Notes under the pieces: generated by a model
The model's input: only the letters and a program-made list of their open reading frames with translations
What the model was told of the DNA's origin: nothing
Database searches by the model: none
IMG/VR virus record: IMGVR_UViG_3300034101_003860
Coordinates: 4,041-68,040 of that record
Length of the DNA: 64,000 nt
Strand: one strand, 5' to 3'
From: a virus
Shown here: positions 1 to 64,000 of the stretch, piece after piece
How the letters are laid out: each line of letters starts with the position of its first letter
How positions within the stretch are numbered: position 1 is the stretch's first letter
Translations under genes and position numbers: made by a program

Positions 1-1216
1 AATTGCTAAGAATATTGCTGGGTTCAACTTGCAAGAGGCTGATATGTTGCGTAAAGCTATCGGCAAAAAGAAACCAGAAGAAATGGCAAAGATTAAAACT
101 AAATTTTTAGATGGAGTAGCTAATACAAAAATAGTTAATCAATCAGAAGCAGAGCAAATCTTTGGTTGGATCGAAAAAAGTCAAAGATACTCTTTTAATA
201 AGTCTCATAGCGTAAGTTATGCCGTTAATGCTTACCTTTCTGCATACGCCAAGGCTCATTTCCCCAAAATCTTTTTTGCCTCATATCTAAGATTCGCCAA
301 AGACAAAATAGATCCTCATGAAGAGATTAAAGCCCTGGTTCAAAACGCAAATGAAATGGATGTTAGTATTAAAACTCCAGATCTTAGAATTATGAATGAA
401 TTTTTTGTTTTAAAAAATAATGATATTTATTTTGGTTTAACAGATATAAAGGGCGTGGGTTCGTCGGTCTTTGTAAAATTAAAGAAAATAGTAGAAGCAT
501 TAAATCAACCACTATCAGAGATGTCCTGGCCTAAAATATCTTTTATGATATTATCCAATATAAACTCTACTGCCGCTAAAGCTTTAATAGAGAGTGGGGC
601 GACATCCTTTATTAAAAAAACAAGAACCTGTATGCTTTTTGAACAAGAGCTTGTCTCTTTATTAACTAAAAAAGAATCATCCTACATAATAGATAATATT
701 AACAAATACGCAACTGTTAAAGAAGCTTTAGAAGACTTACTATTAAACAGTAAGATTAATAAAAACAGAAAAAAAGTAATCTCTGATGCTATTAATATGA
801 TACAAAATCCACCCTACTCTTTAGAAGACAGTCCGGAATGGATAGCGGATGTTGAGGATACTAATCTAGGTTGTGCAATAACGTGTTCTAAAGTGGATAT
901 GTATGATATCAGTATGACAAATGCCACTTGTAGAGATTTTAAAAATGGTATTAATAACAATAATTTAATTATGGGCGGAGAGATAGATTACATAAATATA
1001 ACAAAAACTAAAAATGGACAAAATCCGGGCGAAGAAATGAGTTTTGTTACTATGTCTGACGGAACCGGATCTGTTGATTCTATCATATTTTTTCCAGAGA
1101 TATATAAGAAATATAAGTCTATATTATTTTCTGGTAATGTGATTATTGTTTGTGGTAGTAGGTCTAGATCCAAAGACAGCTTTGTAGTAGAAAAGGCTTA
1201 TGTTGCAAAAACTTGA
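1..1216 (+). CDS. dnaE: DNA polymerase III alpha subunit (DnaE-like), C-terminal part; 5' end outside window
   Basis: Frame open from base 2 (IAKNIAGFNLQEADMLRKAIGKKK); YSFNKSHSVSYA motif, FGLTDIKGVG HhH, C-terminal OB fold (MSFVTMSDGTGSVDSIIFFP). Confidence 0.92.
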   Translation, partial: IAKNIAGFNLQEADMLRKAIGKKKPEEMAKIKTKFLDGVANTKIVNQSEAEQIFGWIEKSQRYSFNKSHSVSYAVNAYLSAYAKAHFPKIFFASYLRFAKDKIDPHEEIKALVQNANEMDVSIKTPDLRIMNEFFVLKNNDIYFGLTDIKGVGSSVFVKLKKIVEALNQPLSEMSWPKISFMILSNINSTAAKALIESGATSFIKKTRTCMLFEQELVSLLTKKESSYIIDNINKYATVKEALEDLLLNSKINKNRKKVISDAINMIQNPPYSLEDSPEWIADVEDTNLGCAITCSKVDMYDISMTNATCRDFKNGINNNNLIMGGEIDYINITKTKNGQNPGEEMSFVTMSDGTGSVDSIIFFPEIYKKYKSILFSGNVIIVCGSRSRSKDSFVVEKAYVAKT

Positions 1217-1240
1217 CATAGCATCGCGCTATGTTATAAT
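1213..1240 (+). promoter_or_regulatory. sigma70-type promoter for ssb operon
   Basis: TTGACA-16 nt-TATAAT; AAGGAG RBS before ATG 1285. Confidence 0.85.
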
Positions 1241-1284
1241 ACTGTTAGTTTGGTTACTTTTTATTTTTTAAGGAGCTTATATAT

Positions 1285-1656
1285 ATGAATATTGTTATGT
1301 TACGAGGTAATCTTGCACGAGATCCTGAGCTAAGAACCGTTAATATTGGAGATAAACAAACTTCTGTAGTTAATTTTACAGTTGCTACATCTCGTGAATT
1401 TACCAAGGCTAACGGAACACAAGATAAGATTACATCTTTCATTCAGTGCGAGGCTTGGGACAGTGGAGCCGAAGCGGTGGCCTCGTCTTTAAAGAAGGGC
1501 GATTTGGTCATGATAGAAGGAAGTCTAAGGAATGATAGTTGGGAAAAGGACGGGGTTAAGCATAGCACTCTTAAGGTTAGAGTAAATAATTTTGCTCCAA
1601 TTGTTAAGGCTAAGAAATCTAAAACCAGTAATGAAACAGAAACTGTGGCGTTCTGA
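1285..1656 (+). CDS. ssb: single-stranded DNA-binding protein
   Basis: MNIVMLRGNLARDPELR...FTVAT...W...KGDLVMIEGSLRNDSWEKDG SSB OB-fold signature; short tail ending in F. Confidence 0.95.
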   Translation: MNIVMLRGNLARDPELRTVNIGDKQTSVVNFTVATSREFTKANGTQDKITSFIQCEAWDSGAEAVASSLKKGDLVMIEGSLRNDSWEKDGVKHSTLKVRVNNFAPIVKAKKSKTSNETETVAF

Positions 1657-1664
1657 TAACTTCT

Positions 1665-1701
1665 AATGATAGAGCCCCTAGCAATAGGGGCTTTTATCAT
1701 T
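1665..1701 (+). terminator. intrinsic terminator-like hairpin
   Basis: AATGATAGAGCCCCTA-GCAA-TAGGGGCTTTTATCATT inverted repeat right after ssb stop. Confidence 0.8.
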
Positions 1702-1717
1702 TTAGGACTATTAAAAT

Positions 1718-3361
1718 ATGAAAAAAAGAGTATTCATTGTTAACGATGCTAGCTTTTTGAATACAGGTTATTCTATTTATGGAAAAGAAATCTTAACTAG
1801 ATTACACAAAAATCCTAATTTTGAAGTAGCGGAACTTGGCTGTTATTGTGATATTTCTAATTCTCAAATAAAAAATATTCCTTGGAAATTTTATCCAAAT
1901 GCCGTCACTTCAAATGATCAAAGAAGTAATGAATACAAATCCAATATGCTTAATAGATTTGGATTATGGAGATTCAATAGGTGCGTAGCAGACTTTAAGC
2001 CCCATATAGTTTTTGATATTAGAGACTATTGGATGTTTGCATATCAAGAAAATAGTCCTTTCAAAAAGTATTTTCACTGGGTGATAATGCCAGCAACAGA
2101 TTCATCTCCTCCTAAAATAGAATGGTTATATACCTATAACAATGCTGATGTTGTTATTCCATATACAGACTGGGCTAAAAAAGTATTGTCTGAACATTGT
2201 GGTTCGCAAATTAATTTATTTCCTAAGATAGCAAATGCTGGGATAAATCCAGAGGAATTTTATCCATTAGAAAATAAAAAGCAGCATAAAATAAATTACT
2301 TGGGTGAGGATCTTAGCGTTGTTGGTTTGGTAATGAGAAATCAAAAACGCAAATTATTTCCAGATATAATGCTGGCATATAAAAAATACTTAGAAAGATT
2401 AAAGTCCTCTTCTCAAACAGAACTATATCAAAAAAGCTACTTATATCTACATACTTCTTATCCAGAAGATGCCGGTTGGGATATACCTGGGCTTTTACTA
2501 GAATATGGACTACTTGATAAAACTTTTTTGACGTATGTTTGTAGAGAATGTAAAGAATTTTTTCCCTCTAAATTTCAAGGACCAATAGCAAAATGTATAC
2601 ATTGTAACAATGGTACGGCTACTATTGCTAGTTCTTCTGTTGGAGTAGATACTAAGCAATTAAATCAGATTTACAATTTTTTTGATCTATTTGTACAATA
2701 TGCTATCTGTGAGGGCTTTGGTATGCCTCAAGTTGAAGCGGCAGCTTGTGGTATTCCTATAGCGTCTGTTGATTATAGTGCCATGACAGAGATAGTATCT
2801 AAGTTAGATGGATATGCTATACCAGTTAATAGAGTGTTTAGAGAATTAGAAACCAATGCAGACAGAGTGTATCCTGATATAGATGCTACAACGGATATAA
2901 TGTATAACTTTTTTGTTAATACAACTGAAGAACAGAGAAAAGCTAAAAATATAGAAACTAGACAAAAATGCATATCGTATTATACTTGGGATAATGTTTA
3001 TTCTGTGTGGGAGGAATGTTTCAATAGCATAGATATCACTAAGAAGCTATCTTGGTCATCACAACCTATGCCTCAACCGTCTCATAAGTCTATCAAAGTG
3101 CCTAAAAATCTCAGCAATACTAATTTTGTAGAATATATATGTCATCATGTTCTGAATAATCGTGATCTTTTAAAGACCGCTAATATACAATCGTTAATTA
3201 GAGATTTATCTAATGGTATAATAGCAAGAGATGGCAATATGACAATGATAAATAAAAATCAAGCTATAAATATTTTAGAATCATATTTAAATAATCAAAT
3301 TAGTTGCGAAAAAATGAGATCAGAACCACAAGCTATACCCAAAGAAGATTTTATACAATGA
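1718..3361 (+). CDS. GT-B glycosyltransferase (GT4-like) with inserted Zn ribbon
   Basis: TGYS N-terminal loop, RNQKRK, EGFGMPQVEAAACGIP motif; CxxC..CxxC insertion (CREC/CIHC). Confidence 0.88.
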   Translation: MKKRVFIVNDASFLNTGYSIYGKEILTRLHKNPNFEVAELGCYCDISNSQIKNIPWKFYPNAVTSNDQRSNEYKSNMLNRFGLWRFNRCVADFKPHIVFDIRDYWMFAYQENSPFKKYFHWVIMPATDSSPPKIEWLYTYNNADVVIPYTDWAKKVLSEHCGSQINLFPKIANAGINPEEFYPLENKKQHKINYLGEDLSVVGLVMRNQKRKLFPDIMLAYKKYLERLKSSSQTELYQKSYLYLHTSYPEDAGWDIPGLLLEYGLLDKTFLTYVCRECKEFFPSKFQGPIAKCIHCNNGTATIASSSVGVDTKQLNQIYNFFDLFVQYAICEGFGMPQVEAAACGIPIASVDYSAMTEIVSKLDGYAIPVNRVFRELETNADRVYPDIDATTDIMYNFFVNTTEEQRKAKNIETRQKCISYYTWDNVYSVWEECFNSIDITKKLSWSSQPMPQPSHKSIKVPKNLSNTNFVEYICHHVLNNRDLLKTANIQSLIRDLSNGIIARDGNMTMINKNQAINILESYLNNQISCEKMRSEPQAIPKEDFIQ

Positions 3362-4110
3362 ATAATCAAATATCCTCAATTCATACCCCATGTAAACAGT
3401 GTGTTTTTGCGAAATACATAGATAATACACAAACTGACTGTTATCTATCATATATAGATCTTTACAAACAAAATAGTGTGGAAGTTCTCGAAGCATATGA
3501 TCATGATAAAGAGTTCTTTATCATTAATAATAAAAAATGTATTGGCTATAGAGAAAATAAATGGTTTGAGAAGAGGGGCATGTCTAACTCTTCGATAGAA
3601 GATAAAATAGAAGCATATCGAAAATCAAATCATGCACACTATGCTGCGATTATAAGTCTTAAAACTATAGATATAAATCAATTAAACAATATATGTGAAA
3701 TGCTTGATCATAGTGATATTAAACCAAAAAAAATTATTCTTATAAGATATCCAGATAATAAAGAGTTTCCTTATCAAGCTATAGAAAATATTTTTAAAGA
3801 AAAAAACATATCGTATCCTTGGCGTATACAAACTATGTTAGATAGTGATATGCCGCATGAACATATATTATATGATATTATTAAAAATAACAAATCTTGT
3901 AGGTTTATTTTATCCATAAATACTGATACTTCAAAAATTAATGAAATAATTAATTATGCAAATGATTTGGTTTATAATGGCCTGGGTAGCTTCTATGCTT
4001 GTGGGGACTCTACTAAAAATGTTGTATTATATAGTTCTACAGTTTTGAGGCATTCGTTAGAGACAGGCAAAGATATTCTAAATGATGAGGAGCTATATAA
4101 AATTATATGA
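3358..4110 (+). CDS. hypothetical protein (Cys-rich N-terminus)
   Basis: ORF; ATG 3358 overlaps upstream stop (ATGA) and is preferred over 3304. Confidence 0.7.
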   Translation: MNNQISSIHTPCKQCVFAKYIDNTQTDCYLSYIDLYKQNSVEVLEAYDHDKEFFIINNKKCIGYRENKWFEKRGMSNSSIEDKIEAYRKSNHAHYAAIISLKTIDINQLNNICEMLDHSDIKPKKIILIRYPDNKEFPYQAIENIFKEKNISYPWRIQTMLDSDMPHEHILYDIIKNNKSCRFILSINTDTSKINEIINYANDLVYNGLGSFYACGDSTKNVVLYSSTVLRHSLETGKDILNDEELYKII

Positions 4111-4736
4111 ATGTTGTGATCCTTGGCGATAAATTTCAAAAAGGTAAAAAAACCAAGGGTTGCTCCGGCTTGTTTAAGGTTAAAAATACATATTTAATTC
4201 TTAAACAGTATAGGGCTATAAGGGCGGCGTTTCCAAAATCTAATATAGTATATGTCTGTGGATTCGAATATAAAAAGTTATTATCTACTATAGATGATTA
4301 TGACGAAATAGTAAAAAATATAAATTTTATCATTAATGAAAATTATAATAAATATAATTATGGATACAGTTTACAACTTTTAAAAGAGTATATTACACAA
4401 AAAACTTTGATATTATTTGGAGACAGTATTATAGATTATAAAATTTTGAATACTTTTGATTGTCAAAACAATGTATCTCAAATCGTATTAAACAAAAAAA
4501 GTACCAGTAGTTTAGGATGTGTTATAAACAATAAAAAAATACATAACATTTTTTATGATTTAGATAATAAAATAGAAGAAATGTATTTTATCGCTAATAA
4601 AGATATAGGCAAATTAAAAGATATACTTGATCAACCAATAAAAAATATGTTCATATTTGAAATTATAAATAAGATGATAGATAATAATGTTTCATTTCAG
4701 CCACTAAAAATAGAAAAAGTGAACTATGTTGCCTAA
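4107..4736 (+). CDS. nucleotidyltransferase-like protein (NTP transferase/LicC-like fold, possibly degenerate)
   Basis: MNVVILG start, VCGFEY, INENYNKYNYGYSL, LILFGDSII pattern. Confidence 0.65.
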   Translation: MNVVILGDKFQKGKKTKGCSGLFKVKNTYLILKQYRAIRAAFPKSNIVYVCGFEYKKLLSTIDDYDEIVKNINFIINENYNKYNYGYSLQLLKEYITQKTLILFGDSIIDYKILNTFDCQNNVSQIVLNKKSTSSLGCVINNKKIHNIFYDLDNKIEEMYFIANKDIGKLKDILDQPIKNMFIFEIINKMIDNNVSFQPLKIEKVNYVA

Positions 4737-5094
4737 AACACTTGCAGTATATTTAGATAATGACTTGTCGGGCGACCACTATTTAGACATTCTTTATAAT
4801 TACTTTAAAAATAGTTACGAGGATTTTGTTGTCATCTCTGACGAGAATAGTCTAATTAAATCAACATATGCTGTAATTCCATCTTTATATTTAAAGTTTT
4901 TTAAAGGAGATGTTATATTTATGAGCGCAGCTACATTTTTAGAAAAAGAAGATATATTAGCAAATAAAATATATTTATGCGCTTCTATTAATGAGTTATT
5001 AGATAATAATATATGTAAAAGTCGTTTGAAAAACGTAACACTTATTGATATTAAACAATCTGCTATAGAGGTATTTAAAAATGATTGCGTATAA
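4726..5094 (+). CDS. hypothetical protein
   Basis: ORF overlapping both neighbours in operon. Confidence 0.65.
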   Translation: MLPKTLAVYLDNDLSGDHYLDILYNYFKNSYEDFVVISDENSLIKSTYAVIPSLYLKFFKGDVIFMSAATFLEKEDILANKIYLCASINELLDNNICKSRLKNVTLIDIKQSAIEVFKNDCV

Positions 5095-5863
5095 ACAGTT
5101 GTCGGATAAACAAAAAAAAGACTTGCTAATCAAAGAATATGAAATTAATAAAAAAAGTTTTGGACATATCGCTCAAGAACTTGGGACATATGCTAATCAA
5201 GTGCGTCGTGATGCTATCAAATATAATATCAAAATTAGAGATAAGAGCGAAGCACAGAAAAATGCTTTAAGTAGTGGTAAAATTCAACATCCAACCAAAG
5301 GCAAAGAAAGATCAGAAAAAACTAAGAATAAAATAGGACACAGTGTGCTAAAATCTTGGGAAAATTTATCTGAAAAAGAACTCAAACAAAGAAAAGAAAA
5401 AGCCAAATTAAATTGGGATAATAAAACGGAAGAAGAAAAAGAATTTATCCTAAGAGAAGCTAATATAGCAGTTAGAGAGGCTAGTAAGAAGGGGTCTAAA
5501 TTAGAAAACTTTTTATTCCAAAAATTATTAGCAAATGGGTATAATGTGGATTTTCACAAAGAACAAAGCATACTAAATACTAAGTTGCAGATTGACCTTT
5601 TTCTACCCAAACATAATATAGCTATAGAGGTTGATGGCCCTAGTCATTTTGAGCCGGTGTGGGGGGATGATAGTTTAAAAAGAAATAAAAAGTATGATGA
5701 TAAAAAAACCGGACTAATTTTAGGCAAAGGCTTATACTTGATCCGAATCAAACAAAGTAAGGATTTTTCAAAAAGTAGAGCATTGTTAATTTTTGAAGAA
5801 CTAGATTCTACTATTAAAAATATATCAAATAATAATTCCAAAGTAATTCATATAGGAGATTGA
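5081..5863 (+). CDS. Vsr/DUF559-like (EDxHD) endonuclease with NUMOD3-like N-terminal region; probable homing endonuclease
   Basis: KGKERSEKTKNKIG NUMOD3-like; IDLFLPKHNIAIEVDGPSHF..D..K...G..LIRI. Confidence 0.75.
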   Translation: MIAYKQLSDKQKKDLLIKEYEINKKSFGHIAQELGTYANQVRRDAIKYNIKIRDKSEAQKNALSSGKIQHPTKGKERSEKTKNKIGHSVLKSWENLSEKELKQRKEKAKLNWDNKTEEEKEFILREANIAVREASKKGSKLENFLFQKLLANGYNVDFHKEQSILNTKLQIDLFLPKHNIAIEVDGPSHFEPVWGDDSLKRNKKYDDKKTGLILGKGLYLIRIKQSKDFSKSRALLIFEELDSTIKNISNNNSKVIHIGD

Positions 5864-5870
5864 AAACTTT

Positions 5871-6596
5871 ATGCCAAGACCCAAAAAAGAAACTATTGAA
5901 ACTGATAGCTCATTAGAACAAGCTGAAACTAAACAACCTACCCCAAACGATATTGAATGGACAGATTATGTTTTAAGCTTACTTTCTGATGATGAAAAAA
6001 TAATGGGAAATCCTACTACTGATGGTTTAAGACGAATATTTGAGAACGCTTTAGATTGTGTGGTTGTGGAAGCTACTAGCAATGTTATTCAAACTCCGGA
6101 CATTAGTAATGAAAAAAGAGCCACAGTAACTCATACTCTTAGGTATGTTTTAAAAAACTATGATACCAACAGTCAAGATTTAAAAAACAGGGTAGTGAGT
6201 GGGTCTGCTGACGTTTACTGGGGCAACTGTGACAAGATCTATAGAAACCACCCAGTGGCTGTAGCGGAAACAAGAGCAGAAGGACGAGCTTTAAGAAGAG
6301 CTTTAAAACTACGAAAAGTTGTGGCCGCTGAAGAATTGGCCAAAGATATTGAGGATCATCCTGATCATGATACTGTAACAAAAATAACTAATAACCAGTT
6401 AAATTTTATGGATGTTTTAGCTAAAAGATTAGATGTTAATATGAGTAAATTATTGGAGAAACTTGCATTATCATCGACTAATATTTATAATATATCATAT
6501 TCTGATGCTGTGGATATAGTTACAAAACTAACACAATACCAGCAGCAAAACAATGTATCCGAAGATATATTGGGATATGAAAGCAACTGGAAATAG
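5871..6596 (+). CDS. putative Rad52/Sak-like single-strand annealing protein
   Basis: VAVAETRAEGRALRRAL helix resembles the Rad52/Sak family motif; C-terminal ITNNQLNFM helical domain. Confidence 0.5.
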   Translation: MPRPKKETIETDSSLEQAETKQPTPNDIEWTDYVLSLLSDDEKIMGNPTTDGLRRIFENALDCVVVEATSNVIQTPDISNEKRATVTHTLRYVLKNYDTNSQDLKNRVVSGSADVYWGNCDKIYRNHPVAVAETRAEGRALRRALKLRKVVAAEELAKDIEDHPDHDTVTKITNNQLNFMDVLAKRLDVNMSKLLEKLALSSTNIYNISYSDAVDIVTKLTQYQQQNNVSEDILGYESNWK

Positions 6597-6603
6597 GTGA
6601 GTT

Positions 6604-6924
6604 ATGAAAGTTAAATATAAGATTGGTGATAAATTAGAATTTGAACTAGAGGCTAGTGGTCAAAAAGAAATTTTCAAAGAACTAGCGCTAATTCAAGAAA
6701 TCTTTAGTGAAGAAAAGTGTGCTTTGTGTGGTAGTACTAATCTTAGGTTTGTGGTGAGAACAGTAGAAGGAAACGATTTTTATGAACTTAGGTGTGCTGA
6801 TTGTGGTGCCATATTAGCTTTTGGTCAACACAAAAAGGGTGGCACACTATTTCCAAAGCGCAAAGATGATGAGGGAAATTATTTACAAAATAAGGGTTGG
6901 CATAAGTGGAGTAAGGATAAGTAA
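6604..6924 (+). CDS. Zn-ribbon protein
   Basis: CALC...CADC. Confidence 0.7.
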   Translation: MKVKYKIGDKLEFELEASGQKEIFKELALIQEIFSEEKCALCGSTNLRFVVRTVEGNDFYELRCADCGAILAFGQHKKGGTLFPKRKDDEGNYLQNKGWHKWSKDK

Positions 6925-7508
6925 TGAGTCCTCTTTTTACATACAACGGTAAATTATTGGTTGTTGATGGAAAATTAGCAGCTAATGAGAACTGCTGTTG
7001 TGGGTGCGATTGTGATGCTTGTAATATAGAGTCTGAAACAGTATATTATGGCGCCCTTAATGGTAATTTTTTATCGCTTAATGGAGATGCTTATCCCGTC
7101 TGTAATTTTACCTTTGAACCGCCAGAAATTATTACTGGCACAATACAACTATTAAAACCGGATTTATGTAGAGTTAAATTGAGATTTTGGAGAAATATTT
7201 TTAGTAATTGCAATGGTGATCAACCGGCTGATATAACAGAAGAAAAAGTTACAATAAATTGTACTGATGGTAGAATTTTAGTAGAAAATCTTGGTACAAA
7301 TACTAGAAAAACATTAAATAACGGAGATAATGTTATTTATGATAGTATAGGTTTAGACCCAGAACAAGGTCCTGTTCCAGAAAGTTCTGCTGGAGATACT
7401 ATCGTAATTTGTTTAAGAGGAACAGAAAGCGCCACTTTTACTGTAGAGGCTAAACTCAACTGGACTACCCAAAGGGATCATGATTTATATGGCAATATCT
7501 CATGCTAA
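6924..7508 (+). CDS. hypothetical protein with Cys-rich N-terminus (CCCGCDCDAC)
   Basis: ORF coupled to upstream stop (TAATG). Confidence 0.65.
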   Translation: MSPLFTYNGKLLVVDGKLAANENCCCGCDCDACNIESETVYYGALNGNFLSLNGDAYPVCNFTFEPPEIITGTIQLLKPDLCRVKLRFWRNIFSNCNGDQPADITEEKVTINCTDGRILVENLGTNTRKTLNNGDNVIYDSIGLDPEQGPVPESSAGDTIVICLRGTESATFTVEAKLNWTTQRDHDLYGNISC

Positions 7509-9126
7509 TAAAATAAGTCTAGTAACAGGTATCTGGGATCTAAATCGCGATCAATCAAAGCCAGGATGGCAAAGAAGTTTTGATCACTATAAAAACCACT
7601 TTATACAACTACTAAAAGATTTACACTCTTACAATTTGATTGTCTTTATAGATCCTAGTCTTGAGGATATGATATGGGAATATAGAGATCGTAAAAATAC
7701 AAAAGTATACCATCATACCAAAAATGACTTCTCGGGAAGTTTTTTTCCATTTTTTGACCAAGTTCAAAATATAAGAAAAGATCCTAAATGGTATAATCAA
7801 GCTGGATGGTTAAAAGATAGTACTCAAGGATCATTAGAGTATTATAATCCAATGGTGATGAGCAAAATGTTTTTGCTACACAACGCTAAATGCTATGACC
7901 CATTTAATAGCGAATATTTTTATTGGATAGATGGCGGGTTAACCAACACTATGAGTTTGGGTTATTTTAACAATCCAACCGTGATTGATAATCTAATTAA
8001 ATTAAGTGATAACTTTTTATTCATTGCTTTTCCATACGAAACATCTAGTGAAATTCATGGATTTTGTATAGAAGGTATGAAAAAATATGCTAAAAATAAT
8101 GTTGTAAATAGAGTTGCCCGTGGAGGGTTTTTTGGGGGACACAAAGATAGTATATCAAATGCTAATCAGCTATACTACTCGTTATTACAGGATACGTTAA
8201 GTGATGGATATATGGGTACAGAAGAGAGTATATTTACACTAATGACGTATCTTGATCCGTCTACATATCATCATGAAATGATAGAAGATAATGGTTTAAT
8301 TTATTATTTTTTTGAACAACTACAAAAATCCAATCATAAATTTAGTAAAAAAAACTCTACTAGTTTGTATTTAGTAACATTCAATAGTCCAGAACAAGTA
8401 GAGATGGTACTATCTTCATTTAAAAAATATGATAAAAATTTTATAGATAAAACAGATAAGATCCTAATCAATAACTCTACAGATTCCTCCACTTTTGAGG
8501 CTTATGAAAAAATTGTAAAAGATTACGGCTTTACAGAAGTTAGGCGTGGCAATCTAGGCATTTGCGGCGGTAGGCAATTAGCAGCAGAACACTTTAAAGA
8601 TTCTGATTCTGATTTTATGTTTTTCTTTGAAGATGATATGTTGTTAGATTATGATGGATTGTGTAGTTTTGGTTTTGCTAAATATGTAAAAAACCTTTAT
8701 GGTACACTATTAAAGATAATGACCAAGGAGAATTACGATTTTTTAAAGTTTAGTTTCAGCGAATTTTATGGAAACAATGGGGACCAGTGGAGTTGGCACA
8801 ATGTGCCTTCTGCTCAAAAACTAGAATATTTTGGAGACATATCCCATAAACCATTAACCAAATTTAATTATATAAAAAATTTAGACGGTATTCCATATGC
8901 CGAGGGTGAGATTTACTATTCTAATTGGCCTCATATTATAAGTAAAATTGGTAATCAAAAATGTTTTATAGACACTAAATGGAACCACCCGTTTGAACAA
9001 ACCTGGATGAGCCATATTTACACATTAACTAAACAACAAATAGTAAAACCCGCCATTCTTTTAGCTAGTCCCATAACACACAACAGAGTACATCACTATC
9101 ATGCAACAGACAGAAGAGAAAATTGA
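7480..9126 (+). CDS. two-domain glycosyltransferase: HtrL/YibB-like N-terminus plus GT-A-like C-terminus
   Basis: LVTGIWDL, SKMFLL, FYWIDGG, GGFFGG, GTEESI; second domain NLGICGGRQ...FFEDD. Confidence 0.75.
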   Translation: MIYMAISHANKISLVTGIWDLNRDQSKPGWQRSFDHYKNHFIQLLKDLHSYNLIVFIDPSLEDMIWEYRDRKNTKVYHHTKNDFSGSFFPFFDQVQNIRKDPKWYNQAGWLKDSTQGSLEYYNPMVMSKMFLLHNAKCYDPFNSEYFYWIDGGLTNTMSLGYFNNPTVIDNLIKLSDNFLFIAFPYETSSEIHGFCIEGMKKYAKNNVVNRVARGGFFGGHKDSISNANQLYYSLLQDTLSDGYMGTEESIFTLMTYLDPSTYHHEMIEDNGLIYYFFEQLQKSNHKFSKKNSTSLYLVTFNSPEQVEMVLSSFKKYDKNFIDKTDKILINNSTDSSTFEAYEKIVKDYGFTEVRRGNLGICGGRQLAAEHFKDSDSDFMFFFEDDMLLDYDGLCSFGFAKYVKNLYGTLLKIMTKENYDFLKFSFSEFYGNNGDQWSWHNVPSAQKLEYFGDISHKPLTKFNYIKNLDGIPYAEGEIYYSNWPHIISKIGNQKCFIDTKWNHPFEQTWMSHIYTLTKQQIVKPAILLASPITHNRVHHYHATDRREN

Positions 9127-10381
9127 TACTATTTTTATTCAAATTGCTTCCTATAGAGACCCTCAGTTATTACCCACGCTAGCAGATTGTATAAATAAAG
9201 CTAAATATCCATCAAATTTAAGATTCTCTATAGCTTGGCAGCACTGTGATAATGATATTTGGGATAATTTAGACCCATATATTAATGATAGTAGATTTAA
9301 AATTCTAGATATAGACTACAGAGATAGCAAGGGTGTGTGTTGGGCAAGAAATCTTGTTCAGTCCTTGTACGCTAATGAAGAATATACTCTTCAACTAGAT
9401 AGTCATCATAGATTTGTGCAAGATTGGGACGCTATACTTATAAATATGATAAAAGATTTGCAGTCTAAAGACTTTAAAAAACCGTTAATTACTGGATACA
9501 TACCCAGTTTTGATCCAGATAATGATCCCGAGGCCAGGATTCAAGAACCTTGGAAAATGACTTTTGATAGATATATACCAGAGGGGGCGGTCTTTTTTTT
9601 ACCAGCTTCATTTAATATGGATATAGATAATATTAATGAGCCTTTAATGGGGCGATTTTATAGTGCCCATTTTGCATTTAGTCTAGGAGTATTTGCCAAA
9701 GAAGTACAACATGATCCCAATTATTATTTTCATGGTGAAGAAATTAATGTTGCTGTACGAGCTTTTACTCATGGATATGATATATTTTATCCTAATAAAG
9801 TCATATGTTGGCATGAATATACTCGTAAAGGACGAAGTAAACAATGGGACGATGATAAAAAATGGTCAGATAGAAATTCTGTTTGCCATTCTAGAAATAG
9901 AAAACTATTTAATATGGATGGAGAAATAAACGATATTGATTTTGGTAAATATGGATTTGGCAATGTAAGGAGTTTAAGAGATTATGAGAAGTATGCTGGT
10001 ATGAGATTTAGTACAAGATCAATCACACAAGATGTACTAGATCATAAACCACCAAAATTGGACAATATAAATATATCTGATGATGATTTTGAAAAGAGTT
10101 TATTGCATATATTTAAACATTGTATAGATATAGGCTATGATCAAGTTCCAGAAAATGACTATGATTTTTGGGCAGTTGCATTTAAAGATGATCACGGAAA
10201 TGATATGTTTAGACAAGACGCTGATGTTGAAGAAATATGTCGTATGAAAAAAGATCCTGATGGATATTGTAAAGTTTGGCGATCTTTTGAAACTTTAAAA
10301 ATCCCATCTAGCTGGATAGTATGGCCCCATAGTGAAAGTAAGGGTTGGCAAGATGCTATTACGGGAAATATATGCAAATAA
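9101..10381 (+). CDS. GT60-like polypeptide GlcNAc transferase (Skp1/mucin alpha-GlcNAc-T family)
   Basis: TIFIQIASYRDP, GVCWAR, YTLQLDSHHRFVQDWD, SAHFAF, YFHGEE, RAFTHGYD motifs. Confidence 0.85.
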   Translation: MQQTEEKIDTIFIQIASYRDPQLLPTLADCINKAKYPSNLRFSIAWQHCDNDIWDNLDPYINDSRFKILDIDYRDSKGVCWARNLVQSLYANEEYTLQLDSHHRFVQDWDAILINMIKDLQSKDFKKPLITGYIPSFDPDNDPEARIQEPWKMTFDRYIPEGAVFFLPASFNMDIDNINEPLMGRFYSAHFAFSLGVFAKEVQHDPNYYFHGEEINVAVRAFTHGYDIFYPNKVICWHEYTRKGRSKQWDDDKKWSDRNSVCHSRNRKLFNMDGEINDIDFGKYGFGNVRSLRDYEKYAGMRFSTRSITQDVLDHKPPKLDNINISDDDFEKSLLHIFKHCIDIGYDQVPENDYDFWAVAFKDDHGNDMFRQDADVEEICRMKKDPDGYCKVWRSFETLKIPSSWIVWPHSESKGWQDAITGNICK

Positions 10382-11358
10382 TTATTAGACATTTATTTAG
10401 AGACTTAAGAAATTATTATGTCACTAGTTTTTTTGATCTGTTTTTTCAAAAACTTGTAGAAAAATTTCCTGATCACCATTTTGATGTATCTAATGATGCA
10501 TCTTATGAACACAATGGATATGGCAGTATATATAGCTGCATGAATTTTTCTATCATAAATCCAAGCAATAAAAAGTATATTCTTATATCGTTTTTTGATA
10601 ATTGGAAATATCATTTTATGAAGCATCTTGGTTGGAATCCATCAAATATGGTACAATTTTTTTATCCTGGTGGTTTTAATTATTTAGATTATTTTAATTT
10701 TAGAAATTACGAAAAAGATAACAAAGATATTGATTGTCCTATAAATATTAATGAAATTTATCGTAGTTTTTTTTATGGCCCATATGAAAAAAATAATCTA
10801 CAACACATAAAAAATATCTATAATAATTATCAGATTCTAAAAACACAACCATCTTTATATTTTAGAGGCTATATGTGGGATTTTAGAAAAAACATGGTTA
10901 AACACATAAAAGACCAATCTATACTAGTAATTGATAAAAATAGAGAAAATAATAATTTATCTTATGATAACTATCTAGTAGATTTGTGTTTATATAGATG
11001 TGCGTTAAGTCTGCCGGGAGGCACAGAAGTTTGTAACAGGGATATAGAGTGTTTTAGCGTTGGAGTTCCTGTTATACGTCCGTATCTTAATATAGAGTAT
11101 CCTGACCCATTAATAGCTAATTATCATTATATAAGCTGCTATAATGATTGTAAGTATTGGGATGGCAATCCTAGCTACTTATCTTATAAAGATTTTGCAT
11201 ATAATTTGGAGGATTGTTGGAGTCGTGTAAAAAATAATTATGATTATTTGCAATTTATAAGTAAAAATGCTAGAAATTGGTTTCTTAAAAATTGTACTCT
11301 AGAAAATAATGTACAATATTTATTGTCTCAAATTAATATGGAGAAGTTATATGGTTGA
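10372..11358 (+). CDS. putative glycosyltransferase (GT90/CAP10- or exostosin-like C-terminus)
   Basis: LYFRG, YRCALSLPGG.EVCNRDIECF, HYI, ISKNARNWF; start placed at ATG 10372. Confidence 0.55.
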   Translation: MQIIIRHLFRDLRNYYVTSFFDLFFQKLVEKFPDHHFDVSNDASYEHNGYGSIYSCMNFSIINPSNKKYILISFFDNWKYHFMKHLGWNPSNMVQFFYPGGFNYLDYFNFRNYEKDNKDIDCPININEIYRSFFYGPYEKNNLQHIKNIYNNYQILKTQPSLYFRGYMWDFRKNMVKHIKDQSILVIDKNRENNNLSYDNYLVDLCLYRCALSLPGGTEVCNRDIECFSVGVPVIRPYLNIEYPDPLIANYHYISCYNDCKYWDGNPSYLSYKDFAYNLEDCWSRVKNNYDYLQFISKNARNWFLKNCTLENNVQYLLSQINMEKLYG

Positions 11359-11965
11359 TGGAGGATATGCTTATGGCTATTTGTTTATGTCACAAAACAA
11401 AGAAGCAGAATACGTGTTTAAAGAATTACTTAATGAAATTAGACCATCTCGCATTCTAGAAATTGGCACATTTCACGGAGGTCTAACTCTAATGCTAAGA
11501 GATATTTTAGATTCATACAATCTACATAATAGCACTATTAAAACCTATGATATTAATAATCAAGAGTTTTTAAGACCTCTAGTAACAAATAGGAAAGTAG
11601 AAGTTATTACAGATAATTTATTTAATGGCGACTACAGCGATTTCAAGAACGAATCTAAAAAAAATGAAATATTAAACTTTATTCAACAAGAAGGTTGTTC
11701 GCTAGTGCTGTGTGATGGTGGGTGTAAAAGGTGTGAATTTAATTTGATAGCTCCATTATTAAAAAGTAATGATATCATTATGGCCCATGACTATGCTCCA
11801 AATAACGATTACTTTCAACACCATATAAGGGGTAAAATTTGGGATTGGATGGAGATACAAGATAGCGATATTTATCAAGCTATTGTAGACAACAATTTCA
11901 AATCATTTAAAGAAACGTTAACTCAACAAGCCGCATGGTGCTGTAAAATTAAGTCTAGCAGTTAG
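11351..11965 (+). CDS. class I SAM-dependent methyltransferase (CmcI/Methyltransf_24-like)
   Basis: ILEIGTFHGG motif I, TYDI, LCDGG, IMAHD. Confidence 0.8.
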   Translation: MVDGGYAYGYLFMSQNKEAEYVFKELLNEIRPSRILEIGTFHGGLTLMLRDILDSYNLHNSTIKTYDINNQEFLRPLVTNRKVEVITDNLFNGDYSDFKNESKKNEILNFIQQEGCSLVLCDGGCKRCEFNLIAPLLKSNDIIMAHDYAPNNDYFQHHIRGKIWDWMEIQDSDIYQAIVDNNFKSFKETLTQQAAWCCKIKSSS

Positions 11966-13628
11966 GTGAATAACAGTATGTTGTACCAGTAACTAAACCG
12001 GTATTGCTACTATTGTCATTAAATGTTGCATCTCCATTTACTTCTTCACTATTATATGAGATATCATAAAAGAATGCATTTCCATAAATAGATCCAGCAT
12101 TACCAGAAGTATTGTAAAAAGATACATTTCCGGTAATAGATCCAAAATTATTATAGGCTCCGCTTTTAAATATAGCATTACCAGTTATTGAACCATAACT
12201 CAAAACAGAGTTTGCATCAAAAACAGCTGTTCCACTAATATTTATAGTGATACCAACATTAATAAATGGGCTAACATACATATTACCTACTGTTGGAGTA
12301 CTACCAGAATTATAAAAAATATTACTATTTAAAGTAACATTATTAGAGCTGGTTGGTAGTGCTACAGCTTGAGTTGTAGAAGAACTATCTTGCCACCAAT
12401 TATTAATATTGTTCCAATCTTGATCGTAAGATGGGCTTGGTCCAGTATTGTCATTGAAGTATAGCATCGTTAAGGTAGAAGACGATGATGGAGTAACGCT
12501 AATGGTCGGAGTTAGTGTTGGAGTAACGCTAATGGTCGGAGTTAGTGTTGGGGTTTCGCTAATTGTGGGCGTTAAAGTACTGGTTGGTGTTGGAGTAGGT
12601 GTTTCGCTAATACTAGGAGTTAAACTAATAGTAGATGTTCTGGTTGGTGTTCTAGTTTGTGTGGAGGTTCTGGTTGGTGTTCTAGTTTGAGTAGGAGTAG
12701 CAGAAGGTGTTCTGGTGGGGGTATTGGTCTGAGTAGGAGTATTTGATATTGTTGAGGTTACTGTTAATGATGGAGTTACTGATATTGTGGAGGTTCTGGT
12801 TGGTGTAGAGGTTACGGTTGACGAAGGTGTATTGCTAATAGTTGTGGTGGATGTTCTGGTTGGAGTAGGCGTTGCTGTTAATGTTCTGGTGGGAGTTGGC
12901 GATTCTACCGGAGTTAATGAAGGAGTTCTACTAACACTTATTGTTGGGGTAATGGTTAGAGTGTTTGTGGGGGTTTTAGAAGGAGTTCTGGTATTAGTAG
13001 ATGTAAAAGACGGAGTATTAGTAACTGTAGAAGATGGGGTAGAAGTTTGCTCAGGAGTAACTGATCTTGTTAATGATGCTGAATTAGTGGGTGTTTTTGA
13101 TGGTGTTTTAGTAGGAGTTAATGATGGAGTAGCGCTAATAGTCGGAGTGGGTGTAGGCGTAGAGCTTCTGGTTCGAGTAGGGGTTCTGGTGTGAGTTGCG
13201 CTATTAGATATAGTAGGAGTATTAGTAGGATTTGGCGTATTTGTAATAAATGTAGGAGTTAACCAAGATTCAAAATTTACAGGAGATTTAGTTAGAGTAC
13301 GAGATGGACTAACTGTTGGTGTTCTAGTTAGCGTAGGAGTTCTTGTAAGAGTAGGAGTTTGAGATATACTTAATGTTGGAGATACTGTTTGACTCACAGA
13401 AACAGTAGGAGTAGTAGTTGGAGTTTGTGTAGCGCTATTGGTAACAGTTCGAGTAATAGTTGGAGTTGGGCTAGGGGTCACACTCTTAGTAATGGTCGGA
13501 GTAGGAGAACTCGTGCTTGTACGAGTTGGTGTGTTAGTTTTAGTAGGAGTACGAGTAACAGTAATTGTTGGAGTAGAAGTTTTAGTTGGTGTTCTTGTTT
13601 GCGTACTAGTTGGCGTTGGAGTTGACAT
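11955..13628 (-). CDS. mucin-like Thr/Pro/Ser-rich virion-associated protein with C-terminal beta-helix-like domain
   Basis: About 380 residues of TPT/TPS repeats, then repeated GxITGNAxF units; last gene of the tail operon. Confidence 0.8.
   Translation of the reverse strand: MSTPTPTSTQTRTPTKTSTPTITVTRTPTKTNTPTRTSTSSPTPTITKSVTPSPTPTITRTVTNSATQTPTTTPTVSVSQTVSPTLSISQTPTLTRTPTLTRTPTVSPSRTLTKSPVNFESWLTPTFITNTPNPTNTPTISNSATHTRTPTRTRSSTPTPTPTISATPSLTPTKTPSKTPTNSASLTRSVTPEQTSTPSSTVTNTPSFTSTNTRTPSKTPTNTLTITPTISVSRTPSLTPVESPTPTRTLTATPTPTRTSTTTISNTPSSTVTSTPTRTSTISVTPSLTVTSTISNTPTQTNTPTRTPSATPTQTRTPTRTSTQTRTPTRTSTISLTPSISETPTPTPTSTLTPTISETPTLTPTISVTPTLTPTISVTPSSSSTLTMLYFNDNTGPSPSYDQDWNNINNWWQDSSSTTQAVALPTSSNNVTLNSNIFYNSGSTPTVGNMYVSPFINVGITINISGTAVFDANSVLSYGSITGNAIFKSGAYNNFGSITGNVSFYNTSGNAGSIYGNAFFYDISYNSEEVNGDATFNDNSSNTGLVTGTTYCYSPNC
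12490..12550. repeat. 30-bp tandem repeat (TPTLTPTISV unit) in mucin-like gene
   Basis: GGAGTAACGCTAATGGTCGGAGTTAGTGTT x2. Confidence 0.85.
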
Positions 13629-13637
13629 ATATCAAGC

Positions 13638-13961
13638 CTATTCTTCTGTGCCGCTACAAGCAGTAAGTTCAATATTTGGACAATCATCGATTGCTTCAAA
13701 ATCTTTTAATACAACAATAGACCTTCGTTCGATTTTTAATTCTGTCTCTTCTAATCTAATGCAAGTTACGACATTCAAGCATTGATCTATAGTTGCCCAC
13801 TGTAAGCCTCCGTTTGGTCTATGAACCAATATTTGTGGAACATCATTCTGGTGTCCAGGTATTTGCTCTATTGGTTGATTAAAAAATCTATATTTTCTAT
13901 TATCTTCTGGTGCGCCAAAAATTTGCTCTACATTTGTACATTGGGAAGCTGGGTCGGCCAT
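13638..13961 (-). CDS. hypothetical tail-associated protein
   Basis: AGGAG RBS; position in tail operon. Confidence 0.7.
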   Translation of the reverse strand: MADPASQCTNVEQIFGAPEDNRKYRFFNQPIEQIPGHQNDVPQILVHRPNGGLQWATIDQCLNVVTCIRLEETELKIERRSIVVLKDFEAIDDCPNIELTACSGTEE

Positions 13962-13978
13962 ATTTTTCTCCTATTAAA

Positions 13979-16900
13979 TTATTCTGGTGGCTTACCTGTG
14001 CCTATAACTATATATTTGTAATTACATTTTGGATGTCCTGCTTCAATAACAGACATATCTGAGCCCACAAAAACTCTTTGTATTGTAACAAAATCTCCAA
14101 TTTCTGCTCCGTGGCCCATAGGATTAAAAACATTGCCCTGTAATATGGTACCCATTGGCTCTCTGTCTGCATCCTGACAAGATGGAAGTATATTAGCCAA
14201 AGCATTTTCAAGATTAATACCCTTAGTATCTTTTGGAGTAAATTTGCTTTTAGCTTTACATGTCATAATAACAGGAGCTTCTTGAGCATATATAATTTTA
14301 TATTCACAGTTTTCAACTGCTCCATTGTCATCTTCGTATTCGTCCCACGACGCAATTATGAAAGATGTATCATATGTCATCCACTGTTGCCCATCGAGCA
14401 TGGTAATAATCGGTTTTTTATCATTGGGGATAGCATTTGGTTCAAGACCATCCCAGAAGGTGTCTGATTCGCTGCTTATCTTTCTAGCTTCTAAGTCATC
14501 AAAATCTGGACAACCAAATAATCCAGGATTACTGACATCCAAAGTTCTCTGTGCAATATTTGCTATTTCGCTTTTAGTAACTATAGTATATATTAAATTT
14601 CCACCAACAGTAATTCCTGTTAACTGACTCATACCTCTACAGCCAACAATAATTTCAGCAGTCTTGTGGTCGTTATCAACAACCCCGCCATTCTGTAATT
14701 GTGTTTTGTCATAATGATTTTTACTTCTAACAGAATCCCACATAAATCCATGTAAAAATTGTCCCTCTATGTAAAGTGGATCATTAAACTCCACATCCTC
14801 ACCCTTGTTTAATTTATTACCATAGTCTTGATTTTTAATATGATAACTACAGGTTAGTGCTGAGGTTTCGCATTCAATAATGTCATATACTAGATTTGTA
14901 GTAGTTGAAAATTCATTATCTAATGAAGCGATGAATCTACATCCATCAATATCGTTTATAACGTTACCAGCATTAGCGGGATTATCAACCTTGTCGCCGA
15001 TCATAAAAGTATGTCTACCAATAAAATCTTGTAAATTTTGTCTTATAATTACATTTAAATTATTTGGTAAATTCCCGTGACCTCTTCCAACAGGTATAAC
15101 CCCTTGTCTGTGACCAGCCCTACCTCCAAGATAATATCCATTAAAACTATTAGTAACCGTACCAACTTTACCAGTAATAATTTTAGCAAAGTGCTCTAGT
15201 GTTATAATTTCATAAATAGTGTTATTAACTTGGGCTTCTGACTGTTGGGCGTCTATCCCGGCGCTGTGTTTTAATGCATATCCAATAAAGGGTCCTATGT
15301 TTGCGTATTGATTAGAGTATCCGTCCGATAAAACTATGCCATTAATATGTTCATTTAAATTTGCCGAACCTAATGCTGGACCAAAAGCAGTCAATTCACC
15401 CGGAATACCACCACCGGCTAAAAATGGGTCTTTTACAGAAATAATATTTTGATTAAAATCATTTTGATCAATCACACGAGTTTTACTGTCTTTTCTTACT
15501 GGATGTCCATTTTCATCCACTAAGATAGCTTGTGCTTCTGAATTACTTACATTTTTATCTTGTACCAAAGCAAACTTTACAACTTCTGATACGGCATCTT
15601 TTAGTGAGTTATATATAATATATTTTTTTCTATTTTCATCAAAAACAGCTAAAACCCTATCTCCATAATTTAGTCTAGCAAAAGGATTTCTCTCTTCGTC
15701 TGTGTCTTTGAACGGATCAAATACTCTAAATTCTATCTCTTGTAATCCACCATTATTATTTTTATAGAATTTTGGCTCTCTACCATTTCCTGGATCTCCA
15801 TAATATTGTAATATTGTTGCCGCAGCATTGCCTTCTGGATCCATTGTTTTATATTCATCCCCAGGATAGTCTCCAACATTTGAGTAAAGTTTTTGTGTAA
15901 GTTCACACTCTACAAATCTAGAATAATGATCTAAAAAGATTATATCATAAGATTCATACTGAGGATCTACAACAGAACATTGAACTCCTTGTTCTCCTAA
16001 GGTACAGGTGTTTTCAGCTTCTGGATCACACAATAAACCAAATCCTGTTGCTGCCTTTTGCTTCCATTCGTTGAACGCATTAGCTCCACCATTAACATCA
16101 AAAGCGGCATAAGCAGCACCAAATTGGCCACAAGTATCAAAAAGATTAATAAAAATACTTTTGCGTTTTTCTGGATCATCATCTAATATGTCATTATGAT
16201 TGATAGGCTCTCCTTTGTTATCAATCGTATCTCCTTCACAATTGATTCGTATTCCTAAAATGTGATTGTTAGGAAATTTATCTCCATATCCCGCATATTG
16301 AGTCCACATATCTCCATAATCTGGCTGTACAGGAGCACTTTCGCATAAATCAATAATTCTAAATCTTACACTTTGTTTTTGTTTTGCTTCTAATATTATA
16401 TACTCACAATTAAAAGTGTCATAATAACAATAAACTCTGGTACCCGTACTATATTTTTGTCCTAATCTATCTACTACTTTGATGATAGCTTCACTATCTT
16501 CTTTTTCTGTAGCGGTAACTTCTTCTCCGTCCTTATTAAAAATTTTGGGACCAAATTCCTTATTGTGTTCTGTATCTCTGTTTATTAGTTGTGCCTCTGC
16601 TGTTTCGTAGGGTTCTAATTTTTCTTTCAATTCTGCTACGACAACCTTATATCCTGGCGGACTAACCCATACTCCTCTTTTTCTATCGAATCTAAAGTCT
16701 ATAGGAGCAACAGGCCATGTCGCTGGTTTACCCAACCAATCAGTCAAAAATTTATCTTTTAACTCTTCACTCTTAAAATCACCCTTTTTAGTATCGTCCT
16801 CAATATCTGCGTCATTTGGTATAGGTTTGCCTTGAGTGTCATACCCCCAACTGTGCAACAGTATGGGGCCTCTCATTCCCAAAAATCTATAATCTTCCGA

Positions 16901-18358
16901 ATATCTATTGGCATCGTCTGGTTTATAAAAATTTGTGATAGCTCCGTCTTCAGTAACTTCTGATCCTCTTCCCACCAGATCGATAACATGACCTCTTCCT
17001 GGTCCATCGTGATGATGTTCATCACTACCAAAATTATTTGTTAAAGGATCTAGGTACTGTTGTGTTATTTCGAGATTGTGTTGATCAAGACCATTTTCAA
17101 AAGTACTCGCTTCACTACTGCTAGCAATTGCAAAAGGAGGTATTGGCTCTTCTGGAGAAGCTTTATGGCAACCAGCTTCAAAACTAGCATACTGTGGTAA
17201 TCCACCATCCCCATCCTTAGATATTGGTCCAAATAATCCATCCAAACTCATGTAAGCTTTTTTATCATAGTCATAAACCATTTCTCCAACACTTTTATTT
17301 AAAGTATCAATTCCTACAATTGTTCTTTGTCCATCGTTTTGCCAATTATAAATTTCAGACGCTAATACTCTTTGTAGTGATGCTGCTCTGTTTGGTCCTT
17401 GGTTTTGCGCATCTTTTTTAGCTGGAAACTTTTGATTGAACTTTTGTATTTTTCTAGTAATATTATTTGATGATACTTGTTGATTACGTAAAAATCTTAA
17501 CTGTTCGGTTCTATTTCTAGATATATCTTTTATTCTATCAATAAGATGTCTATTTAACCCTCCAAATTTTGGAGTATATGTTCTAAACTCGTAACTTGTG
17601 CTTATGCCGCCACTACCATAACTAAAATTCATGCTAGATAGTGTGGCTCCACCAGCGCCTAATGCTGTTCCCAAAGAACTAAATTGAGATATTGGTAATC
17701 CCGGAATAGTAATAGCGCCAGTTTCTGCTTTAGTTAAACCAATAGATGTAGATTCTACTATAGATTGTCCAGCGTTATTCATTGATTCTATTGATCCAAA
17801 AACCCAAGGAGCTAAATCTGTATTAACATCAACCTGAGTTCCTCCACAACTTGATCCAAAATTACTAGAAGCATATGGACCGTATGTTCTAACATTGCTT
17901 CTCATAGGAACAACGGCTGCTGATGGTATAACAGCAGTTCCTTGAAATCCCATAGCGTTGATAGATCTTATATCTAATGCTCCTCGTCCCTGTTCTAGTT
18001 TATCTTTGTTCTCGCCTGATACTACTCCGTCTCTAATGGTATTGGCTTTTCTATCTCTGCCGGTGTCTAATGATCCAGATTCGCTTTCGCTACCTTCGTC
18101 TTCTCCACCATCTTGACAATCTAATATTTGAGCATTTTCTACAGCTCCCAATAAATTTCTGGGAATAGGATCTTTATCCGTACACATTCGTGCTATACAA
18201 GCATCATTAAATTTAATAACAACACAAGGTTTATCTTGATATATCCAAATTTTTTCTTCTACATCAGCCTTAACCCATACTTTATTTCCAATGGTAACGA
18301 TATTATCGTACCCCATCTCAGATATATCTAATTTTCCACAGCCAGCTAATCCTGCCAT
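13979..18358 (-). CDS. large tail-tip/central fibre protein
   Basis: 1459 aa downstream of tape measure; repeated beta-rich modules in C-terminal half. Confidence 0.65.
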   Translation of the reverse strand: MAGLAGCGKLDISEMGYDNIVTIGNKVWVKADVEEKIWIYQDKPCVVIKFNDACIARMCTDKDPIPRNLLGAVENAQILDCQDGGEDEGSESESGSLDTGRDRKANTIRDGVVSGENKDKLEQGRGALDIRSINAMGFQGTAVIPSAAVVPMRSNVRTYGPYASSNFGSSCGGTQVDVNTDLAPWVFGSIESMNNAGQSIVESTSIGLTKAETGAITIPGLPISQFSSLGTALGAGGATLSSMNFSYGSGGISTSYEFRTYTPKFGGLNRHLIDRIKDISRNRTEQLRFLRNQQVSSNNITRKIQKFNQKFPAKKDAQNQGPNRAASLQRVLASEIYNWQNDGQRTIVGIDTLNKSVGEMVYDYDKKAYMSLDGLFGPISKDGDGGLPQYASFEAGCHKASPEEPIPPFAIASSSEASTFENGLDQHNLEITQQYLDPLTNNFGSDEHHHDGPGRGHVIDLVGRGSEVTEDGAITNFYKPDDANRYSEDYRFLGMRGPILLHSWGYDTQGKPIPNDADIEDDTKKGDFKSEELKDKFLTDWLGKPATWPVAPIDFRFDRKRGVWVSPPGYKVVVAELKEKLEPYETAEAQLINRDTEHNKEFGPKIFNKDGEEVTATEKEDSEAIIKVVDRLGQKYSTGTRVYCYYDTFNCEYIILEAKQKQSVRFRIIDLCESAPVQPDYGDMWTQYAGYGDKFPNNHILGIRINCEGDTIDNKGEPINHNDILDDDPEKRKSIFINLFDTCGQFGAAYAAFDVNGGANAFNEWKQKAATGFGLLCDPEAENTCTLGEQGVQCSVVDPQYESYDIIFLDHYSRFVECELTQKLYSNVGDYPGDEYKTMDPEGNAAATILQYYGDPGNGREPKFYKNNNGGLQEIEFRVFDPFKDTDEERNPFARLNYGDRVLAVFDENRKKYIIYNSLKDAVSEVVKFALVQDKNVSNSEAQAILVDENGHPVRKDSKTRVIDQNDFNQNIISVKDPFLAGGGIPGELTAFGPALGSANLNEHINGIVLSDGYSNQYANIGPFIGYALKHSAGIDAQQSEAQVNNTIYEIITLEHFAKIITGKVGTVTNSFNGYYLGGRAGHRQGVIPVGRGHGNLPNNLNVIIRQNLQDFIGRHTFMIGDKVDNPANAGNVINDIDGCRFIASLDNEFSTTTNLVYDIIECETSALTCSYHIKNQDYGNKLNKGEDVEFNDPLYIEGQFLHGFMWDSVRSKNHYDKTQLQNGGVVDNDHKTAEIIVGCRGMSQLTGITVGGNLIYTIVTKSEIANIAQRTLDVSNPGLFGCPDFDDLEARKISSESDTFWDGLEPNAIPNDKKPIITMLDGQQWMTYDTSFIIASWDEYEDDNGAVENCEYKIIYAQEAPVIMTCKAKSKFTPKDTKGINLENALANILPSCQDADREPMGTILQGNVFNPMGHGAEIGDFVTIQRVFVGSDMSVIEAGHPKCNYKYIVIGTGKPPE

Positions 18359-18364
18359 AATATT

Positions 18365-19990
18365 TTATTCTCCTGGAGATGGACCTTCTGGACCATATTC
18401 TGATTCTTCTGGATCTTGAGAATCATCTTCGCCGCTAGTTTCTGTTTTGTCTTCTTCGCCCACATCATCATCATTTATTGCAAAAACTGCAAAACAAGAT
18501 ATTCTATCATCTGTTTCTCTAAAAGTTCCTAGGTCTGGGTCGCTTAAGCCTAAGACGGGAGTGCCAGTATTTACCCATCCTCCAGCATTAGTTGGATCAG
18601 AACTAAAAATCTTTTCTTGAAAATTTTCTCCTTTATAGTAACATATTTTTTCATTTAATGGAGTAAAAAACTGTTTACCATAATAAGTATTACCCAAATT
18701 CTGAACAAAACTATGTATATTTTGCAAATCCTCTTGAAATGCATCTGCTATTGTTTTAGCTTTTGTGGGACAGTTAAAGATATCCGTAAGAGCTTTGTAT
18801 CGAACAGCGTCGTCTATAGATTGATCTTGTTTAACGCTCTCAAATACTTTTCTTACTCCTTCGTCATTTAAATTATAATTATTTACAACGGCTTTATTAA
18901 GTCCCCCTTTAATATTTTTATTAGTAACTCTTGTCCACCAAGCCTCATAAGAAGCCATAGCCGCTTTAATATCTTGTTCACTTATAGTATAGGGACCATT
19001 TCCTGGTATTGGTTTATTTAGTGTAATATTTAGATCCTTGATTCTTTTTCTAATCCAGAAACCATAACATTCATCAAATTTGAATGGAATAACAGGAATA
19101 AAATCATTACCATCCCACTCTTCTCCAAAATAATAATTAAATTTATGTACAGGACTTAGATAGTGTTGTTTTTCTCCAAATAATACTGCTTTGGTAACTT
19201 CATTTCTTAGTTCTTGTCCATACGACAAGTCTGTAGCAGTGCCATCAAATTCATCAATAATATTTCCAAAAGATGTTGGTGGGATTTTAAGATCAATGGT
19301 TCCAATCTTAATTACAGCCCCAACATCCATATATACATAAAATTCTAATCCTAATACTCCACAAACGTCTTGTAGTAATTGCAGTATACTAATACTAGGT
19401 CCGGGTATTCTGTAATACTCAGGAGTACCAGCCGGAAAAGAATTCCAATCAATTGTAAAATTATATCCTGTGGGACTACACAGTGTTGGATTTAATTGTT
19501 TTAATTTATTAATAATTTTTGTATACGGAGTTCCTTTTTCAGTTGATCCAGATGATCCGAAAGTGTCGCAATTTCCTCCTAATACTCCTCCTTCATAAGA
19601 AGCATAAACATTACAATAATTAACTCCTATTGTTGGTGGACCAAGATAAGAATCAATAATAACAACAAAGTTTTCTAATAACTGTCTAGGATCAACAACT
19701 TTAACATTAAATGTTCTACCAGAACCACCCTGGGTACCTGTCCAATTGGTCAACAATCCATTAAAACTAAAACCTGATCCATCAAGAAGACCAGTAGAAA
19801 AATATACAGGAGCGCCAACTTGCGCGGAATTATCTCCTGTGGGTGGCAAAAATACATCTCCAACATCACAGTCTTCTACTAAATCAACATTAAGACTACT
19901 CTCTTGTGCAGATCCTAAGCCTAGGGTTGTGTTGAAAGATAGTACCGTGGCTCCTAAAAATTTTATTGGAGATGTTATTATATCAGCCAT
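18365..19990 (-). CDS. putative tail hub (Tal/gp27-like) protein
   Basis: Position; FNGLLTNW...TFNVKVVDPRQLL and SILQLLQDVC...FYV resemble hub-protein architecture. Confidence 0.55.
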   Translation of the reverse strand: MADIITSPIKFLGATVLSFNTTLGLGSAQESSLNVDLVEDCDVGDVFLPPTGDNSAQVGAPVYFSTGLLDGSGFSFNGLLTNWTGTQGGSGRTFNVKVVDPRQLLENFVVIIDSYLGPPTIGVNYCNVYASYEGGVLGGNCDTFGSSGSTEKGTPYTKIINKLKQLNPTLCSPTGYNFTIDWNSFPAGTPEYYRIPGPSISILQLLQDVCGVLGLEFYVYMDVGAVIKIGTIDLKIPPTSFGNIIDEFDGTATDLSYGQELRNEVTKAVLFGEKQHYLSPVHKFNYYFGEEWDGNDFIPVIPFKFDECYGFWIRKRIKDLNITLNKPIPGNGPYTISEQDIKAAMASYEAWWTRVTNKNIKGGLNKAVVNNYNLNDEGVRKVFESVKQDQSIDDAVRYKALTDIFNCPTKAKTIADAFQEDLQNIHSFVQNLGNTYYGKQFFTPLNEKICYYKGENFQEKIFSSDPTNAGGWVNTGTPVLGLSDPDLGTFRETDDRISCFAVFAINDDDVGEEDKTETSGEDDSQDPEESEYGPEGPSPGE

Positions 19991-20007
19991 ATTTTTAAGC
20001 TCATTGT

Positions 20008-21867
20008 TTAATTAAGTTTAGGTAAAATACATCCGTCATCACAAATATAAGCCAAACTTATACTAAAGGAACCATCAACTGGATTTTTAGTATATTGTTT
20101 TTGTGTTAGTATAAAATTTCCGCCCAATGGTAGTTTAATAGGAAAATCTCCATCATCCTCACAAGCTCCACAGCTAATTAATGTATTAAAATCTATTGCT
20201 TTTGGCTTGCCTTTGCATGACGGGTCTGTTCCAGAAATATTCAAAGTCACTGTTTTAGTCGTATAAGTTCCCAATTCCTGTATAATAGGACATTTTTCAC
20301 TGTTAGGCACATTAAAAGTTGCTATTACTTTATTTGGTTTACTAGTTTGTATACTAATTTGAGTAAATTTAGCATTGTTGCCACTTTGACAGCTCGCGTT
20401 GTCGCTATTATATTCTACACTATATGATATAGTACCACTATTATAGTCGTGTGTCAAGTTAAAAGATGCTGGATGGGGAGGGTCTGGTATTATACAACCA
20501 TCTTCTGGAGGACAAACCGGGTCTGGTTTGACTTCATCTGATGTAGACAGGGCTTCATTATCGATACCCAATATGCTTTTGTATTGTGATTTTAAATCTC
20601 TTTTTCCACATTCTCCCAATCCTCCATTATAATCTGAGCTACTATATATTTTATCTAATACTATTTTAGCATTATTATATTTATCATCAGAACTACTATT
20701 AAGCAAAGTTATGGCTCCGCTATTGGGTAGTGTAATAGCCTTATTAGTTCTAATTAATCCTCCTTCTATAAAACCTTCAATATTTCCTTCTATAGAAATA
20801 GTTTTAGAAATTTTACCATTAGTATCTCTAGTGGTTTGTATAGATTTACTAACAGAGTGCTTAGCTGCTGGATCTCCCCAATTTGAATTACCTAAAGTAC
20901 TTTTCACTATAGCAGAATAGCTTGCAGAAAAAGATCCTTCTGATTCAGACACATCGCATGTAATTTCTTCATTATATATTTTATATGACGAATCCCCCAA
21001 AGAAGATAAAAGACCAGTGCTTCCAGGCAAATGAATATCATTTAATCCATCGGAGCTAGTGCAAGGGGTGTATGGGTTCTTAAGAACGTTACTAATTAAG
21101 CTCATTACTTGTTCATATAGTCTATATTGTACAAAATTTTTAGCTTGTTCCCAGGCTGGTAATAATGTAGCATTATTTCCGTCGTATATGTAGTGGTGTT
21201 TGCCTGTGGCATTTATAGAATATTCAATATTAAATGTGGTGTTATTTAAATTTAAATTACCCCCAGAATCAATTGTTTCAATTCTGTCATAAGATTCATT
21301 TTCTCCAAAAGTAAAACTCCAACTGTCGCTAAAGTTTTTGATTTTGAAACTATTAATATCTACTATGCCTGGTTGACCGTCAGGAAAAGAAGTAGGATCT
21401 AAGAATACGCTACCACACGATTCTGTAGATGACATAAAGTCTACTTCTGTAAACTCTAGAGATGCTGAATAAGTAGCAAAGTGTGTCCAGTTGTTATTAG
21501 ATTCATCAAAACTAAAGGATCTTAAAATGCCCCCACGAGCTTCTAAAATAGTAGCATCTGTTTCTCCATTTACTATGCGTAAAACATTTCCATTATTGCT
21601 AAGTATCTTTCTTAATTTATTGATATGATCAACAACTGCTCCAAGATTATAGTTTGTTGGATCTGTGTATTCATCTCCGTAATCAAGATTTCTTAAATCT
21701 AATGCTGTAGCTGATCCAGTTAAATTAAATATATAAGAATATCCTATAATAGTATCGTTACTATAAGTATATTCTGTAGAAATGGTAATATCTGGTGCTG
21801 GAATTAGTCTGTTTTCATCAGATATCGAACCGTAATATATTTTAATATCTGGTTTATATGTGTTCAT
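20008..21867 (-). CDS. tail-tip protein, paralogue of 21871-23631
   Basis: RLIPAPDITIS..IIGYSY, LLPAWEQAKNFVQ, DGSFSISLAYIC shared with neighbour. Confidence 0.7.
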   Translation of the reverse strand: MNTYKPDIKIYYGSISDENRLIPAPDITISTEYTYSNDTIIGYSYIFNLTGSATALDLRNLDYGDEYTDPTNYNLGAVVDHINKLRKILSNNGNVLRIVNGETDATILEARGGILRSFSFDESNNNWTHFATYSASLEFTEVDFMSSTESCGSVFLDPTSFPDGQPGIVDINSFKIKNFSDSWSFTFGENESYDRIETIDSGGNLNLNNTTFNIEYSINATGKHHYIYDGNNATLLPAWEQAKNFVQYRLYEQVMSLISNVLKNPYTPCTSSDGLNDIHLPGSTGLLSSLGDSSYKIYNEEITCDVSESEGSFSASYSAIVKSTLGNSNWGDPAAKHSVSKSIQTTRDTNGKISKTISIEGNIEGFIEGGLIRTNKAITLPNSGAITLLNSSSDDKYNNAKIVLDKIYSSSDYNGGLGECGKRDLKSQYKSILGIDNEALSTSDEVKPDPVCPPEDGCIIPDPPHPASFNLTHDYNSGTISYSVEYNSDNASCQSGNNAKFTQISIQTSKPNKVIATFNVPNSEKCPIIQELGTYTTKTVTLNISGTDPSCKGKPKAIDFNTLISCGACEDDGDFPIKLPLGGNFILTQKQYTKNPVDGSFSISLAYICDDGCILPKLN

Positions 21868-21870
21868 ATT

Positions 21871-23631
21871 TTATCCTTTGCAAGTATATTCTAATGATAT
21901 ACTATATGATCCATCTAGCTTATTGGATGTATAGTCTTCTTTAGTTTTTACCCAACCCTCATTTTCTTGTATTAGTTGATCAAAATCTTTTATGTAAAAT
22001 TTAGGTAAATTATCGCACACATTAAAACAATCTTCACTAAATGAAGTGATACATTCTTTATTTTCTGAAGAAGCTCCGTCTATATTTATAGAAACAGTAC
22101 GAGATGTTTTCATACCTAGTTTTTGTATAATTGGACCACCAGCCCTGCCGGGAATAACGAACTCTTGAATAATTTCTACTGGATCATTTCTTACAATTGA
22201 AATATTAGAATATCCTTTTTTATTGCCATTAGTTGATGCTGTTTGAGTATCATATGCTGCGGTATATCCAACAGTACCAGCATATCCATGATCCAGAGTA
22301 AAAGAGGATGGCTTAGGAGAACTATCATCCTCTTCTTCTCCTTGACATGCTGTATTAACTAATAGTTCTGCTTTAGTAATATTTAATTCAGACTTAAAAT
22401 CTTCTAATAGATCTGTATCTTGTCCCACTTTGGCTTTATAATAGGCTAATGCGTTAGCATATTTAGTTTCTGCACTATCTATTGTAGAAATAAATAAACC
22501 ATTTTTTGGCAAATCAAAATCGTTATTATAATATATAAAACCGCCCCTAACTAATCCTTGAATAGTGCCTTGTATATTCATAGTAACATTTTTAGATTTG
22601 TTGTCTGTAGAAATATTATGAGTATATGTGTGTAAAGCGGCATTTTCTGCTGGATTTACTTCGGGATTGTTTTTTTTAAGAGTAGCATTATATGTTATAG
22701 AAAAAGTACCGTCTGCTTCTGATGTAGAACAATTAACTGTTTCATTATATACATCATAATTAGCGGTTCCATCTCTTAAAGTATTTCCACCAGTAAATAA
22801 TCCATCTGTTCTTGGTGAAGCGGTATCAACTTGATGCAGGTCAGTGAGAGGCTCTACTGGGGAACATCCGTCTTGGTTGCTTGGTAGTATTTGTAATACT
22901 CCATTAATCAAGGCTTTAACCTGATCGTAAAGTTTATCTTGCACAAACATTTTTGCTTGTTGCCATGCTGGTACTAGATTATCATTAACATAATAATTTT
23001 TACCAGTAGCCGATAGATTATATGAGACTCTGAATATATTATTATGAGTTCCATTATAATGCTCATATATTTGATTGTCAATAGTGAAAGACCATTTATC
23101 ATTAAACGTTTTAATTTTATATTTATTGATATCTATCAGATTTGATGATAGGGCAGAAGCGTCAAAAAACGAACTATTGCAACCTATTACTGCGTTGTTA
23201 GAGCAACCAATAAAATCTATTTCATTAAATTCTAGTTCTATAGTAAATGGAGCATAATTAACCCATCGATTTTCTGATTGATTAAAATTTATGCTTTTTA
23301 TAGTACATCCTTTGGCCACTATAACATTATTTCCACTTTGTTTTATATATAAATTGCCTCCGTTAGTATTAAAAATTTCTCTTATATCACCCATATGTTG
23401 AACGGTGTGATTCAATCCATATAAGACCGATCCAGAGTCAACTTCTTTACGTAAAGCATTAGCGTAGCCATTTAATGTAACGCTGTATGTATAACCAACA
23501 ATACTATCATTAGTATAATAAATTTCTGGACTAATTGTGATAGTTGGGGCGGGGGCTAATCTGTGCGACGAGCCGGGTGTTTCACTTTGTTTGCAATAAT
23601 AAACTTCTGTTGTTGCATTATATCCTGGCAT
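21871..23631 (-). CDS. tail-tip (distal-tail-like) protein
   Basis: Directly after tape measure; RLAPAPTITIS..IVGYTY, LVPAWQQAKMFVQ, DGSYSISLEYTC. Confidence 0.7.
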   Translation of the reverse strand: MPGYNATTEVYYCKQSETPGSSHRLAPAPTITISPEIYYTNDSIVGYTYSVTLNGYANALRKEVDSGSVLYGLNHTVQHMGDIREIFNTNGGNLYIKQSGNNVIVAKGCTIKSINFNQSENRWVNYAPFTIELEFNEIDFIGCSNNAVIGCNSSFFDASALSSNLIDINKYKIKTFNDKWSFTIDNQIYEHYNGTHNNIFRVSYNLSATGKNYYVNDNLVPAWQQAKMFVQDKLYDQVKALINGVLQILPSNQDGCSPVEPLTDLHQVDTASPRTDGLFTGGNTLRDGTANYDVYNETVNCSTSEADGTFSITYNATLKKNNPEVNPAENAALHTYTHNISTDNKSKNVTMNIQGTIQGLVRGGFIYYNNDFDLPKNGLFISTIDSAETKYANALAYYKAKVGQDTDLLEDFKSELNITKAELLVNTACQGEEEDDSSPKPSSFTLDHGYAGTVGYTAAYDTQTASTNGNKKGYSNISIVRNDPVEIIQEFVIPGRAGGPIIQKLGMKTSRTVSINIDGASSENKECITSFSEDCFNVCDNLPKFYIKDFDQLIQENEGWVKTKEDYTSNKLDGSYSISLEYTCKG

Positions 23632-23642
23632 AATTATTTATC

Positions 23643-26600
23643 CTATGAGTTCGGGGAAGCGCCCATAGCTCCACCTGTTTTATCCCAAATCTTGCCCATT
23701 GCCTTCTTAATTTCTGATTGCATCATAGTCTCAAAATCTTTCTTTAAGCCTTCAAATGCTGCGGCTCCACTAATTCTCACATCAACAACGTGATTACCCC
23801 TCATTTCTATAACATCAGGGATTGTTGGAAATTCAAATGTTACTAATTTATCCACATAACTAGCAAAATTAGTATTAAATGTATTTAATTTTTCAATACT
23901 AGTTGGATCTATAGTAAGTAATTGACCTTCTGTTGGTGTTGTTGATGGTATTTGTTGTGTTGTGGTTTGTTGGTTTATAAATGACGCTTGAGGAGGCATA
24001 GTAACCGGAACAGGAGCGGATACTACTCGATTAGCCGCATTAGCATTAGCTAGTTCCAATCTGTTTGGAGTAATAGGCTTATCACTTACTTGAGGTTGAG
24101 GAGTAGCCATGTTTTGGATAGCGCCGACCGCATTACCCGCAACATAGCTACCCAAAGCTCCCGCAGGACCCATAGCTGTTTGTAAGGCTTGGCCTGTACT
24201 CATTTCAACTCCAAAAGCTCCCGCTATTGCTTTGATAGGGGTTGCTATAACGTCTAATGCTGTGGCTATCACAGGAGAAATAGCATTAATTGGCGCTAAT
24301 AGTGCGGATACTCCTGCGGATACTTGATTTATTGCTGGAGTAAATACTGAAGCAATAGCTGCTAGTGTTGCATCTTTGGTATTTATACCCTCGGATAATG
24401 AGGCGATAGCCATTTGTTCTAATGCGGCGAACGGAGCTTGTAGGTTGTTCAATGCCTCTAAAACTTTAGCATCACTAACAGCTAATCCTGGTTCTCCGCT
24501 AGCAAGAGAGCCAAGGGTATTCATAGATTCTAATAGAACATCTAGTCTTTCTTGTAATCCAACATCATGAGTATATATGCTTCCGCTTTGTAGTGCTGCT
24601 GTTGCCATTTGAGCAACTAGATCTAGAGGACTTTGTAATTGGGCTACTGATGTTTGAACTCCTTCTGTGGCCGATTTAACTTCTGTGTCGGTTTTTCCTT
24701 CTGCTACTGGACCAGATACCTGAGCAGCATCTAGAGGAGAAGGTTGACTAGTTACTTGACCTTGTTTTTCTTCTGCTGTTTTACTTTGTTCGGCTAATAT
24801 TTGTTTTTGTTTTGCTAGTTCTGCTTGTTGAACAACTAAAGCCTCCTTAGAAGCATCTAAGCTACTTTGTGCTCCTAAAACATTTGGGTTAACAACTTGT
24901 CCACTCTTGTCTTTTAAAGTTCCAGCTCCCATAGCAGCAATTCTGGCTGCTTTTAATTTATTTTCTCTCTTAGCAATTTCTTTTTGTCTATCTGCTATTA
25001 GGGGTTCTAAATTTTTAATTTCTGCGGCAGCAGCTTTTTTTGCTTCTTCTTTTTGTCTAGTAGCTTTATCTTTGACCGGTTGTTCAGTACCCGGGGCTGG
25101 AGGAGCTTGTATGGGTGCTTTTGGAACACCGGCCACTTCTACTTTTGTTTGTGATGGAATAACTACCTGTGCTGATGGCTTAGCAACAGTACCAGCGGCT
25201 ACTCTACCACTACCATCAGTAGCTACTGGCCTACCACCCTCTCTGGTTTGTACAGCGCGATCAATAGCATCTTGTGCTTTAACTTTGTTTGCTTCTGTTT
25301 GTTTAGTTTTTTCTTCTGCTTTTGCCCAATATGCTCTTTGAGCCTCTAGTGAGGTTTCCATTTCTCTAACCGCTTTATCTTTTGCTGCTAATGGGCCAAA
25401 CTGACTAACAGTTTCTTTTCCTCCAGCTATCATTTGTTTAGCTTTTCTTTCTTTAGTATTAACAGCTCTAACTTCTTCTGAGCTAGAGAAGTATCCTAAC
25501 TTATCTCTATCTTTCTTTGCTTCATTTAATAGTGTTTGACCTTGATCTATTTGTGCTTGTCCTTCTGATACTCTTGTTTCAGCATACGACGGTTCTGGTG
25601 GTTTTTTCTCCGGTTTAACTTCTGGTTTTGTTTGAGCATCCGTCTGTGCGTTGGCTGCGGCATTCGCCACAATATTTGGAAAATCTTCTGTTAGTTTTTT
25701 CCCTAAATCCATCATAGCTGCTGCTAAAATTTCTGATTGTGTCTGATATATTTTTCCTAATTCAATGTTTGCTTGAGCTTGTATTTCTGTTGCTTCTCTA
25801 TAGGCAATAACATTAGGATCGGTTTCGTCAATGCCTCCTTCTAATCTTTTAGTTAATTCATCTAATGTTATATCTTTGCCAGCAATATTTTTAACAACAT
25901 CTGTTCCTTTAAACGCTTGGCCAGTAGCTGGATTGATTTGAGATTCAAAACTTTTTCTAATCAATGAGGCTCGTGTTTGATTATACTCATCTTTAGTCAT
26001 AAATCCACGCTCTTGTTCTAATCCAGCAAAAGCATTTTGTCTATTTTGTCTACTCTCAAAAAATTCTGGACCAGATACTTGAGCAGCATTAAGGGCTACC
26101 GCTTGAAGTTCCATCTTGGCTAATTCTTGAGGTTCCGCAGTAAATACCTTTTGTGCAAAGTCCGCAAAACCTTCTATTGCTTGTTGTTGCTCCTGAATTT
26201 TGCCTAAAGCATTCGCGGCCTTAGTGCCATCATTAGCCAATTTTTCTAATGCTTGGCGACCTTCTGCGGATGCTACCGTTAACTCTCCTACAGCTTGAAT
26301 ATTTTCTAATTGAGCTTGATTAAGCTGTTGTCTTAATGGATCTCCTGCTGGACCAGCAGGAATATTAGCTCCTGCTGCGGTTAATTCTGGGCTAGCTTTT
26401 TCTATTGCTTGTTTTCTTTTTTCTGCTGATGTAATTGCTGCGGCAATAGCTGTGGGATCAGATGATGCTCCAGCAGCAAGGTCTCCAGACTGTACTAATC
26501 CACCAGTTAGACTAGATATTTCCGCATCAAATGGTTTATTTAGTTCTTCTAAGCTAGGACTTCTACCAAGAGCTTTAGCAAGATCTAATTCTGCATTTAA

Positions 26601-29600
26601 TCTAACTTGATCAGCCTTCCTGAGATATGATCCACTTTCTAAGATAGCTTTATTATAATCTGCTTGGAATTTTCTAGCTTGTTGTAGCGTATCATTGTAT
26701 TTTTTAGTAACATTTTGTAGCTGTTCCAAACCTTTACCAACTGTGGAAAATGATTTTGTTACCGTGTCTTGTAGTTCAGCTTCTGATAAACCTTGTCCTT
26801 TAGCCAATTCATTTTTGAGATCTCCCAATATGGTATCTATAGCTGAACCTTCTAATCCTTGACTACTTAGTAAGTTTTTAACAGCCTCTAGTGCGTTATC
26901 TTGAGCGTCTGTATCTTTTCCTGCTGTTCTAAGCAAAGCTGGAATTTGATCTTGAACAAGTTTTTGTCCTACTGCTTGATTAGCAAGATTTTGTGCTTCT
27001 GGAGTACCTCCTAAAAATCCTGCTGTTGCGTTTGCTGCTGCTCTTACTTCTTCGGTTGAATAAGCTGAAACGTTGCCTAATACTTGTTCATTTGTTCTAT
27101 TGACCTCTCTAGTACTAGTATCTCCACCCAAACCAGAGACAAGAGCATTTACGTCAGAACTAAACTGGTCCAATTCATCGCTATATCTTTGAGCTTCAGC
27201 GCCTATTCTTCTATAAACATCTAATAAGCTTTCTGTAGCTATAGCAACTTGTTTTGTGGCTTTAGCTAATAAATCTTGTTTAGCTGCTAATTCTCCTTGT
27301 GTTTTTAGTGCCTCTTCACCTTCTTTTTGTGCTGCTCCTCTGTTGCTAGAAATTTCTTTAGCTATCTGCTCATCTGTGGCGCCAGATTCTTTACGCTTTT
27401 TCATATAAGCATCTAAAGCTGCTCGTTCTTTGGCCTGAACAGTAATGCTTTTTGTTTGTTCTGCTGTTAGTTGTTTTGTTCCATTAGCAGCTTCTGCTGC
27501 TTTTAATGCTCCTTGAATATATTGTTCTGTTATGGGGTTCAATTCGCCCGTACCAGTTTTAATATTATCAAATATTTTACCTACTTCTTCTGTGGATTTG
27601 AATTTTAATCCAGATTCGGCGAGCCTAGCAGCAGATTCATTTCTTTGACCGGCTCCTCCAACCATAGATCCTATAGCTTCTGTTCTTTGTGCTTCACTAG
27701 GAGCACTAAAATAGTCAACCAATAAACCTCCTCCAGTAGCGCCAAAAGCTGTTTGTAGTCCTCCTAATACTATCTTACTAATATCTCCTTCGGCAAAACC
27801 AGTGGATACCTTGTCTACGCCTCCAGTAAAAGTTGATCCTATACTTTCAACTCCAGTTTTACTGAACGCTAAATCTTCTATAGGTTGACCGGCTGCTAAA
27901 ACATCTCCAAAAGCTTTTTGAGCATTTTCAAGATTAACAGCACTAGCTTCTGATTCCAGTTTTTTAAATGCTTGATCTAAGTCTCCAGTAGTTTTAGCAA
28001 TATTCTCTAGAGCGTTGGTAAGTATGGCTTGATTTTTACCACTAAAGAATCCTTGAATACCTCCGATAATTGCTCCTCCAACACCACCAATAAGTGTTCC
28101 TATCGGCCCAGCAAAGCTACCCAATTGGGCTCCTATCGCCGCTCCGCTACCAGCGCCTCCTAGAGCCCCTAATGCCCCAGCAGTATTTGGGTCACTTGTT
28201 ACGCTCTTTGGTAGAAATTGTTTAAGAGCTTCCGCACCTGTTGCTACTCCAGCACCAATGCCAGTAAATCCTCCAGCACCAGCAAAAGCTCTACTTAACT
28301 TGCCACCCTTACCACTAATAAAATCAGCTCCAGCTCCAAGACCTTTGCCGATACGAGTTTTAGAAAATTTTTCTGTTAATCCAGGAGCAAATTCTGCTAA
28401 TCCGCCAAATCTTTGACCTTCTTTACTAGATATAAATTGTTGTTCTTTAATTTTTTGTGGAGAAATTTCTGCTCTTAAAGATTGTTCGCTTAATCCTGCT
28501 GCCTCTGCCACTCTTTTAAAAGCTTCGTCTAAATTTTGAGTTTCGGTAAATGTTTTATTAAATACTGCTTGAAGTTCGCTATTAGCTTCTATGATTTGTT
28601 TAACTGACTGATCTCCTTTTGCCAATCCTTCTGCCAATTTTGTTGCTGCTTTTCTAGCTTCACCCAAGCCTAGGTTAGGATCCACTTTACGCAAACTGGC
28701 TGCAAATTCTTCTATAATGTTTTGAACCTTAGATGCTTCTTCTCCAGTTGCTCCTTCTGCTGTGGCTTTGGCCACATCAACACCCTGAAGCTCTCTTGCT
28801 CTACCAGCAAATGTTGTTTGCGCTTCTGTTTTTGCAAATTGTCTTTCTTGTCCGATAGCGTATGCCTGAGTTCCTATTTGTTTGGTTAAATCTTGTCTAA
28901 AGCCACCAACTGTTTTTCCAGCTTTTTCTGCTTTATAAGCAAAAAATTGTTGTTGTTCTTGTCTAATTTGTTCGTTTACTTTTGGCATTCCAGACATTCC
29001 TGTTGCTGAAGCATCTGCTGCTTTTTTAGCGTCATAGAACGGGTCTGCTGCTCTAGCTTTAGTTTCCCTTAGTTGTTCTACCTGTTGTCTTTTTGAAGTT
29101 GCTATTTGTTCAGGGACTTTCGCTTGTTCTGTTTTTATTTCACCGGTTTGAGCCGCTTCTATACTGGCTTTGGTATCTGCTATAGCAGATCTTTGTTGTT
29201 GTATTAAATTGGCTTCTTCTTTAGAATTTTTACCAGCAGCAGCTATTCTCGTAGCATAGAAAGCTCTAATATTATCGACTTCTGTTTGTAATATATCTTG
29301 ATATTTTTGAGTAACATTTTTACGAACTTGTTCCATAGCATCGGCAACTTCTTGATCGGCAGTTTTTTGCAAATCTGATTTTGCTTTTTCTTTATTGGCG
29401 TCAGGAGTATTAGTCGATACTGTCGCTGCTTTTTTTGCCTCCTCTACATCTACTGCTTTTTGTCTAGCCTCTGCTACCTTGTTTGTAGCTTGCGATTTTC
29501 TTGATTGTGTTTCTCCTAGTTGTGTCTCCGCTGCTTTTACTGCATCTTTTGCTGTTTGTCTTTCGGTTTGAGTTGAAGATTTTCCAAGGTTTTGTTTTCT

Positions 29601-32600
29601 TTTTTTAGCTTCTTCTAATTGTTTTTTTGCAGCGTCTTGAGCTTCGGTAGCAGCTTTCAGTTCGTCTAAAGCAGCTTTCTCCTGTTTTTGAGCTGATTCT
29701 TCTCTGTATTTTAGAACTTTACTAGATACAGGGTCAATAGTTGATGATCCACCAAAATCTTCTCTAACCACACCGACAGCTCTTGCTTCTTCTCTTGTTA
29801 GTCCACCTTCTCTAGATTTAGCTGTATATGCTTCTTTTCTTTTTTTGCGTTCTTCTTTACTAAGCCTACCTTCTTGTTGTGGTTTTGGTTTTTTTTGTTT
29901 ATCATTTGGTGGATCTGGTGGGCTTGGTGGAAATACAAAAGATGGTCCAGATGGTGGAGCTGGTGGTAAACCAGATGGTGGAATAATTGGTAATGGAGGT
30001 TGTGGTTTAGGTGTAGATGCAGAAGTGTCTATGTCGGAAGCTTCTAGTCCAGCATATGTATATCCGGTTTCTCCTAAAGTCTTAGCCAATTCTGCCATTC
30101 CGGTTTTAGCGTCGGTTGTAGAGGTTATAATTGCCCTAACTTCTGGACTAGCTTTAGCAAAAAACTCTGCAAATAATTCTTTACCACGTAATAAATAATC
30201 ATTTATTCTATTACTACTTTCTCCAGCTGCTATAAATGCTTCTTCCATTTGTTTTCTAATTTTAGCAACCAATTCGAATTGAAAGGTTCCTTCAATTTCA
30301 CTAGCAGCTTTACCCCCACCCAACTCAAAGTCTGCTAAATGACCAGTTTCATGAGCTACTGTTTCTGTTGTTGCTCCACCTTTTTTACCGGTTATTTTTA
30401 AGCCTATAGCAGCGGCTGATTCTGAGGAGGCAGCTTGTCCTCTTGTATTTTCTGTAAAAGCTGGGGTACCACCCATTAAACTCTCGCCCGGCTCTAAATC
30501 TTTTAATCCTTTAAATTTTTTCAATAAAACTTCTCTTATTTGATCCGGTAACTGAGCCATTATTTGTGCTAAAACAGCGCCAGCTTGCTCTACATCCTGT
30601 AAGATTTCTCCTTGTGCTCTTTTTGCGTCTTTTTTGTTTTGTCCACCTTTAAAGAATTTTCTAACTCCAACACTACCCCCTTTATTTAATCCCAAAGCCT
30701 TAGTAGCTTTTTCTCTTATAACATAGCTACCTGTTGGTAGTCCTATGGGACCAATACTATCACTAGTTCCACTACCTGGCCCATTAAATACGCTAATACC
30801 ACCACCGGCAAATCCTTTCATTCCGTTGCGATCAGCTTGATTCATCTTATCTAATTTAGCGTAACCAATTTTCTTAGCTACTTTTGGAGGAACAAAAGCT
30901 TCTCCATTACTAACCATAGCTGGAACAGTGCCAGAACTTCCTCCACCAGCAAGTTTTTGTACTAAGTTTGGATTATTAATATCTGATGGACTTTTACTAT
31001 ATCCACTTTGTAATATCCATGCTGGGTCTGTAGCTGATGGCCAAGTATCTGGTGGGCCATATAATTTTTCATCTAAAAGTCTACTATTACTGACCCAATT
31101 CTCGGGGTTCAAAGGCGTTTTCTTAACATCAGATCTATTATTAAAATAGTAAGCCCATACACTCTTAGCAGCATCGCTTACTGTTCTTCTGTCTGACGTA
31201 AGCATACCACCAGCGGCTGTAGCAGCCTCCATAACAATATCATAAAGTTTTGGACCATACCCCTTTGTGGCAGAAGATGATTGCACAGCATAGAGCCCAC
31301 CTCCTATGCTATCGGCAATAACCTGTCCAGATCTTGCTGCCGCTGCTTCTCCCTCTTTTATGTATGTGGCTTGTATTCTATTTCCTGTTCTTAAAGCAAC
31401 TTTACCAAAATTCTTTTGTGTTTGGCTTGATGTAGATTGAACCGGTTCGGCTAGTAAGCCACCAGCCGCTAATTGTTCTGGATTCATTAACTTAGCGGCT
31501 AATTTATCAGAATATGCTTGTAATTGTTTGAGATTTCCTGGCTGTTGGAAATTTAATCCACTGTCACCAGATAAGCCACCCTTTGATTTAAGAGCGCCCA
31601 TTAAGTTGTAACCGAAAGCGCGTTTTCGTTTGCTGATTCTGAATTGTATTTCTGGATATTTATCAATTATCTGTTGTTTAATTTCTTCAAATCCTGGACC
31701 ATCAGCTTTGCCTCCGAAAGCAAAATTTTGAACTATATATTTTTGAGCCTCTGCCCATAATCTACTAACAGCACTACTATCATTAGTGCGCTTAGTATCT
31801 GTTGGCATCTTGGGATCGATTCCCCATGTATTAGCAGCATATCCTAAGCCACTAGGATAGTCTATAGGTCTAAGAGGATTAGCGTCATCCGAAGAAATTC
31901 CAATCCCTAATTGTTTAACAATTTCTTCCAGACCATAACCTTCCATAGCAGCTATTGCTCTGTTTGAAGACTGATTAGCAGCACTTATATTTTGTGGTTC
32001 TCTATAAAGATAACCCAATTTACCAGCACCTGTAACGGCTCCGATATTTTCTAAATTATCATCTACTAAAGTTTCCAATTCAGCAAGATTATCTACTTTA
32101 TTCAATCCTCCACTAACTCCTGTGATCTTACTCTCTGGTATCGGTAATCCAAGAGAGGATAATTTTGATGCTAAAAGCGGAGCATTACTTTGTGGTCTGG
32201 CTGTTAGTACTCGTATTTTATCCATTAATTCTGGATAATCTATTAATCTTTTTGCTAGTTCTTTACCCAATAGTGTTAGCTTAGAGTTTTGCAGCGAGTC
32301 TCTAACTTTTTTCAAGTCACTATAGTCTTCATTTTTCTTACCAGGAATATCTGCATCTTTAACAAGAGTTTCATCAAAATCAAAAGCTAATGGACCAATC
32401 GCTCCAAATATATCTGTATATTGAAATTGTTCTGCTCCTCTGGCTGGCAACCCAGCAATATCTTGTTGTATTTTAGATACAGCGTCAGCGTATCGTGTTG
32501 GTAAACTTTTACGAACTAGCTGTGTTAAATATTTTGTGCTTCCATCCTTACCTAATAATTCTTTTGCACTAGTAATATTAGAGTATCCAAGTTCTCCATT

Positions 32601-35600
32601 AGGTCCATATAAACTAGCTAGTCCAAACTTAAGACCTTTTCCCGTAGCAGCTTGTTCATTGAGTTGTTTTTGTCCTGCTTGTTGTGCTTTCTCAGCCTCT
32701 TTTTTTTCTTCTGCTTGTTTTAATAAAGGTTCAATAATTTTTTCTAATAAGGAACCATTATCTAAAGATTTTAATGAGGGAAGTGTTAATAGTTGTTTCG
32801 CGGTGCCTACTTTTGGCATCACCGCTCTAGCTTTTGCTACGGCTTTTTGAATTTCATCATAAGAAACATTTGCAGTAATATAACCACTACCACCAACTTT
32901 TTGTATTCTATCAAGAATTTGTTGTGAAATTTTTCCAACAGGAGTTTCTACACCACCAACTGATCCGGCCATAAATTTTTGTACTAATCCGCCATTAGCA
33001 AAATTTTTAGATTCTGGAATAGCTTGTCTCATAGCCCAAGCAAAATGAGATGCTCTACCAGTAACGGTTGGAAGAATATCTTTTTGATAATCTTTAGCTT
33101 CTTGTATAGCATTGCTAGCTTTTACAATTTTATCAAGAACGCTCTTGCGAAGTTTCTCGTCTTGAGTTTCTGATAACTCTTTTTCTAAAGATTTTCTGAA
33201 AGCAATAAGTCTCTCTGGAATATCTGGAATTTCATCTAGTAATGGTTTACCAGATATAAACTCTCCACTTTTAGCAGATTGTTCAAATCGTTTTAAGAAT
33301 CCGCCTTTTGTACCTGAATCTTTTTGATATCTGGCTATGGTTGCTTCTAAAACTTCCTTCGGTGCTCGCGGAGCTTGTTCAGCATACTTTAACAAGACAT
33401 CCATAGGGACATTTTCTAAGCTAGATGAATCAACTCCGCCTGCTGTAGCAACCATTTTGCGCAAAGTTCTGGCGTCCATCTTTCTATGTACAGAGGCTTT
33501 AATTTTTTGTTCAGAGGCGAACGGAGATATTTTTTCTCTCCAAAAGCCTTTTTTGCCTAAATAAGTTGTTAATTCAGATTCTAGTTCTGGTACTATTCTT
33601 TCTTGTGGTACTTCAACAAACTCATTCCCGATAACCATACCAGCACCAGCAGTACTAAATATATCATATGCTTGATCCTTAGCGTATCGTATTAGATCTT
33701 CTGTGCTAAGTTTATAGATTTCTTCTTGTGTTAATTCTTTGAACTTGCTACGAGCGCCCCGGGCTCCAGTTTTACCTCTCCCTTTACCGCTAGGAACATT
33801 AACGCCACCGACCGATCCAGCCATAAATTTTTGTACTATCCCACCCAAACTTAATGGAACATCAAAAGATGTATCTTCTCCTTCTTCAAATACTACTGCT
33901 CCGAAATTTTTTCTATTTTTTTCTCCCCCTGTAGCGCGATCTAGATATTTCTGAATTTTAGGTTGAAATAATTCTGGAGTTGCTCGATTTTTAGATAGTC
34001 TGGCATCTGTTGGCAAACCTATCAATTTGGTATTATCAAAAGCAGGAACATTACCTGGCCAATTACTATAATCGAAAGTTCCTCCAGCGCTTTCTTTAGT
34101 ACCTCTTGGTTTAGACCTTCTAAGAGTTTGTTCTAATAAAGAACCTTTAACACTTCTATATAATCTAAAGTTTTGAATAGAGGATTTTGTTTCATCTATT
34201 CCTTTTTTACCAGGAGGTAAGAATTGTGATTTACCTTTATTTACTATGTCTGCTAATCCTTGGTCAAGATAATCTGTATTAATAAATCCTGGCTCAGCAT
34301 AATCGACAAAGACTTTTGCCTTACCTCCTTTAGCTAGTTTATTCATTTTAGCTAAATTGCCTCTTCCGTATTTTTGAGCAGCTTGGTTGTTGATCACAAC
34401 CTCTCCGGGTTCTAGCATAGCAGGAACCTTATCTCCCTTTCCACTGCCTGGAACAATACCCCCCTTATTAAATCCTAATACCTTACCCCCACCTCTCAGA
34501 GTTGATGATCCTCTAGATCTCATGGTACTATCTAAACTTTGTACTGCTGATGTTAATGTTTTTAGAGCATCTGTATTTAATCTAATAGCATCTGCTGCTT
34601 TTGCTGTTACTTCTGCTCTTTGCTTCTCTTTAGCCCCACTTAAACTTTCTCCAATATTTTGACCAGCACCACCAGCGCCACCACCCTTTTTCAGACCGCC
34701 AAAAAAACCTGTGGCAAATTGCCCGATGGCGCTTACTCCTTTAATAGCTCCAAATACAGCTAAGATTGGCAATATTGGCTTAAATGCGCTCGCAAGACTG
34801 AGCAAGCCGCTAGTTAAACCAACCACGATTTTGAAAAATCCTTGAAAAACAGTGCTTTGCCCAACCTCACGAATCAAACCTAAAAATTGTTCACGAACTT
34901 TTGCTATTTGATTAGCTAAGCTTTGTTGTGCTTTTATCTGAGCGTCTGTTAAGCTGCTTTGTCCTCTTTGAGCAACACCCAAAGCTTGTTGTGCTACTGC
35001 AAATTGTTGAATTAAAGGAATGACTTTACCGATTTGTCTAAATCCACCAAGTTCTTCTACTATTGTTGAAAATCGAATATCTCTGGGATCTAATTGATTA
35101 AGAGCATCACTAAGTCTTCTAATAGCTTCAAACGGACCAACGAACTTGCCTTCAAGATCTTGTAGTTCCACACCAAATTGTTTTAGTTGTTGGATAGTGC
35201 TACTTCTTTGAATTCTTGTAAAAATTGTTCTTAAGCCGGTAGCAATAGTCTCTGCACTTTCACGAGTAGTTTGACGAACACTAGTAAAAATAGCAATAAA
35301 CTCATTTAGAGCATCGGTACCTTCGCTAACTCCTTTACTAGCACTAGCGAACACACCACCAGTACGCTGAATAGCAGCAATAATATCTCCAGATTCAACA
35401 GCGAACGCTGCTGCAACAGCATTGATACTACCTAGTGCTGCTTCTAGCTCTCCTGCTTCTAATCCGAACTGTCTAATCGCAGCAATGGCACCTTCTGTGG
35501 TTTTAGTTAGGCTTTCGAAAGATGGAGCCAGTTCTGTCTTAGCCAAAGCTTTAAGCGCTATTCTGGTTTCTTCCACACTCAAACCCGCCTGGGCTAATGT

Positions 35601-36212
35601 TGAGGTAACTTCTAATAGTGCTGTGCTACTCACTCCCAAACTTATTGCTAAATTTGTAATTTCGTCTTGTAGAATTTTTACACCCGTTGCTCCTCGACCA
35701 GTAACTTGTTGTAGTCTCACAAGTTCTTTGTCAAAATTTATAAATTCTTTAAAAGCACCAGTGACAGCATTTGTTAAAGCAAATATTCCTGTAGTAACCA
35801 CAGAGAACGCCGCAAAACGACGAATAGCAAGAGCACTCTGCTTACCAAATTCTTCCATTTCTGTTCTAGCTACTTTAATGTCTTTAGCAACCTTTTCAAT
35901 ATTTTGAGAAGTTTTTCTAACGCCTCCAGCAGCAGCATTACTAGATGTTTGTACTGATCCCAAAGAACTAGACATATCTCTCAATGTTTGATTTAGACTA
36001 GTGGCATTACTTCTTACACTAACTAATACTTTATTCATAGCAGCAAGTCTATTAGTAGCTGTATCTATAGACTTCAGTGCTTTATTATCTATATTAAGAG
36101 AAATATCAGTATTAACAGAACCTAGCTGTTTTCTAATTTGACTAACAATCGGTTTAAGATTTGTTGGTCCTCTTAAATTAATTTGTGCAGTAAGGTTGAA
36201 AGGTGATGCCAT
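23643..36212 (-). CDS. giant tape measure protein with internal enzyme-like cargo domains
   Basis: N-terminal TP901-type TMP core (TTRESAETIATGLRTIFTRI), Ala/Gln/Lys-rich helices, Gly-rich hydrophobic segments; internal HAD, GNAT and HExxH motifs. Confidence 0.9.
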   Translation of the reverse strand: MASPFNLTAQINLRGPTNLKPIVSQIRKQLGSVNTDISLNIDNKALKSIDTATNRLAAMNKVLVSVRSNATSLNQTLRDMSSSLGSVQTSSNAAAGGVRKTSQNIEKVAKDIKVARTEMEEFGKQSALAIRRFAAFSVVTTGIFALTNAVTGAFKEFINFDKELVRLQQVTGRGATGVKILQDEITNLAISLGVSSTALLEVTSTLAQAGLSVEETRIALKALAKTELAPSFESLTKTTEGAIAAIRQFGLEAGELEAALGSINAVAAAFAVESGDIIAAIQRTGGVFASASKGVSEGTDALNEFIAIFTSVRQTTRESAETIATGLRTIFTRIQRSSTIQQLKQFGVELQDLEGKFVGPFEAIRRLSDALNQLDPRDIRFSTIVEELGGFRQIGKVIPLIQQFAVAQQALGVAQRGQSSLTDAQIKAQQSLANQIAKVREQFLGLIREVGQSTVFQGFFKIVVGLTSGLLSLASAFKPILPILAVFGAIKGVSAIGQFATGFFGGLKKGGGAGGAGQNIGESLSGAKEKQRAEVTAKAADAIRLNTDALKTLTSAVQSLDSTMRSRGSSTLRGGGKVLGFNKGGIVPGSGKGDKVPAMLEPGEVVINNQAAQKYGRGNLAKMNKLAKGGKAKVFVDYAEPGFINTDYLDQGLADIVNKGKSQFLPPGKKGIDETKSSIQNFRLYRSVKGSLLEQTLRRSKPRGTKESAGGTFDYSNWPGNVPAFDNTKLIGLPTDARLSKNRATPELFQPKIQKYLDRATGGEKNRKNFGAVVFEEGEDTSFDVPLSLGGIVQKFMAGSVGGVNVPSGKGRGKTGARGARSKFKELTQEEIYKLSTEDLIRYAKDQAYDIFSTAGAGMVIGNEFVEVPQERIVPELESELTTYLGKKGFWREKISPFASEQKIKASVHRKMDARTLRKMVATAGGVDSSSLENVPMDVLLKYAEQAPRAPKEVLEATIARYQKDSGTKGGFLKRFEQSAKSGEFISGKPLLDEIPDIPERLIAFRKSLEKELSETQDEKLRKSVLDKIVKASNAIQEAKDYQKDILPTVTGRASHFAWAMRQAIPESKNFANGGLVQKFMAGSVGGVETPVGKISQQILDRIQKVGGSGYITANVSYDEIQKAVAKARAVMPKVGTAKQLLTLPSLKSLDNGSLLEKIIEPLLKQAEEKKEAEKAQQAGQKQLNEQAATGKGLKFGLASLYGPNGELGYSNITSAKELLGKDGSTKYLTQLVRKSLPTRYADAVSKIQQDIAGLPARGAEQFQYTDIFGAIGPLAFDFDETLVKDADIPGKKNEDYSDLKKVRDSLQNSKLTLLGKELAKRLIDYPELMDKIRVLTARPQSNAPLLASKLSSLGLPIPESKITGVSGGLNKVDNLAELETLVDDNLENIGAVTGAGKLGYLYREPQNISAANQSSNRAIAAMEGYGLEEIVKQLGIGISSDDANPLRPIDYPSGLGYAANTWGIDPKMPTDTKRTNDSSAVSRLWAEAQKYIVQNFAFGGKADGPGFEEIKQQIIDKYPEIQFRISKRKRAFGYNLMGALKSKGGLSGDSGLNFQQPGNLKQLQAYSDKLAAKLMNPEQLAAGGLLAEPVQSTSSQTQKNFGKVALRTGNRIQATYIKEGEAAAARSGQVIADSIGGGLYAVQSSSATKGYGPKLYDIVMEAATAAGGMLTSDRRTVSDAAKSVWAYYFNNRSDVKKTPLNPENWVSNSRLLDEKLYGPPDTWPSATDPAWILQSGYSKSPSDINNPNLVQKLAGGGSSGTVPAMVSNGEAFVPPKVAKKIGYAKLDKMNQADRNGMKGFAGGGISVFNGPGSGTSDSIGPIGLPTGSYVIREKATKALGLNKGGSVGVRKFFKGGQNKKDAKRAQGEILQDVEQAGAVLAQIMAQLPDQIREVLLKKFKGLKDLEPGESLMGGTPAFTENTRGQAASSESAAAIGLKITGKKGGATTETVAHETGHLADFELGGGKAASEIEGTFQFELVAKIRKQMEEAFIAAGESSNRINDYLLRGKELFAEFFAKASPEVRAIITSTTDAKTGMAELAKTLGETGYTYAGLEASDIDTSASTPKPQPPLPIIPPSGLPPAPPSGPSFVFPPSPPDPPNDKQKKPKPQQEGRLSKEERKKRKEAYTAKSREGGLTREEARAVGVVREDFGGSSTIDPVSSKVLKYREESAQKQEKAALDELKAATEAQDAAKKQLEEAKKRKQNLGKSSTQTERQTAKDAVKAAETQLGETQSRKSQATNKVAEARQKAVDVEEAKKAATVSTNTPDANKEKAKSDLQKTADQEVADAMEQVRKNVTQKYQDILQTEVDNIRAFYATRIAAAGKNSKEEANLIQQQRSAIADTKASIEAAQTGEIKTEQAKVPEQIATSKRQQVEQLRETKARAADPFYDAKKAADASATGMSGMPKVNEQIRQEQQQFFAYKAEKAGKTVGGFRQDLTKQIGTQAYAIGQERQFAKTEAQTTFAGRARELQGVDVAKATAEGATGEEASKVQNIIEEFAASLRKVDPNLGLGEARKAATKLAEGLAKGDQSVKQIIEANSELQAVFNKTFTETQNLDEAFKRVAEAAGLSEQSLRAEISPQKIKEQQFISSKEGQRFGGLAEFAPGLTEKFSKTRIGKGLGAGADFISGKGGKLSRAFAGAGGFTGIGAGVATGAEALKQFLPKSVTSDPNTAGALGALGGAGSGAAIGAQLGSFAGPIGTLIGGVGGAIIGGIQGFFSGKNQAILTNALENIAKTTGDLDQAFKKLESEASAVNLENAQKAFGDVLAAGQPIEDLAFSKTGVESIGSTFTGGVDKVSTGFAEGDISKIVLGGLQTAFGATGGGLLVDYFSAPSEAQRTEAIGSMVGGAGQRNESAARLAESGLKFKSTEEVGKIFDNIKTGTGELNPITEQYIQGALKAAEAANGTKQLTAEQTKSITVQAKERAALDAYMKKRKESGATDEQIAKEISSNRGAAQKEGEEALKTQGELAAKQDLLAKATKQVAIATESLLDVYRRIGAEAQRYSDELDQFSSDVNALVSGLGGDTSTREVNRTNEQVLGNVSAYSTEEVRAAANATAGFLGGTPEAQNLANQAVGQKLVQDQIPALLRTAGKDTDAQDNALEAVKNLLSSQGLEGSAIDTILGDLKNELAKGQGLSEAELQDTVTKSFSTVGKGLEQLQNVTKKYNDTLQQARKFQADYNKAILESGSYLRKADQVRLNAELDLAKALGRSPSLEELNKPFDAEISSLTGGLVQSGDLAAGASSDPTAIAAAITSAEKRKQAIEKASPELTAAGANIPAGPAGDPLRQQLNQAQLENIQAVGELTVASAEGRQALEKLANDGTKAANALGKIQEQQQAIEGFADFAQKVFTAEPQELAKMELQAVALNAAQVSGPEFFESRQNRQNAFAGLEQERGFMTKDEYNQTRASLIRKSFESQINPATGQAFKGTDVVKNIAGKDITLDELTKRLEGGIDETDPNVIAYREATEIQAQANIELGKIYQTQSEILAAAMMDLGKKLTEDFPNIVANAAANAQTDAQTKPEVKPEKKPPEPSYAETRVSEGQAQIDQGQTLLNEAKKDRDKLGYFSSSEEVRAVNTKERKAKQMIAGGKETVSQFGPLAAKDKAVREMETSLEAQRAYWAKAEEKTKQTEANKVKAQDAIDRAVQTREGGRPVATDGSGRVAAGTVAKPSAQVVIPSQTKVEVAGVPKAPIQAPPAPGTEQPVKDKATRQKEEAKKAAAAEIKNLEPLIADRQKEIAKRENKLKAARIAAMGAGTLKDKSGQVVNPNVLGAQSSLDASKEALVVQQAELAKQKQILAEQSKTAEEKQGQVTSQPSPLDAAQVSGPVAEGKTDTEVKSATEGVQTSVAQLQSPLDLVAQMATAALQSGSIYTHDVGLQERLDVLLESMNTLGSLASGEPGLAVSDAKVLEALNNLQAPFAALEQMAIASLSEGINTKDATLAAIASVFTPAINQVSAGVSALLAPINAISPVIATALDVIATPIKAIAGAFGVEMSTGQALQTAMGPAGALGSYVAGNAVGAIQNMATPQPQVSDKPITPNRLELANANAANRVVSAPVPVTMPPQASFINQQTTTQQIPSTTPTEGQLLTIDPTSIEKLNTFNTNFASYVDKLVTFEFPTIPDVIEMRGNHVVDVRISGAAAFEGLKKDFETMMQSEIKKAMGKIWDKTGGAMGASPNS

Positions 36213-36227
36213 TTAATTTGTCCTATT

Positions 36228-36266
36228 AAAAAATATCCCCACAATACCATAAGTAGAGTGGGGATA
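36228..36266 (-). terminator. terminator-like hairpin upstream of tape measure
   Basis: TATCCCCAC-loop-GTGGGGATA followed by T run on minus strand. Confidence 0.55.
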
Positions 36267-36270
36267 ATAT

Positions 36271-36282
36271 ATTATATACACA
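36271..36282 (-). promoter_or_regulatory. candidate late promoter (TGTGTATATAAT)
   Basis: GTGTAT motif recurring upstream of structural genes. Confidence 0.6.
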
Positions 36283-36292
36283 ATAATGTTGG

Positions 36293-37162
36293 TTATTCTG
36301 ACTTAGCAGATTCTTCTGATTGAGTTTTGGGTTCATCCTTTTCCTCAGTCTTTTTGCTTGATTCATTTTCAACAACAACTGGTTTTCCATTATCGTCTAA
36401 AAATGGACTAAACTCAACAACATAATCACCCTTATCATCAACTAAATTACCATTTTTATCAATGAATTGTCCTTTTTCGTTGATAAATCTGCCATTTTCA
36501 TCTATTAGTCTGCCTTTTTCATCAACCAATTTGCCTTCACTATTAATTAGTCTTAACTTGCTATCAACAAACTTATACTGCTTTAAGAATTTATTCTCTG
36601 GCAACTTTTCTTCGTAATCATTTTCCAAACCATACAACATACCGGCTAAATTTTGTGCTGCTAATAGAGCCACAGGATCTGCGGATCTATTATTATAATC
36701 CTCATAATTTTTAAAATATGATTCTTTACTATCATTATACACCGTACAGGCTGAAACCAAGTAATTAAATCTAGCATTATCAGCTTGACCTTCTGCTGTA
36801 TGAGTATCTAAATTAGTTTTAACAGATATTAGATCTCTAACTTCTTCTCGGGTTTTTCTCATCTGTAAAGCAAGTTCTTTGGCCTGTTTTAGAGGTATAC
36901 CTCCTTTGGCTAATTTTCTTTCATTATCTAGAATTTGATTTTGTAGTTCTGTGAACTTAGCCTGTTTTTGATTATCCCATAATCCTTGATCTACTAAAAG
37001 ATCGTCTAGTTTTGCTCTAACAACAGCTTTAGCTTTTAAGGCTTCGCTAAAACTTTGATTATAGATTTTAGACGCTTCTCTTTGATCTTGTAAGGATGGA
37101 GACCTGACCATGAACTCGACTTCTTTATTATCAATAAACGCTTTGAAATTTCTAGTTTTCAT
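36293..37162 (-). CDS. putative tail assembly chaperone with 7-aa repeats
   Basis: Between tail tube and TMP; LVDEKGR/LIDENGR/FINEKGQ/FIDKNGN/LVDDKGD repeats. Confidence 0.6.
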   Translation of the reverse strand: MKTRNFKAFIDNKEVEFMVRSPSLQDQREASKIYNQSFSEALKAKAVVRAKLDDLLVDQGLWDNQKQAKFTELQNQILDNERKLAKGGIPLKQAKELALQMRKTREEVRDLISVKTNLDTHTAEGQADNARFNYLVSACTVYNDSKESYFKNYEDYNNRSADPVALLAAQNLAGMLYGLENDYEEKLPENKFLKQYKFVDSKLRLINSEGKLVDEKGRLIDENGRFINEKGQFIDKNGNLVDDKGDYVVEFSPFLDDNGKPVVVENESSKKTEEKDEPKTQSEESAKSE

Positions 37163-37452
37163 AATTGTTCCTCGTTTCTATTATTTCTCTGATTAAATTT
37201 GTATTTATATTTGATGGTAGAGTGACCAAGATCTGAAATAGCTTTTCGCAATTGATTATTGCCATTATTTAATATTTGATTTCTAACCATATCCCATCTA
37301 TCTAAAAAATCTAATTCTTTGTCTGTTAATTCTTGTTCGTTTTTATCTTGACCCCACAAATATCCAAATGCTTTTTCAAACTCAAATAAGGCTCCTATCA
37401 TTGTTGTTTGAAACCTTTTAGTTAATATTAATTTTTCTATATCTGTCATCAT
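37159..37452 (-). CDS. hypothetical protein
   Basis: ORF coupled to neighbours. Confidence 0.7.
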   Translation of the reverse strand: MMTDIEKLILTKRFQTTMIGALFEFEKAFGYLWGQDKNEQELTDKELDFLDRWDMVRNQILNNGNNQLRKAISDLGHSTIKYKYKFNQRNNRNEEQL

Positions 37453-38501
37453 GATTTCCTAGAATTTTTAAATTGTTGATTAGATTGGACTACTAGATTT
37501 CTTCTAACGTCCGGGAGTTCTGTTTCGTTTAGCTCTTTACCCGTTTGTGCTAATATGGTTTGTCTTTCTTTAATTGTATGTCTGGCATTTGGATCATTAA
37601 GGTCAAAAATATTACTAGCTTCTTCTTTAGATTTTGCCATAACAAAGATTTCACCAGCTTTATCTAATTTTTTACCCTCAAGTAATTTTTCTGTTCTGTT
37701 TTTATTTCTAAGTTTTTCATTTTCTTTACGCTGAACAATCATCCATCCGTCAAACATATCATCATCTTCGAACACAGAATCTGGTGGACATTCTGGATGC
37801 TCCATAGCAGCATCATACATTTTGGTTAAAATGACCAGAGTTCTTTGTTCGTCCGTCCAATTTATTGTTGATCTATCAAATAGATTTTCTTTATTTGCAG
37901 ACCAAAAGTTTTTCCACACATCGCTTCTAGCTATGCTCCTAAACACACTAACATCAATTATGTTTTCTGATATAGCTAACGATAACTCATTTAATGATCT
38001 ATAATCAGCATCCTCGTAGCAAGAAAAAATTTTATTATTTTCACAATCAAATATACTATTTACAAGTATATAATTATTTTTAACCGACTGAATAAATCCT
38101 TCTACCGTATATTGATCTAGTGAGTGTCTAATACTATATAATTTATTATATGAGCCAACAGTATTTAATAGTGTTCTTTTTATACTTTTAATTTTAGATG
38201 GATTTAAAAAGTTTTTATATAGATCTATTTTCAAATTATCTATTTGTTCCTCTAGCTTTTTAAGATTATCATCTCCTCCATAAGACCATAATCCTATATT
38301 AACTAAATAGTCTACTATGTCTGATTCCTGGATCCATTCATTAAATTTATTTTTATCAAATTCTTCTTGAGCTAATAATTCTGCTTGATACTTTATATCC
38401 GTATTTGGATATATAAGTTTATATTTAATATTATTATATATAAATATGTAATATCCAGATAGTATTCTAGATACATACATACCAAGCAATCTTTGATCCA
38501 T
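37449..38501 (-). CDS. hypothetical protein, possible tail assembly chaperone
   Basis: Position after tail tube; MEHPECPPDSVFEDDDMFDGW. Confidence 0.55.
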   Translation of the reverse strand: MDQRLLGMYVSRILSGYYIFIYNNIKYKLIYPNTDIKYQAELLAQEEFDKNKFNEWIQESDIVDYLVNIGLWSYGGDDNLKKLEEQIDNLKIDLYKNFLNPSKIKSIKRTLLNTVGSYNKLYSIRHSLDQYTVEGFIQSVKNNYILVNSIFDCENNKIFSCYEDADYRSLNELSLAISENIIDVSVFRSIARSDVWKNFWSANKENLFDRSTINWTDEQRTLVILTKMYDAAMEHPECPPDSVFEDDDMFDGWMIVQRKENEKLRNKNRTEKLLEGKKLDKAGEIFVMAKSKEEASNIFDLNDPNARHTIKERQTILAQTGKELNETELPDVRRNLVVQSNQQFKNSRKS

Positions 38502-38540
38502 AATCCTATGTATTAATCCGTTATCCGATTATTGACTAAA

Positions 38541-39653
38541 CTAAGCTGGAGTATATGTACTATTAGCAAGACTAGCGTAGAAACCGGCATCTGAGCCAGA
38601 ATGTGCAACAACAAAGTCATTAAAAGTACTATAACTATAAGTTACGCTAACATTACCACCGCCGGTGTCTCCACCAGTGTAATTAACACTTGTTAACTTA
38701 TTCTTTGTGCCAAGATAAATTCTTGTACCTTCGCAACTCTCAATAAAGATAGTTTCGTCAACAAGATTATGACGAGCATTGCACTGTGCGGTGTTTGTTG
38801 GGGCCACAGTGGTGCCTGTCAAGCCTAGGTAGTAACCGTCTTCTGTAGCATTAATCATATCCCCAGTAATAGCAGCAACTTCGAATTCGCAAGTAACTTC
38901 GACTGGGAATGTAACATAACGATGATAAGGAGCGTATGTGCCTAGTTCGTTGATTGCTTCACGACCAAAATCACAACTTACTGTGATATTTTGTAAATGT
39001 GCAGCAAAACCACTACCGTTACCTATAGCGTTGTTTGTACCACTACTACTAATACCAGGAATTTGTGTTGGAAAACGACAGGCACTCATGTTGAGATACT
39101 TTCTACGACCAACACCACTTGCAGATTCGGGTTCGTCTGTGTTATCAAACGCACCAGATGAAGTAGTTCCCCAAACCTTGTTATTGCCCACTAGTGTCAC
39201 ATCTTCTGTAAAATTACCATCCACAGGAAAAGTATAACTAACACTACTAACATACATACCAGAGCATACTAGATCAGTAAAAGATGTTCCACTAGCACTA
39301 ATGTTGGTGTCTGGGAAAATGGATAATCTCATATCTGTACGAGCATTTTGACGGCCAGGAATGGTGGGATTAGAAGCAACTAATCCAGCGCCCACACTAG
39401 AGCCAGTTTCTGTAGCTAAGGTATAGATTAATGGATAACCGTCTAATACTTTATTAAGAGTAACCTCAATATCTGGTACTTCTTCAACGTTTTGATAAAT
39501 AGCAAGTTGACCCATTTCGAATACTTGCTCTAGATTAAAATTAGTAGTAATTCCTAATGTTTGAAGGCCGTGAATAGGAGTTTGGGTAGCAGCATTAGCA
39601 GCGGGGCCTACTTTAACTTGTTGAATTGCGTAGTAAATACGATTATTAGCCAT
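38541..39653 (-). CDS. major tail tube protein
   Basis: MANNRIYY start, strong GGAG RBS, beta-rich with TNFNLEQVFEMGQL and REAINELG halves; position. Confidence 0.75.
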   Translation of the reverse strand: MANNRIYYAIQQVKVGPAANAATQTPIHGLQTLGITTNFNLEQVFEMGQLAIYQNVEEVPDIEVTLNKVLDGYPLIYTLATETGSSVGAGLVASNPTIPGRQNARTDMRLSIFPDTNISASGTSFTDLVCSGMYVSSVSYTFPVDGNFTEDVTLVGNNKVWGTTSSGAFDNTDEPESASGVGRRKYLNMSACRFPTQIPGISSSGTNNAIGNGSGFAAHLQNITVSCDFGREAINELGTYAPYHRYVTFPVEVTCEFEVAAITGDMINATEDGYYLGLTGTTVAPTNTAQCNARHNLVDETIFIESCEGTRIYLGTKNKLTSVNYTGGDTGGGNVSVTYSYSTFNDFVVAHSGSDAGFYASLANSTYTPA

Positions 39654-39694
39654 AATTAATCTCCATTTAAACTATATGTATTTTCGGGCTATGT

Positions 39695-39705
39695 TCTTAT
39701 ACACC
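39695..39705 (-). promoter_or_regulatory. candidate late promoter (GGTGTATAAGA)
   Basis: GTGTAT motif about 45 nt upstream of tail tube gene. Confidence 0.6.
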
Positions 39706-39718
39706 CAATTTTTTAAAA

Positions 39719-40672
39719 TCATGTAGAAATTATTTCCAGAGTTAGTCTAGCTGCTCCTTGATGCAAATTGATATGTTTAGAGTCTAATTCTATCAAATTA
39801 ATATTTTTAATAAAACATTTTCTCCAAGAATATTGAGATATTAAGTCTGGATACATTAAAGCATTATTTTTAATATCTCCATTATAATCTAGAGGAAAAT
39901 CATCATTTTGACTAACGCTATTCGTATCAAATAAAGATAAAGTACTATCTTGTTGGAGTCGGATTATATCTAATAACTTATTTCGATCATTTTTATTTTC
40001 GCTTAAAATATATAGCACTATATCTTGTTCTAGCCATAAAAGACTATTGCCTAGTTCATACGGTCTTGATCTAGATGATGGAATACTCTCTATTATTATA
40101 CATGGGAGTTGTATTCTGTGGTAGGAGCCTATAGACCACTCTCCTGATTCATTCTGATTTATATCCAAATTACCAGTATTAAAAGAGCTATATTGTATAA
40201 GATTAAACCAGGGTGATTCTGATGATCTTAGTACTTGCACAAATCTATAGCTATAATCTAATTCTACATTAGCGTTTTTAGATATAGGAGTATAGAATAT
40301 TATTCTGCCATTTGGATAGTCTACAAAAAAATTATTATTTTTATTTACAACCGATCCATTCACTAGAACACTACCTATAGAGATAGGACTAGTAGAGTTG
40401 TAAAAAGAACCAGTTTCCCAAACCCAATCCTTTCTGATACTTTGCCAAACAGAACCATCTGGATAAGATGGGTCTTCTACGTGACGAAGCTTATAGTGGT
40501 TATTGGTTCCGTATAGTGTTTCTTGAGGTTTAACAACATCAAACCAAGATCCTATCTTGAGAAAAGACCAGTCTAAATACATTTTAAAATTAGCTTCTAA
40601 AATATTAAGCAGTAGGTCTTGCGATATATTGTCTACTCCCTTAAAACAACTATTAAAATCGCAACTACTCAT
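39719..40672 (-). CDS. putative tail terminator/neck protein
   Basis: Position; QLPCIIIE..SRPYELG; VDYPNGRIIF beta insert. Confidence 0.55.
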   Translation of the reverse strand: MSSCDFNSCFKGVDNISQDLLLNILEANFKMYLDWSFLKIGSWFDVVKPQETLYGTNNHYKLRHVEDPSYPDGSVWQSIRKDWVWETGSFYNSTSPISIGSVLVNGSVVNKNNNFFVDYPNGRIIFYTPISKNANVELDYSYRFVQVLRSSESPWFNLIQYSSFNTGNLDINQNESGEWSIGSYHRIQLPCIIIESIPSSRSRPYELGNSLLWLEQDIVLYILSENKNDRNKLLDIIRLQQDSTLSLFDTNSVSQNDDFPLDYNGDIKNNALMYPDLISQYSWRKCFIKNINLIELDSKHINLHQGAARLTLEIIST

Positions 40673-41304
40673 GATAAACTCTTTTCTAAGGTAGAATATA
40701 TTTGGTCTTTAACAGAGTCTAGGCTTCTTGTGATCCAGTTATCTGCTTCTGTGCCGCTATAAGTGGCGGGCACTCTCCAAGATCTATTGGATGGCGTCAT
40801 AACAGCAAATCCAGTTCTAGAGTTTCTATTATTACCAAACAATACTTCATAATTACTAACTAATGTTTTATTACCTTCTAATAATAGCCATCTTAACCAA
40901 GGTAAGGAATATCCTCTTTCATTATCGGTTACAAAACTAAATTCCTGATATAGCACGTCACTAAAATCAGCTTTTATCATGTTAATACTAAAAAAACTTT
41001 TAATTTGGTTATTATTAATAAATGGTTTATTATATGTTATTTGCATATTGGTAATCCAATAGTTTAATAAGTTATTAACTTTAGTGTTAGCATCTGGAAT
41101 ACCAAGCTCATATCTTAATTGACCGGCTAATAAAGCGTTATATTCTGGAGCATTTAATATACTATTTTGTACAATTAAAGGGATTTCTTGTTTTAATTTG
41201 GAATAGGCATCTTTCATTAAATTTTCCACCGCTGGCAATAAAGCGTCAAGAATTCTATTATAGATATCTTGATTAGACTCTAATAGTTTAAGAGATATAT
41301 TCAT
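40669..41304 (-). CDS. putative neck/tail completion protein
   Basis: Position; LPWLRWLLLEG and GTEADNWITR. Confidence 0.5.
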   Translation of the reverse strand: MNISLKLLESNQDIYNRILDALLPAVENLMKDAYSKLKQEIPLIVQNSILNAPEYNALLAGQLRYELGIPDANTKVNNLLNYWITNMQITYNKPFINNNQIKSFFSINMIKADFSDVLYQEFSFVTDNERGYSLPWLRWLLLEGNKTLVSNYEVLFGNNRNSRTGFAVMTPSNRSWRVPATYSGTEADNWITRSLDSVKDQIYSTLEKSLS

Positions 41305-41324
41305 TTTTATATTTTGTTAAAAAC

Positions 41325-42011
41325 TTATAGTGTTGGGGTCGGGGTTGGTGTTAATGTGGGCGTGACACTAACGGTCGGTGTTATAGTTGGCGTAGCTGTT
41401 GGAGTAATAGTTGAGGTGGGAGTAATTGTTCTGGTCAACGATATTGTTGGAGTAGGGGTAGCAGCCGTAGGACTAGGTAGTGGTGTTTTTCTAGGCTCAG
41501 AATTAACTCCTATCTTTTCCCACATGCAAAATAAATAATTATTATCACCAAGTCCAGCAGGATTGGGTTCTCCGTAGAGTCTAAAAACAGGATTAGATCC
41601 TTCAGTATTATAAATAACCGTTATATCTTTACATTGCTTGATAGAAGATAAATAAGTCTTATCACATATAGTTTGAATAAAACCTTCTGGATTATTAATA
41701 TTAGGAGGAGGATTAATCCATTTTTTATAATCCCATATAATAGCTAAATAACCAGTAGAAGACGTTATTTCTCCATAGAAACCTATGCCATTACAATAAG
41801 GACAAATTTTACCAAGACTAAAAACAATGGGACCCCCAGCTTTATATTTACCAGAGGATTTTTTTAAGCTTACATCATAAATACAATTAGGACATATTAT
41901 TTTTTTACTAATACCAAAATTAAATTCACACTCTGTGCTGAGGCCAGAGCTAGCCAATAACATGTCCATTTGATTTTTGTAGACAGTTTGTAACTTATTA
42001 AAGTCTACCAT
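41325..42011 (-). CDS. putative head closure protein with Zn finger and C-terminal Thr/Pro-rich tail
   Basis: CPNC..CPYC; last ~45 aa are TPT repeats. Confidence 0.6.
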   Translation of the reverse strand: MVDFNKLQTVYKNQMDMLLASSGLSTECEFNFGISKKIICPNCIYDVSLKKSSGKYKAGGPIVFSLGKICPYCNGIGFYGEITSSTGYLAIIWDYKKWINPPPNINNPEGFIQTICDKTYLSSIKQCKDITVIYNTEGSNPVFRLYGEPNPAGLGDNNYLFCMWEKIGVNSEPRKTPLPSPTAATPTPTISLTRTITPTSTITPTATPTITPTVSVTPTLTPTPTPTL

Positions 42012-42019
42012 ATAAAATC

Positions 42020-42556
42020 CTATGAATAAAAGTCATTACTATTAGTGCTTCTAAAAGATCCTCTTAATAAATATCTTGGATCAAAATTATTACCCACAAA
42101 AGGACTAAGCACAGCACTAACAGCAGTAGCATTACCTATATTATGATCTAAGATCAATTGCTCGTAGAGTTTGCACGGCCCTTGGTCTTGGTCTAGTATC
42201 ATTTTATATCCTGCTATATTACCACTAATACTTAAATTAGCAGACCCTAAAGCTGTTTTAATGCCTTCTAGAGCGGCTTTGGTTCTGAATGTACTTTGAT
42301 CTAAAATACATGCACTTTTCAAAGCTATCAAACCAATAAAATCAACATCTCTAGAATTAGGATCGCTAGGATCAGGAGATATAGTTTGATTAACAATATT
42401 GATAGTATAATTAGTAGTTAAGTTAGCATCTTTGGCCACATACTGAGCAGCAACTGTGGCTAGTTGCTGTATTCTATCATCAGAGTATGTTGGAATAGTT
42501 TCTAAGTCATTGATCAAAGTTCTTACAATAATAGGAATTTCAATTTGCCAGTACAT
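42020..42556 (-). CDS. putative head-tail adaptor
   Basis: Follows capsid gene; IVRTLIND...YSDDRI pattern. Confidence 0.6.
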   Translation of the reverse strand: MYWQIEIPIIVRTLINDLETIPTYSDDRIQQLATVAAQYVAKDANLTTNYTINIVNQTISPDPSDPNSRDVDFIGLIALKSACILDQSTFRTKAALEGIKTALGSANLSISGNIAGYKMILDQDQGPCKLYEQLILDHNIGNATAVSAVLSPFVGNNFDPRYLLRGSFRSTNSNDFYS

Positions 42557-42593
42557 ATTGTCCCTTTATTTTAATAAAAAAGATATCTATTAG

Positions 42594-42605
42594 TTATAAT
42601 ACACC
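42594..42605 (-). promoter_or_regulatory. candidate late promoter (GGTGTATTATAA)
   Basis: Immediately downstream of capsid terminator, upstream of adaptor gene. Confidence 0.65.
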
Positions 42606-42606
42606 T

Positions 42607-42639
42607 AAAAAAAAAGGCCGGCGACAAGCGCCAGCCTTC
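42607..42639 (-). terminator. intrinsic terminator after major capsid gene
   Basis: AAGGCTGGCG-CTTGT-CGCCGGCCTT followed by T run on minus strand. Confidence 0.9.
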
Positions 42640-42663
42640 TTTTCTAAGAGCATTAAAAACCGA

Positions 42664-43668
42664 TCAGAGAGAACCAAGTAGAACTCTACGATTATCAAGA
42701 ACAGCAAAACCCTGTTCAGCCCAACCATAGAAGCCAGCTCGCTTTTGGCGATGTAGTGTATCGTCCTCGAAGATTTGAACTTCTTGACGCACTGGCATAA
42801 TGAAACTATCTCTCTTGCGAAGATCAAGACCAACGACTAGTTCAACGTCAGTAGCTGGAAGGCTAGCATTTAGAACGTTTTCATAGAATAGTTGATATTG
42901 TTGATCTTCACCAAGCTCATCAAGATCGTGTAGATTGACGCCGAATACTCTGTTAAGAGTACCATCAGCAGCAACATAGATCTCACGACGAGTGATTTCA
43001 TCAACTTGATCAACACCCCAGTTGCGAATGTCTTCCATAGCTTCTGGACTAACATAAAGATCAGTTAATAAACCACGGTTGTTACTAGCGCTGTTACCAC
43101 CACCATTTCTGCGCATAACAGTCTTCATAAGACTAACTAAACGCTTGGTGAATTGACCAGCATCAGCATCACTATCGTATACTACGATGTTGCGATCAAC
43201 ACCAGCAGCTAATAGTGTGTGCCAACCATCGTCATTCATCTTCTTGACAAATTGAGCTTCGAGAACTTCCATAGCACGACCAACAACGTCCCAACGGGCG
43301 TCACGAGCATACTTTAGAAGATAATCAATACTAGCGCCAATGTCATAGGTTGGAACCATGACATAATCGCCTTCAACATGACGCTGTGGAATATAACCAT
43401 GATTTGGAATGGTATAAGCCACAAAGTCTTTTTCAGTACCTGGAGCAAGAAAGTCTAGTGGAAATTCTGGAGTAGCACTTTGAGCTAATACGATTGGCTC
43501 AAAAATACCATCAAGAATATCACCATTTAGAACACCTTGACGAAGAGGAAGTTCTAGGGCCTTAGCAAACTCTGCATTAGCACCTAAAGCTACTTCCTTA
43601 TTTAGCGAACCAGAACGAACAAGAAGATCTGTTAATTCTGGAGTTGCTTCAAAACGTTTATTGGCCAT
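42664..43668 (-). CDS. major capsid protein (HK97 fold likely)
   Basis: AGGGAG RBS before MANK; biased codon usage; follows protease/cement; GFYGWAEQGFAVLD C-terminus; strong terminator. Confidence 0.85.
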   Translation of the reverse strand: MANKRFEATPELTDLLVRSGSLNKEVALGANAEFAKALELPLRQGVLNGDILDGIFEPIVLAQSATPEFPLDFLAPGTEKDFVAYTIPNHGYIPQRHVEGDYVMVPTYDIGASIDYLLKYARDARWDVVGRAMEVLEAQFVKKMNDDGWHTLLAAGVDRNIVVYDSDADAGQFTKRLVSLMKTVMRRNGGGNSASNNRGLLTDLYVSPEAMEDIRNWGVDQVDEITRREIYVAADGTLNRVFGVNLHDLDELGEDQQYQLFYENVLNASLPATDVELVVGLDLRKRDSFIMPVRQEVQIFEDDTLHRQKRAGFYGWAEQGFAVLDNRRVLLGSL

Positions 43669-43682
43669 ATTTTTCTCCCTTA

Positions 43683-44132
43683 TCATGTTATATTAATGTC
43701 TACTTTTACATAACCATCTGCATCTAGAGTGCTGAGGAATCTACCAACCTTAGTACTATTTGTACTTGTTATTGTGAGAACTCCATTAACACCATAGTAA
43801 GCATCGGCACCGATTGTTGGAGTACCACTAACTACGTTAGTAACCACTTGGCCTTGACGTAGTAATGTTACTTTACTGCCAATCTGAACTTCATCTTTAT
43901 GCCAGTTGATGTGCTGTCTTGTTAGATCAAGATCAACAACATCATTTAGCAATAAGCCAGCGGGCTTGGTGCCGGATTGATTAGCGGCATATTCTACAAC
44001 AGCGTTAGCATCATCCATACTAACTCCGCTGCCACCACTAACATGCACAACTATACCACCACGTTCACCTGTTTCGTTCATGAAGAACGAGATATCTGTA
44101 TATGCTTCGATACGATCTGGTTTTAAAGCCAT
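43683..44132 (-). CDS. capsid cement/decoration protein
   Basis: Small beta-rich protein between scaffold and capsid (PAGLLLND..VTLLRQGQV..VGRFLS..DGYVKV). Confidence 0.7.
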   Translation of the reverse strand: MALKPDRIEAYTDISFFMNETGERGGIVVHVSGGSGVSMDDANAVVEYAANQSGTKPAGLLLNDVVDLDLTRQHINWHKDEVQIGSKVTLLRQGQVVTNVVSGTPTIGADAYYGVNGVLTITSTNSTKVGRFLSTLDADGYVKVDINIT

Positions 44133-44134
44133 GT

Positions 44135-44809
44135 TCACTCTCCCTTATTTAGTTTTTTACCTAGTCTGTTATACACAAAATCAACTAAAGCAGCTCTTGT
44201 GTTTTCAGCTTCAGAAACTGTTTCTTCGCTACCAACACTAAGATCAATGGTTTCTTCTGTTTCTGCTGTTTCTAAAACATCGGCAGTTTCTTCAGAAGCC
44301 TTTTTCTTCATCATCATTGCTTCTTCTTCCATTTTCTTTTTCTTCATTGGCATCATAGCAGCAAAAACTTCTGTCATGCTGTCAAAAGAAGCATCGTCAA
44401 GACCTTCAAACTTTTCAACTGTGCTTGTAGCAAGCTCGGTTTCAAAGCCGGTTTCAAGAAGAGTTGCCATTCTTTTCATTTTCTTTTCTTTTTTCATCAT
44501 TTCTGCTTCTTTGTCTTTATAGGCAGCGAGAATTTCATTAGCAGCATCAAAATCTGCTTTCATCTTTTGCATTTCTTCGTCTTTTTTCTTCATATCTTCT
44601 GCCATCTTTTTAGCAGCTTCTTCTTTTTCGACAACAACAGTTTTGACTTCAGATAGTTCTGTTTCTGTGGCTTGGAGCTTAGCAGAAAGTTCTGCGTTCT
44701 TACTTTCTAGATCAGAAGCTAAGCTTTTTACTTCAGCAATAGCGTCTTTGCATTGAGACATAGCTTCGATTTTTTCTTTAATTTCGACAACTTCTTTTTC
44801 TAAACTCAT
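44135..44809 (-). CDS. nested in-frame scaffold protein (internal start)
   Basis: AAGGAG-AATGAT-ATG at the protease/coiled-coil junction, with GGTGTAT motif about 35 nt upstream. Confidence 0.65.
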   Translation of the reverse strand: MSLEKEVVEIKEKIEAMSQCKDAIAEVKSLASDLESKNAELSAKLQATETELSEVKTVVVEKEEAAKKMAEDMKKKDEEMQKMKADFDAANEILAAYKDKEAEMMKKEKKMKRMATLLETGFETELATSTVEKFEGLDDASFDSMTEVFAAMMPMKKKKMEEEAMMMKKKASEETADVLETAETEETIDLSVGSEETVSEAENTRAALVDFVYNRLGKKLNKGE

Positions 44810-45649
44810 ATCATTCTCCTTTAGGTTGGCTTGATTTGAAAATACACCTATATTTTCAAAAGTATCTTTTTTTTCTTGTTGTAATTCTAGCTCGCCAATA
44901 TTTTTTTGAATTTTTAGACTATTTTGAGTAAAAATAACACTTTCTGGGTTGGCTGGTTTATCAACAAAACCCTTACCAGAGAATGTTATTTGTCTTAAAA
45001 CTCTACCAATTTTATGGTCTTGATATTCACCAACACCACCATATGCTCTAAGATGTTTTGTTAAAAATGCTGTATCCTCTGCTCTGCTAAGAACTTTGTA
45101 TTCTCCAGTGCTTTTATTTATTAATCCATAATCAAAACCTTTAAAAAAACATTCCATACTAACATATTTAGTTCCATTTTCAATTTCAGCAATTAATTTT
45201 TGTGATCTTTCTTTGAGGTCTGGTTCTGTATATCCTACATAAATAACAGATCCGGTTAATATATGATATTTATTAGGTAAGTTTTCTAAGGGAGTAGATT
45301 GATCTATCAAAATTCCATCATCTGTAATAGGCCAATTAGATGTAATGTGACCCACGATAATACCTTCATTATGCTCTAAATTAGTAGGTTTATGAATTGG
45401 GGTATTTTTAGCTGCCCAAACCTCATCCTTATCAAAAATATCATCATTTTTATTCCAAGAAGTAGTAACTAATATGGATTGAGTATAGTATAAGTCTTTA
45501 TCCTCCAACCCAGCTAAAGCTTTTATATCATTTATTTTTATGCAGGAATTGCTTGTAGATGGTTCTGCTAAAGAGGCGTAAGTTAAAGAAGCCTGGGCGG
45601 ATAGTGCGTTTTCTAGTCCGTCATTTAATTCTGCTTCAAAAATTTTCAT
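44135..45649 (-). CDS. prohead protease fused to C-terminal scaffold
   Basis: WNKNDD, PTNLEH, IVGHI, VSMEC, FSGKGFVDKPANP protease motifs; coiled-coil C-terminus. Confidence 0.8.
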   Translation of the reverse strand: MKIFEAELNDGLENALSAQASLTYASLAEPSTSNSCIKINDIKALAGLEDKDLYYTQSILVTTSWNKNDDIFDKDEVWAAKNTPIHKPTNLEHNEGIIVGHITSNWPITDDGILIDQSTPLENLPNKYHILTGSVIYVGYTEPDLKERSQKLIAEIENGTKYVSMECFFKGFDYGLINKSTGEYKVLSRAEDTAFLTKHLRAYGGVGEYQDHKIGRVLRQITFSGKGFVDKPANPESVIFTQNSLKIQKNIGELELQQEKKDTFENIGVFSNQANLKENDMSLEKEVVEIKEKIEAMSQCKDAIAEVKSLASDLESKNAELSAKLQATETELSEVKTVVVEKEEAAKKMAEDMKKKDEEMQKMKADFDAANEILAAYKDKEAEMMKKEKKMKRMATLLETGFETELATSTVEKFEGLDDASFDSMTEVFAAMMPMKKKKMEEEAMMMKKKASEETADVLETAETEETIDLSVGSEETVSEAENTRAALVDFVYNRLGKKLNKGE

Positions 45650-45675
45650 AAATACTTTCTTTGTAAAGTGGTCTA

Positions 45676-47877
45676 TTAAGATAGATACACCAGTTGATAC
45701 AAATAAGATTTTGTATACTTTGTTTCTTCTGCGGTGAGTGGTCTATTCAATTCTCTATTTATTGCCTTATTAAATTGTTGGTACTGATAATATTTAGTAT
45801 TAATTTCAATACTATTGATAGTATTGAGTTTTGATAAAACTAACTCTGTCGTGACTTCCGCAAACGGTTCTATTGAAAAAAAGATTTTAGCTTTGGTTGC
45901 TTCTGCTTCTTCATATTCTGTATTGGCTAGACTTCTCATATTTTTTTTATTATAAAATTCTAATAAGATAGGATTAACAATATTAGAAATTTTGTCTTGT
46001 GTATCCAACGACCAAATATTTAAAGAAGCACCGGTTTGTGGGGAAAATTCTTTAGTTTTCCTTTTGTTAGAATCTTTGCTGTTTCTAGGTCTTCCTTGTT
46101 GGGGTTGTCCCGGTAAAGACTTAGAAGAATTATCTCCTCCTAATGGAGAGGTTTTGATAGGAGGAAACTGTGTTTTGACCTCTATAGCATTCATCTCTCC
46201 TTTTTTCTTTTTGTCTAAATCTATTCCTATTTGTGATGGAGTAGCTAAACCAAGCTGCATAGCCATTTTCTTAGCAGTATTTTCAAAGTTGGCATCAAAA
46301 AATGGACCAGCTTTATTGACCATTCTTTTATTTTTTCTTTCTCTGTTTTCTCTATTAAGTCTAGTTTTCTCCGTTTCTGGATCAAAACCAAAGACTCTTT
46401 GAATTAGTTCGTCAGAAACTATGTTTCTATCGGCTAGTTGAATTAATAATGCTTTTTCTGCTTCTTCATTACTTAAGTCCATTCTATCGAATTCTATCTT
46501 CGCAGGAAATCTGAAACCCATAGCTTTTTGTACCATAGCAATTTCTTTTTTCCAAAATGCCATTAGTACTTTGCGACCATACTGTAGTCTTTGAGTTAAT
46601 GTTTTTAGGCTGATAAAATTATTTGTAGTTCCAGCAGCGCCATATGTGCCAGTTAGGGTTGGAGGAATACCGAGTCCTGCATAAACGCTATTTAAATGTG
46701 GAGTATACTTTCCTTCTCCTAAAAATTGATGAACATTAGTTTTGCTTTCTAACATTTCAATATCTGGACCCCAAACTAAATCTATGGTTCCTCCGCCAAC
46801 ATTATTTTGTAAAATACTACTTAGTTTACTAGCGGCTGCTGGAGTAGGCGCAATTTTATGCTCTAAACTACCTAACTTGAAAATACGAATATTACTAATA
46901 GCACCATCTAATGCTGCTAAATCTGCTAGTTTTAATTTTTCAATAACATTAATATCATCCATGATACTATAAATCATAGGATATGCCCAAGTCTTCCAAT
47001 CATCTTTTTTATAATGAAAAACCAGAGTCTTTTCAGGATCTAAAACATATGGCTTCTTAGTTTTGGCCGCATCTATAATTGCTAAAGGTAGCTGATCAAT
47101 AATTTTTCTTTCAGCATCATTTTTAGGACTGTTAATAATTTTGCGTAGTCCTGCTGGAATAACAATAGAATAAGTTTTATTTTGAACGAATGATGATAGT
47201 GATCCTCCAATAACATCTACATATATAGGATCAATAAAAGTATATTTCCAAGGAATTTCTCTTTTTTCTACTTTGGGTTCGTTTTGATTAATAATTAAAT
47301 CTGGACTTCCGACACTCTTATATAGGCTATCTTCAACTTTTACACTAATCTTAGCAGTTTGTCTATTGATAACAACATTACCAACACGATATAAATTATT
47401 TAAAAATCTTTCGCTTCTTTCTTCGCCACTAACTTTATCAAACCAATTTCTATAAAATCTTTCTATTCTTTTATTTGGATGAACCAATCTAATCCCTTGA
47501 CAAGCAAAATCTCCCATAAGATCAATAACATTTTTTACTAATCCAACTCTGTTATAAACGACATCTGCTTTATTTAGTATTCCTTTAATGTGGGTAGGAA
47601 TACTTTCTTCTGGTCTAAAATAGTCATAATCACTACGTGTTAATCCAGGACGCCCACTAGTTGGTCCGTCAAGATTAGAAAAATCCAAACGATACCTACT
47701 GTTGTTGGCGGTACTTTTATCTATTACGGTAAATTCATCTAAAGCTTTTGATGCTTCATTTAATGCTGCTCTTTTATCATCTAGATTTTCATCTCCCCAT
47801 GTAACATATGCTTGTTCTGGAGGTAGTATTTCAGCGTTTGGAATGGCCGCATTAGTTTTGTTTGGATTATCTGTCAT
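45676..47877 (-). CDS. portal protein
   Basis: Follows TerL; GLVKNVIDLMGDF, YRVGNV, VYAGLGIPP, position before protease. Confidence 0.85.
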   Translation of the reverse strand: MTDNPNKTNAAIPNAEILPPEQAYVTWGDENLDDKRAALNEASKALDEFTVIDKSTANNSRYRLDFSNLDGPTSGRPGLTRSDYDYFRPEESIPTHIKGILNKADVVYNRVGLVKNVIDLMGDFACQGIRLVHPNKRIERFYRNWFDKVSGEERSERFLNNLYRVGNVVINRQTAKISVKVEDSLYKSVGSPDLIINQNEPKVEKREIPWKYTFIDPIYVDVIGGSLSSFVQNKTYSIVIPAGLRKIINSPKNDAERKIIDQLPLAIIDAAKTKKPYVLDPEKTLVFHYKKDDWKTWAYPMIYSIMDDINVIEKLKLADLAALDGAISNIRIFKLGSLEHKIAPTPAAASKLSSILQNNVGGGTIDLVWGPDIEMLESKTNVHQFLGEGKYTPHLNSVYAGLGIPPTLTGTYGAAGTTNNFISLKTLTQRLQYGRKVLMAFWKKEIAMVQKAMGFRFPAKIEFDRMDLSNEEAEKALLIQLADRNIVSDELIQRVFGFDPETEKTRLNRENRERKNKRMVNKAGPFFDANFENTAKKMAMQLGLATPSQIGIDLDKKKKGEMNAIEVKTQFPPIKTSPLGGDNSSKSLPGQPQQGRPRNSKDSNKRKTKEFSPQTGASLNIWSLDTQDKISNIVNPILLEFYNKKNMRSLANTEYEEAEATKAKIFFSIEPFAEVTTELVLSKLNTINSIEINTKYYQYQQFNKAINRELNRPLTAEETKYTKSYLYQLVYLS

Positions 47878-47916
47878 ATTTTAATACAATTATAATGTGA
47901 TTGTTAATACTATTGA

Positions 47917-47928
47917 TTAGTATACACA
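47917..47928 (-). promoter_or_regulatory. candidate late promoter (TGTGTATACTAA)
   Basis: GTGTAT motif about 40 nt upstream of portal ATG. Confidence 0.6.
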
Positions 47929-47929
47929 A

Positions 47930-49969
47930 TTATCTATAAATTCCTTTATATATATCATCGTTAGCTGCTCCTGTAAACCAAGTTGGTCCTTTATATAGTT
48001 CTCCGTTAGTACTCTTTTTAAAATCATCACGTAAATTTGATCCTATAATATCAAATGTCACTGGAGTTAAACATCTATTTATTTGCCTTGCTAACATGTT
48101 TGCTATGATTAGAGCGCTATATCTATCTTTTCTTAACTTGCCCTTTTTACCATTAGGAAGTTTAACTTCTGGAGTATCCCATCTATCTCTTCCTCCTGAA
48201 CCTGTACTTGTTTGACTCATAACAATAGTTGTAAGCTCGTTTTTTAGTTCTTCTATTTCTAGAATACAATCGCTTTGATTATCATATATATTATTAAAAT
48301 CTGTTTCCATAATATCTTTATTTTCTTTGTCCAAAGCTAAAGCTAAACTAATTTGGTCAAATCTTGGAAATAATAAAACTTTATCTTCTAAATCTTTCCT
48401 AAGACCATGATTAGCTTGACTAGTCCAGTCTGCTCTAGCAAATTGAACTAATTCTAAAATGTGAAGTCCTGGCTGATCATCTGTATCTTTTGGTTTGTTG
48501 TTATCTATAGTTGGCCAAATTAAAGATTCTCCGTCTTCTAACTTACCAGGATCGTGTAAGGCTTCTTCTATGGCTACTCCTCCACCCTGAGCATCCATGC
48601 CAATTTTGGCTGGTGGAAAAGTTTTCATAAGATTACGTATTTTTCTAGCACAAAATCCATAAAAATCATATTCATTAACCAGTCCTGTTTTTTGTCTATC
48701 TTTAAAATTATTTCGATTGGTGGTCCAACAGTATACTATCCGAGAATGATCAGGATGTATTTCTAAAACCACTATACTAAAATTATCTTTCTCTGAAGCT
48801 GGATCTATTCCATAAACATATTCTAAGTTGAGATTTCCTGTTGTGGACGAGTCGAATACTACAGTTTTACCATTTATAATGATAGGTTTAGTTTCGCTAG
48901 CAATACAGCTCTCTATAAGACTGCGTCTAAAAAATCCATCGCTATCTTCTGTAAAACATGCTGCGTATTCCATGTTGTATATACCGGTATGTATTGTGGC
49001 CTTAGCTCGACTAACTTGTTTATCATCCATAAAACCTTTAGGAATAAGTTCATATGGTATACGCACAATACTGTAGTCTTGCCAATTAAAATTATCTGGT
49101 ACTTCTCCTTTAAAAATTTCTTCTAGTTTGTGTTTGTCTCCACGACTTTCGATAATTGTTTTGTATCTTTTCCAGTAACTAGCAAAGTGTTTAAAGGCGT
49201 AGTCTGCTGTGCCGGATATGATCGCCTGATTACCTTTTTTGATTTGGACTGCTTCTAATTCATCATTCCATAGTCCTGCTTCTGATAGTGCTTTCTTTTT
49301 AGCTTCTTCTTTAACGTTTTGGATTGGATTGGCCGACACGGCTGCGAAGCCTGATACTACTGTTTCGTAAATATCTGGTGATATTGATGCGAATTCGTCT
49401 GCGATGATAATATGCGCTCTTAAGCCTCTAATCTTGCTACCATCACCCATAGGAACCGCTATTGTCCAACTTTCACCTAGTCTAATAGTGCATCTATCAA
49501 CATCTCGACGCGGACCATCATTGTTTCCTGTGAAGATGCTTCGTAATATGGGACTATTTCGCCACAACGTTTCCATATATTCAAATATGATTTTACTCTG
49601 TCGAAAAGCAGCACCCACAACCACGATTTTTGTTCCTGGCACAAGCATACAACGTAACACACAATATAGTGCCATCAAAAAGCTTTTACCAAAACCGCGA
49701 GAGGCTATAAACATAGGAAATGGTCTTACCCAAAATTCTTGTAAGATAGCTATTTGAATTGGATGAAGCTCTATATCAAATAACAATTTACAAGTACTAC
49801 CAAAATACTTAGGATTTCTAAGCAGTCTTAACAAATGAAGATCAGGATTTTCTATATCTTCCTTTATCCTTCCGATCATAGGATTAGTATCAACTATGAT
49901 TTTGGAAAGATCACCAAGACCAAGCCAAGCGTCCTCAAAGATTTTTTTATTTTGTATGATACTGTTCAT
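47930..49969 (-). CDS. terL: terminase large subunit
   Basis: Walker A ASRGFGKS, IRGLRA, Walker B IIADE, MEY, nuclease YGIDPA..D and KDRYSA. Confidence 0.95.
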   Translation of the reverse strand: MNSIIQNKKIFEDAWLGLGDLSKIIVDTNPMIGRIKEDIENPDLHLLRLLRNPKYFGSTCKLLFDIELHPIQIAILQEFWVRPFPMFIASRGFGKSFLMALYCVLRCMLVPGTKIVVVGAAFRQSKIIFEYMETLWRNSPILRSIFTGNNDGPRRDVDRCTIRLGESWTIAVPMGDGSKIRGLRAHIIIADEFASISPDIYETVVSGFAAVSANPIQNVKEEAKKKALSEAGLWNDELEAVQIKKGNQAIISGTADYAFKHFASYWKRYKTIIESRGDKHKLEEIFKGEVPDNFNWQDYSIVRIPYELIPKGFMDDKQVSRAKATIHTGIYNMEYAACFTEDSDGFFRRSLIESCIASETKPIIINGKTVVFDSSTTGNLNLEYVYGIDPASEKDNFSIVVLEIHPDHSRIVYCWTTNRNNFKDRQKTGLVNEYDFYGFCARKIRNLMKTFPPAKIGMDAQGGGVAIEEALHDPGKLEDGESLIWPTIDNNKPKDTDDQPGLHILELVQFARADWTSQANHGLRKDLEDKVLLFPRFDQISLALALDKENKDIMETDFNNIYDNQSDCILEIEELKNELTTIVMSQTSTGSGGRDRWDTPEVKLPNGKKGKLRKDRYSALIIANMLARQINRCLTPVTFDIIGSNLRDDFKKSTNGELYKGPTWFTGAANDDIYKGIYR

Positions 49970-50411
49970 ATATTCTTTTCATTAAACTAGCAGAAAATTT
50001 TTCCGCATTATCAGAATCTCCGCAAAATACTACTTGTATGTTATATTTTAGTTGTATTTCAATTAGTCTTTTGATAATATAATTACCACTAATACGCAAT
50101 TTGTCCCATAGCTTTTTAGGAATATCACTACCAACTGGAAAACTGTATACTTCATCTAAAGAAAATTCAAAGACCATATATGGATGTTTAATTTTACTTA
50201 ATCTATCTAAAACATCCGAGAATCTACTTTCGCTCAAATTAGTAGCTATTTCGCTAACACTCTTTTTTCTTTCTATAGCTAGTATATTTTCAAAACCTTC
50301 TATAGTATAATCTCCGGTATCTAGCTTTTTTTTAGCCGTATTATGGAAACCAAACTCCCAAGGAATTTGTTCTCTTGTATCAATTATAATTGTAAAAGGG
50401 TCTTGATTCAT
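49947..50411 (-). CDS. ERCC4/XPF-family nuclease
   Basis: IIIDTREQ, LDTGDY, AIERKKS motifs. Confidence 0.85.
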   Translation of the reverse strand: MNQDPFTIIIDTREQIPWEFGFHNTAKKKLDTGDYTIEGFENILAIERKKSVSEIATNLSESRFSDVLDRLSKIKHPYMVFEFSLDEVYSFPVGSDIPKKLWDKLRISGNYIIKRLIEIQLKYNIQVVFCGDSDNAEKFSASLMKRIYEQYHTK

Positions 50412-50665
50412 TTTAATAATAATTTTGTAAAGAATTCTCTATAACTATCTTCATCATTTTTTATGAGCTCGTGATGCAGTCTACAGAGAGTTATACCGTT
50501 TTGAGGATGATATCTTAGACCGGGGAAATCGGCCCATCTGTATATGTGGTGGGCTTGTAATTTTTTAGTATTAGTACAGTTTGGCCATTGACACTTGTGA
50601 TTGTCTCGAGCATATATTTTTTTGCGCCATTCTTTATATTGGGGGTCTTGATAATTTCTAGTCAT
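50408..50665 (-). CDS. HNH endonuclease (packaging-associated type)
   Basis: WRKKIYARDNHKCQ..C..LQAHHI..NGITLCRLHH. Confidence 0.9.
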   Translation of the reverse strand: MTRNYQDPQYKEWRKKIYARDNHKCQWPNCTNTKKLQAHHIYRWADFPGLRYHPQNGITLCRLHHELIKNDEDSYREFFTKLLLK

Positions 50666-51467
50666 CTAATACTACGCTTTCATGATTTAAGAATGGGCGA
50701 TCTACAGTATTGTCTTGGTAGTTGTGATAACCAAATAAATCTTTTTGATATTTTTGTGTGGCCATATGTAAAATTTCCATTTCTTTGCCCTCTTTTTCTC
50801 TTAATTCTTCGTCTTCTAGCATTCGTATTAGTCCTACCCAGCTACTTTTTCCGTCTTCTATTCTTTTTATTCGTTGTTCTCTAGTAGCTTTTAAATCTTT
50901 TCCTATTTTTTGTTGTTCTCCTAAAAGTTTAGAATATTCGTTAGTATAACTACTAATACTATTTCTAGCAAAACTTAATTGGGTTTCTAGATTAGCTAGT
51001 CGTGGAATATCTCTTTGATCTTCGGGTTTTTCATATTCTTTATCTACTAATTTTTGCAGTTTTTCCGTTTCCGATATGTGTCTTTTTCGCTCTTTCATAC
51101 TACGATTAATTAGAATATCTATAGTAATAAATTGTTTAATTTGAATTTCTTCAGCGGGTAAAACATCCTCTCTAAATTGTTTAATTAATCCTATCCAAAT
51201 ACTTTCAAAATATTCTAGTTCGCCGCTTTCTTCATCGAATTGGCGCTCTATTTCGTACCAAAAACTTTTACTATGTAGTTTTCTTAAAAGAACTTCATTT
51301 TCACTTTTTTCTTCTGTAGAAAATAATCTATTTTCATCAATATATCTATTGATAGGGTCTATATTTCTATTTAAACTATTAGCAATTTGTTCTATGCTTA
51401 GTTGACCAATGCTATCTCGTATGAATTTTTCTTCGTCTAAGCTTAATTGTCCGCGTTTTTTTGCCAT
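50658..51467 (-). CDS. putative terminase small subunit
   Basis: N-terminal HTH (LSIEQIANSLNR), coiled coil ending DLKATREQR; upstream of TerL. Confidence 0.5.
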   Translation of the reverse strand: MAKKRGQLSLDEEKFIRDSIGQLSIEQIANSLNRNIDPINRYIDENRLFSTEEKSENEVLLRKLHSKSFWYEIERQFDEESGELEYFESIWIGLIKQFREDVLPAEEIQIKQFITIDILINRSMKERKRHISETEKLQKLVDKEYEKPEDQRDIPRLANLETQLSFARNSISSYTNEYSKLLGEQQKIGKDLKATREQRIKRIEDGKSSWVGLIRMLEDEELREKEGKEMEILHMATQKYQKDLFGYHNYQDNTVDRPFLNHESVVLDD

Positions 51468-52060
51468 AAAATTTCTCTTATATGACTTAGTAATCTATCT
51501 TTGTCGCTTTTGGGTACTTTACTGCCATTTTTAAGTTTGAGATAAATTAGCCGAAATTCCCCATTAAGATTTTCATCTAGTATTTTTAGTATTTCTATAT
51601 TTTCTAAAGAATTAGTTCTATGATCTAGAAAAATATTACTATAATCTTTAGTTTCTTCTAGAGTGGTAAGATGCATCAAATTCTTTTTATTTTCGTTTCT
51701 TTTGCTCCATGTTTCGTATAGATCACAATCATATTTGTTACTATATTTTGTGCAGAGAGAATTTTTCTTGTCGAAAAGAGGACAAGAGTAACAGGGTTTG
51801 TCGGGCCTTTGATAGTTATCTCTTTTGTAATTAAAAAGTCGATTGCGAACGTGGGTCCAAAGAAAGTTTTCTAGGGGCCTTTTGTGATCATAATTTTTTA
51901 ACCCTTCCAAAGCAAAAATGCTTATCTGTTGCTTCATATCTTCTATATCATGATAGCCAAATTTAAATTTGTAGGCTAATTTTTTAGTAATAATATCTAT
52001 AACTTTTAATAGTTCGTTTTCATCAATCTGGGGATTCGGTCTTTTTTTCTTCTTTTTCAT
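51443..52060 (-). CDS. phage sigma70-like factor (region 2 plus Cys-rich insert); likely late sigma
   Basis: DIEDMKQQ..ALEGLKNYD..LENFLWTHVRNRLFN region-2-like; CYSC..C..C insert. Confidence 0.7.
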   Translation of the reverse strand: MKKKKKRPNPQIDENELLKVIDIITKKLAYKFKFGYHDIEDMKQQISIFALEGLKNYDHKRPLENFLWTHVRNRLFNYKRDNYQRPDKPCYSCPLFDKKNSLCTKYSNKYDCDLYETWSKRNENKKNLMHLTTLEETKDYSNIFLDHRTNSLENIEILKILDENLNGEFRLIYLKLKNGSKVPKSDKDRLLSHIREILWQKNADN

Positions 52061-52175
52061 TAAGAATTTCGCCTAGAGTTTTTTGGGGATCTTCAACATT
52101 AAGGTCTTGTGAAATGTCCAAATGTGAACTAGCAACTACTTTTAGCTCGCTCGGAATAATATTCTCAATTTTCAT
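52023..52175 (-). CDS. small hypothetical protein (50 aa, not in ORF track)
   Basis: AAGGA RBS; MKIENIIPSELKVVASSHLDISQDL...TESPD*. Confidence 0.55.
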   Translation of the reverse strand: MKIENIIPSELKVVASSHLDISQDLNVEDPQKTLGEILNEKEEKKTESPD

Positions 52176-52212
52176 AATTTGTCCTTGCGTTAAGTGAACA
52201 ATGTTGTACTAT

Positions 52213-52241
52213 ATAATAAGTTATTAGTACACTTTTGTCAA
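52213..52241 (-). promoter_or_regulatory. sigma70-type promoter for sigma/packaging operon
   Basis: TTGACA-17 nt-TATTAT on minus strand, spacer contains GTGTAC. Confidence 0.6.
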
Positions 52242-52256
52242 AAAGGAACAACTATT

Positions 52257-52481
52257 ATGGGTAATTATAAAAAGTGGAGTGATGCAGAGTTGGGGTTTGT
52301 TAGGGATAATATTGAAGTTTTGAGTGATAGTGAATTGGCCAATAAGCTGAAAGATATGACGGGTGAAAATATTACTACGGGAATGGTAAGACGTCAAAGA
52401 CGCAAGTTGGGTATTGCTAAAGCTCGTGGTCGTAGAAAAAAGATCAAAGATACTGCTCCACAGTTACATTCAGAAACCTGA
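52257..52481 (+). CDS. small HTH DNA-binding protein
   Basis: KWSDAELGFVRDN..SDSELANKL..VRRQRRKLG; AAGGA RBS before ATG 52257. Confidence 0.7.
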   Translation: MGNYKKWSDAELGFVRDNIEVLSDSELANKLKDMTGENITTGMVRRQRRKLGIAKARGRRKKIKDTAPQLHSET

Positions 52482-52509
52482 AACAATAATTGTATTCGGT
52501 ATTCTAAAG

Positions 52510-52539
52510 AAGCATCAGATTCGTCTGGTGCTTTTTTTT
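52510..52539 (+). terminator. intrinsic terminator
   Basis: AAGCATCAGA-TTCG-TCTGGTGCTT plus T run. Confidence 0.9.
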
Positions 52540-52686
52540 GTTTGGTTATGGGGCTAATAAGAAGGTTTAGGTAATACATTTTAGTTATGAGGGGCTTATT
52601 GAGTTTGGACCACCGCCGCGTTTTGGGGGTTATACCCCCCATTGGTGGCAAAACAGAAAAACCCCCCATAGGTGGGGAAAGGCTAT

Positions 52687-52703
52687 AGCAAATCCTGTGC
52701 CAA
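52687..52703 (-). promoter_or_regulatory. sigma54 -24/-12 consensus site
   Basis: TTGGCACAGGATTTGCT (GG-N10-GC). Confidence 0.7.
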
Positions 52704-52826
52704 AAACTCGAAAACTTACAATGTCGATAGAATATGGTTTCGACTATTTTTTTTAGTTGACAATGCCGATACTAAATGTAGGATAGTGGCATGATTACGA
52801 TGGAAACCCACAATGGAGATAGTAAG

Positions 52827-53084
52827 ATGCAAACGAATGGTGCGGTTATCACTGGACGCTACATGATCGCAAGCCGCAGGGATGGTCGCGTTTTTAGTGG
52901 CATGGTCGAGTCGGTCAAGGCTCTAGACAAGGGTACGCTTGTGGTGCTAACGTGGTTTTCCCACGACGAAGAAAACTATGGTCACAAGTATCGTTCGTTT
53001 TATCTTGACAGCCTCACCGGCTGGGAAATGTATCTTGATGGCGAAGAGTACGATTGTGCGATTGCTTGCATGGTCGAGGCATAG
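52827..53084 (+). CDS. small SH3/WYL-like beta protein, paralogue 1
   Basis: GGAG RBS; KGTLVVLTWF..YRSFYLD. Confidence 0.7.
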   Translation: MQTNGAVITGRYMIASRRDGRVFSGMVESVKALDKGTLVVLTWFSHDEENYGHKYRSFYLDSLTGWEMYLDGEEYDCAIACMVEA

Positions 53085-53147
53085 ACTGGCCGATATAGGG
53101 GTATCTTACATCCTCCCCCCTATGGGGGATAACCTAGGAAAAATAAA

Positions 53148-53336
53148 ATGAACAATCTTGATAAGATTTTCGGTGCTATGCGAACTGGCAAGTATGGTAC
53201 GATTGTTGACCCGAAGGGCAAGGTATACGTCGGGATTATTAATAGCATCATGAGGGAAGATGGTAGCGGTCGCAACTGGATTGTAACCGTCACGAATCTG
53301 ACCACGACCGACAAGATTTTCATTCACGCTAACTGA
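53148..53336 (+). CDS. hypothetical early protein
   Basis: AGGA RBS; 62 aa. Confidence 0.7.
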   Translation: MNNLDKIFGAMRTGKYGTIVDPKGKVYVGIINSIMREDGSGRNWIVTVTNLTTTDKIFIHAN

Positions 53337-53349
53337 AAAGGATAGAAAA

Positions 53350-53511
53350 ATGAGCGATTTTGAGCGGATTATCGCGGATAGCATGATCGACGAGGATGGG
53401 CAAGAGTGGACGGTTGGGTATTTTGGGGTGGATCTGGATGATGAGGAAGAATACATCGACCACGAGGAAGACGCAGACTGGGACGTTTATGGGGAAGAGG
53501 AGTTTGCATAA
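53350..53511 (+). CDS. very acidic 53-aa protein (not in ORF track)
   Basis: AAGGA RBS; MSDFERIIADSMIDEDGQEW...EEEFA*, 22 D/E versus one R. Confidence 0.7.
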   Translation: MSDFERIIADSMIDEDGQEWTVGYFGVDLDDEEEYIDHEEDADWDVYGEEEFA

Positions 53512-53584
53512 CCCCCCGATGGTAGGGATAACCACACTCTCCCCCACATGGGGGATTGTACCACCCAAACTGGGCCGTTAGAAC

Positions 53585-53653
53585 CTGCCAAAACGGCATA
53601 CAAGGCAGACTGCCAAAATGGCAGAAATCGCGCGAAATCTGCCAAAATGGCAG
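53585..53653. repeat. paired palindrome CTGCCA-N3-TGGCAG, unit 1 (plus extra degenerate copy)
   Basis: Copies at 53610 and 53639 (29-bp pitch); degenerate copy at 53585. Confidence 0.95.
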
Positions 53654-53658
53654 CCACC

Positions 53659-53701
53659 AGCAAATATCGTGCCAAACTGCCCCCAGCAAATATCATGCCA
53701 A
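53659..53701 (-). promoter_or_regulatory. two tandem sigma54 -24/-12 consensus sites
   Basis: TTGGCACGATATTTGCT (53659-53675) and TTGGCATGATATTTGCT (53685-53701). Confidence 0.7.
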
Positions 53702-53786
53702 ATGAAAATCTTTTTTTCTCTATTTCTTTTTTTTGACAATGCCGATATAGAATGTAGGATAAGTGAAAAGGAAAAGGAGATTGAAA

Positions 53787-53921
53787 ATGTTTGACGATGC
53801 CGAATATATCTCGCAGTGCTGCGGTTGCCCGGTTGACGTACCTTGCCCAAGCGATCCGGTCGATGATATCGTCGTGATTTGCCCAGATTGTCAAGAATGG
53901 ACGTCGATTGAAATCGAGTGA
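53787..53921 (+). CDS. small acidic Zn-ribbon protein (44 aa, not in ORF track)
   Basis: AAGGAG RBS; SQCCGC...ICPDC. Confidence 0.7.
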   Translation: MFDDAEYISQCCGCPVDVPCPSDPVDDIVVICPDCQEWTSIEIE

Positions 53922-53978
53922 TTTTTTTTGTTGACAATATCGATACTAAATGTAGGATAGCAGTATCACAAGGGAGAA

Positions 53979-54227
53979 ATGCAAATGGAAAGCCGTTGCG
54001 ACAAGTTTGGTACGGTTCAGGTGAACAAGGGTTTCGAGTGTGTCAAGCATAACGGCAAGGGTTATGCTGGAAATATCGTCAAGGTGTCGGCTCACCCTAG
54101 GGGTACACTTGTCACGATTGAATGGTATCTCCCGCGTGATCCTAGTCCCACCTATCGGTCGGTCTATCTCGAAGAGTGTGAAGTGTGGTGGACTCACACT
54201 TATAACCGCGAAGTTATCACCCATTGA
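53979..54227 (+). CDS. small SH3/WYL-like beta protein, paralogue 2
   Basis: KFGTVQV..FEC.K.NGK.YAG.IVKVS..GTLVTI..YRSVYLEEC. Confidence 0.75.
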   Translation: MQMESRCDKFGTVQVNKGFECVKHNGKGYAGNIVKVSAHPRGTLVTIEWYLPRDPSPTYRSVYLEECEVWWTHTYNREVITH

Positions 54228-54246
54228 ACGAAAAGGAAAGCAAACG

Positions 54247-54429
54247 ATGAATGATGAAATCCGAAATCTGGCAAACGCTCTCGGCCTTGTGGTCGCATCG
54301 GTATGGAATGGATACACTCGACGATGGATTGTGAGCGAACGTGACGCATACTACCCCCTCTATACTACTACCGATTATGCTACGCTGATCGAAGGATTGA
54401 AGAATGGAGGACGATTCCCCCCATTGTAG
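54247..54429 (+). CDS. hypothetical early protein
   Basis: AAGGA RBS before MNDEIRNLANAL. Confidence 0.65.
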   Translation: MNDEIRNLANALGLVVASVWNGYTRRWIVSERDAYYPLYTTTDYATLIEGLKNGGRFPPL

Positions 54430-54531
54430 GGAATACCCCCCTCCGAAGTAGGGTGGGCTACAATACCCCCCTTATGGGGGTTGTCTCAGCCGAGCCTCTC
54501 GGCTTACAATAATGACAGTCAGCCAGTGAGA

Positions 54532-54575
54532 CTGCCAAAATGGCAGGCGCCGCGCGCTTTCTGCCAAAATGGCAG
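54532..54575. repeat. paired palindrome unit 2
   Basis: CTGCCAAAATGGCAG at 54532 and 54561. Confidence 0.95.
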
Positions 54576-54579
54576 GCAG

Positions 54580-54622
54580 AGCAAATCTTGTGCCAAACGC
54601 CCACCAGCAAATATCATGCCAA
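54580..54622 (-). promoter_or_regulatory. two tandem sigma54 -24/-12 consensus sites
   Basis: TTGGCACAAGATTTGCT (54580-54596) and TTGGCATGATATTTGCT (54606-54622). Confidence 0.7.
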
Positions 54623-54711
54623 ACAAAAAATATTTTTCCACAATCTTTTCCTCTTTTTTTTTGTTGACAATGCCGATACCTAATGTATAATCGAGGTATA
54701 ACCAAGAGGAA

Positions 54712-54972
54712 ATGAAAATGAGTAAGTTTGGAACGGTTCAGGTTGGATACGATTTCGAGTGCCTGAAGAATAACGGTAAGCGGTATGCCGGTGAGATTGT
54801 CAAGGTTTCATCGTATGCTAAGGGTACGCTGGTCACGATTCGATATTATGAGTCAGATGCCTACAAAAACTCGTATGGGGAGTGGGTCGAGGGTTTTAGT
54901 CCAGTTCACAAGTCGATATATCTTGAAGATTGTGCCGAATGGTACACTGAGGAGCCAGCCCCCCAATACTAG
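54712..54972 (+). CDS. small SH3/WYL-like beta protein, paralogue 3
   Basis: Clear similarity to 53979-54227; HKSIYLEDC. Confidence 0.75.
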   Translation: MKMSKFGTVQVGYDFECLKNNGKRYAGEIVKVSSYAKGTLVTIRYYESDAYKNSYGEWVEGFSPVHKSIYLEDCAEWYTEEPAPQY

Positions 54973-55011
54973 GGGGTTGTGCAGTTTGGTAGGATCAAGT
55001 CAGAAAGGAAA

Positions 55012-55212
55012 ATGGTCATGTTCATCATTATGAAACGTTCGCGAGCATATGAGGGGGCCACACCCCTCGACGCCTACAGTGTTCCCGAAACGTGTGCCTG
55101 TGCTGGTGTTGAACCCGGCAAGGTATACAATAGTCGGGAGTCTGCCCAAGTTGATGCCGACAAGTTGAGCCGGTACAATCCTATCGGGTTTGTTGTGGTT
55201 TCCTGTAAATAA
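55012..55212 (+). CDS. hypothetical early protein
   Basis: AAGGA RBS before MVMFIIMK. Confidence 0.6.
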   Translation: MVMFIIMKRSRAYEGATPLDAYSVPETCACAGVEPGKVYNSRESAQVDADKLSRYNPIGFVVVSCK

Positions 55213-55240
55213 GTTTTTCTCACCACTAAGGGTATCAAAA

Positions 55241-55558
55241 ATGTTTCCGATTATTGAAAAAGCCAAGCGTCAAGCCTACCTTTGCTTCGTGGGTCTGGCT
55301 ATCCCCTGCGACAAGTCTACGGCCGATGGCGGTATGATTCGGTCTGAAAAGGTTCTGAAGTTCAATCGGTCTGCTATGCGTGATAGTGTCAACGTCAAGG
55401 CCGAAAAGGTTGACCCCCGAATGAGTGGGGGTGAGGATACGATGATTGTTAAGGTGGGCAAGCCGGGTAGTCGGGAGAGGGTAGAGGCTTTCCGGTCACA
55501 ATATGACGCTATCGCCGCTATGGGCGAGGAAGTATCCCCCTTCGCTTGGGAGGGGTGA
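55241..55558 (+). CDS. hypothetical early protein
   Basis: ATG 55241 (MFPIIEKAKRQ). Confidence 0.7.
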   Translation: MFPIIEKAKRQAYLCFVGLAIPCDKSTADGGMIRSEKVLKFNRSAMRDSVNVKAEKVDPRMSGGEDTMIVKVGKPGSRERVEAFRSQYDAIAAMGEEVSPFAWEG

Positions 55559-55577
55559 CCCACCCACGAGAGGGGTT

Positions 55578-55642
55578 CTGTCAAGTTGGCAGCCTTGACT
55601 GCCAAAATGGCAGAAATCGCGCGAAATCTGCCAAAATGGCAG
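55578..55642. repeat. paired palindrome unit 3 (plus extra degenerate copy)
   Basis: Copies at 55599 and 55628; degenerate CTGTCAAGTTGGCAG at 55578; 55597-55665 identical to 53608-53676. Confidence 0.95.
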
Positions 55643-55647
55643 CCACC

Positions 55648-55664
55648 AGCAAATATCGTGCCAA
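55648..55664 (-). promoter_or_regulatory. sigma54 -24/-12 consensus site
   Basis: TTGGCACGATATTTGCT. Confidence 0.7.
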
Positions 55665-55754
55665 AAGCCAAAATATTATTTTGCTATTTTTTTTGTTTGA
55701 CATTCAAGGTATGGCTGGTAGAATACCGATATACCTAGCAGAGAGGAAAAGAAA

Positions 55755-55970
55755 ATGATCGAAAACAAAATCAAAGATGCACTGACTCAGATTTGGGGAA
55801 GCGAGTCTCACAACGTAACTTTTCTGGCAACCCCCGATGGTCGGCTGTACGCTGAGTGTGAGTCTACTATGGATCGTCGCCGGTTGACTGATAGTAACTA
55901 TCGTGAGATTCTGAACGATATGTTTTATATTTACTGTCTGGAAAATGCCGCTTGGATGGGGGTTTCATAG
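55755..55970 (+). CDS. hypothetical early protein
   Basis: GAGGA RBS, own promoter. Confidence 0.7.
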   Translation: MIENKIKDALTQIWGSESHNVTFLATPDGRLYAECESTMDRRRLTDSNYREILNDMFYIYCLENAAWMGVS

Positions 55971-56141
55971 TCCCCCTGTTGTGGGGGTTGATTTGTCTTA
56001 TCCGATCCTATCGGATTGGCAAGGTGGGCTATAGTCAGCCAAAATGAGGGCCTAATGGAAATCGTGAGTTTGGTATTGACATTGTGGATATCGGGTGGTA
56101 TGATTCTTAGTGTGGTTTGGTTGCTCTCTTTGGAGTAAAAA

Positions 56142-56357
56142 ATGGATTACCAGAAAATCTATAAGTTTGATAATGGTTATGGGGCTAGTGTGGTTTGTAA
56201 CTTTGGAACCTATGGGGCCAAAGATGGTCTTTTCGAGGTTGCCGTTCTTGACAGTAACGGAGAGATTGCATACAATACGCCCGTTGCTAGTGACGTTATC
56301 GGCTGGCTTGACTTTGCAGACGTTGCGGATATTCTGAATAAGATTAAGGCTCTCTAA
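56142..56357 (+). CDS. hypothetical phage protein
   Basis: GGAG RBS; FDNGYGASVV..YG..GLFEVAVL motif common in small phage proteins. Confidence 0.75.
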   Translation: MDYQKIYKFDNGYGASVVCNFGTYGAKDGLFEVAVLDSNGEIAYNTPVASDVIGWLDFADVADILNKIKAL

Positions 56358-56372
56358 TCTAAGGAAAATAAA

Positions 56373-56675
56373 ATGACTTACGCCGAAGCGGTTTCTATGG
56401 TGCAAGGTAAAACCAATCGTAAGACTCGAAAGATTGGTAATAATACCTATGCGGAAATCGAGTATGATAACAGTGTTTCTATTCGGTTGCATGGTACATC
56501 GGTTGTAAGGTTTTATCCTAATGGGCTGGTGAAGTTGAATAGTGGCGGGTGGCGAACCAGCACCACAAAAGATAGAATCAACAAGTATAGCCCCGTGAGT
56601 GTTTACCAAAAAAACTTTGAGTGGTTTTTGCGTGATCATACTCCGTTTGAAGATAATATCTTGGTTCGTAACTAA
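56373..56675 (+). CDS. hypothetical phage protein
   Basis: AAGGA RBS; LHGT.V..LNSGGWRTSTTKDRIN. Confidence 0.75.
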   Translation: MTYAEAVSMVQGKTNRKTRKIGNNTYAEIEYDNSVSIRLHGTSVVRFYPNGLVKLNSGGWRTSTTKDRINKYSPVSVYQKNFEWFLRDHTPFEDNILVRN

Positions 56676-56690
56676 AGAAAGGGGCTAGGG

Positions 56691-56801
56691 ATGGCCGATT
56701 ATATTAACTGGTATGTATTCTTTGCTGGATTTACTATTGGTGGTGCTTGTGTTTATAGTATTTGTGAACTACTTTTTCCTTTGAGTAAAAAAGATGAATA
56801 A
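56691..56801 (+). CDS. small membrane peptide (36 aa)
   Basis: MADYINWYVFFAGFTIGGACVYSICELLF hydrophobic span. Confidence 0.45.
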   Translation: MADYINWYVFFAGFTIGGACVYSICELLFPLSKKDE

Positions 56802-56868
56802 GGCGGATTATATTCTGTTGAGTTTCTCTTTTGTGATGGGCTGCGTTCTTACCTATCTTCTCAACTAA
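56794..56868 (+). CDS. small membrane peptide (24 aa)
   Basis: MNKADYILLSFSFVMGCVLTYLLN*, overlaps upstream stop. Confidence 0.35.
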   Translation: MNKADYILLSFSFVMGCVLTYLLN

Positions 56869-56876
56869 AACAAGGG

Positions 56877-56920
56877 CTGCCAATATGGCAGTTTCCGCGG
56901 CCGAGCTGCCAAAATGGCAG
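56877..56920. repeat. paired palindrome unit 4
   Basis: Copies at 56877 and 56906. Confidence 0.95.
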
Positions 56921-57002
56921 AGATTATTTTTGTGGATTTTTTTAGTTGACAAACCGATATCTAATGGTAGAATCAGCGTATCACCCCAACGGAGAAACGA
57001 CG

Positions 57003-57191
57003 ATGAATCAGTTTCCTCGGATGATGGCTCTTCTGGACGATACGGACACGATCAATGCTCTTCTGGCTCAACTGGTTGATGATGGATCAGTCGAGCCGAT
57101 TGATGATCCTAATAACCTGACCGACTTTTGGGATTGGGCCGAAGTGGTCGGGATTGTGGATGAGTTTGCCCCTATTGACAGCATGGTTTGA
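57003..57191 (+). CDS. small acidic protein
   Basis: GGAG RBS before MNQFPRMMALLDD. Confidence 0.7.
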   Translation: MNQFPRMMALLDDTDTINALLAQLVDDGSVEPIDDPNNLTDFWDWAEVVGIVDEFAPIDSMV

Positions 57192-57212
57192 TTAGTGTAA
57201 AAAGGATAAGTC

Positions 57213-57479
57213 ATGAGCCACCCCGATCCCCTTTACGATAAGGAAAACACGATGAGCCAGGATTCTTTTGACCGTTTCGATGATATGGCCGAGCGTACCA
57301 TTTATCCGTGGATTGACGATGAGTCGCACGACAGCGACGATGCTAACTACGATGACCATGATGACTTTTTCGATGAGGATGATTACGACGATAGCATGGA
57401 CGGAGATCATGATTCCGCGATGGAATCGGCGGGTTGGGGAACCGACGAGGACTACGGATACTACGGAGACGATTATTGA
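57213..57479 (+). CDS. extremely acidic protein
   Basis: AAGGA RBS; Asp-dominated; DGDHDSAMESAGWGTDEDYG C-terminus. Confidence 0.75.
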   Translation: MSHPDPLYDKENTMSQDSFDRFDDMAERTIYPWIDDESHDSDDANYDDHDDFFDEDDYDDSMDGDHDSAMESAGWGTDEDYGYYGDDY

Positions 57480-57492
57480 GCAAAACCCCGAT

Positions 57493-57536
57493 CTGCCAAA
57501 ATGGCAGCGGGGCCGCGATTTCTGCCAAAATGGCAT
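57493..57536. repeat. paired palindrome unit 5
   Basis: Copies at 57493 and 57522. Confidence 0.95.
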
Positions 57537-57615
57537 ACAAAGATTTTCTTATTTTTTTTCTTGACAGTGCCGATCTATATGGTATCCTTAGAGCATCACC
57601 CCAAAGGAAACGATA

Positions 57616-57951
57616 ATGACCTACAACGGCTATTCTAACTACGAAACGTGGGCTGTTCAGTTGTGGATCGACAATAGTGAATCGTCCAGTGCGTTCTGGC
57701 ATCGGCTTGCGGAAGAGATTTATAATCACGCAGCATCCGAACAGGCTCATTTTAGCAAGGTCGAGGATGCTACTTGTATTCTGGCCGAAAAACTCCGCGA
57801 TAGTTACAACGGCGGAATGGAAGCGCTTTTGAGTGATGGTAACGCAACCGGAACAGTTTGGGCCGATTTGCTGAACGCTAGTGTTTGTGCTGTTAACTTC
57901 CATGAGATTGCCAAGAATCTGATGGAAAGTGTTGTAGCAGTTCCTGCTTGA
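57616..57951 (+). CDS. conserved phage early protein (YNGYSNYETW family)
   Basis: AAGGA RBS; YNGYSNYETWAVQLWIDN...VNFHEIA. Confidence 0.75.
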   Translation: MTYNGYSNYETWAVQLWIDNSESSSAFWHRLAEEIYNHAASEQAHFSKVEDATCILAEKLRDSYNGGMEALLSDGNATGTVWADLLNASVCAVNFHEIAKNLMESVVAVPA

Positions 57952-58015
57952 CAAACGATTTTCTTGTGGTATGCTAGTTTTATTGAGTGAAGGATTTCTA
58001 AACGAAAGGGTTTTT

Positions 58016-58423
58016 ATGAACGACACGATTCTTTTTGGTTTGATTTTTGCTGGTGTGGCCGCTGCTATTTGTGCGTTTTCGTGGTTTCATGTTTATCGTG
58101 GAGTGCATGATAGTCTTACGAATGCTAAGGTTGGTCAGGTTTATAACTTTAAGTATTTGCAGCCTGTGACTGATGTGCCTGAGCGTTTTATGGCTAGGGT
58201 GGTTGGTGTTCAAACTTTTACTGAGGATTATCTTAGTCGTTTGAATAGTAAGAGTCGTTATCGTCGGAATGATCCTGAGTTTCAGCGTAGTAAGCATCTT
58301 GTGACCGCTCAAACTTTTGATGGTAAGATTAGGAACTTTTATGCTGAGCGAACCACGGATGTTCGTCGCCCCCTGTTGGGAGGGGTACTCTTTAAGAGTG
58401 GAATGGCGAGCCTCTTCTTTTAG
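58016..58423 (+). CDS. membrane-anchored protein with WYL/SH3-like domain
   Basis: N-terminal TM helix; YNFKYLQP...HLVTAQTFDGKIRNFYAERT. Confidence 0.6.
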   Translation: MNDTILFGLIFAGVAAAICAFSWFHVYRGVHDSLTNAKVGQVYNFKYLQPVTDVPERFMARVVGVQTFTEDYLSRLNSKSRYRRNDPEFQRSKHLVTAQTFDGKIRNFYAERTTDVRRPLLGGVLFKSGMASLFF

Positions 58424-58435
58424 GAGGTTCCTCGT

Positions 58436-58479
58436 CTGCCAAAGTGGCAGGCGGGCCGCGAAAACTGCCAAAATGGCAA
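58436..58479. repeat. paired palindrome unit 6
   Basis: Copies at 58436 and 58465. Confidence 0.9.
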
Positions 58480-58526
58480 GATATTTTCTCACTTGACAAC
58501 CTTCTAACAGCCGATACAATAAGCGT

Positions 58527-58673
58527 ATGATTACATCAAACTGCTACTCTTGGAAAGTTTTTCGTTTTAGCCATACATTTGTTGGTTATGTTATGGCTAG
58601 TTCTCAATATGAAGCCAATATTCTTGCAAAAGAAAAGTATGGCGATTTCGTTTGGATTGAACGAGTTCGCTAG
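58527..58673 (+). CDS. small hypothetical protein (48 aa), probably leaderless
   Basis: ATG 7 nt after the -10 box TACAAT; no SD. Confidence 0.55.
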   Translation: MITSNCYSWKVFRFSHTFVGYVMASSQYEANILAKEKYGDFVWIERVR

Positions 58674-58676
58674 TCT

Positions 58677-58748
58677 GGCCCCGTAGTATAGTGGTTAGTA
58701 CACTGGGCTTTCATCCCAGAGACTGGAGTTCGATTCTCCACGGGGCTA
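58677..58748 (+). tRNA. tRNA-Glu (TTC)
   Basis: Cloverleaf: GGCCCCG/CGGGGCT, CTGGG-CTTTCAT-CCCAG, TGGAG-TTCGATT-CTCCA; no encoded CCA. Confidence 0.92.
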
Positions 58749-58750
58749 CT

Positions 58751-58880
58751 AGAGAGAACAGGAATCGTAAACCCGCCACTCTCAAAATCCAATGAGTCCA
58801 ACCAAAGGATTTGTGGCTATGGCTACCCTGTCTCTTCTAATCCTTCGGATTTGGTTAGCGTGGTGTAGTCAGCGAGAAGC
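58751..58880 (+). ncRNA. candidate small structured RNA after tRNA-Glu
   Basis: GAGAACAGG/CCTGTCTC, GCCAC/GTGGC, AAATCC/GGATTT nested stems; no ORF. Confidence 0.45.
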
Positions 58881-58942
58881 ACAAAAAATATTTTTTCAAG
58901 AAACCCTCTTGACAAGCCGATAATAGATAGTACAATGATTGA

Positions 58943-59383
58943 AGAACAAGTGAAAACTTGTTGGTTATGTCGGGCCGAGTAGCCGGTAAAAACGGTAGTT
59001 GATGTCCTAGGAAACGTCTTCTACAATCGGTCCTAACAATACAAACATCCGTGGGTCAAGCCAGACTAGATTGGGATAACCACTTCGATTATAGATATAC
59101 ATACCGTGTTGATCACTGGTCAAAAACTGTATATCGTTGCCTGTTGGGGTTATACAACGGGCTAGAAGTCCAATCTATGAGGGATAGCGTCCTCACCACG
59201 GCCAATACAACCAGTAACCGTTCCCAAGAGCCAGACCAGAGCGGGTCTTATGTGCTAGCAATGCCCGCTTTGCAGGGAGGATTTCCGTGGACGGTTTCCA
59301 CCAGTTTTTACCTTGCTCCAAGGGTTCATAATATCGGAGTATTGGTGGGTTATAGAATCGGGGCGTAAACGATTCGCTGGTTG
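58943..59383 (+). ncRNA. candidate large structured ncRNA (~440 nt)
   Basis: Own promoter (58909-58936), no credible ORF, more than 12 complementary segments in nested multi-branch arrangement. Confidence 0.75.
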
Positions 59384-59423
59384 ACAAAATAAAAACACAG
59401 TGTAGAATACGAGAGTAAGACAT

Positions 59424-59510
59424 GGCGGGCGTAGCGTAATGGTAGCGTGTGTAAAATCGGTGGCAGAGATCTACTGTCTACACGAAATGGTTCGATTCCA
59501 TTCCCCGTCC
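59424..59510 (+). ncRNA. tRNA-like element with enlarged anticodon arm
   Basis: D arm (GCGT-AATGGTA-GCGT), T arm AATGG-TTCGATT-CCATT, GGCGGG/CCCGTC acceptor; 25-nt insert in place of the anticodon loop. Confidence 0.65.
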
Positions 59511-59513
59511 CTA

Positions 59514-59670
59514 GTCACCAACGAAACTCCGATTCATTCGGTGTGCTACCCTCCATAATGAGATCATAGCCTATATTGGTGACACAATACAACTCTGCTG
59601 ATAGTTTCCTTAGAAATAAGGTTGAATAAATATAGTGCCGAGTGCTTATTCGTAAAACTATCAGTGTGTC
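59514..59670 (+). ncRNA. candidate structured RNA(s) after tRNA-like element
   Basis: GTCACCAA/TTGGTGAC stem; CTGATAGTTT/AAACTATCAG stem enclosing CCTTA-GAAA-TAAGG and GAATAA/TTATTC. Confidence 0.5.
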
Positions 59671-59713
59671 GGCCAAAATGACAGGCCGAGCGGCCGATCT
59701 GCCAAAATGACAG
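59670..59713. repeat. paired palindrome unit 7
   Basis: Variant copies (..AAATGACAG) at 59670 and 59699. Confidence 0.9.
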
Positions 59714-59784
59714 ATATTTTTTTGTGGACTTTGCGTATTGACAAGCCGATAATAGACTATAGAATACGAGCATAGGAGAGAAAC

Positions 59785-59958
59785 ATGAATCACGACCCAT
59801 ATTGGACATTCCCACAGTTTCCTGAGAATAATACTTGGGAGATTCGCTATTTGTGTTGGCGAGCGTGTGGCGAAACCAGAGAACACAGCACACGACTCGC
59901 TAATGAGGGACGTATGCCTGCTAACTGGTGGATGCTTTACAGAGATGATGGAAGGTAA
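59785..59958 (+). CDS. small hypothetical protein (57 aa, not in ORF track)
   Basis: AGGAG RBS; MNHDPYWTFPQFPENN... Confidence 0.65.
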   Translation: MNHDPYWTFPQFPENNTWEIRYLCWRACGETREHSTRLANEGRMPANWWMLYRDDGR

Positions 59959-59959
59959 A

Positions 59960-60160
59960 ATGAGAATAAGTAAAAAACAAATATCAGATGCTCTTAGTAT
60001 TGATAGTGACGATCTATCGTCAAAGGATATGGGTATTGCATTATTGAACATTGAGAGTATACTTGATAGCGTTGCTGAAAACCTTGATGATGATTTTGAA
60101 TCTGCGGCTTTGGGCGATGCTTCTAATCTAATACAAATGATAAGAGAGGCATTGACTTGA
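59960..60160 (+). CDS. small acidic helical protein
   Basis: ATG just after upstream stop (MRISKKQISDAL). Confidence 0.6.
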   Translation: MRISKKQISDALSIDSDDLSSKDMGIALLNIESILDSVAENLDDDFESAALGDASNLIQMIREALT

Positions 60161-60187
60161 CGATAAAGAATGGTATAATGGTGACAA

Positions 60188-60304
60188 ATGAGAATCTTCC
60201 GTAAAATAATTCTGTTCTTGCCGTCTTTGACCATGTTCTTTCTGGCATACTTTAGTTTTATTTGTGATAACGAGGCTACACACTTTAGTTTTAGGTGGAA
60301 ATAA
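60188..60304 (+). CDS. small hydrophobic peptide (38 aa)
   Basis: ATG shortly after TATAAT; TAATG coupling to next ORF. Confidence 0.4.
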   Translation: MRIFRKIILFLPSLTMFFLAYFSFICDNEATHFSFRWK

Positions 60305-60396
60305 TGACCGTTAATGAGTTTATTGACGAGTTTCTTGATCCAAAGTTTCAAGAAATATTGAAGATTGTGGAACAGGTTTTGGAGGAAAATAAATGA
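60304..60396 (+). CDS. small peptide (30 aa)
   Basis: Coupled on both sides (TAATG, ATGA). Confidence 0.45.
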   Translation: MTVNEFIDEFLDPKFQEILKIVEQVLEENK

Positions 60397-60617
60397 ACTG
60401 GCATTATGATAATCCTATTAGGGACCGTAAGTATCTTTGTTGTGTAAAGGGATACTCTGAACCTATTGATCTTCTCTGGAATAAAGAGCAGGGAGGGTGG
60501 GGTGATTGGTGGCATGGTGAATATGACGATGGTTTGGCAGAATGGGATCAGTTTGACAATGATCTAGTGGTATGCTATATTGGTTTTGATGAGATTCCTA
60601 TGCCGGAGGGTTGGTAA
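60393..60617 (+). CDS. Trp-rich small protein (DUF551-like)
   Basis: GGAGG RBS; MNW...P...YLC...W...VVCY..IPMP. Confidence 0.65.
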   Translation: MNWHYDNPIRDRKYLCCVKGYSEPIDLLWNKEQGGWGDWWHGEYDDGLAEWDQFDNDLVVCYIGFDEIPMPEGW

Positions 60618-60871
60618 TGGAATGGCTTAGTTTTTTTGGTTATCGTCGCCCTATTAATGGGCAAAAGGTTTATTACTTTGGGCCAGATATTGGGGTATGG
60701 CGGGGAAGATATGAGATTCATAGAGATGATCCTGTGAGTGAACATATTCTTATTTGTGAAGAAAGTCCCGGTCTTGTGGATCGTATGGATGCTCCGTGGT
60801 GGATGCCGTATGAGGGACAACCAAAACCAAAACGACCAACTACCGATTATCCAGAGGATTACCCGCAATGA
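60617..60871 (+). CDS. Trp-rich small protein (DUF551-like)
   Basis: MEWLSF..RRPINGQKV...WWMP..P. Confidence 0.65.
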   Translation: MEWLSFFGYRRPINGQKVYYFGPDIGVWRGRYEIHRDDPVSEHILICEESPGLVDRMDAPWWMPYEGQPKPKRPTTDYPEDYPQ

Positions 60872-61026
60872 TTACTATTTCAACCGATGAGTTTCGTCGT
60901 CTTATCGGCCATATTCAGGAGTACCTTGACAATCCTAATCTACCTAATACAATGGCGAAGATTGCTATCGACACCCTAAAGATGTACGATATTGAAGCCT
61001 ACGAGGAAAATGCAAAAAATGAATGA
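60868..61026 (+). CDS. small hypothetical protein (52 aa)
   Basis: GAGG RBS, ATGA overlap. Confidence 0.55.
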   Translation: MITISTDEFRRLIGHIQEYLDNPNLPNTMAKIAIDTLKMYDIEAYEENAKNE

Positions 61027-61192
61027 AGATCGTGAAAAGGCTATGGTTACTATCATCAACTTTTTTAACTCTCGCATGGGTGCGATGAGCAAGAATAATG
61101 TAGATAAGGCTAAAGAGTTGATCTCTACTCATGAGATTGCGGCTTCTGAACTGGTGGATAAATACGTGAGGCTTGTCTATGAAAACTCTTAG
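61019..61192 (+). CDS. small hypothetical protein
   Basis: MNEDREKAMVTIINFF; overlapping operon. Confidence 0.6.
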   Translation: MNEDREKAMVTIINFFNSRMGAMSKNNVDKAKELISTHEIAASELVDKYVRLVYENS

Positions 61193-61304
61193 TGATATTT
61201 GTCCGTGTGGGGCGTGTGATGTTCTGGTGTGGAAGTATGATGATTATGGATTAATCTGGAACTTCTGCCAGCAATGCCATTGGTGGTATATCGACAACGA
61301 TTAA
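61179..61304 (+). CDS. small Zn-ribbon protein (41 aa)
   Basis: GAGG RBS; CPCGAC...CQQC. Confidence 0.5.
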   Translation: MKTLSDICPCGACDVLVWKYDDYGLIWNFCQQCHWWYIDND

Positions 61305-61348
61305 CTGCCATAATGGCGGTGGTCGCGGCCGAACTGCCAAAATGGCAG
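61305..61348. repeat. paired palindrome unit 8
   Basis: Copies at 61305 and 61334. Confidence 0.9.
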
Positions 61349-61400
61349 AATATTTTTCTTATAGAACGGTATTGACAGTGCCGATACTAATGGTATACTT

Positions 61401-61535
61401 AGGGAAACAATGGGCGGGGACAACCACAATGATATCAAAGAAGGTTGTCTGAAATGTCCGTCGAGTATGGCCCAAGCCGACATTGTTTTTCCTAATCCTC
61501 CGGATTTGGCTGGGGTGGCTGTAGTCAGCGAAAGT
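61401..61535 (+). ncRNA. candidate small structured RNA
   Basis: Own promoter (61372-61399); AAACAATG/CATTGTTT closing stem, GACAACC/GGTTGTC inner stem; no ORF. Confidence 0.55.
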
Positions 61536-61591
61536 TTAAAGATCTTGACAAGAGTTGGTCGATAGAGTATACTCTAGTTATAGGAGAAAAA

Positions 61592-61816
61592 ATGGATATG
61601 AGCGTTATAGCAAGATTTGAGGCTCTGGACAGACTTAGTGAATCTCTTACAAAGCAACAGATTGAAGATTTACAGATAGTTATTAAAAACACCAAAGAAG
61701 AACTAGAGATTTGTGAAAACTGTGGAGATAGTTGGGTTGGAAATACAGAAAAAACTCTAGAGATGCTTGCTAACAGTTTAAACTTTCAACCAGACTATCC
61801 TGAATACGACTATTGA
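61592..61816 (+). CDS. hypothetical protein
   Basis: AGGAG RBS, own promoter. Confidence 0.7.
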   Translation: MDMSVIARFEALDRLSESLTKQQIEDLQIVIKNTKEELEICENCGDSWVGNTEKTLEMLANSLNFQPDYPEYDY

Positions 61817-61847
61817 CAACTGATAGCCGATAGAATATAGTATAAGC

Positions 61848-62273
61848 ATGAAACAGAAACCACTATACGGCGAAGTTCGTTTTCACCTTTCTAACGGTGA
61901 GCATTATATGCACTGGCAAGTTAAGGTTAAGCAGGGTGGAAAAACTGTTGATGTGTATTATTATGACCCCAAAGAATATCAGTTGGAAATGAGGGGTTGT
62001 AAGTTGTGGAACCGGCCGAATAAGGCTAAACAGGTATTTGAGGCTGGTGTGCATGATGTTAGTGGGTGGGTGCGGTGTGAAGAAGTTATGTTGAGGAAGG
62101 ATTTTCATCCCGCTCTACCTATTGACAATCTTGAGAAGTTGTTTTATAATCCACTTCGTGATCCACACTGGCGACGAGAAAGCGACAATAACGAGTTCGT
62201 TTGGGACGGTAGCGAGTATGCTACTCTTCTGACTAACGGCAAACAAGTTTACATTTTGGAAGAAAGGATTTAA
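61848..62273 (+). CDS. hypothetical phage protein, probably leaderless
   Basis: VRFHLSNGEHYMHWQVK; ATG directly after -10 box. Confidence 0.7.
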   Translation: MKQKPLYGEVRFHLSNGEHYMHWQVKVKQGGKTVDVYYYDPKEYQLEMRGCKLWNRPNKAKQVFEAGVHDVSGWVRCEEVMLRKDFHPALPIDNLEKLFYNPLRDPHWRRESDNNEFVWDGSEYATLLTNGKQVYILEERI

Positions 62274-62644
62274 TGATGATTAATCTGCAACTGAGCGTTC
62301 GTGAGGCTATGGAACTTGCTTTCTATGCTAGGGAGGACATTAGAGAGCGTATCACTCAGGCTTTTGAGGTGGCTTTGGGTGTGAACCAGCGTTGTACTGT
62401 TACGATCACTAGGGGTATGAGTTTGGATAACCGTATCCCGTGTATCAAGGCTATTCGCCAGTATACTGGTTGGGGTTTGAAGGAGAGCAAGGAGTGGACT
62501 GATGATCTGGTTGGTGGTTGGAAGGGCGATAGGTTCGTTCCTGCTACTCACCACACCAACAGCATCACTCTCAAGAATCCTGAGATGGCGGAAAATCTGC
62601 TGCGTGACCTGACCACTTTGGGTTGTGAGGGTTATCTCTCATAA
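62273..62644 (+). CDS. protein with ribosomal bL12 (L7/L12) C-terminal-like domain
   Basis: NRIPCIKAIRQYTGWGLKESKEWTD matches the bL12 K.VIK.VR..TGLGLKEAK motif. Confidence 0.75.
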   Translation: MMINLQLSVREAMELAFYAREDIRERITQAFEVALGVNQRCTVTITRGMSLDNRIPCIKAIRQYTGWGLKESKEWTDDLVGGWKGDRFVPATHHTNSITLKNPEMAENLLRDLTTLGCEGYLS

Positions 62645-62688
62645 CTGCCAAAGCGGCAGGCGCCGCGGCCGATCTGCCAAAATGACAC
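62645..62688. repeat. paired palindrome unit 9
   Basis: Copies at 62645 and 62674. Confidence 0.9.
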
Positions 62689-62872
62689 CCAAAAAATATT
62701 CACGAACGGCTGTTGACTTGCCGATACTCTATGGTAGAATGATAGCATCACACGACAAGACGCCAACCGATCACGACAACACAAAAGTTCGGATTGGCTC
62801 TTGACAAGTGATGATTGGGATGATAAGATACGTTTGTTCGGTTTGATTAACACTAACTTGGAGAGATTTACC

Positions 62873-63127
62873 ATGAAGAAGTTTTCGTTTGTTGTTGATA
62901 TTGTTGCTACTGATCTTGACCGTGAGGTTGTGGTTGATTCGATTGGTGATTGTCTGCGTGATGCTCTGCCGTCCGATGTTCATGCTAACGTCAAGGCCGG
63001 TGAGGTCAAGGCTTTTAGCGAGCAGGGTTATAAGGTTTGGCGGGCTAGGGTTACTGGCGTGACTGCCAAGGCTGCTGGCGATGCTCACAATAGCAAGGTC
63101 GAGCAGGAAGTCGAGGCTGTTGCCTGA
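62873..63127 (+). CDS. hypothetical protein
   Basis: GGAG RBS before MKKFSFVVDIV. Confidence 0.7.
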   Translation: MKKFSFVVDIVATDLDREVVVDSIGDCLRDALPSDVHANVKAGEVKAFSEQGYKVWRARVTGVTAKAAGDAHNSKVEQEVEAVA

Positions 63128-63150
63128 GCCTAGCATATCTACTATAATAT

Positions 63151-63191
63151 CCGATAGACCGCTAGTGGCGAACTGGCGGCTATCGGTTTTT
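63151..63191 (+). terminator. intrinsic terminator-like hairpin
   Basis: CCGATAG-A-CCGCTAGT-loop-ACTGGCGG-CTATCGG-TTTTT. Confidence 0.7.
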
Positions 63192-63193
63192 AT

Positions 63194-63265
63194 GGCCCCA
63201 TAGTTAAATGGATATAACAACTGCCTTCTAAGCAGTTATTGGAGGTTCGATTCCTCCTGGGGCTA
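63194..63265 (+). tRNA. tRNA-Arg (TCT)
   Basis: Cloverleaf: GGCCCCA/TGGGGCT, ACTGC-CTTCTAA-GCAGT, GGAGG-TTCGATT-CCTCC; no encoded CCA. Confidence 0.93.
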
Positions 63266-63270
63266 TTATC

Positions 63271-63314
63271 CTGCCAAAACGGCAGGCTCCGCGGCCGATC
63301 TGCCAAAATGGCAG
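63271..63314. repeat. paired palindrome unit 10
   Basis: Copies at 63271 and 63300. Confidence 0.95.
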
Positions 63315-63387
63315 CTATTTTTCTTCAAGTTTTTTTGCTTGACAAGCCGATATTCTATTGTAGAATCAGTAGCACAGGAGACATAAA

Positions 63388-64000
63388 ATGAAAACAGCAG
63401 ACGGTAACGATAAGTTGGGCAAGGGTTGCATTGTGGTTTCGCGTCCGGTTGGCGATACTTGTCCGTCCGATTGCGACTATCTCAATAATGGCTGCTATGC
63501 TGAGGCTACGGAAAATCAGTATAAAAATGCTCGTACTGCCGGGTTTGCTAATCTAGTCACGGAAAAGCATAAAATCCGTGCTATGATTCTTGACGCTAAG
63601 AAGCGTAAAAAGTCTATTCGCTGGCACGAACGTGGCGACTGGTTTCTCAATGGCGAACTTGACCTAGACTATGTTGCTAATGTAACGTGGGCGTGTGAGA
63701 GTATTCTTGCCGATGGTGATAGTCTGCCTGATATGTGGTTTTATACCCATATTTATGATAGTCGGCTTGTTGCACTGGAAAAGTATATGAACGTATATGC
63801 TAGTGTGCATGATGATAATGATATGGGCGAGGCTATGGCACAAGGCTTCAAACTGTTCGCATGGTGCGATAGCGATATGAAAATCGCCCCGAAGCGTCCA
63901 AAGAGTAAAGTCAAGGCGGAAGCATGGAGGAAAGCGTTGCCCAAACTTGTTGTGCTGAATGGTAGCAAGTTTGTAACGTGTCCGGAAATCCGTCGTGGTC
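63388..64000 (+). CDS. GP88-like Cys-motif protein (radical-SAM-related fold), runs off window
   Basis: AGGAG RBS; GNDKLG..TCPSDC......CYA, IRWHERGDWF, WFYT. Confidence 0.7.
   Translation, partial: MKTADGNDKLGKGCIVVSRPVGDTCPSDCDYLNNGCYAEATENQYKNARTAGFANLVTEKHKIRAMILDAKKRKKSIRWHERGDWFLNGELDLDYVANVTWACESILADGDSLPDMWFYTHIYDSRLVALEKYMNVYASVHDDNDMGEAMAQGFKLFAWCDSDMKIAPKRPKSKVKAEAWRKALPKLVVLNGSKFVTCPEIRRG

Follow-up and report, generated by a model that had tools for sequence, protein, structure and literature searches.

The question raised by this locus is why a phage should carry, beside its first early promoters, a group of short elements that look like bacterial sigma-54 (RpoN) promoters. The window, that is the whole 64 kb stretch of DNA analysed here, comes from lake-water metagenomes, and no close cultured relative of the phage was found. 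It contains exactly six matches to TGGCAYNNNNNTTGCT, all on the minus strand and all of the exact form TGGCAY-N5-TTGCT:

52687..52702, minus strand: sigma-54-like site 1, TGGCACAGGATTTGCT, solitary; the -35 of the first rightward early promoter is 54 nt away
53659..53674, minus strand: sigma-54-like site 2, TGGCACGATATTTGCT, 5 nt from the palindrome at 53639-53653
53685..53700, minus strand: sigma-54-like site 3, TGGCATGATATTTGCT, paired with site 2 in a tandem of 26-bp period; the -35 at 53733 is 32 nt away
54580..54595, minus strand: sigma-54-like site 4, TGGCACAAGATTTGCT, 4 nt from the palindrome at 54561-54575
54606..54621, minus strand: sigma-54-like site 5, TGGCATGATATTTGCT, forming a tandem with site 4; the -35 at 54664 is 42 nt away
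55648..55663, minus strand: sigma-54-like site 6, TGGCACGATATTTGCT, between the palindrome at 55628-55642, which is 5 nt away, and the -35 at 55697, which is 33 nt away

A sequence-only reading had reported six sites at these positions, two tandem pairs among them, and both statements are borne out, the pairs repeating at 26 bp from start to start. In 100 dinucleotide-preserving shuffles, exact sites occurred 0.08 times on average and at most twice, and no shuffle reached six. When one mismatch was allowed, just two extra sites appeared, both elsewhere in the window, against 4.0 expected; therefore, the cluster does not extend beyond 52.7-55.7 kb. The site region has no match to any Rfam family.

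The match to the RpoN consensus that had been proposed is complete, the consensus being quoted in the available text of one report as YTGGCACG-N4-TTGCWNN (PMC3352281), and the sites have both this -24/-12 consensus and the GG-N10-GC spacing in common with sigma-54 promoters such as those of the Vibrio qrr small RNAs. By its sequence, the six-site element is indistinguishable from a sigma-54 -24/-12 promoter. At least one site is present in 32 of the 35 related loci that include orf74, a small gene described below, and at least 1.5 kb of the early side. In five complete relatives, the sites are nearly confined to the first few kilobases of the early region. The concern that relatives might conserve only the TGGCA half is not supported, as they keep both motif halves and the exact GG-N10-GC spacing. 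The clade consensus is TT-TGGCAY-R-NN-AT-TTGCT, and over 107 unique clade sites the consensus match includes the degenerate positions Y-21, R-20 and W-11. When the spacing between the halves was varied, N5 gave 121 hits, N4 14, N7 32, and other spacings 1-3 each; almost all N4 and N7 hits lie at homologous coding positions in terminase and capsid genes. Among 35 unique near-matches, mismatches were never seen at G-24, A-22 or C-12, once at G-25 and twice at G-13, and seven to ten times each at -26, -23 and -11. Therefore, GG and GC are the most constrained positions, as they are in sigma-54 promoters. The six sites are copies of a single bipartite element and are kept by selection.

The surroundings of the sites consist of sigma-70-like promoters, palindrome pairs and one terminator-like hairpin:

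52662..52679, minus strand: hairpin and T-run, terminator-like, starting 8 nt downstream of site 1 on the same strand
52757..52784, plus strand: sigma-70-like early promoter, TTGACA-16-TAGGAT
53610..53653, plus strand: palindrome pair CTGCCA-AAA-TGGCAG, 29-bp spacing, with a third degenerate copy at 53585-53599
53733..53760, plus strand: sigma-70-like early promoter, with a T-rich tract before it
54532..54575, plus strand: palindrome pair
54664..54691, plus strand: sigma-70-like early promoter, TTGACA-16-TATAAT, 12/12 positions
55599..55642, plus strand: palindrome pair
55697..55724, plus strand: sigma-70-like early promoter, TTGACA-16-TAGAAT

The sites lie 32-54 nt upstream of the -35 in these four early promoters, and their placement in the relatives is the same; across the clade, they are distributed over three or four intergenic regions at intervals of about 1 kb, and every one of these regions is linked to an early promoter. 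In the window, they belong to the control regions that precede the first four rightward early transcription units. Palindromes of the form TGCCA-AAA-TGGCA precede 10 early promoters in the window. They make up 10 pairs and one extra degenerate copy (21 positions) across the whole early region at 53.6-63.3 kb, and only three of the 10 pairs have a sigma-54-like site beside them. In the pair at 53610..53653, the right half and spacer read TTTTGGCA on the minus strand, identical to the -24 half of the site. Both motif halves recur as separate palindromes with a 3-bp A/T centre, and TTGCA-AAA-TGCAA-like palindromes are present in the relatives L054 and L036.

Productive promoters would look different from the window copies, all of which are antisense and have no ORF behind them; the leftmost runs into a terminator. 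The ORF list of the window agrees with the earlier remark that no credible ORF follows the sites, since no credible minus-strand ORF lies downstream of any of the six and the minus-strand ORFs near them are antisense to plus-strand genes or start within a site or hairpin. If the C of GC is counted as -12, transcription from the site at 53659 is predicted to start at about 53648, within the palindrome at 53639-53653, and the start predicted for 54580 and for 55648 likewise falls in the adjoining palindrome, as had been claimed. The palindrome pairs begin 4-5 nt past the site in the direction of transcription (about +1 to +45). At such a distance they are too near, and on the wrong side, for a canonical enhancer, so the suggestion that they serve as enhancers does not hold for the window copies. 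Leftward transcription toward the late sigma gene, also suggested earlier, is disfavoured because a hairpin and T-run follow the leftmost site and because the leftward operon is preceded by a sigma-70-like promoter of its own, at 52241-52213. The same terminator arrangement is found at the terminase-proximal site of the relatives L001, L002, L004, L005, L007, L013, L030, L031 and L052.

The phages also appear to lack machinery of their own for firing the sites. No Sigma54_activat domain was found in the five complete relatives, no activator ATPase among 19,289 ORFs of 310 site-bearing phage loci, no Sigma54_DBD domain in the phage record or the five complete relatives, and no HTH_8 domain in the phages. 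Therefore, any firing of the sites would need a host activator. The sites had earlier been taken to imply an RpoN-containing host; the metagenome-assembled genome bins that hold relatives are mutually inconsistent in taxonomy, with rpoN in three of five.

Sigma-54 is the only sigma factor known to remain in a closed complex until it is activated by an ATPase. The explanation that we prefer, tentatively and at somewhat less than even weight, is that the sites may be closed docking or occupancy sites, read with sigma-54-type specificity, by which the phage would gate its first sigma-70 early promoters or draw off sigma-54, two effects that had been suggested earlier. The reader would be host sigma-54, with or without core polymerase, and the sites would act as closed, non-productive docking sites rather than as promoters. 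Their occupancy beside the T-rich upstream tract of the sigma-70 early promoters may gate or insulate those promoters, and could in addition soak up sigma-54. A sigma-54-type reader is also in keeping with the sense-oriented single sites of some relatives and of the unrelated contig L143, described below, which in the relatives stand in the place expected of a promoter. For the window copies, closed docking rather than firing fits with the antisense orientation, the lack of an ORF behind the sites, the terminator after site 1 and the failure to find a phage activator ATPase. The identity of the binder, the persistence of closed binding and the effect of occupancy on neighbouring promoters are inferred. 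ChIP studies in E. coli and Salmonella have reportedly found non-productive or intragenic chromosomal sigma-54 sites, and a role of sigma-54 as repressor or roadblock. The principle is that of the present proposal, namely a closed complex without a gene that affects neighbouring sigma-70 transcription; unlike those bacterial sites, however, the present ones are phage-borne, clustered at early promoters, conserved in a clade, and found as dense arrays in other phages.

These arrays extend well beyond the window's clade. Tail-to-tail doublets of the motif occur in at least 120 IMG/VR stretches, compared with none for a reversed control pattern, and most doublet or array loci have no gene in common with the window's clade. 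The 80 array-bearing loci examined range from 30 to 66% GC, and the carriers range from genomes of about 40 kb to contigs of more than 350 kb. The same consensus, including its degenerate positions, was obtained from 429 unique sites in 107 other loci. Unlike bacterial sigma-54 promoters, the phage sites form doublets that were found in none of 401 sampled Pseudomonadota genomes (rpoN being present in 55 of 61 sampled), and bacteria themselves therefore appear to have no use for such an arrangement, which speaks against the docking explanation. No universal neighbour gene family exists at the array loci, the commonest neighbours being the terminase large subunit (28/80 loci) and a 135-aa protein (49/221 loci). 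Since the motif is spread across very different phages without a universal neighbour, its reader must be conserved among them. It is possible, though we consider it rather unlikely, that the dense sigma-54-look-alike arrays of unrelated phages act on the host sigma-54 system. As sponges or landing pads, they could keep sigma-54 in closed complexes, either by itself or together with polymerase. Or they could be home to phage proteins that have evolved to occupy host sigma-54 promoters and silence the regulon. The window's six sites would be a sparse, promoter-linked form of the same device.

The packing of the sites, on the other hand, is too tight for holoenzyme on every one of them. In the clade, the gaps are 10-11 bp between direct repeats (8/14 pairs), 2-3 bp in tail-to-tail pairs (10/10) and 8 bp in head-to-head pairs (5/6), and in the alternating arrays of other phages the site starts are 19-25 bp apart. 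A fixed, dyad-like geometry of this kind typically points to a small protein, which may be dimeric, and a phage-specific binder of pentamers would be a simpler account of half-sites that recur in palindromes with a 3-bp centre. This leads to the main rival explanation, in which the sites are operators for a small DNA-binding protein encoded by the phage, in the window's clade the following gene:

52257..52481, plus strand: orf74, a 74-aa helix-turn-helix (HTH) protein with an invariant RRQRRK helix, the first rightward gene, terminator at 52506-52537

Each A/T triplet followed by TGGCA or TTGC(T/A) would bind one HTH, with an AT-hook in the adjoining A/T minor groove, and the arrays would repress or activate the first early promoters as orf74 builds up; the resemblance to sigma-54 promoters would be coincidence or mimicry. 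We regard this as possible but doubtful. In its favour, orf74 has its own promoter and its own terminator and lies about 200 nt from site 1. It was found in 55 of 88 loci, the sites accompany it in nearly all loci with sufficient early side (32/35, as above), and its recognition helix varies as little as the motif does: M43 and R45-K50 are the same in all 37 aligned members, whereas overall identity falls to 41%. The protein is described as GcrA/Myb-like, and many family members end in an AT-hook (Pfam match in 13/37). The tight fixed spacing and the reuse of half-sites in N3 palindromes suit a small protein, and the repeated sites do stand at early promoters, in the window as well as in relatives. 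However, the same arrays occur in the many other viral stretches noted above, and an orf74-superfamily HMM found a member in just 7 of the 80 array-bearing loci, all seven from the window's clade, with no other neighbour family common to the array loci. Within the clade, orf74 and the motif are both near-universal, and their co-occurrence therefore has no discriminating power. In its clade, orf74 is a candidate reader of the sites.

That orf74 could itself be a sigma-54 DNA-binding (RpoN-box) domain has no significant support: Pfam Sigma54_DBD matches one of 37 members at E 0.073, below the cut-off. A PDB profile search gave 7 weak matches with no sigma-54 chain among them, and the best 150 matches among 1.84 billion representatives are small or multi-repeat proteins, none with a sigma-54-like layout. 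When aligned by hhalign with the sigma-54 DNA-binding end, orf74 gave P 8.9e-4 and a probability of 23%, which is not significant; with an HMM of 33 sigma-54 C-terminal ends, its members ranked first of 13,005 ORFs, but at E 0.015-0.8. Phage early regulators may have asymmetric operators scattered over the genome, and in T4 middle promoters an activator box replaces the -35. The sites resemble phage operator arrays in that 16-18-bp sites are repeated by early promoters at fixed spacing with a small conserved DNA-binding protein alongside. In addition, some relatives have a conserved TATATA 1-2 nt after a sense-oriented site, so that the box stands directly upstream of a -10-like element, as in T4 middle promoters; it could be a -10 served by a site-bound activator. 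Co-evolving operator-regulator pairs are normally not shared between unrelated phages, whereas the present site sequence is common to unrelated phages without the candidate protein. The faint signal of orf74 against the sigma-54 DNA-binding end is comparable to that of gp2 of Pectobacterium phage Q19, an early protein that has been described as sigma-54-like (HHpred match to PDB 5ui5 with 94% probability and E 0.67), although the available text on Q19, unlike the present clade, reports no DNA sites (PMC7693777).

The docking sites that we prefer would be closed, and an improbable alternative is that they are productive sigma-54 promoters fired leftward by a host enhancer-binding activator. Short or antisense RNAs made in this way would read across the palindromes and the upstream early-gene 3' ends and so shut off or insulate early units, or else the transcripts would feed the leftward late operon. 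The complete consensus and spacing agree with this, and so do sense-oriented single sites in L054 (two copies), L071, L084, L035 and L036. These stand 11-12 nt before the start region of an early gene without a sigma-70-like -35/-10. Some have upstream, at about -105 to -170, three palindromes similar to TTGCA-N3-TGCAA, the LuxO consensus. In this they are like the Vibrio qrr genes, which have LuxO sites upstream; the LuxO consensus and ChIP sites are given in PMC3352281 and PMC10328515. In the unrelated contig L143, a single site stands 77 nt before a gene with a strong ribosome-binding site, and solo sites in the diverse set point to a gene start 33 times and to a gene end 18 times by crude gene calls. 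Unlike qrr promoters, however, the window sites are antisense and geneless, tandem or with the palindromes on the downstream side instead of upstream, and the terminator-like hairpin and T-run lies about 10-35 nt beyond site 1. Tandem or overlapping copies would hinder each other, the phages have no activator ATPase, and the leftward operon already has a sigma-70-like promoter.

Least probable of all, and by our estimate very unlikely, are DNA-handling arrays near the packaging-module boundary for packaging (small terminase), injection-stop, replication-origin or partition proteins: although diverse-set arrays are often near packaging or lysis genes (the terminase large subunit as above, a small-terminase family, phrog_2538, and an endolysin family), clade sites begin 0.6 kb from sigma-like, small-terminase-like and terminase genes, and dense alternating arrays resemble centromere or iteron arrays, the promoter-tied intergenic distribution in the clade is unlike a pac site, origin or centromere, terminase and partition proteins are far too diverse for one 16-bp specificity over contigs of 30-66% GC, and a relative with terminal repeats has its sites at 58.9-62.3 kb, away from the ends.

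The earlier impression that no such cluster had been described in phages agrees with the literature searched, in which none was found; no phage using or targeting sigma-54 promoters in cis was encountered, and only the sigma-54-like early protein of phage Q19 turned up. In many bacteria, programmes for nitrogen use, motility, envelope stress and RNA repair are under sigma-54 control. The dense arrays in unrelated phages, together with the window sites, suggest an undescribed way to engage or imitate host sigma-54. Whichever explanation is true, the motif is short, sharply defined and readily testable in vitro. If a phage protein binds the sites, a protein family would have kept sigma-54-promoter specificity constant across very different phages, which would be equally unexpected. 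If the sites bind sigma-54, the arrays would be a natural sigma-54 decoy, reusable as a tool, and phages could read or blunt the physiological state of the host at the first step of infection.

The pattern TGGCAYNNNNNTTGCT, which describes sigma-54-like TGGCAY-N5-TTGCT elements, has exactly six matches in the window against 0.08 expected, all on the minus strand, at 52687, 53659, 53685, 54580, 54606 and 55648, where the sequence-only reading had placed them. A search allowing one mismatch added no sites near the cluster. A chance origin is rejected on these counts and because the reversed pattern of the doublet (two copies tail-to-tail) matched no stretch in a scan of IMG/VR.

Features of the window (coordinates, strand where assigned, description)
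2-1216 and 1718-10381: DnaE-type polymerase III alpha subunit, C-terminal part, and several glycosyltransferases, at the left window end
23643-36212, minus strand: ORF of 4189 codons within the structural module
52180-52256: divergent promoter pair, with a leftward promoter at 52241-52213 and the rightward promoter of orf74
52632-52654, 52659-52681, 53105-53125, 53512-53550, 54414-54480 and 55968-55990: short hairpins (C-run, 4-6 nt, G-run), after most early genes
58677-58749: tRNA Glu-TTC, in the early region
63193-63266: tRNA Arg-TCT, in the early region

According to CheckV, the 68-kb record is about 49% complete, and complete relatives measure 158-230 kb. On the minus strand, 12-52 kb includes genes for terminase, portal, capsid and a sigma-like protein at about 33% GC, and successive short early genes with 40-48% GC occupy the plus strand from 52.2 kb to the window end. 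The composition breaks sharply at about 52000, from 30-40% GC on the late/structural side (1-52000) to 40-48% with a positive GC skew in the rightward early region (52000-64000). The N-terminus of the 4189-codon ORF looks tape-measure-like by eye. The leftward promoter at 52241-52213 is sigma-70-like and belongs to the sigma-like and packaging operon, and the TATAAT of the rightward orf74 promoter sits inside an inverted repeat, TGTACTA...TAGTACA. Three small early proteins (52791-53084, 53979-54227 and 54712-54972) are paralogous and have in common a C-terminal Y-[RK]-S-x-Y-L-x-x-[CL] motif, and more such copies are present in relatives; the genes at 53979-54227 and 54712-54972 also have in common a 126-nt repeat of 73% identity.

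Read on the plus strand, the control units run from C-run/G-run hairpins through a palindrome pair, the site or sites, a T-rich tract, a sigma-70-like promoter and a ribosome-binding site to the gene. A gap of 4-5 nt separates the palindrome pair from a single site or from two that repeat every 26 bp, and the promoters consist of TTGACA, 16 nt, and TAGGAT, TATAAT or TAGAAT. A conserved GCCGATA within the -35/-10 spacer of the early promoters (52757-63366) hints at an extra promoter-specific contact. The palindromes, CTGCCA-AAA-TGGCAG, form ten pairs with copies 29 bp apart across the whole early region (53610-63314), upstream of early promoters and always with AAA on the plus strand; sites accompany only the first three pairs. 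Site 52687 has no adjoining palindromes and is directly followed on the same strand by a hairpin with a T-run (52679-52662). The C-run/G-run hairpins, which are also found in relatives, have a T-run only there (52662-52679, minus strand) and at 55968-55990, and may have a role in pausing, protein binding or processing. A short element, GTTTGGACCACC (52603-52614), sits between the terminator of the orf74 operon and the first early control region; it recurs at the same place in two distant relatives (L063, ~5845-5830; L054, ~5950-5935, minus strand), with a one-base variant in L054.

Conservation was assessed in 80 related viral loci from a terminase search (78-100% protein identity). The exact site is found in 32 of the 35 loci having orf74 and at least 1.5 kb of the early side. 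Five complete relatives hold 4, 1, 7, 6 and 1 sites, with none for the reversed control; in two of them, all sites (7/7 in G003, 6/6 in G004) fall within 3.4 and 2.4 kb, respectively, at the start of the early region adjoining the packaging genes. The clade consensus from 107 unique sites is TT-TGGCAY-R-NN-AT-TTGCT. The spacer is strictly 5 nt (121 matches), other spacings giving only background counts or matches in homologous coding sequence. Among 35 unique near-matches, no mismatch falls at G-24, A-22 or C-12, one falls at G-25 and two at G-13; mismatches concentrate at -26, -23, -21, -15, -14 and -11. The sequence-only reading had considered that relatives might keep just the TGGCA half, as half-sites of a palindrome binder. 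Since both halves, the 5-nt spacer and GG/GC are kept, this reading is rejected: the full bipartite site is present in 40/80 related loci versus just 10/80 for the palindrome TGCCA-N3-TGGCA. In other relatives, unrelated inverted repeats take the palindromes' place (CGTAAGT...ACTTACG, CCTTAC-N6-GTAAGG, TGTCAA-N6-TTGACA). Gaps between clade sites are 2-3 bp tail-to-tail (10/10), 8 bp head-to-head (5/6) and 10-11 bp in direct orientation (8/14).

The motif extends well beyond the clade. Tail-to-tail doublets with a gap of 2-3 occur in at least 120 IMG/VR stretches, and those with gaps of 6-20, pooled, in 102. The first 80 doublet loci examined span 30-66% GC and contigs of 4 kb to 481 kb, and only 7 of them belong to the clade by orf74. 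The consensus of their 429 unique sites is T-TGGCA-Y-R-N4-TTGC-W; position -20 is R in 95% (G 62%), and -17/-16 show no conservation. In many loci an intergenic region of 200-500 bp contains an alternating array of four to eight sites whose starts are 19-25 bp apart. Doublets were also seen in very large phage contigs (L096, 353,765 bp; L135, 480,838 bp; L128, 223,402 bp) and at L143:418-596; one contig of 59% GC has four consecutive doublets at intervals of about 50 bp. In the 80 loci the N5 spacers of doublets are not mutually complementary, therefore a protein site is indicated and no hairpin; an RNA element is ruled out on the same ground, and Rfam gave only two tRNAs. With crude longest-ORF gene calls, no neighbour family is universal (terminase large subunit in 28/80 loci, a 135-aa protein in 49/221); families of small terminases and endolysins likewise occur next to arrays. 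None of 401 Pseudomonadota genomes sampled contains the doublet, and 55 of 61 sampled from this phylum have rpoN. The six cultured phages closest in their terminase or polymerase genes (Pam5, VpV262, StenR_269, DES1, B1VFA and vB_KpnS_p4727) contain no arrays, VpV262 having one lone site, and DNA searches with two array-bearing loci gave no match.

All 24 sequencing runs found are lake-water DNA, and no cultured phage matches the window at the DNA level. The terminase shares 22-25% identity with terminases of Bacillus and Microcystis phages, and the capsid protein 22% with its counterpart in Bacillus phage G; eight genome bins holding relatives bear discordant labels; and no HIP1 octamer occurs in the window. 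Weak Pfam similarities to small-protein families of cyanophages, and GcrA as suggested by the ESM atlas, are leads only. Any host assignment is rejected.

The evidence on the reader of the sites is divided between two lines. The sequence favours sigma-54-type recognition, since the full consensus including its degenerate positions is present, the spacing is rigid, GG/GC is most constrained, and the motif stays constant across unrelated phages of very different base composition with no common candidate protein. Sigma-54 is the sole DNA reader known to have a specificity so constant across bacteria. The architecture favours a small protein that may be dimeric, since the packing is too tight for holoenzyme on every site, the dyad symmetry of the doublet is unused by the sampled bacteria, and both half-sites are reused as N3 palindromes (TGCCA-AAA-TGGCA in the window, TTGCA-AAA-TGCAA-like in L054 and L036).

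With lesser probability than the reading we prefer, the sites may serve as an operator for a protein made by the phage, for instance orf74. This 74-residue protein adjoins the first site in the clade and has an invariant RRQRRK helix, with an AT-hook Pfam match in 13/37 family members. Small phage proteins related to it form a large family (1031 matches at E <=1e-3), and the ESM atlas gives GcrA/Myb-like proteins as leads. The protein resembles the sigma-54 DNA-binding end only faintly (Pfam E 0.073, 1/37 members; hhalign probability 23%); an HMM from 33 sigma-54 C-terminal ends ranked it first among 13,005 ORFs, though with E of just 0.015-0.8. An RpoN-box domain was rejected as unproven. A comparable sigma-54 likeness is claimed for gp2 of phage Q19 (PMC7693777).

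That the sites are productive antisense promoters is improbable. Relatives do include sense-type sites.

Sense-type sites in relatives
L054, 5560-5760 and 2490-2690, minus strand: sense-type sites (twice)
L071, L084, L035 and L036: sense-type sites

In these loci the early genes lack a sigma-70-like -35/promoter. In L054, the distance from the GC of the site to a conserved start sequence, ATATAAG, is 11 nt, and the upstream side has three TTGCAAAATGCTAC-like repeats (near -105, -125 and -170) together with a palindrome and an A-tract, a layout with the look of a sigma-54 promoter with an NtrC-family enhancer. Three upstream palindromes of sense-type relatives resemble the LuxO consensus TTGCA-N3-TGCAA; Vibrio cholerae ChIP sites include ttgcaaaatgcaa and ttgcattttgcaa (PMC3352281 and PMC10328515). 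Among 104 unique site contexts in relatives, a divergent sigma-70-like promoter lies within 100 nt in 42, like the window, and a downstream one in the same direction in 11; in 6, which are the sense-type sites listed above, a conserved TATATA comes within 1-2 nt after the site and a gene then follows. This TATATA might just as well function as a -10 element, with a site-bound activator serving it. The six copies in the window are unlikely to support productive sigma-54 transcription: they are antisense with no gene after any, as the sequence-only reading had noted, the first of them (site 1, 52687) runs into a terminator, the palindromes occupy about +1 to +45, no activator is encoded by the phage, and the leftward operon is read from a sigma-70-like promoter of its own. 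Phage-encoded sigma-54, activator ATPase or Fis-type HTH was looked for and not found; a search of 19,289 ORFs from 310 phage loci with sites gave no activator ATPase and no sigma-54 DNA-binding domain. The site-1 terminator and the separate promoter also make leftward transcription toward the late sigma gene unlikely, and the position of the palindromes does not bear out their proposed role as enhancers.

That the sites are DNA-handling arrays is more doubtful still, and the remaining probability is reserved for something not considered.

The motif, its conservation, spacing, placement and spread are observed, and from them we infer both the binder and the effect of binding. Overall, the best explanation, held tentatively and at somewhat less than even confidence, is that these are closed docking or occupancy sites of sigma-54-type specificity. 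A reader with such specificity would hold the sites in a closed, occupied state, and this occupancy may modulate the first early sigma-70 promoters, or the sites may titrate sigma-54.

Follow-up and report, generated by a model that had tools for sequence, protein, structure and literature searches.

Ten double palindromes, spread over 53.6-63.3 kb of the window (the whole 64,000-nucleotide stretch of the viral record IMGVR_UViG_3300034101_003860 that was analysed), mark the abrupt 5' boundary of a promoter cassette that recurs through this region and is similar to the PeSLs (promoter-early stem-loops) of T4-type phages. The explanation that we favour, and hold to be on balance probable from the comparison of sequences, is that each pair is the docking site of a regulatory protein common to the early cassettes, with a 73-aa protein encoded directly upstream of the array as the candidate binder (Table 1).

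Each pair is laid out as 15 + 14 + 15 bp, a 44-base double palindrome of CTGCCA-N3-TGGCAG. As originally predicted, the start-to-start pitch of the two copies is exactly 29 bp in all ten pairs, every start being recovered by the site scan, and the GC-rich linker has a constant length, 14 bp in each of them. A whole-window scan with CTGCCANNNTGGCAG at one mismatch or fewer gave 19 matches, every one within 53610-63314, against a chance expectation of 0.11 (sd 0.35); none of 100 shuffles reached this number. When up to two arm mismatches were permitted, 24 sites were found in the window, 22 of these at 53585-63314, and the isolated palindromes outside the array (14174 and 20378) are 2-mismatch singletons. 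The arms are perfect in 13 of the 20 palindrome copies; the weakest (59670 and 62674) carry two mismatches each, and two extra degenerate single copies start at 53585 and 55578.

Table 1. Features of the palindrome array and its surroundings (window positions).
Feature	Position	Strand	Remarks
Phage sigma70-family factor	51443..52060	-	Sigma70_r2, 7e-5; divergent from array
73-aa basic HTH protein gene	52257..52481	+	GcrA-DNA-binding-domain type; AT-hook-like RGR(R/P)KK tail; directly upstream of array
Intrinsic terminator of 73-aa HTH gene	52506-52537		
Six B boxes	52687-52702, 53659-53674, 53685-53700, 54580-54595, 54606-54621, 55648-55663	-	exact TGGCAY-N5-TTGCW matches
Unit 1 palindrome pair	53610..53653		degenerate extra copy at 53585-53599
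Unit 1 sigma70-type promoter	53733..53760	+	TTGACA-16-TAGGAT; T-tracts upstream
Unit 2 palindrome pair	54532..54575		
Unit 2 sigma70-type promoter	54664..54691	+	TTGACA-16-TATAAT
Unit 3 palindrome pair	55599..55642		degenerate extra copy at 55578-55592
Unit 3 sigma70-type promoter	55697..55724	+	TTGACA-16-TAGAAT, TG extension
Unit 4 palindrome pair	56877..56920		
Unit 4 sigma70-type promoter	56946..56973	+	
Unit 5 palindrome pair	57493..57536		
Unit 5 sigma70-type promoter	57561..57588	+	TTGACA-16-TATCCT
Unit 6 palindrome pair	58436..58479		-35 gap 13 nt, one helical turn below other short units
Unit 6 sigma70-type promoter	58493..58520	+	
Unit 7 palindrome pair	59670..59713		2 arm mismatches in copy 1
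Unit 7 sigma70-type promoter	59738..59765	+	
Unit 8 palindrome pair	61305..61348		begins immediately 3' of upstream ORF's stop codon
Unit 8 sigma70-type promoter	61372..61399	+	
Unit 9 palindrome pair	62645..62688		begins immediately 3' of TAA stop; 2 arm mismatches in copy 2
Unit 9 sigma70-type promoter	62713..62740	+	
Unit 10 palindrome pair	63271..63314		5 nt 3' of tRNA-Arg
Unit 10 sigma70-type promoter	63339..63366	+	drives GP88/DUF7227-family gene starting at 63388

Exact copies of the pair were found in 61 IMG/VR stretches from uncultured viral contigs (counted as 49 contigs) and in one of 185,579 species genomes, the sole match being a phage fragment. Single sites at one mismatch or fewer number 17-37 in each of five complete relatives (150-224 kb); in the three relatives for which pairs were counted there are 13 (G005), 14 (G003) and 17 (G001), and the listed sites cluster as one 9-20 kb block per relative. 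Successive sites lie 29 bp apart in 309 of the 402 spacings of up to 120 bp. In the evidence for conservation, one pair per locus is present by construction, since the relatives were fetched by exact consensus, and the units are paralogues rather than independent samples. Both the pitch and the position, on whose conservation in related phages the original prediction depended, are conserved there. Conservation sets in abruptly at copy 1, with at most 0.2 bit upstream versus 1.7-2.0 bit in the arms. A module that recurs in dozens of related phages at a fixed distance before strong early promoters is most likely a shared docking site.

A consensus sigma70-type promoter lies downstream of each of the ten pairs, and the cassette runs from the pair through none to three B boxes and phased UP-like T-tracts to TTGACA-16-TAnAAT, followed by a Shine-Dalgarno sequence and ATG; a CCGATA box is present in promoter spacers. 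Copy 2 and the TTGAC(A/T) box are separated by 79, 88, 54, 25, 24, 13, 24, 23, 24 and 24 nt in units 1-10, which bears out the six units with a gap of 23-25 nt reported earlier. Given the 16-bp spacer to TAnAAT, the pair centres fall near -66 and -95. Among 109 units without B boxes the gaps cluster at 12-16 (n = 14), 21-26 (n = 69) and 33-36 nt (n = 8); the distance thus takes discrete values about 11 bp apart. Class I activation, to which the position of these sites had been likened, finds no support, as the pitch does not correspond to an integral number of helical turns and the promoters, being near-consensus and equipped with UP-like tracts, would have no obvious need for an activator. 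Nor does the position -66 share the phase of the classical class I positions.

Several known systems invite comparison. Like the PeSLs (PMC2839356, PMC4122927), the units of the array are composite modules of about 100 bp that recur through a plastic stretch of small ORFs. In both, a palindrome is joined to an AT-rich tract, an early promoter of sigma70 consensus and a Shine-Dalgarno sequence, and the cassette content is mosaic between relatives. The array differs in its precise double dyad, invariant in pitch and sequence and lacking fold covariation, where the PeSL has a stem-loop of poly-G and poly-C; the data do not indicate that the double dyad works as a terminator, and the cassettes of the array also carry B boxes and the CCGATA spacer box. 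Its uncultured, apparently virulent phage comes from a lake and is long-tailed and siphovirus-like, with a 4189-aa tape measure, unlike the T4-type hosts of PeSLs. The stoperators of mycobacteriophages L5 and D29 are dispersed operator-like sites (PMC12266134). They share with the array the occurrence of one operator-like site in many copies in short intergenic spaces of one phage genome, and such a number of copies lets a single protein reach many transcription units. A stoperator is a lone asymmetric site of about 13 bp that depends on its orientation and is bound by the prophage repressor, whereas the sites of the array are paired, dyad-symmetric, placed upstream of promoters and found in an apparently virulent phage. 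The CUP repeats of the IncN plasmid leading region are likewise repeated promoter-operator modules on a mobile element, heading several early-entry genes under regulon-like control; they are much longer, plasmid-borne elements with a different, known repressor and no sequence relation to the array.

The ability of the palindromes to fold counts against a DNA site, and a strict PeSL-like reading would make them RNA hairpins at the 3' ends of cassettes that terminate, attenuate or stabilise the upstream transcript, the following promoter being separate. Of 173 units, 42 have copy 1 directly against the upstream stop codon and 90 have a stop within 12 nt of it. A 6-bp stem with a 3-nt loop is possible for every 15-mer, T-runs stand 3' of copy 2 in the short units, and a lenient scan called 4 of the 10 second copies terminator-like; moreover, the stem-loops of PeSLs terminate transcription in RB49/phi1 (PMC2839356). 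We nevertheless consider this reading quite unlikely. Among 150 of the 166 available units (145 distinct rows), neither fold model revealed covariation: the two-hairpin model left 94.2% of cells paired versus 94.2 ± 0.1 in shuffles (225 of 500 as high), with variants mostly pair-breaking (101 unpaired, 16 G-U, 3 double changes), and the long-hairpin model 77.3% versus 78.3%, its linker pairs being unpaired in 86-100 of the 145 rows. The linker, with 176 distinct sequences in 200 units, showed no self-complementarity (2.41 palindromic pairs versus 2.72 in shuffles); its positions 4-10 are 83-100% G/C, its central positions are C/T then G/A, that is, a YR step, and any central tetramer and its reverse complement occur about equally often, which supports a constraint that is shape-like rather than one of pairing. 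Minimum free energies of the 78-79-nt units (-19 to -24 kcal/mol) correspond to modest z-scores of -0.4 to -3.8, units with B boxes lack a U-tract behind copy 2, and canonical terminators exist where the phage needs them, e.g., behind the 73-aa HTH gene. The conservation of the sequence far exceeds the needs of a stem, and a terminator does not require a quantised distance to the -35 box. Taken together, the comparative data favour a protein site in double-stranded DNA, and the invariant G3, G11 and C13, with their copy 2 equivalents, point to base-specific reading; divergent lineages (L031, L060, L012) have a W3 centre in one orientation or the other.

The boxes of the array's first cassettes match the sigma54 -24/-12 consensus, and the pairs could be UAS for a host NtrC-type protein, with the B boxes as sigma54 promoters or holoenzyme docking sites through which host sigma54 gates or insulates the first early cassettes. 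Two dyads about three helical turns apart are the usual UAS layout, which the array shares, as it does the sigma54-consensus boxes adjoining some pairs. The B-box motif is matched perfectly six times within 3 kb; its profile across loci is TTTGGCAC-RRNAT-TTGCT, in which GG and GC hardly vary while N5 does, and it is enriched early in the array (24 of 26 first and 17 of 19 second units, against 7 of 46 from the fifth onward). In units 1-3 of the window the boxes lie between copy 2 and the A/T tract, and another precedes the promoter at 52757. We still judge this alternative unlikely, as every unit retains a sigma70 promoter to drive its genes, B boxes are missing from 7 of the 10 window units, and across loci the boxes stand 4-12 bp from the pair in both orientations, mostly antisense. 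Those beside 3 of the 10 window pairs all face away from the genes and start 4-6 nt from copy 2, so that the pair would occupy about +1 to +40 relative to such a promoter. The phage encodes neither an enhancer-binding protein nor RpoN, and in the five complete relatives no RpoN and no clear enhancer-binding protein were found, only 14-bit generic AAA+ matches to PF00158; the near-exclusion of the exact pair from species genomes argues in the same direction. The NtrC-type enhancer use suggested by the original prediction thus finds no support in the orientation of the window boxes or in the gene content of the relatives. Repeats acting without a trans-acting partner, as homology blocks or recombinase sites that drive gain, loss or exchange of cassettes, would suit the onset of conservation exactly at copy 1 and the relation of the window to G005, whose early regions are collinear but mosaic, with patches 70-87% identical and no nucleotide match for the cassettes between them; recombination at PeSLs offers a precedent (PMC2839356, PMC4122927). 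This is very unlikely, since homology alone would not maintain dyad symmetry, an invariant 29-bp pitch and a variable GC-rich linker, nor explain near-invariant arms across flank-diverged lineages, and an unsystematic look saw no recombinase adjoining the array. More improbable still is the idea that the array draws a host DNA-binding regulator off its chromosomal sites as a decoy. At least 20 high-affinity-looking sites per genome, multiplied by phage replication, and a motif that stays the same in many phages, as the target of a conserved host protein should, would agree with it, but a decoy needs neither a fixed promoter phase, which it also leaves unexplained, nor a fixed place at the cassette edge, and the paired form, the only one covered by the search, is absent from bacterial genomes.

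The best candidate for a binder of the pair is the 73-aa GcrA-type HTH protein. Its family is highly conserved, with 64-100% identity among 120 database clusters, those listed out of 150, and a length of about 73 aa in nearly every case. It is present in 24 of the 64 fetched loci, in all 24 upstream of the pairs and on the same strand, and in four of the five complete relatives; a profile search (E ≤ 1) did not find it in the fifth, G002, whose array runs into the record end. Pfam GcrA scored above cut-off in 3 of 10 longer relatives tested, and an AT-hook motif occurs in 6 of 28 family members. The protein could equally recognise the B boxes or the spacer CCGATA box. The divergent sigma factor gene implies a later, phage-directed class of promoters; Sigma70_r4 (1.2e-10) was matched on one G005 ORF, which we infer to be the counterpart of this gene.

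In our preferred explanation, the 44-bp element (CTGCCA-W3-TGGCAG, 14-bp GC-rich linker, CTGCCA-W3-TGGCAG) would be the composite double-stranded DNA site of one sequence-specific protein, most likely occupied by two dimers or four monomers in fixed geometry; the helix of the candidate would recognise TGGCA, with the A/T centre left to its tail. At 29 bp the pitch amounts to about 2.7 helical turns, which keeps the two sites off a common face of the helix and counts against this explanation. Positions -66 and -95 are unusually far upstream for repressor sites, another point against it. The common operator of the original prediction stands as an interpretation, given the lack of hairpin covariation, the W3 centre in either orientation, the shape-like linker and the quantised -35 distance, while its specifics are not supported.

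The conserved modules of about 100 bp may have the secondary role of providing homology for cassette exchange, like PeSLs. The presence of the same site in the same helical phase (centres at about -66 and -95) in every cassette means that one protein can act on all early units together. As to the sign of this regulation, we infer timed silencing or insulation of promoters whose strength would let host sigma70 polymerase use them without help, and a phage sigma factor would then take over.

The paired palindromes are best explained, judging from their sequence and placement, as a shared operator for a regulon of early cassettes. With at most one mismatch, CTGCCANNNTGGCAG has 19 matches in the window, all within 53610–63314, against 0.11 expected. 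When up to two mismatches were allowed in the arms, 24 sites were found, of which 22 lie in the array stretch, the singletons being at 14174 and 20378. The ten pairs, each consisting of two CTGCCA-N3-TGGCAG copies (copy 1 and copy 2), start exactly where the original prediction had placed them, and both the 29-bp pitch and the constant 14-bp GC-rich linker that it had described recur in all ten. Every pair is then followed by TTGAC(A/T)-16-TAnnnT, so that a sigma70-consensus early promoter accompanies each unit, with 79, 88, 54, 25, 24, 13, 24, 23, 24, and 24 nt between copy 2 and the −35 box in units 1–10, respectively. The A/T tract previously noticed between copy 2 and the −35 box is present in all six short units (gap of 23–25 nt), where T-tracts precede the promoter. 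Seven of the ten units have a readable Shine–Dalgarno sequence and ATG downstream of the promoter, and promoter-like sites in the array region number 74 against 22.8 expected. A further conserved element, a short GC hairpin and then a ACAATAATGACAGTCAGCCAG-like sequence, is seen at 54488–54531 and in many related loci, often ahead of copy 1; in other units a C5-N3-4-G5 hairpin lies ahead of copy 1.

The placement of the pair relative to the promoter, central to the original prediction, is conserved in relatives in the form of quantised −35 gaps across the fetched loci. Among the 109 units that lack B boxes (a further motif, matching TGGCAY-N5-TTGCW), the gap is 21–26 nt in 69, 12–16 nt in 14, and 33–36 nt in 8. 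These classes represent steps of about 11 bp, in agreement with one to three phased T-tracts, and in the common class the site centres lie near −66 and −95. The upstream border is equally sharp: in 173 distinct promoter-oriented units the information content does not exceed 0.2 bit ahead of copy 1 but reaches 1.7–2.0 bit at its first base, and in 42 of them a stop codon directly abuts copy 1. In three loci (L010, L028, and L057), three to four ATCCTAAC-like repeats lie in place of the T-tracts, after the B boxes and before a −35 box of the TTGAAT/TTGAAA type. The promoters of the window carry one more recurrent element, a (C)CGAT(A) box positioned 3–5 nt after TTGAC in 13 early promoters, within the spacers at 52757–63351 (15 window matches, where 0.8 would be expected); in unit 3 it directly follows the −10 element instead. 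By its position, this box may be a second operator overlapping the core promoter.

The exact pair (AAA centres, N14 between the copies) was found in 61 IMG/VR stretches, counted as 49 contigs of up to 224 kb. Five CheckV-complete relatives (150–224 kb) contain 17–37 single sites each at no more than one mismatch, and the listed sites of each relative sit in one 9–20 kb block; in the three relatives whose pairs were counted, there are 13 (G005), 14 (G003), and 17 (G001). The predicted pitch is conserved as well, with 29 bp in 309 of the 402 spacings between successive sites. A search of 185,579 species genomes for the paired pattern with free centres gave a single match, on a 1.8-kb contig of a metagenome-assembled genome (MAG) that reads as a fragment of such a phage's early region. 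Since this sole match is a phage fragment, the pair is a feature of phages, not of a host chromosome or a prophage. The early regions of the window and G005 are collinear, with patches of 70–87% identity and some cassettes between the shared modules without a match, and this mosaic homology points to cassette replacement between relatives. G005 carries one further pair about 0.6 kb past the point matching the window end. The array spans the terminal repeat of the record in G003 and is internal in G001, while the records of G000, G002, and G005 end in or beside the array block. The latter ends are probably assembly breaks in the repeats and not true genome ends, and genome-end calls in this clade need care.

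The source record is 68,040 bp long (bases 4041–68040 in the window), with a CheckV completeness of 49%. The GC content rises from 0.30–0.40 to 0.40–0.48 at approximately 52.2 kb, and from there to the window end the GC skew is positive and small plus-strand ORFs fill the sequence; several of these match the phage families GP88/DUF7227, DUF7249, and Kyano_Gp96. The ten units are located within 10 kb of small ORFs. The G+C step between the early region (52001–64000) and the rest of the genome (0.28–0.40) is also present in G005, at 1–15000. Rfam over 52–64 kb yielded tRNAs only; a third tRNA-like sequence (59425–59509, plus strand), scoring 26 bits against the Rfam threshold of 29 and without an ARAGORN call, directly follows a consensus promoter at 59381. 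Weak matches to phrog_323, a 'D5-like regulator', were discarded, as the same profile also matches 13 of 14 control genomes. The features of the window are collected in the table. The 4189-aa tape-measure-like ORF, whose counterpart in G005 has 3428 aa, implies an exceptionally long tail. Identity between the large terminase and those of Bacillus siphoviruses is only about 24%, and its ORF is shorter than that of G005 (1029 aa, 20138–23227), which suggests that the relative carries an insertion, for example an intein or homing element. Neither megablast nor blastn gave a DNA-level match of the array region to cultured phage records, and blastn of one unit and a search with the 73-aa protein encoded next to the array returned nothing relevant from these records. 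The public runs that contain the window DNA carry lake-water or freshwater-metagenome labels, and none is recorded as RNA.

Features of the window that bear on the array and its genome setting
Feature	Coordinates	Strand	Remarks
DNA polymerase III alpha subunit (C-terminal end) and several glycosyltransferases	1–12 kb	plus	
Tape-measure-like ORF, 4189 aa	23643–36212	minus	match to tape-measure families
Large terminase ORF, 679 aa	47930–49969	minus	large-terminase family matches
Phage sigma70-family factor	51443–52060	minus	divergent from the 73-aa gene
Gene of the 73-aa basic protein (candidate binder)	52257–52481	plus	own terminator; directly upstream of the array
Textbook intrinsic terminator	52506–52537		found in the same scan as the terminator-like second copies
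B boxes, AGCAAAT-N4-TGCCAAA	52687–55663	minus	six perfect consensus matches as reverse complement

Palindromes of this kind could act in RNA as well as in DNA, and the element is indeed able to fold, with modest z-scores (−0.4 to −3.8) and with four of the ten second copies classed as terminator-like by a lenient scan. That scan also finds a textbook terminator, which indicates that canonical terminators exist elsewhere in the phage. An intrinsic terminator would combine a GC stem and a U-tract with compensatory pairing; a U-tract is absent after copy 2 in the B-box units, and comparison of aligned units with shuffles revealed no covariation for either hairpin model, so the pairs do not look like intrinsic terminators. 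The alignment comprised the first 150 of 166 available units (the ten of the window and 156 distinct promoter-oriented units of the loci). Under a two-hairpin model, 94.2% of cells were paired against 94.2 ± 0.1 in shuffles, 225 of 500 shuffles being as high, and the cells included 3 changed on both sides, 16 G-U, and 101 unpaired. A single long hairpin gave 77.3% paired against 78.3% in shuffles, its five linker pairs being unpaired in 86–100 of 145 rows. The sequence constraints have a different form. Eight columns are invariant (G3, G11, C13, and G15 of copy 1; T31, G32, C34, and C42 of copy 2). In the lineage of the window, the coding strand almost always reads AAA at the centre triplet, whereas in the lineages L031, L060, and L012, oriented by their promoters, the triplet is TTT, TTA, ATT, AAT, TAA, or AAA. 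Because the centres of these divergent lineages vary in orientation, the centre is W3 without a fixed strand. The linkers comprise 176 distinct sequences in 200 units, with G/C at 83–100% in positions 4–10 and C/T then G/A at the two central positions. Their central tetramers are about as common as the reverse complements (CCGC 44 and GCGG 36; GTAG 9 and CTAC 7), and there is no excess of self-complementarity (2.41 of 7 pairs against 2.72 in shuffles). Taken together, the invariant columns, the W3 centre, the linker statistics, and the null fold models describe not a stem but a dyad-like double-stranded target, the arms of which would be read by base contacts, and the centre and linker by shape.

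The favoured reading of this double operator is the coordinated silencing or insulation of the early cassettes by the candidate small HTH protein, the 73-aa product of the gene adjoining the array; less favoured alternatives are activation, a host factor, a sigma54 link, a role in RNA, and a purely recombinational role. That gene was detected in 24 of the 64 fetched loci, in all 24 upstream of the pairs and on the same strand, as well as in four of the five complete relatives and in two of five further fragmentary contigs. In G002, whose array runs into the record end, it was not found even at E ≤ 1. The family comprises 150 database clusters at E ≤ 0.001; among the 120 listed, identity to the window protein is 64–100%, and nearly all are about 73 aa long and unnamed. 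Its members share 28 invariant columns, the protein ends in a C-terminal RGR(R/P)KK tail, and 6 of 28 members match the Pfam AT_hook. A profile search of 1.84 billion representatives gave 585 relatives at E ≤ 0.001, and some long ones contain 3–7 tandem copies of the N-terminal half. The N-terminal DNA-binding part of PF07750 (GcrA) matches three of ten tested longer relatives (cut-off 26.9 bits; scores 54, 44.3, and 33.2), and the window protein itself has no match at E ≤ 0.05. Several of the ten Pfam-scanned relatives match HTH families of the sigma70 region 4 type, and GcrA clusters are also listed in the protein atlas (feature score 0.84, TM-score 0.54). A weak similarity to the C-terminal (RpoN-box) domain of sigma54 (E of 0.074 in PDB, and 0.073 in Pfam for 1 of 28 members) is not supported as homology: the family profile does not reproduce it, and hhalign against the E. 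coli RpoN C-terminus gave a probability of 0.76%. Because the phage also encodes a sigma70-family factor, a phage-directed promoter class following the host-sigma70 early cassettes is implied. We take one G005 ORF with a Sigma70_r4 match to be the counterpart of this factor. After the sigma factor gene come genes for a possible small terminase (269 aa, with an HTH at its N-terminus), an HNH protein, an ERCC4 nuclease, and the large terminase.

A link to sigma54 was suggested by the pairs themselves and by the B boxes. Sigma54 recognises the −24/−12 consensus TGGCAY-N5-TTGCW, and in the window this motif separates copy 2 from the A/T tract in units 1–3 and also precedes the promoter at 52757. 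Across the loci the B-box profile is TTTGGCAC-RRNAT-TTGCT, and the boxes occur in either orientation, the first beginning 4–6 nt past copy 2 in 51 cases and the last lying 46–48 nt ahead of the −35 box in 40. They concentrate at the head of the array: first units carry them in 24 of 26 cases, second units in 17 of 19, third units in 9 of 14, fourth units in 8 of 12, and all later units in 7 of 46. An NtrC-type enhancer, one of the parallels originally drawn, agrees with the tandem dyads about three turns apart (29 bp in all ten units), but the −24/−12 promoter that should lie downstream is missing. The six boxes of the window are antisense, 4–6 nt from copy 2, and missing from seven units, and the early genes follow sigma70 promoters; likewise, a sigma70-type promoter is kept in every inspected unit across the loci. 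A −12 'GC' hidden in the linker was dismissed, since 125 of 176 linkers have it at the right distance from either flanking TGGCAG against 115 expected. The five complete relatives do not encode RpoN and show only generic 14-bit AAA+ matches to the sigma54-activator family, which makes the sigma54 link a minority reading. PF04552 had no match in the MAG carrying the phage fragment, a MAG of unstated completeness. We regard it as unlikely that a large clade of virulent lake phages gates its sigma70 early promoters via a sigma54-linked platform, in which the two inverted TGGCAG elements of the palindromes (resembling the −24 element) and the adjacent perfect boxes would dock the host sigma54 holoenzyme, or a TGGCA-reading small phage HTH protein, and so switch or insulate the first early cassettes. 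If true, the sigma54 promoter code would be put to a use not known to have been described for phage early control; on sigma54-type boxes in such control, the literature searched contained nothing relevant.

Compared with known systems, the whole module resembles the promoter-early stem-loops (PeSLs) of T4-type phages (PMC2839356; PMC4122927). Both have a sigma70-consensus early promoter preceded by an AT-rich tract, and in both the repeats are spread among the small ORFs of a plastic region whose cassettes are replaced between relatives. However, the genomes that carry PeSLs are T4-type myoviruses, which this phage, with its tape-measure ORF and siphovirus-like terminase match, is not. The PeSL stem-loop is a terminator or attenuator; on this trait the pairs here give a mixed picture, being foldable and partly terminator-like without covariation. 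An L5-type stoperator is a single asymmetric, orientation-dependent site bound by the prophage repressor; the sites described here are, in contrast, dyad-symmetric and paired. The likeness lies in the dispersal of the sites, a trait of mycobacteriophage stoperators (PMC12266134). There is no sign of prophages, as the exact pair in the bacterial genome collection is limited to one fragment. On operators in general, the literature searched provided the D29 paper only, and for the motif itself nothing relevant, only two unrelated primer matches. An N4-type hairpin promoter was also considered: the 6-bp stem and 3-nt loop are present, but the centre triplet is not strand-fixed, and an N4-like reading was rejected because the sole giant ORF matches tape-measure families and not a virion RNA polymerase. 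The attC sites of integrons, imperfect palindromes at cassette ends that go together with an integrase, are similar in their position at the cassette edge.

To our knowledge, very little has been established about how large uncultured phages control their early genes. The module constitutes a precise, synthesisable cis-regulatory grammar, common to dozens of lake phage genomes and composed of a double operator, optional sigma54-like boxes, phased T-tracts, a consensus promoter, and a spacer box. Because it can be synthesised and a single small candidate regulator adjoins it, regulon-wide early control can be put directly to the test in vitro, with no need for a host culture. In metagenomic contigs, the module also flags the early region and the cassette boundaries. 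Moreover, it provides a second, independent case of the promoter-cassette architecture thought to lie behind gene shuffling in T4-type phages.

Follow-up and report, generated by a model that had tools for sequence, protein, structure and literature searches.

The segment at positions 58943-59383, described in an earlier sequence-only reading as a single ornate RNA of about 440 nt, is a series of three stem-closed modules, named M0, M1 and M2, joined by A-rich linkers. It lies in a stretch of 64,000 nucleotides of viral DNA (the window), taken from one viral contig of 68,040 bases, of which it is bases 4041-68040. M1 and M2 are very probably real families of structured non-coding RNA, and the view that they represent a new pair of structured phage RNAs is well supported by the comparison of related sequences. 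The reading that we prefer, to which we give a probability of about 0.5, is that they would be tRNA-shaped, stable small RNAs that mature together with the neighbouring tRNAs and whose invariant loops bind a partner. The main features of the earlier reading, a non-coding, promoter-driven and strongly structured RNA beside phage tRNA genes, were confirmed together with most of its helices, while the single fold of 440 nt and some of its pairings were not.

Genomic context and transcription unit

The window carries genes for a large terminase and a fragment of DNA polymerase III alpha, as well as an ORF of 4189 residues with a minor-tail (tape-measure) domain, indicating that the DNA comes from a large tailed phage. 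DNA near-identical to the window was found in lake-water metagenomes. A blastn comparison of 58850-59520 with 50,697 phage records gave no match in cultured phages, and the terminase of the window was at most 25% identical to any cultured-phage terminase, so that the phage has no cultured relative by these two measures. The best explanation for the carrier is a large uncultivated lake-water siphophage, with the locus placed in a tRNA-rich and promoter-dense region. The G+C fraction is about 0.33 in bases 1-52,000 and 0.44-0.48 from about 52,700 to the end of the window; this second part is read on the + strand and contains small ORFs and two tRNA genes. Between 57,500 and 64,000, near-consensus promoters of the form TTGACA-16/17-TAnnnT were present at 46 sites, compared with 13.0 expected. 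The hairpin CTGCCAAAATGGCAG occurs in 19 copies in the region, mostly as pairs 29 nt apart with a T run and then a promoter after them.

A sigma-70-type promoter, TTGACA-16-TACAAT, is located at 58909-58936 on the + strand and has 11 of 12 matches, in agreement with the earlier reading. The gene for tRNA-Glu (58677-58749) is found 194 nt upstream of it. The -35 element and spacer of this promoter were found again in two other promoters of the window, at 59738 and 63339, and the promoter was kept together with M0 in the related loci L012-L014. A second promoter on the + strand, TTGACA-16-TAGAAT (59381-59408, also 11 of 12), overlaps the last base of M2 with its -35 element. Except for a weak GTGGA hairpin inside M2, no terminator-like site was detected between 58943 and 59670, and the transcript is therefore expected to read on. 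The unit started at the 58909 promoter probably runs from about 58943 to about 59713, well beyond the 3' boundary of 59383 that had been proposed, which is the end of M2 only.

Three further elements on the + strand follow M2 in this unit. A tRNA-like gene (59425-59509) scored 26 bits against a cut-off of 29 and has an anticodon arm expanded by 25 nt; ARAGORN made no call for it. Among its relatives the acceptor, D and T arms are constant and the anticodon arm varies in length and sequence, and for one of these relatives ARAGORN made a call, assigning it an anticodon of four bases. Module Y (59514-59583; z = -3.29) is a three-way junction closed by GTCACCAA/TTGGTGAC and followed by ACAATACAA. 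Its homologues are located directly 5' of M1 in relatives, and its second arm is swapped among them with compensation. Module Z (59597-59665), a three-way junction closed by CTGATAGTTT/AAACTATCAG according to fold prediction, has homologues 3' of M2 in relatives and shows compensation in its closing helix in locus L121. The likely end of the transcription unit is a CTGCCAAAATGGCAG-type hairpin pair with a T run at 59670-59722 (+ strand).

Modular organization of the segment

The translation of the ORF at 59051-59368, used as a mere probe, identified 23 related loci on uncultivated viral contigs of 11-233 kb. When the segment was compared with these loci by blastn, conserved blocks were obtained at 59036-59089, about 59160-59210, 59203-59303 and about 59350-59388, and the stretches separating them were variable or absent in relatives. 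The 5' part, 58943-59035, was retained in few loci only. In loci L005 and L021 the core is situated between homologues of 59513-59587 and 59588-59672, which contain modules Y and Z and are contiguous in the window. In loci L006, L007, L008, L014 and L021, M1 is separated from M2 by unrelated structured pieces of 100-220 nt. Each piece has complementary ends, and the next piece is set off by (C)AATACAA. In locus L152, M2 occurs by itself, preceded by a promoter of its own and followed after 9 nt by a tRNA. The conserved blocks, the reordering and the self-complementary ends indicate that the supposed single RNA consists of three self-closed modules, which are reordered, set apart by other modules or found alone in relatives. 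Strong folding of the segment as such was confirmed: 58943-59383 gave -143.3 kcal/mol with z = -2.71, and none of 100 shuffles was as low.

The motif AATACAA is present in the window at 59038, 59204 and 59586. The linker TAACAATACAAACAT (59034-59048, + strand) is single-stranded and contains the first of these, and the linker CCAATACAA (59202-59210, + strand) places ATACAA just 5' of M2. Of 57 distinct contexts of M2, 45 have ATACAA directly before the module and 9 more have a near variant; of 60 distinct contexts of M1, 38 have ACAAAC(A/T)T in front of it. As both M1 and M2 have GCCAGAC before a hairpin in the window, they were also considered as two copies of one motif. This was rejected because the model of M2 (R1) detects only M2, the model of M1 (R2) detects only M1, and GCCAGAC is not conserved in relatives of M1.

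The 5' part of the segment contains the hairpin AACAAGT-GAAA-ACTTGTT (58945-58962, + strand; MFE), in which one pair is compensated in two of five sequences, and the small junction M0 (58972-59033, + strand), which is closed by GGGCCGA/TCGGTCC and present in few relatives. This hairpin, the closing helix and the GTAG/CTAC pairing are present as had been described; the test of them is a weak one, with 6 of 28 pairs compensated over 58945-59033 among five sequences and most of these changes coming from one sequence. The case for M0 as a conserved structure thus appears weak.

Structure and conservation of M2

M2 (59211-59381, + strand) is a three- or four-way junction that scored 164.8 bits with model R1 and is supported by covariation. 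A 17-nt pattern taken from its most conserved part matched 52 viral stretches, 46 of them true and 6 due to chance. Together with the window, the true stretches gave 34 distinct sequences, which were the basis for the five-helix structure P1-P5 and for R1. With R1, 59 matches were found in 65 sources (605 kb), never more than one per source and a single one in the window. Several of these sources overlap because they were cut from the same contig, and the matches comprise 37 distinct M2 sequences.

The closing helix P1 (59211-14/59377-80) and the 7-bp helix P2 (59216-22/59290-96) are nearly invariant on the + strand. P1 and most of P2 are supported by conservation and not by covariation; in the first sample, moreover, the letters of the search pattern already dictated part of P2. 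Strong covariation was observed on the same strand in P3 (59237-45/59264-72), in P4 (59298-303/59343-48), which is optional and missing in several homologues, and in P5 (59355-59/59371-75), which carries the invariant loop GGGGCGTAAA. In the alignment of the 37 distinct sequences, 95.8% of the cells were paired, compared with 25-48% when the partners were slid. Nineteen of 31 pairs were changed on both sides and none of 500 shuffles reached any of the measures, in an alignment that was fitted to the model and so favours the structure.

An unbiased sample of M2 was available in the 41 loci picked by the M1 pattern, where 24 further matches of 33-119 bits were found. These retained CCAG-UA, the 7-bp P2, CGUGG, UUAUAG, the P5 loop GG(G/A)(G/U)CGUAAA and GCUGG; the domain inside P2, by contrast, took at least six forms unrelated to one another, and P4 was again optional. 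M2 is thereby composed of an invariant scaffold, namely CCAG-UA, the 7-bp helix, CGUGG, UUAUAG and the hairpin loop GGGGCGUAAAA, with one optional arm and one exchangeable arm. Its size ranges from 90 to 185 nt, and the smallest natural forms have 89-96 nt (96 nt in L152, at 11504-11599). The commonest inner loop contains GGAGGA followed by GUG, an SD-like loop that is missing from other forms of M2. A mini-ORF of 9-14 codons after GGAGGA-GUG was considered and dropped, as it was not consistent across homologues when inspected by eye.

In bacterial genomes, the gapped M2 pattern matched at least 120 stretches, and R1 scored 2 of the 80 loci taken from them, with 27.7 and 19.2 bits. Both were judged to be chance matches: most of the score came from letters fixed by the pattern, and the 19.2-bit match was partial and apparently coding. 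Among these 80 loci of the matches listed, there was no evidence for M2 in cellular genomes.

Structure and conservation of M1

M1 (59049-59201, + strand) is a cloverleaf-like four-way junction that scored 101.5 bits with model R2 and is likewise supported by covariation. Its closing helix, CGTGG/CCACG, has 5-6 bp and is immediately followed by a mini-hairpin of 3-4 bp, GTC..GAC. The long arm TAGATTGG/CCAATCTA (8 + 5 bp), which occupies the position of the anticodon arm in a tRNA, forks into two hairpins, one variable and the other with the loop GGG(G/C)TTATAC, and this loop is conserved, as GGG(G/C)UUAUAC, in the RNA. The 3' hairpin, TGAGG..CCTCA in the window, exists in two forms, either a stem of 6-7 bp with a triloop, as in the window, or GGGGG-UGCGAUU-CCCC. 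The second form is one base off a tRNA T arm and was found in one M1 subtype only. This restriction counts against a tRNA-shaped RNA, as do three further traits of M1: one or two unpaired bases separate the T-like hairpin from the closing helix, there is no CCA, and the "acceptor" is no longer than 5-6 bp. The length of M1 is about 135-155 nt across relatives.

A regular expression was used to obtain a first set of 27 distinct M1 homologues, and RNAalifold on M1 homologues returned the four-way junction with 14 of 31 pairs compensated. The M1 pattern matched 64 stretches, and model R2, which has 37 pairs, gave 80 matches in 87 sources, 60 of them distinct. In the alignment of these 60 sequences, 95.6% of the cells were paired, compared with 37-42% with slid partners. 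Changes on both sides were found in 24 of 37 pairs, a value that none of 500 shuffles attained; as for M2, the alignment was fitted to the model, which favours the structure. A kissing contact between the loops of the mini-hairpin and the 3' hairpin was considered and dropped, since by eye it was inconsistent across homologues.

With these structures, the individual pairings of the sequence-only reading, all of which had been given with correct coordinates, can be assigned. Covariation supports CCGTGG/CCACGG, TAGATTGG/CCAATCTA, GCCTGTTG/CAACGGGC, TGAGG/CCTCA, AGAGCGGG/CCCGCTTT and GAATCG/CGATTC. The pairing GATATACA/TGTATATC is present but belongs to a variable hairpin shared with few close relatives only. 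The helix CCAATAC/GTATTGG was not retained, as its 5' half is the conserved linker and its 3' half is part of P4, an optional helix that several homologues lack. GCAGGG/CCTTGC, with its 3' half also in P4, is not conserved, and GTGGA/TCCAC, which is incompatible with the conserved P2 helix AACCGTT/GACGGTT, disappears in homologues that have no P4. The pairings AACCAG/CTGGTT and TAACC/GGTTA, which had been regarded as possible pseudoknots, turned out to be P1 and P2, helices that close M2 and are nested in the usual way.

Coding potential and strand

The ORF at 59051-59368 (+ strand) has 105 codons and a GTG start, and no SD was found for it in the window sequence, as the earlier reading had stated. 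Its frame is open in 5 of the 60 distinct M1 homologues and interrupted by stops in the other 55. The lengths of the M1 homologues modulo 3 are distributed over all three classes (17/18/25). On this comparison the ORF was judged not to be a gene. G-U pairs are frequent when M1 and M2 are read on the + strand: columns 12/85 of M2 are UG in 33 sequences, and columns 167/179 of M1 are GU in 36. On the other strand such pairs would be A-C mismatches, indicating that the structure is formed on the strand of the promoter.

Copy number, neighbourhood and occurrence in RNA libraries

All five related genomes rated 100% complete (153-233 kb) contain exactly one M2 and one or two M1, which are always adjacent. 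At least eight contigs carry M1 or M2 together with a terminase 78-86% identical to that of the window. Downstream of M2, another RNA module or a tRNA was found in 22 of 57 distinct contexts, a T run and the next promoter in 17, an SD and ATG in 16 (8-10 nt away, 35 nt in two of them) and a promoter in 1, and the remaining context was cut off. This variety of downstream elements indicates that M2 is not tied to one downstream gene. On the other side of the pair, a promoter was found within 60 nt upstream of M1, ending 8-24 nt from it, in 21 of 60 distinct contexts.

Contigs from two lake RNA libraries align with the segment over 59064-59185 (137 nt, 2 differences) and 59181-59382 (200 nt, 8 differences and 2 gaps); positions left uncovered carry no information. 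These contigs are assemblies of relatives, and carry-over of DNA is possible. They show that M1 and M2 of relatives are present in RNA libraries, which by itself does not prove transcription, ends or abundance.

Comparison with known RNA families

The Rfam 15 scan of the window, at gathering scores and with lax filters to E<=10, returned only tRNA-Glu and the sub-threshold match at 59425-59509. M1 and M2 matched none of the families of Rfam 15, including GOLLD, ROOL, tRNA, tmRNA, RNase P and group I introns, and are therefore new relative to Rfam 15. The Rfam models of 6S, known riboswitches and small ribozymes were not matched by the stretch in the window or in the array of a relative. Across the window, this array and 14 related loci, only tRNAs, the pistol ribozyme (3 of the 14 loci) and one group I intron (1 of the 14) were detected, and the related loci contain dozens of tRNAs. 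With the tRNA model RF00005 (>=29 bits), M1 and M2 gave no match at E<=10 in the window or in L134, where M1 carries the T-loop-like hairpin. ARAGORN was silent on M1 and M2 in the window.

The suggestion that the segment is a short or divergent GOLLD or ROOL was not borne out, as neither family gave a match at E<=10 in the window or the relative's array, or any at the gathering score. In five related genomes the GOLLD model RF02032 (gathering score 150 bits) likewise had no match at the locus; its only two matches, of at most 14.5 bits, were far away from it in one genome. ROOL (RF03087, 99.1 bits) was absent from the window and relatives in the full Rfam cmscan and from all five related genomes, the latter result being weak because the control was positive in no control genome. 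Like the locus, GOLLD and ROOL are phage-borne, non-coding, highly structured and located beside tRNA genes; a further characteristic of the two families is a homo-oligomeric cage made of RNA only. The location in a phage or prophage near tRNA islands that is typical of GOLLD is seen here in the tRNA-Glu gene, the tRNAs of related loci and the terminase and tape-measure genes. According to PMC12286853, the 3' region of GOLLD is universally conserved and its 5' region less so, and the linker sometimes contains tRNAs. The array is similar in that its 3' part is constant, its 5' part varies and tRNAs are embedded in some cases. Unlike GOLLD and ROOL, the M1 and M2 units have 90-185 nt, are self-closed, can be reordered and can stand alone; no long-range helices join the modules, and there is no match in sequence or structure. 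The resemblance to GOLLD is of kind only.

Phage T4, a myovirus of E. coli, encodes in its tRNA cluster the species 1 and species 2 RNAs, which are stable, have about 140 nt, are co-transcribed with the tRNAs and mature from precursors shared with them. M1 and M2 are likened to these RNAs by description only, their own maturation being a proposal. We know of no function that has been established in decades for the non-tRNA RNAs of large-phage tRNA islands, whether GOLLD, ROOL or the stable RNAs of T4. Processing elements that resemble tRNA include the t-elements of plant mitochondria and mascRNA, and an artificial "tRNA scaffold" is used for stable RNA expression. In these, a closing helix is stacked on a T-arm-like hairpin and a foreign arm replaces the anticodon arm, an arrangement that M1 may share, and t-elements and mascRNA are, like the modules, located in transcripts with genuine tRNAs. 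Unlike t-elements and mascRNA, M1 and M2 fail the tRNA model, and T-loop-like sequence is confined to one M1 subtype. Fremin et al. (2023; PMC10690425) catalogued 8,495 structured-RNA candidates from IMG/VR, including tRNA-like and gene-upstream ones, and the portion of the article that presents them names no motif like M1 or M2; either may already be among these candidates without a name. No description of RNAs of the M1 or M2 type was found in the literature, supplementary catalogues lying outside the scope of that search.

Proposed mechanism and alternative explanations

In the preferred reading, the transcript would be a string of independently folding modules, each with its own terminal helix, separated by single-stranded A-rich linkers that end in AAUACAA. 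Cleavage at the linkers would be the work of host enzymes for tRNA and RNA processing, the ones that also act on the neighbouring tRNAs and on the tRNA-like gene. The released modules would be long-lived, since each would have its ends held in a helix that stacks on a hairpin, in the manner of tRNA, so that the terminal helices would supply both stability and processing signals. The invariant loops and the junction would then bind a protein or RNA partner in trans. That the modules are cut into separate RNAs is, in our estimate, an even bet, and that M1 and M2 act as binders in trans instead of as cis leaders we hold somewhat more tentatively. A more specific version, with M1 and M2 as two tRNA mimics, conserved together in single copy, that would be excised by host tRNA-maturation enzymes and capture a host factor with their invariant loops, is speculative and on balance unlikely.

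The modules could instead be cis-acting leaders that protect the 5' end from decay, set the level of translation of the following ORF or cause read-through of terminators, as the put RNA of phage HK022 does by making RNA polymerase read through terminators. We regard this as improbable, though a serious competitor. The promoters 8-24 nt upstream of M1 in 21 of 60 contexts, the 19 conserved hairpins, in pairs before T runs, of the region and the GGAGGA-GUG of the commonest M2 inner loop would fit a leader, and the SD and ATG within about 10-35 nt of M2 in 16 of 57 contexts keep this explanation alive. However, M2 is single-copy although the genomes hold dozens of cassettes of a promoter plus a small gene, and the element downstream of it changes from genome to genome, being often a tRNA, an RNA module or a new promoter; together these two observations argue against a generic cis leader. 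Moreover, the window has no ORF between M2 and the terminator, and the SD-like loop is not shared by the other forms of M2. Less likely than the preferred reading, and rather remote, is a catalytic role, in which M2 or M1 would be a ribozyme of a new type, self-cleaving or otherwise, and would sever the polycistronic transcript at the AAUACAA linkers. Small ribozymes do flank phage tRNAs, and pistol and a group I intron were found in related, likewise tRNA-rich loci. Invariant junction and loop nucleotides adjoin covarying helices, and in 45 of 57 contexts M2 is immediately preceded by the conserved linker. Against catalysis, no Rfam 15 ribozyme matched the window or the relative's array at E<=10, and the inner loop that looks most conserved in M2 is replaced wholesale in other forms.

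Also less likely than tRNA-shaped stable RNAs, and slightly more remote than catalysis, is that the whole array forms one large ornate RNA of the GOLLD or ROOL kind, with M2 as its conserved 3' part and with the ability to form multimers. A unit of about 770 nt in a phage beside tRNA genes, with a variable upstream part and a constant M2, would agree with this, as would the conserved 3' and less conserved 5' regions and linker tRNAs of GOLLD described in PMC12286853. The models gave nothing at the locus, with the reservation that the ROOL control was positive in no control genome; in addition, the order of the self-closed modules varies among relatives, and M2 occurs alone. Conservation at the DNA level (promoters, operator sites or an origin) or a small protein encoded by the ORF at 59051-59368 is very improbable and largely refuted. 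Many relatives have TTGACA-16-TATAGT inside M1, and the ORF does extend over 105 codons, but the M1 of the window lacks a good internal promoter, the compensatory changes and G-U pairs are specific to the + strand, and the closed frame in 55 of 60 M1 homologues and the missing SD speak against translation.

Should tRNA mimics indeed capture a host factor, this factor could act in translation, RNA decay or anti-phage defence, and the pair would be an RNA-only device for takeover or counter-defence in a widespread lineage of large lake phages. M2 is strictly conserved as a single copy across lake phages of 150-230 kb. Its fixed scaffold with exchangeable arms, located beside tRNA-like genes with a replaced anticodon arm, suggests a way in which phages may have adapted the tRNA fold to carry RNA functions of other kinds. 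M1 and M2 are compact and have clear structures, and with a natural minimal M2 of 96 nt they are small enough for direct biochemistry.

Variation of the RNA modules in related phages

TTGACA-16-TATAGT was found within many relatives of M1, a conserved structured RNA module (window 59049-59201), for example those at L105:8829-8967 and L109:9027-9164 in loci from related uncultivated lake-phage contigs, and overlapped the conserved-loop hairpin. Judged by sequence, some M1 relatives possibly carry an internal promoter. The window copy of M1 lacks this motif, having TTGCCT and a long spacer instead. The commonest form of the conserved inner loop of the neighboring module M2 (window 59211-59381) is GGGAGGA-UUUCC-GUG (window 59273-59289), in which an SD-like word precedes a GUG at start-codon spacing. 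The short frames after this GUG showed no consistency across homologues, and the SD-like word was absent in other forms among the M2 homologues compared. A tandem pair of M2 copies with different inner types, separated by 11 nt, was located at L313:6523-6760. Additional stem-closed modules, belonging to other sequence families and bounded by the linker end AATACAA, were identified between M1 and M2 at L006:2830-3000, L007:2860-2970 and 3140-3225, L008:3125-3240, and L021:3130-3345.

tRNA-like genes, ribozymes and intron

A set of tRNA-like genes was identified at window 59425-59509, L005:2736-2813, L008:3498-3572, L137:12092-12175, and L121:13970-14072. The acceptor, D and T arms were retained, while the anticodon arms varied in both length and sequence. 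The window copy contained 25 additional bases, a four-base anticodon was called in one relative, and one member of the set was a normal-looking tRNA-Glu. The tRNA-rich regions of related phages also contained pistol ribozymes, with scores of 52-55 bits that exceeded the cut-off (L137:8925-8987, L104:3618-3680, and L106:9010-9072), and a single group I intron, whose score of 50.4 bits was at the cut-off (L129:7380-7564). The Rfam scan of the 64-kb window returned neither pistol ribozymes nor group I introns.

Repeated elements and base composition of the window

The hairpin CTGCCAAAATGGCAG, with a 6-bp stem and an AAA loop, was present in 19 copies across window 53585-63317, mostly paired at 29-nt spacing, with a T run and then a TTGACA promoter downstream. 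These hairpins could be terminators, targets of a protein that binds RNA or DNA, or combine the two roles. Sequence conservation among the copies went well beyond what a plain terminator requires. Two copies of a 47-nt element, 83% alike, were located at window 58829-58875, ahead of the promoter at 58909, and at 61484-61531, ahead of that at 61545, with a distance of 30-60 nt between element and promoter; several further occurrences were found in related loci.

The G+C content was about 0.33 in window 1-52000 versus 0.44-0.48 in 52700-64000. ORFs of more than 100 codons were scarce in the G+C-richer part, and promoter-like sites there numbered 46 in a stretch of 6.5 kb, compared with 13 expected. 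Window 52700-64000 may be an early region, an RNA-rich region, or of different origin; a chimeric assembly could also account for the step in G+C. On the minus strand, a domain of the phage minor-tail (tape-measure) type spans residues 183-376 of a 4189-residue ORF at window 23643-36212, which would point to a tail of unusual length.
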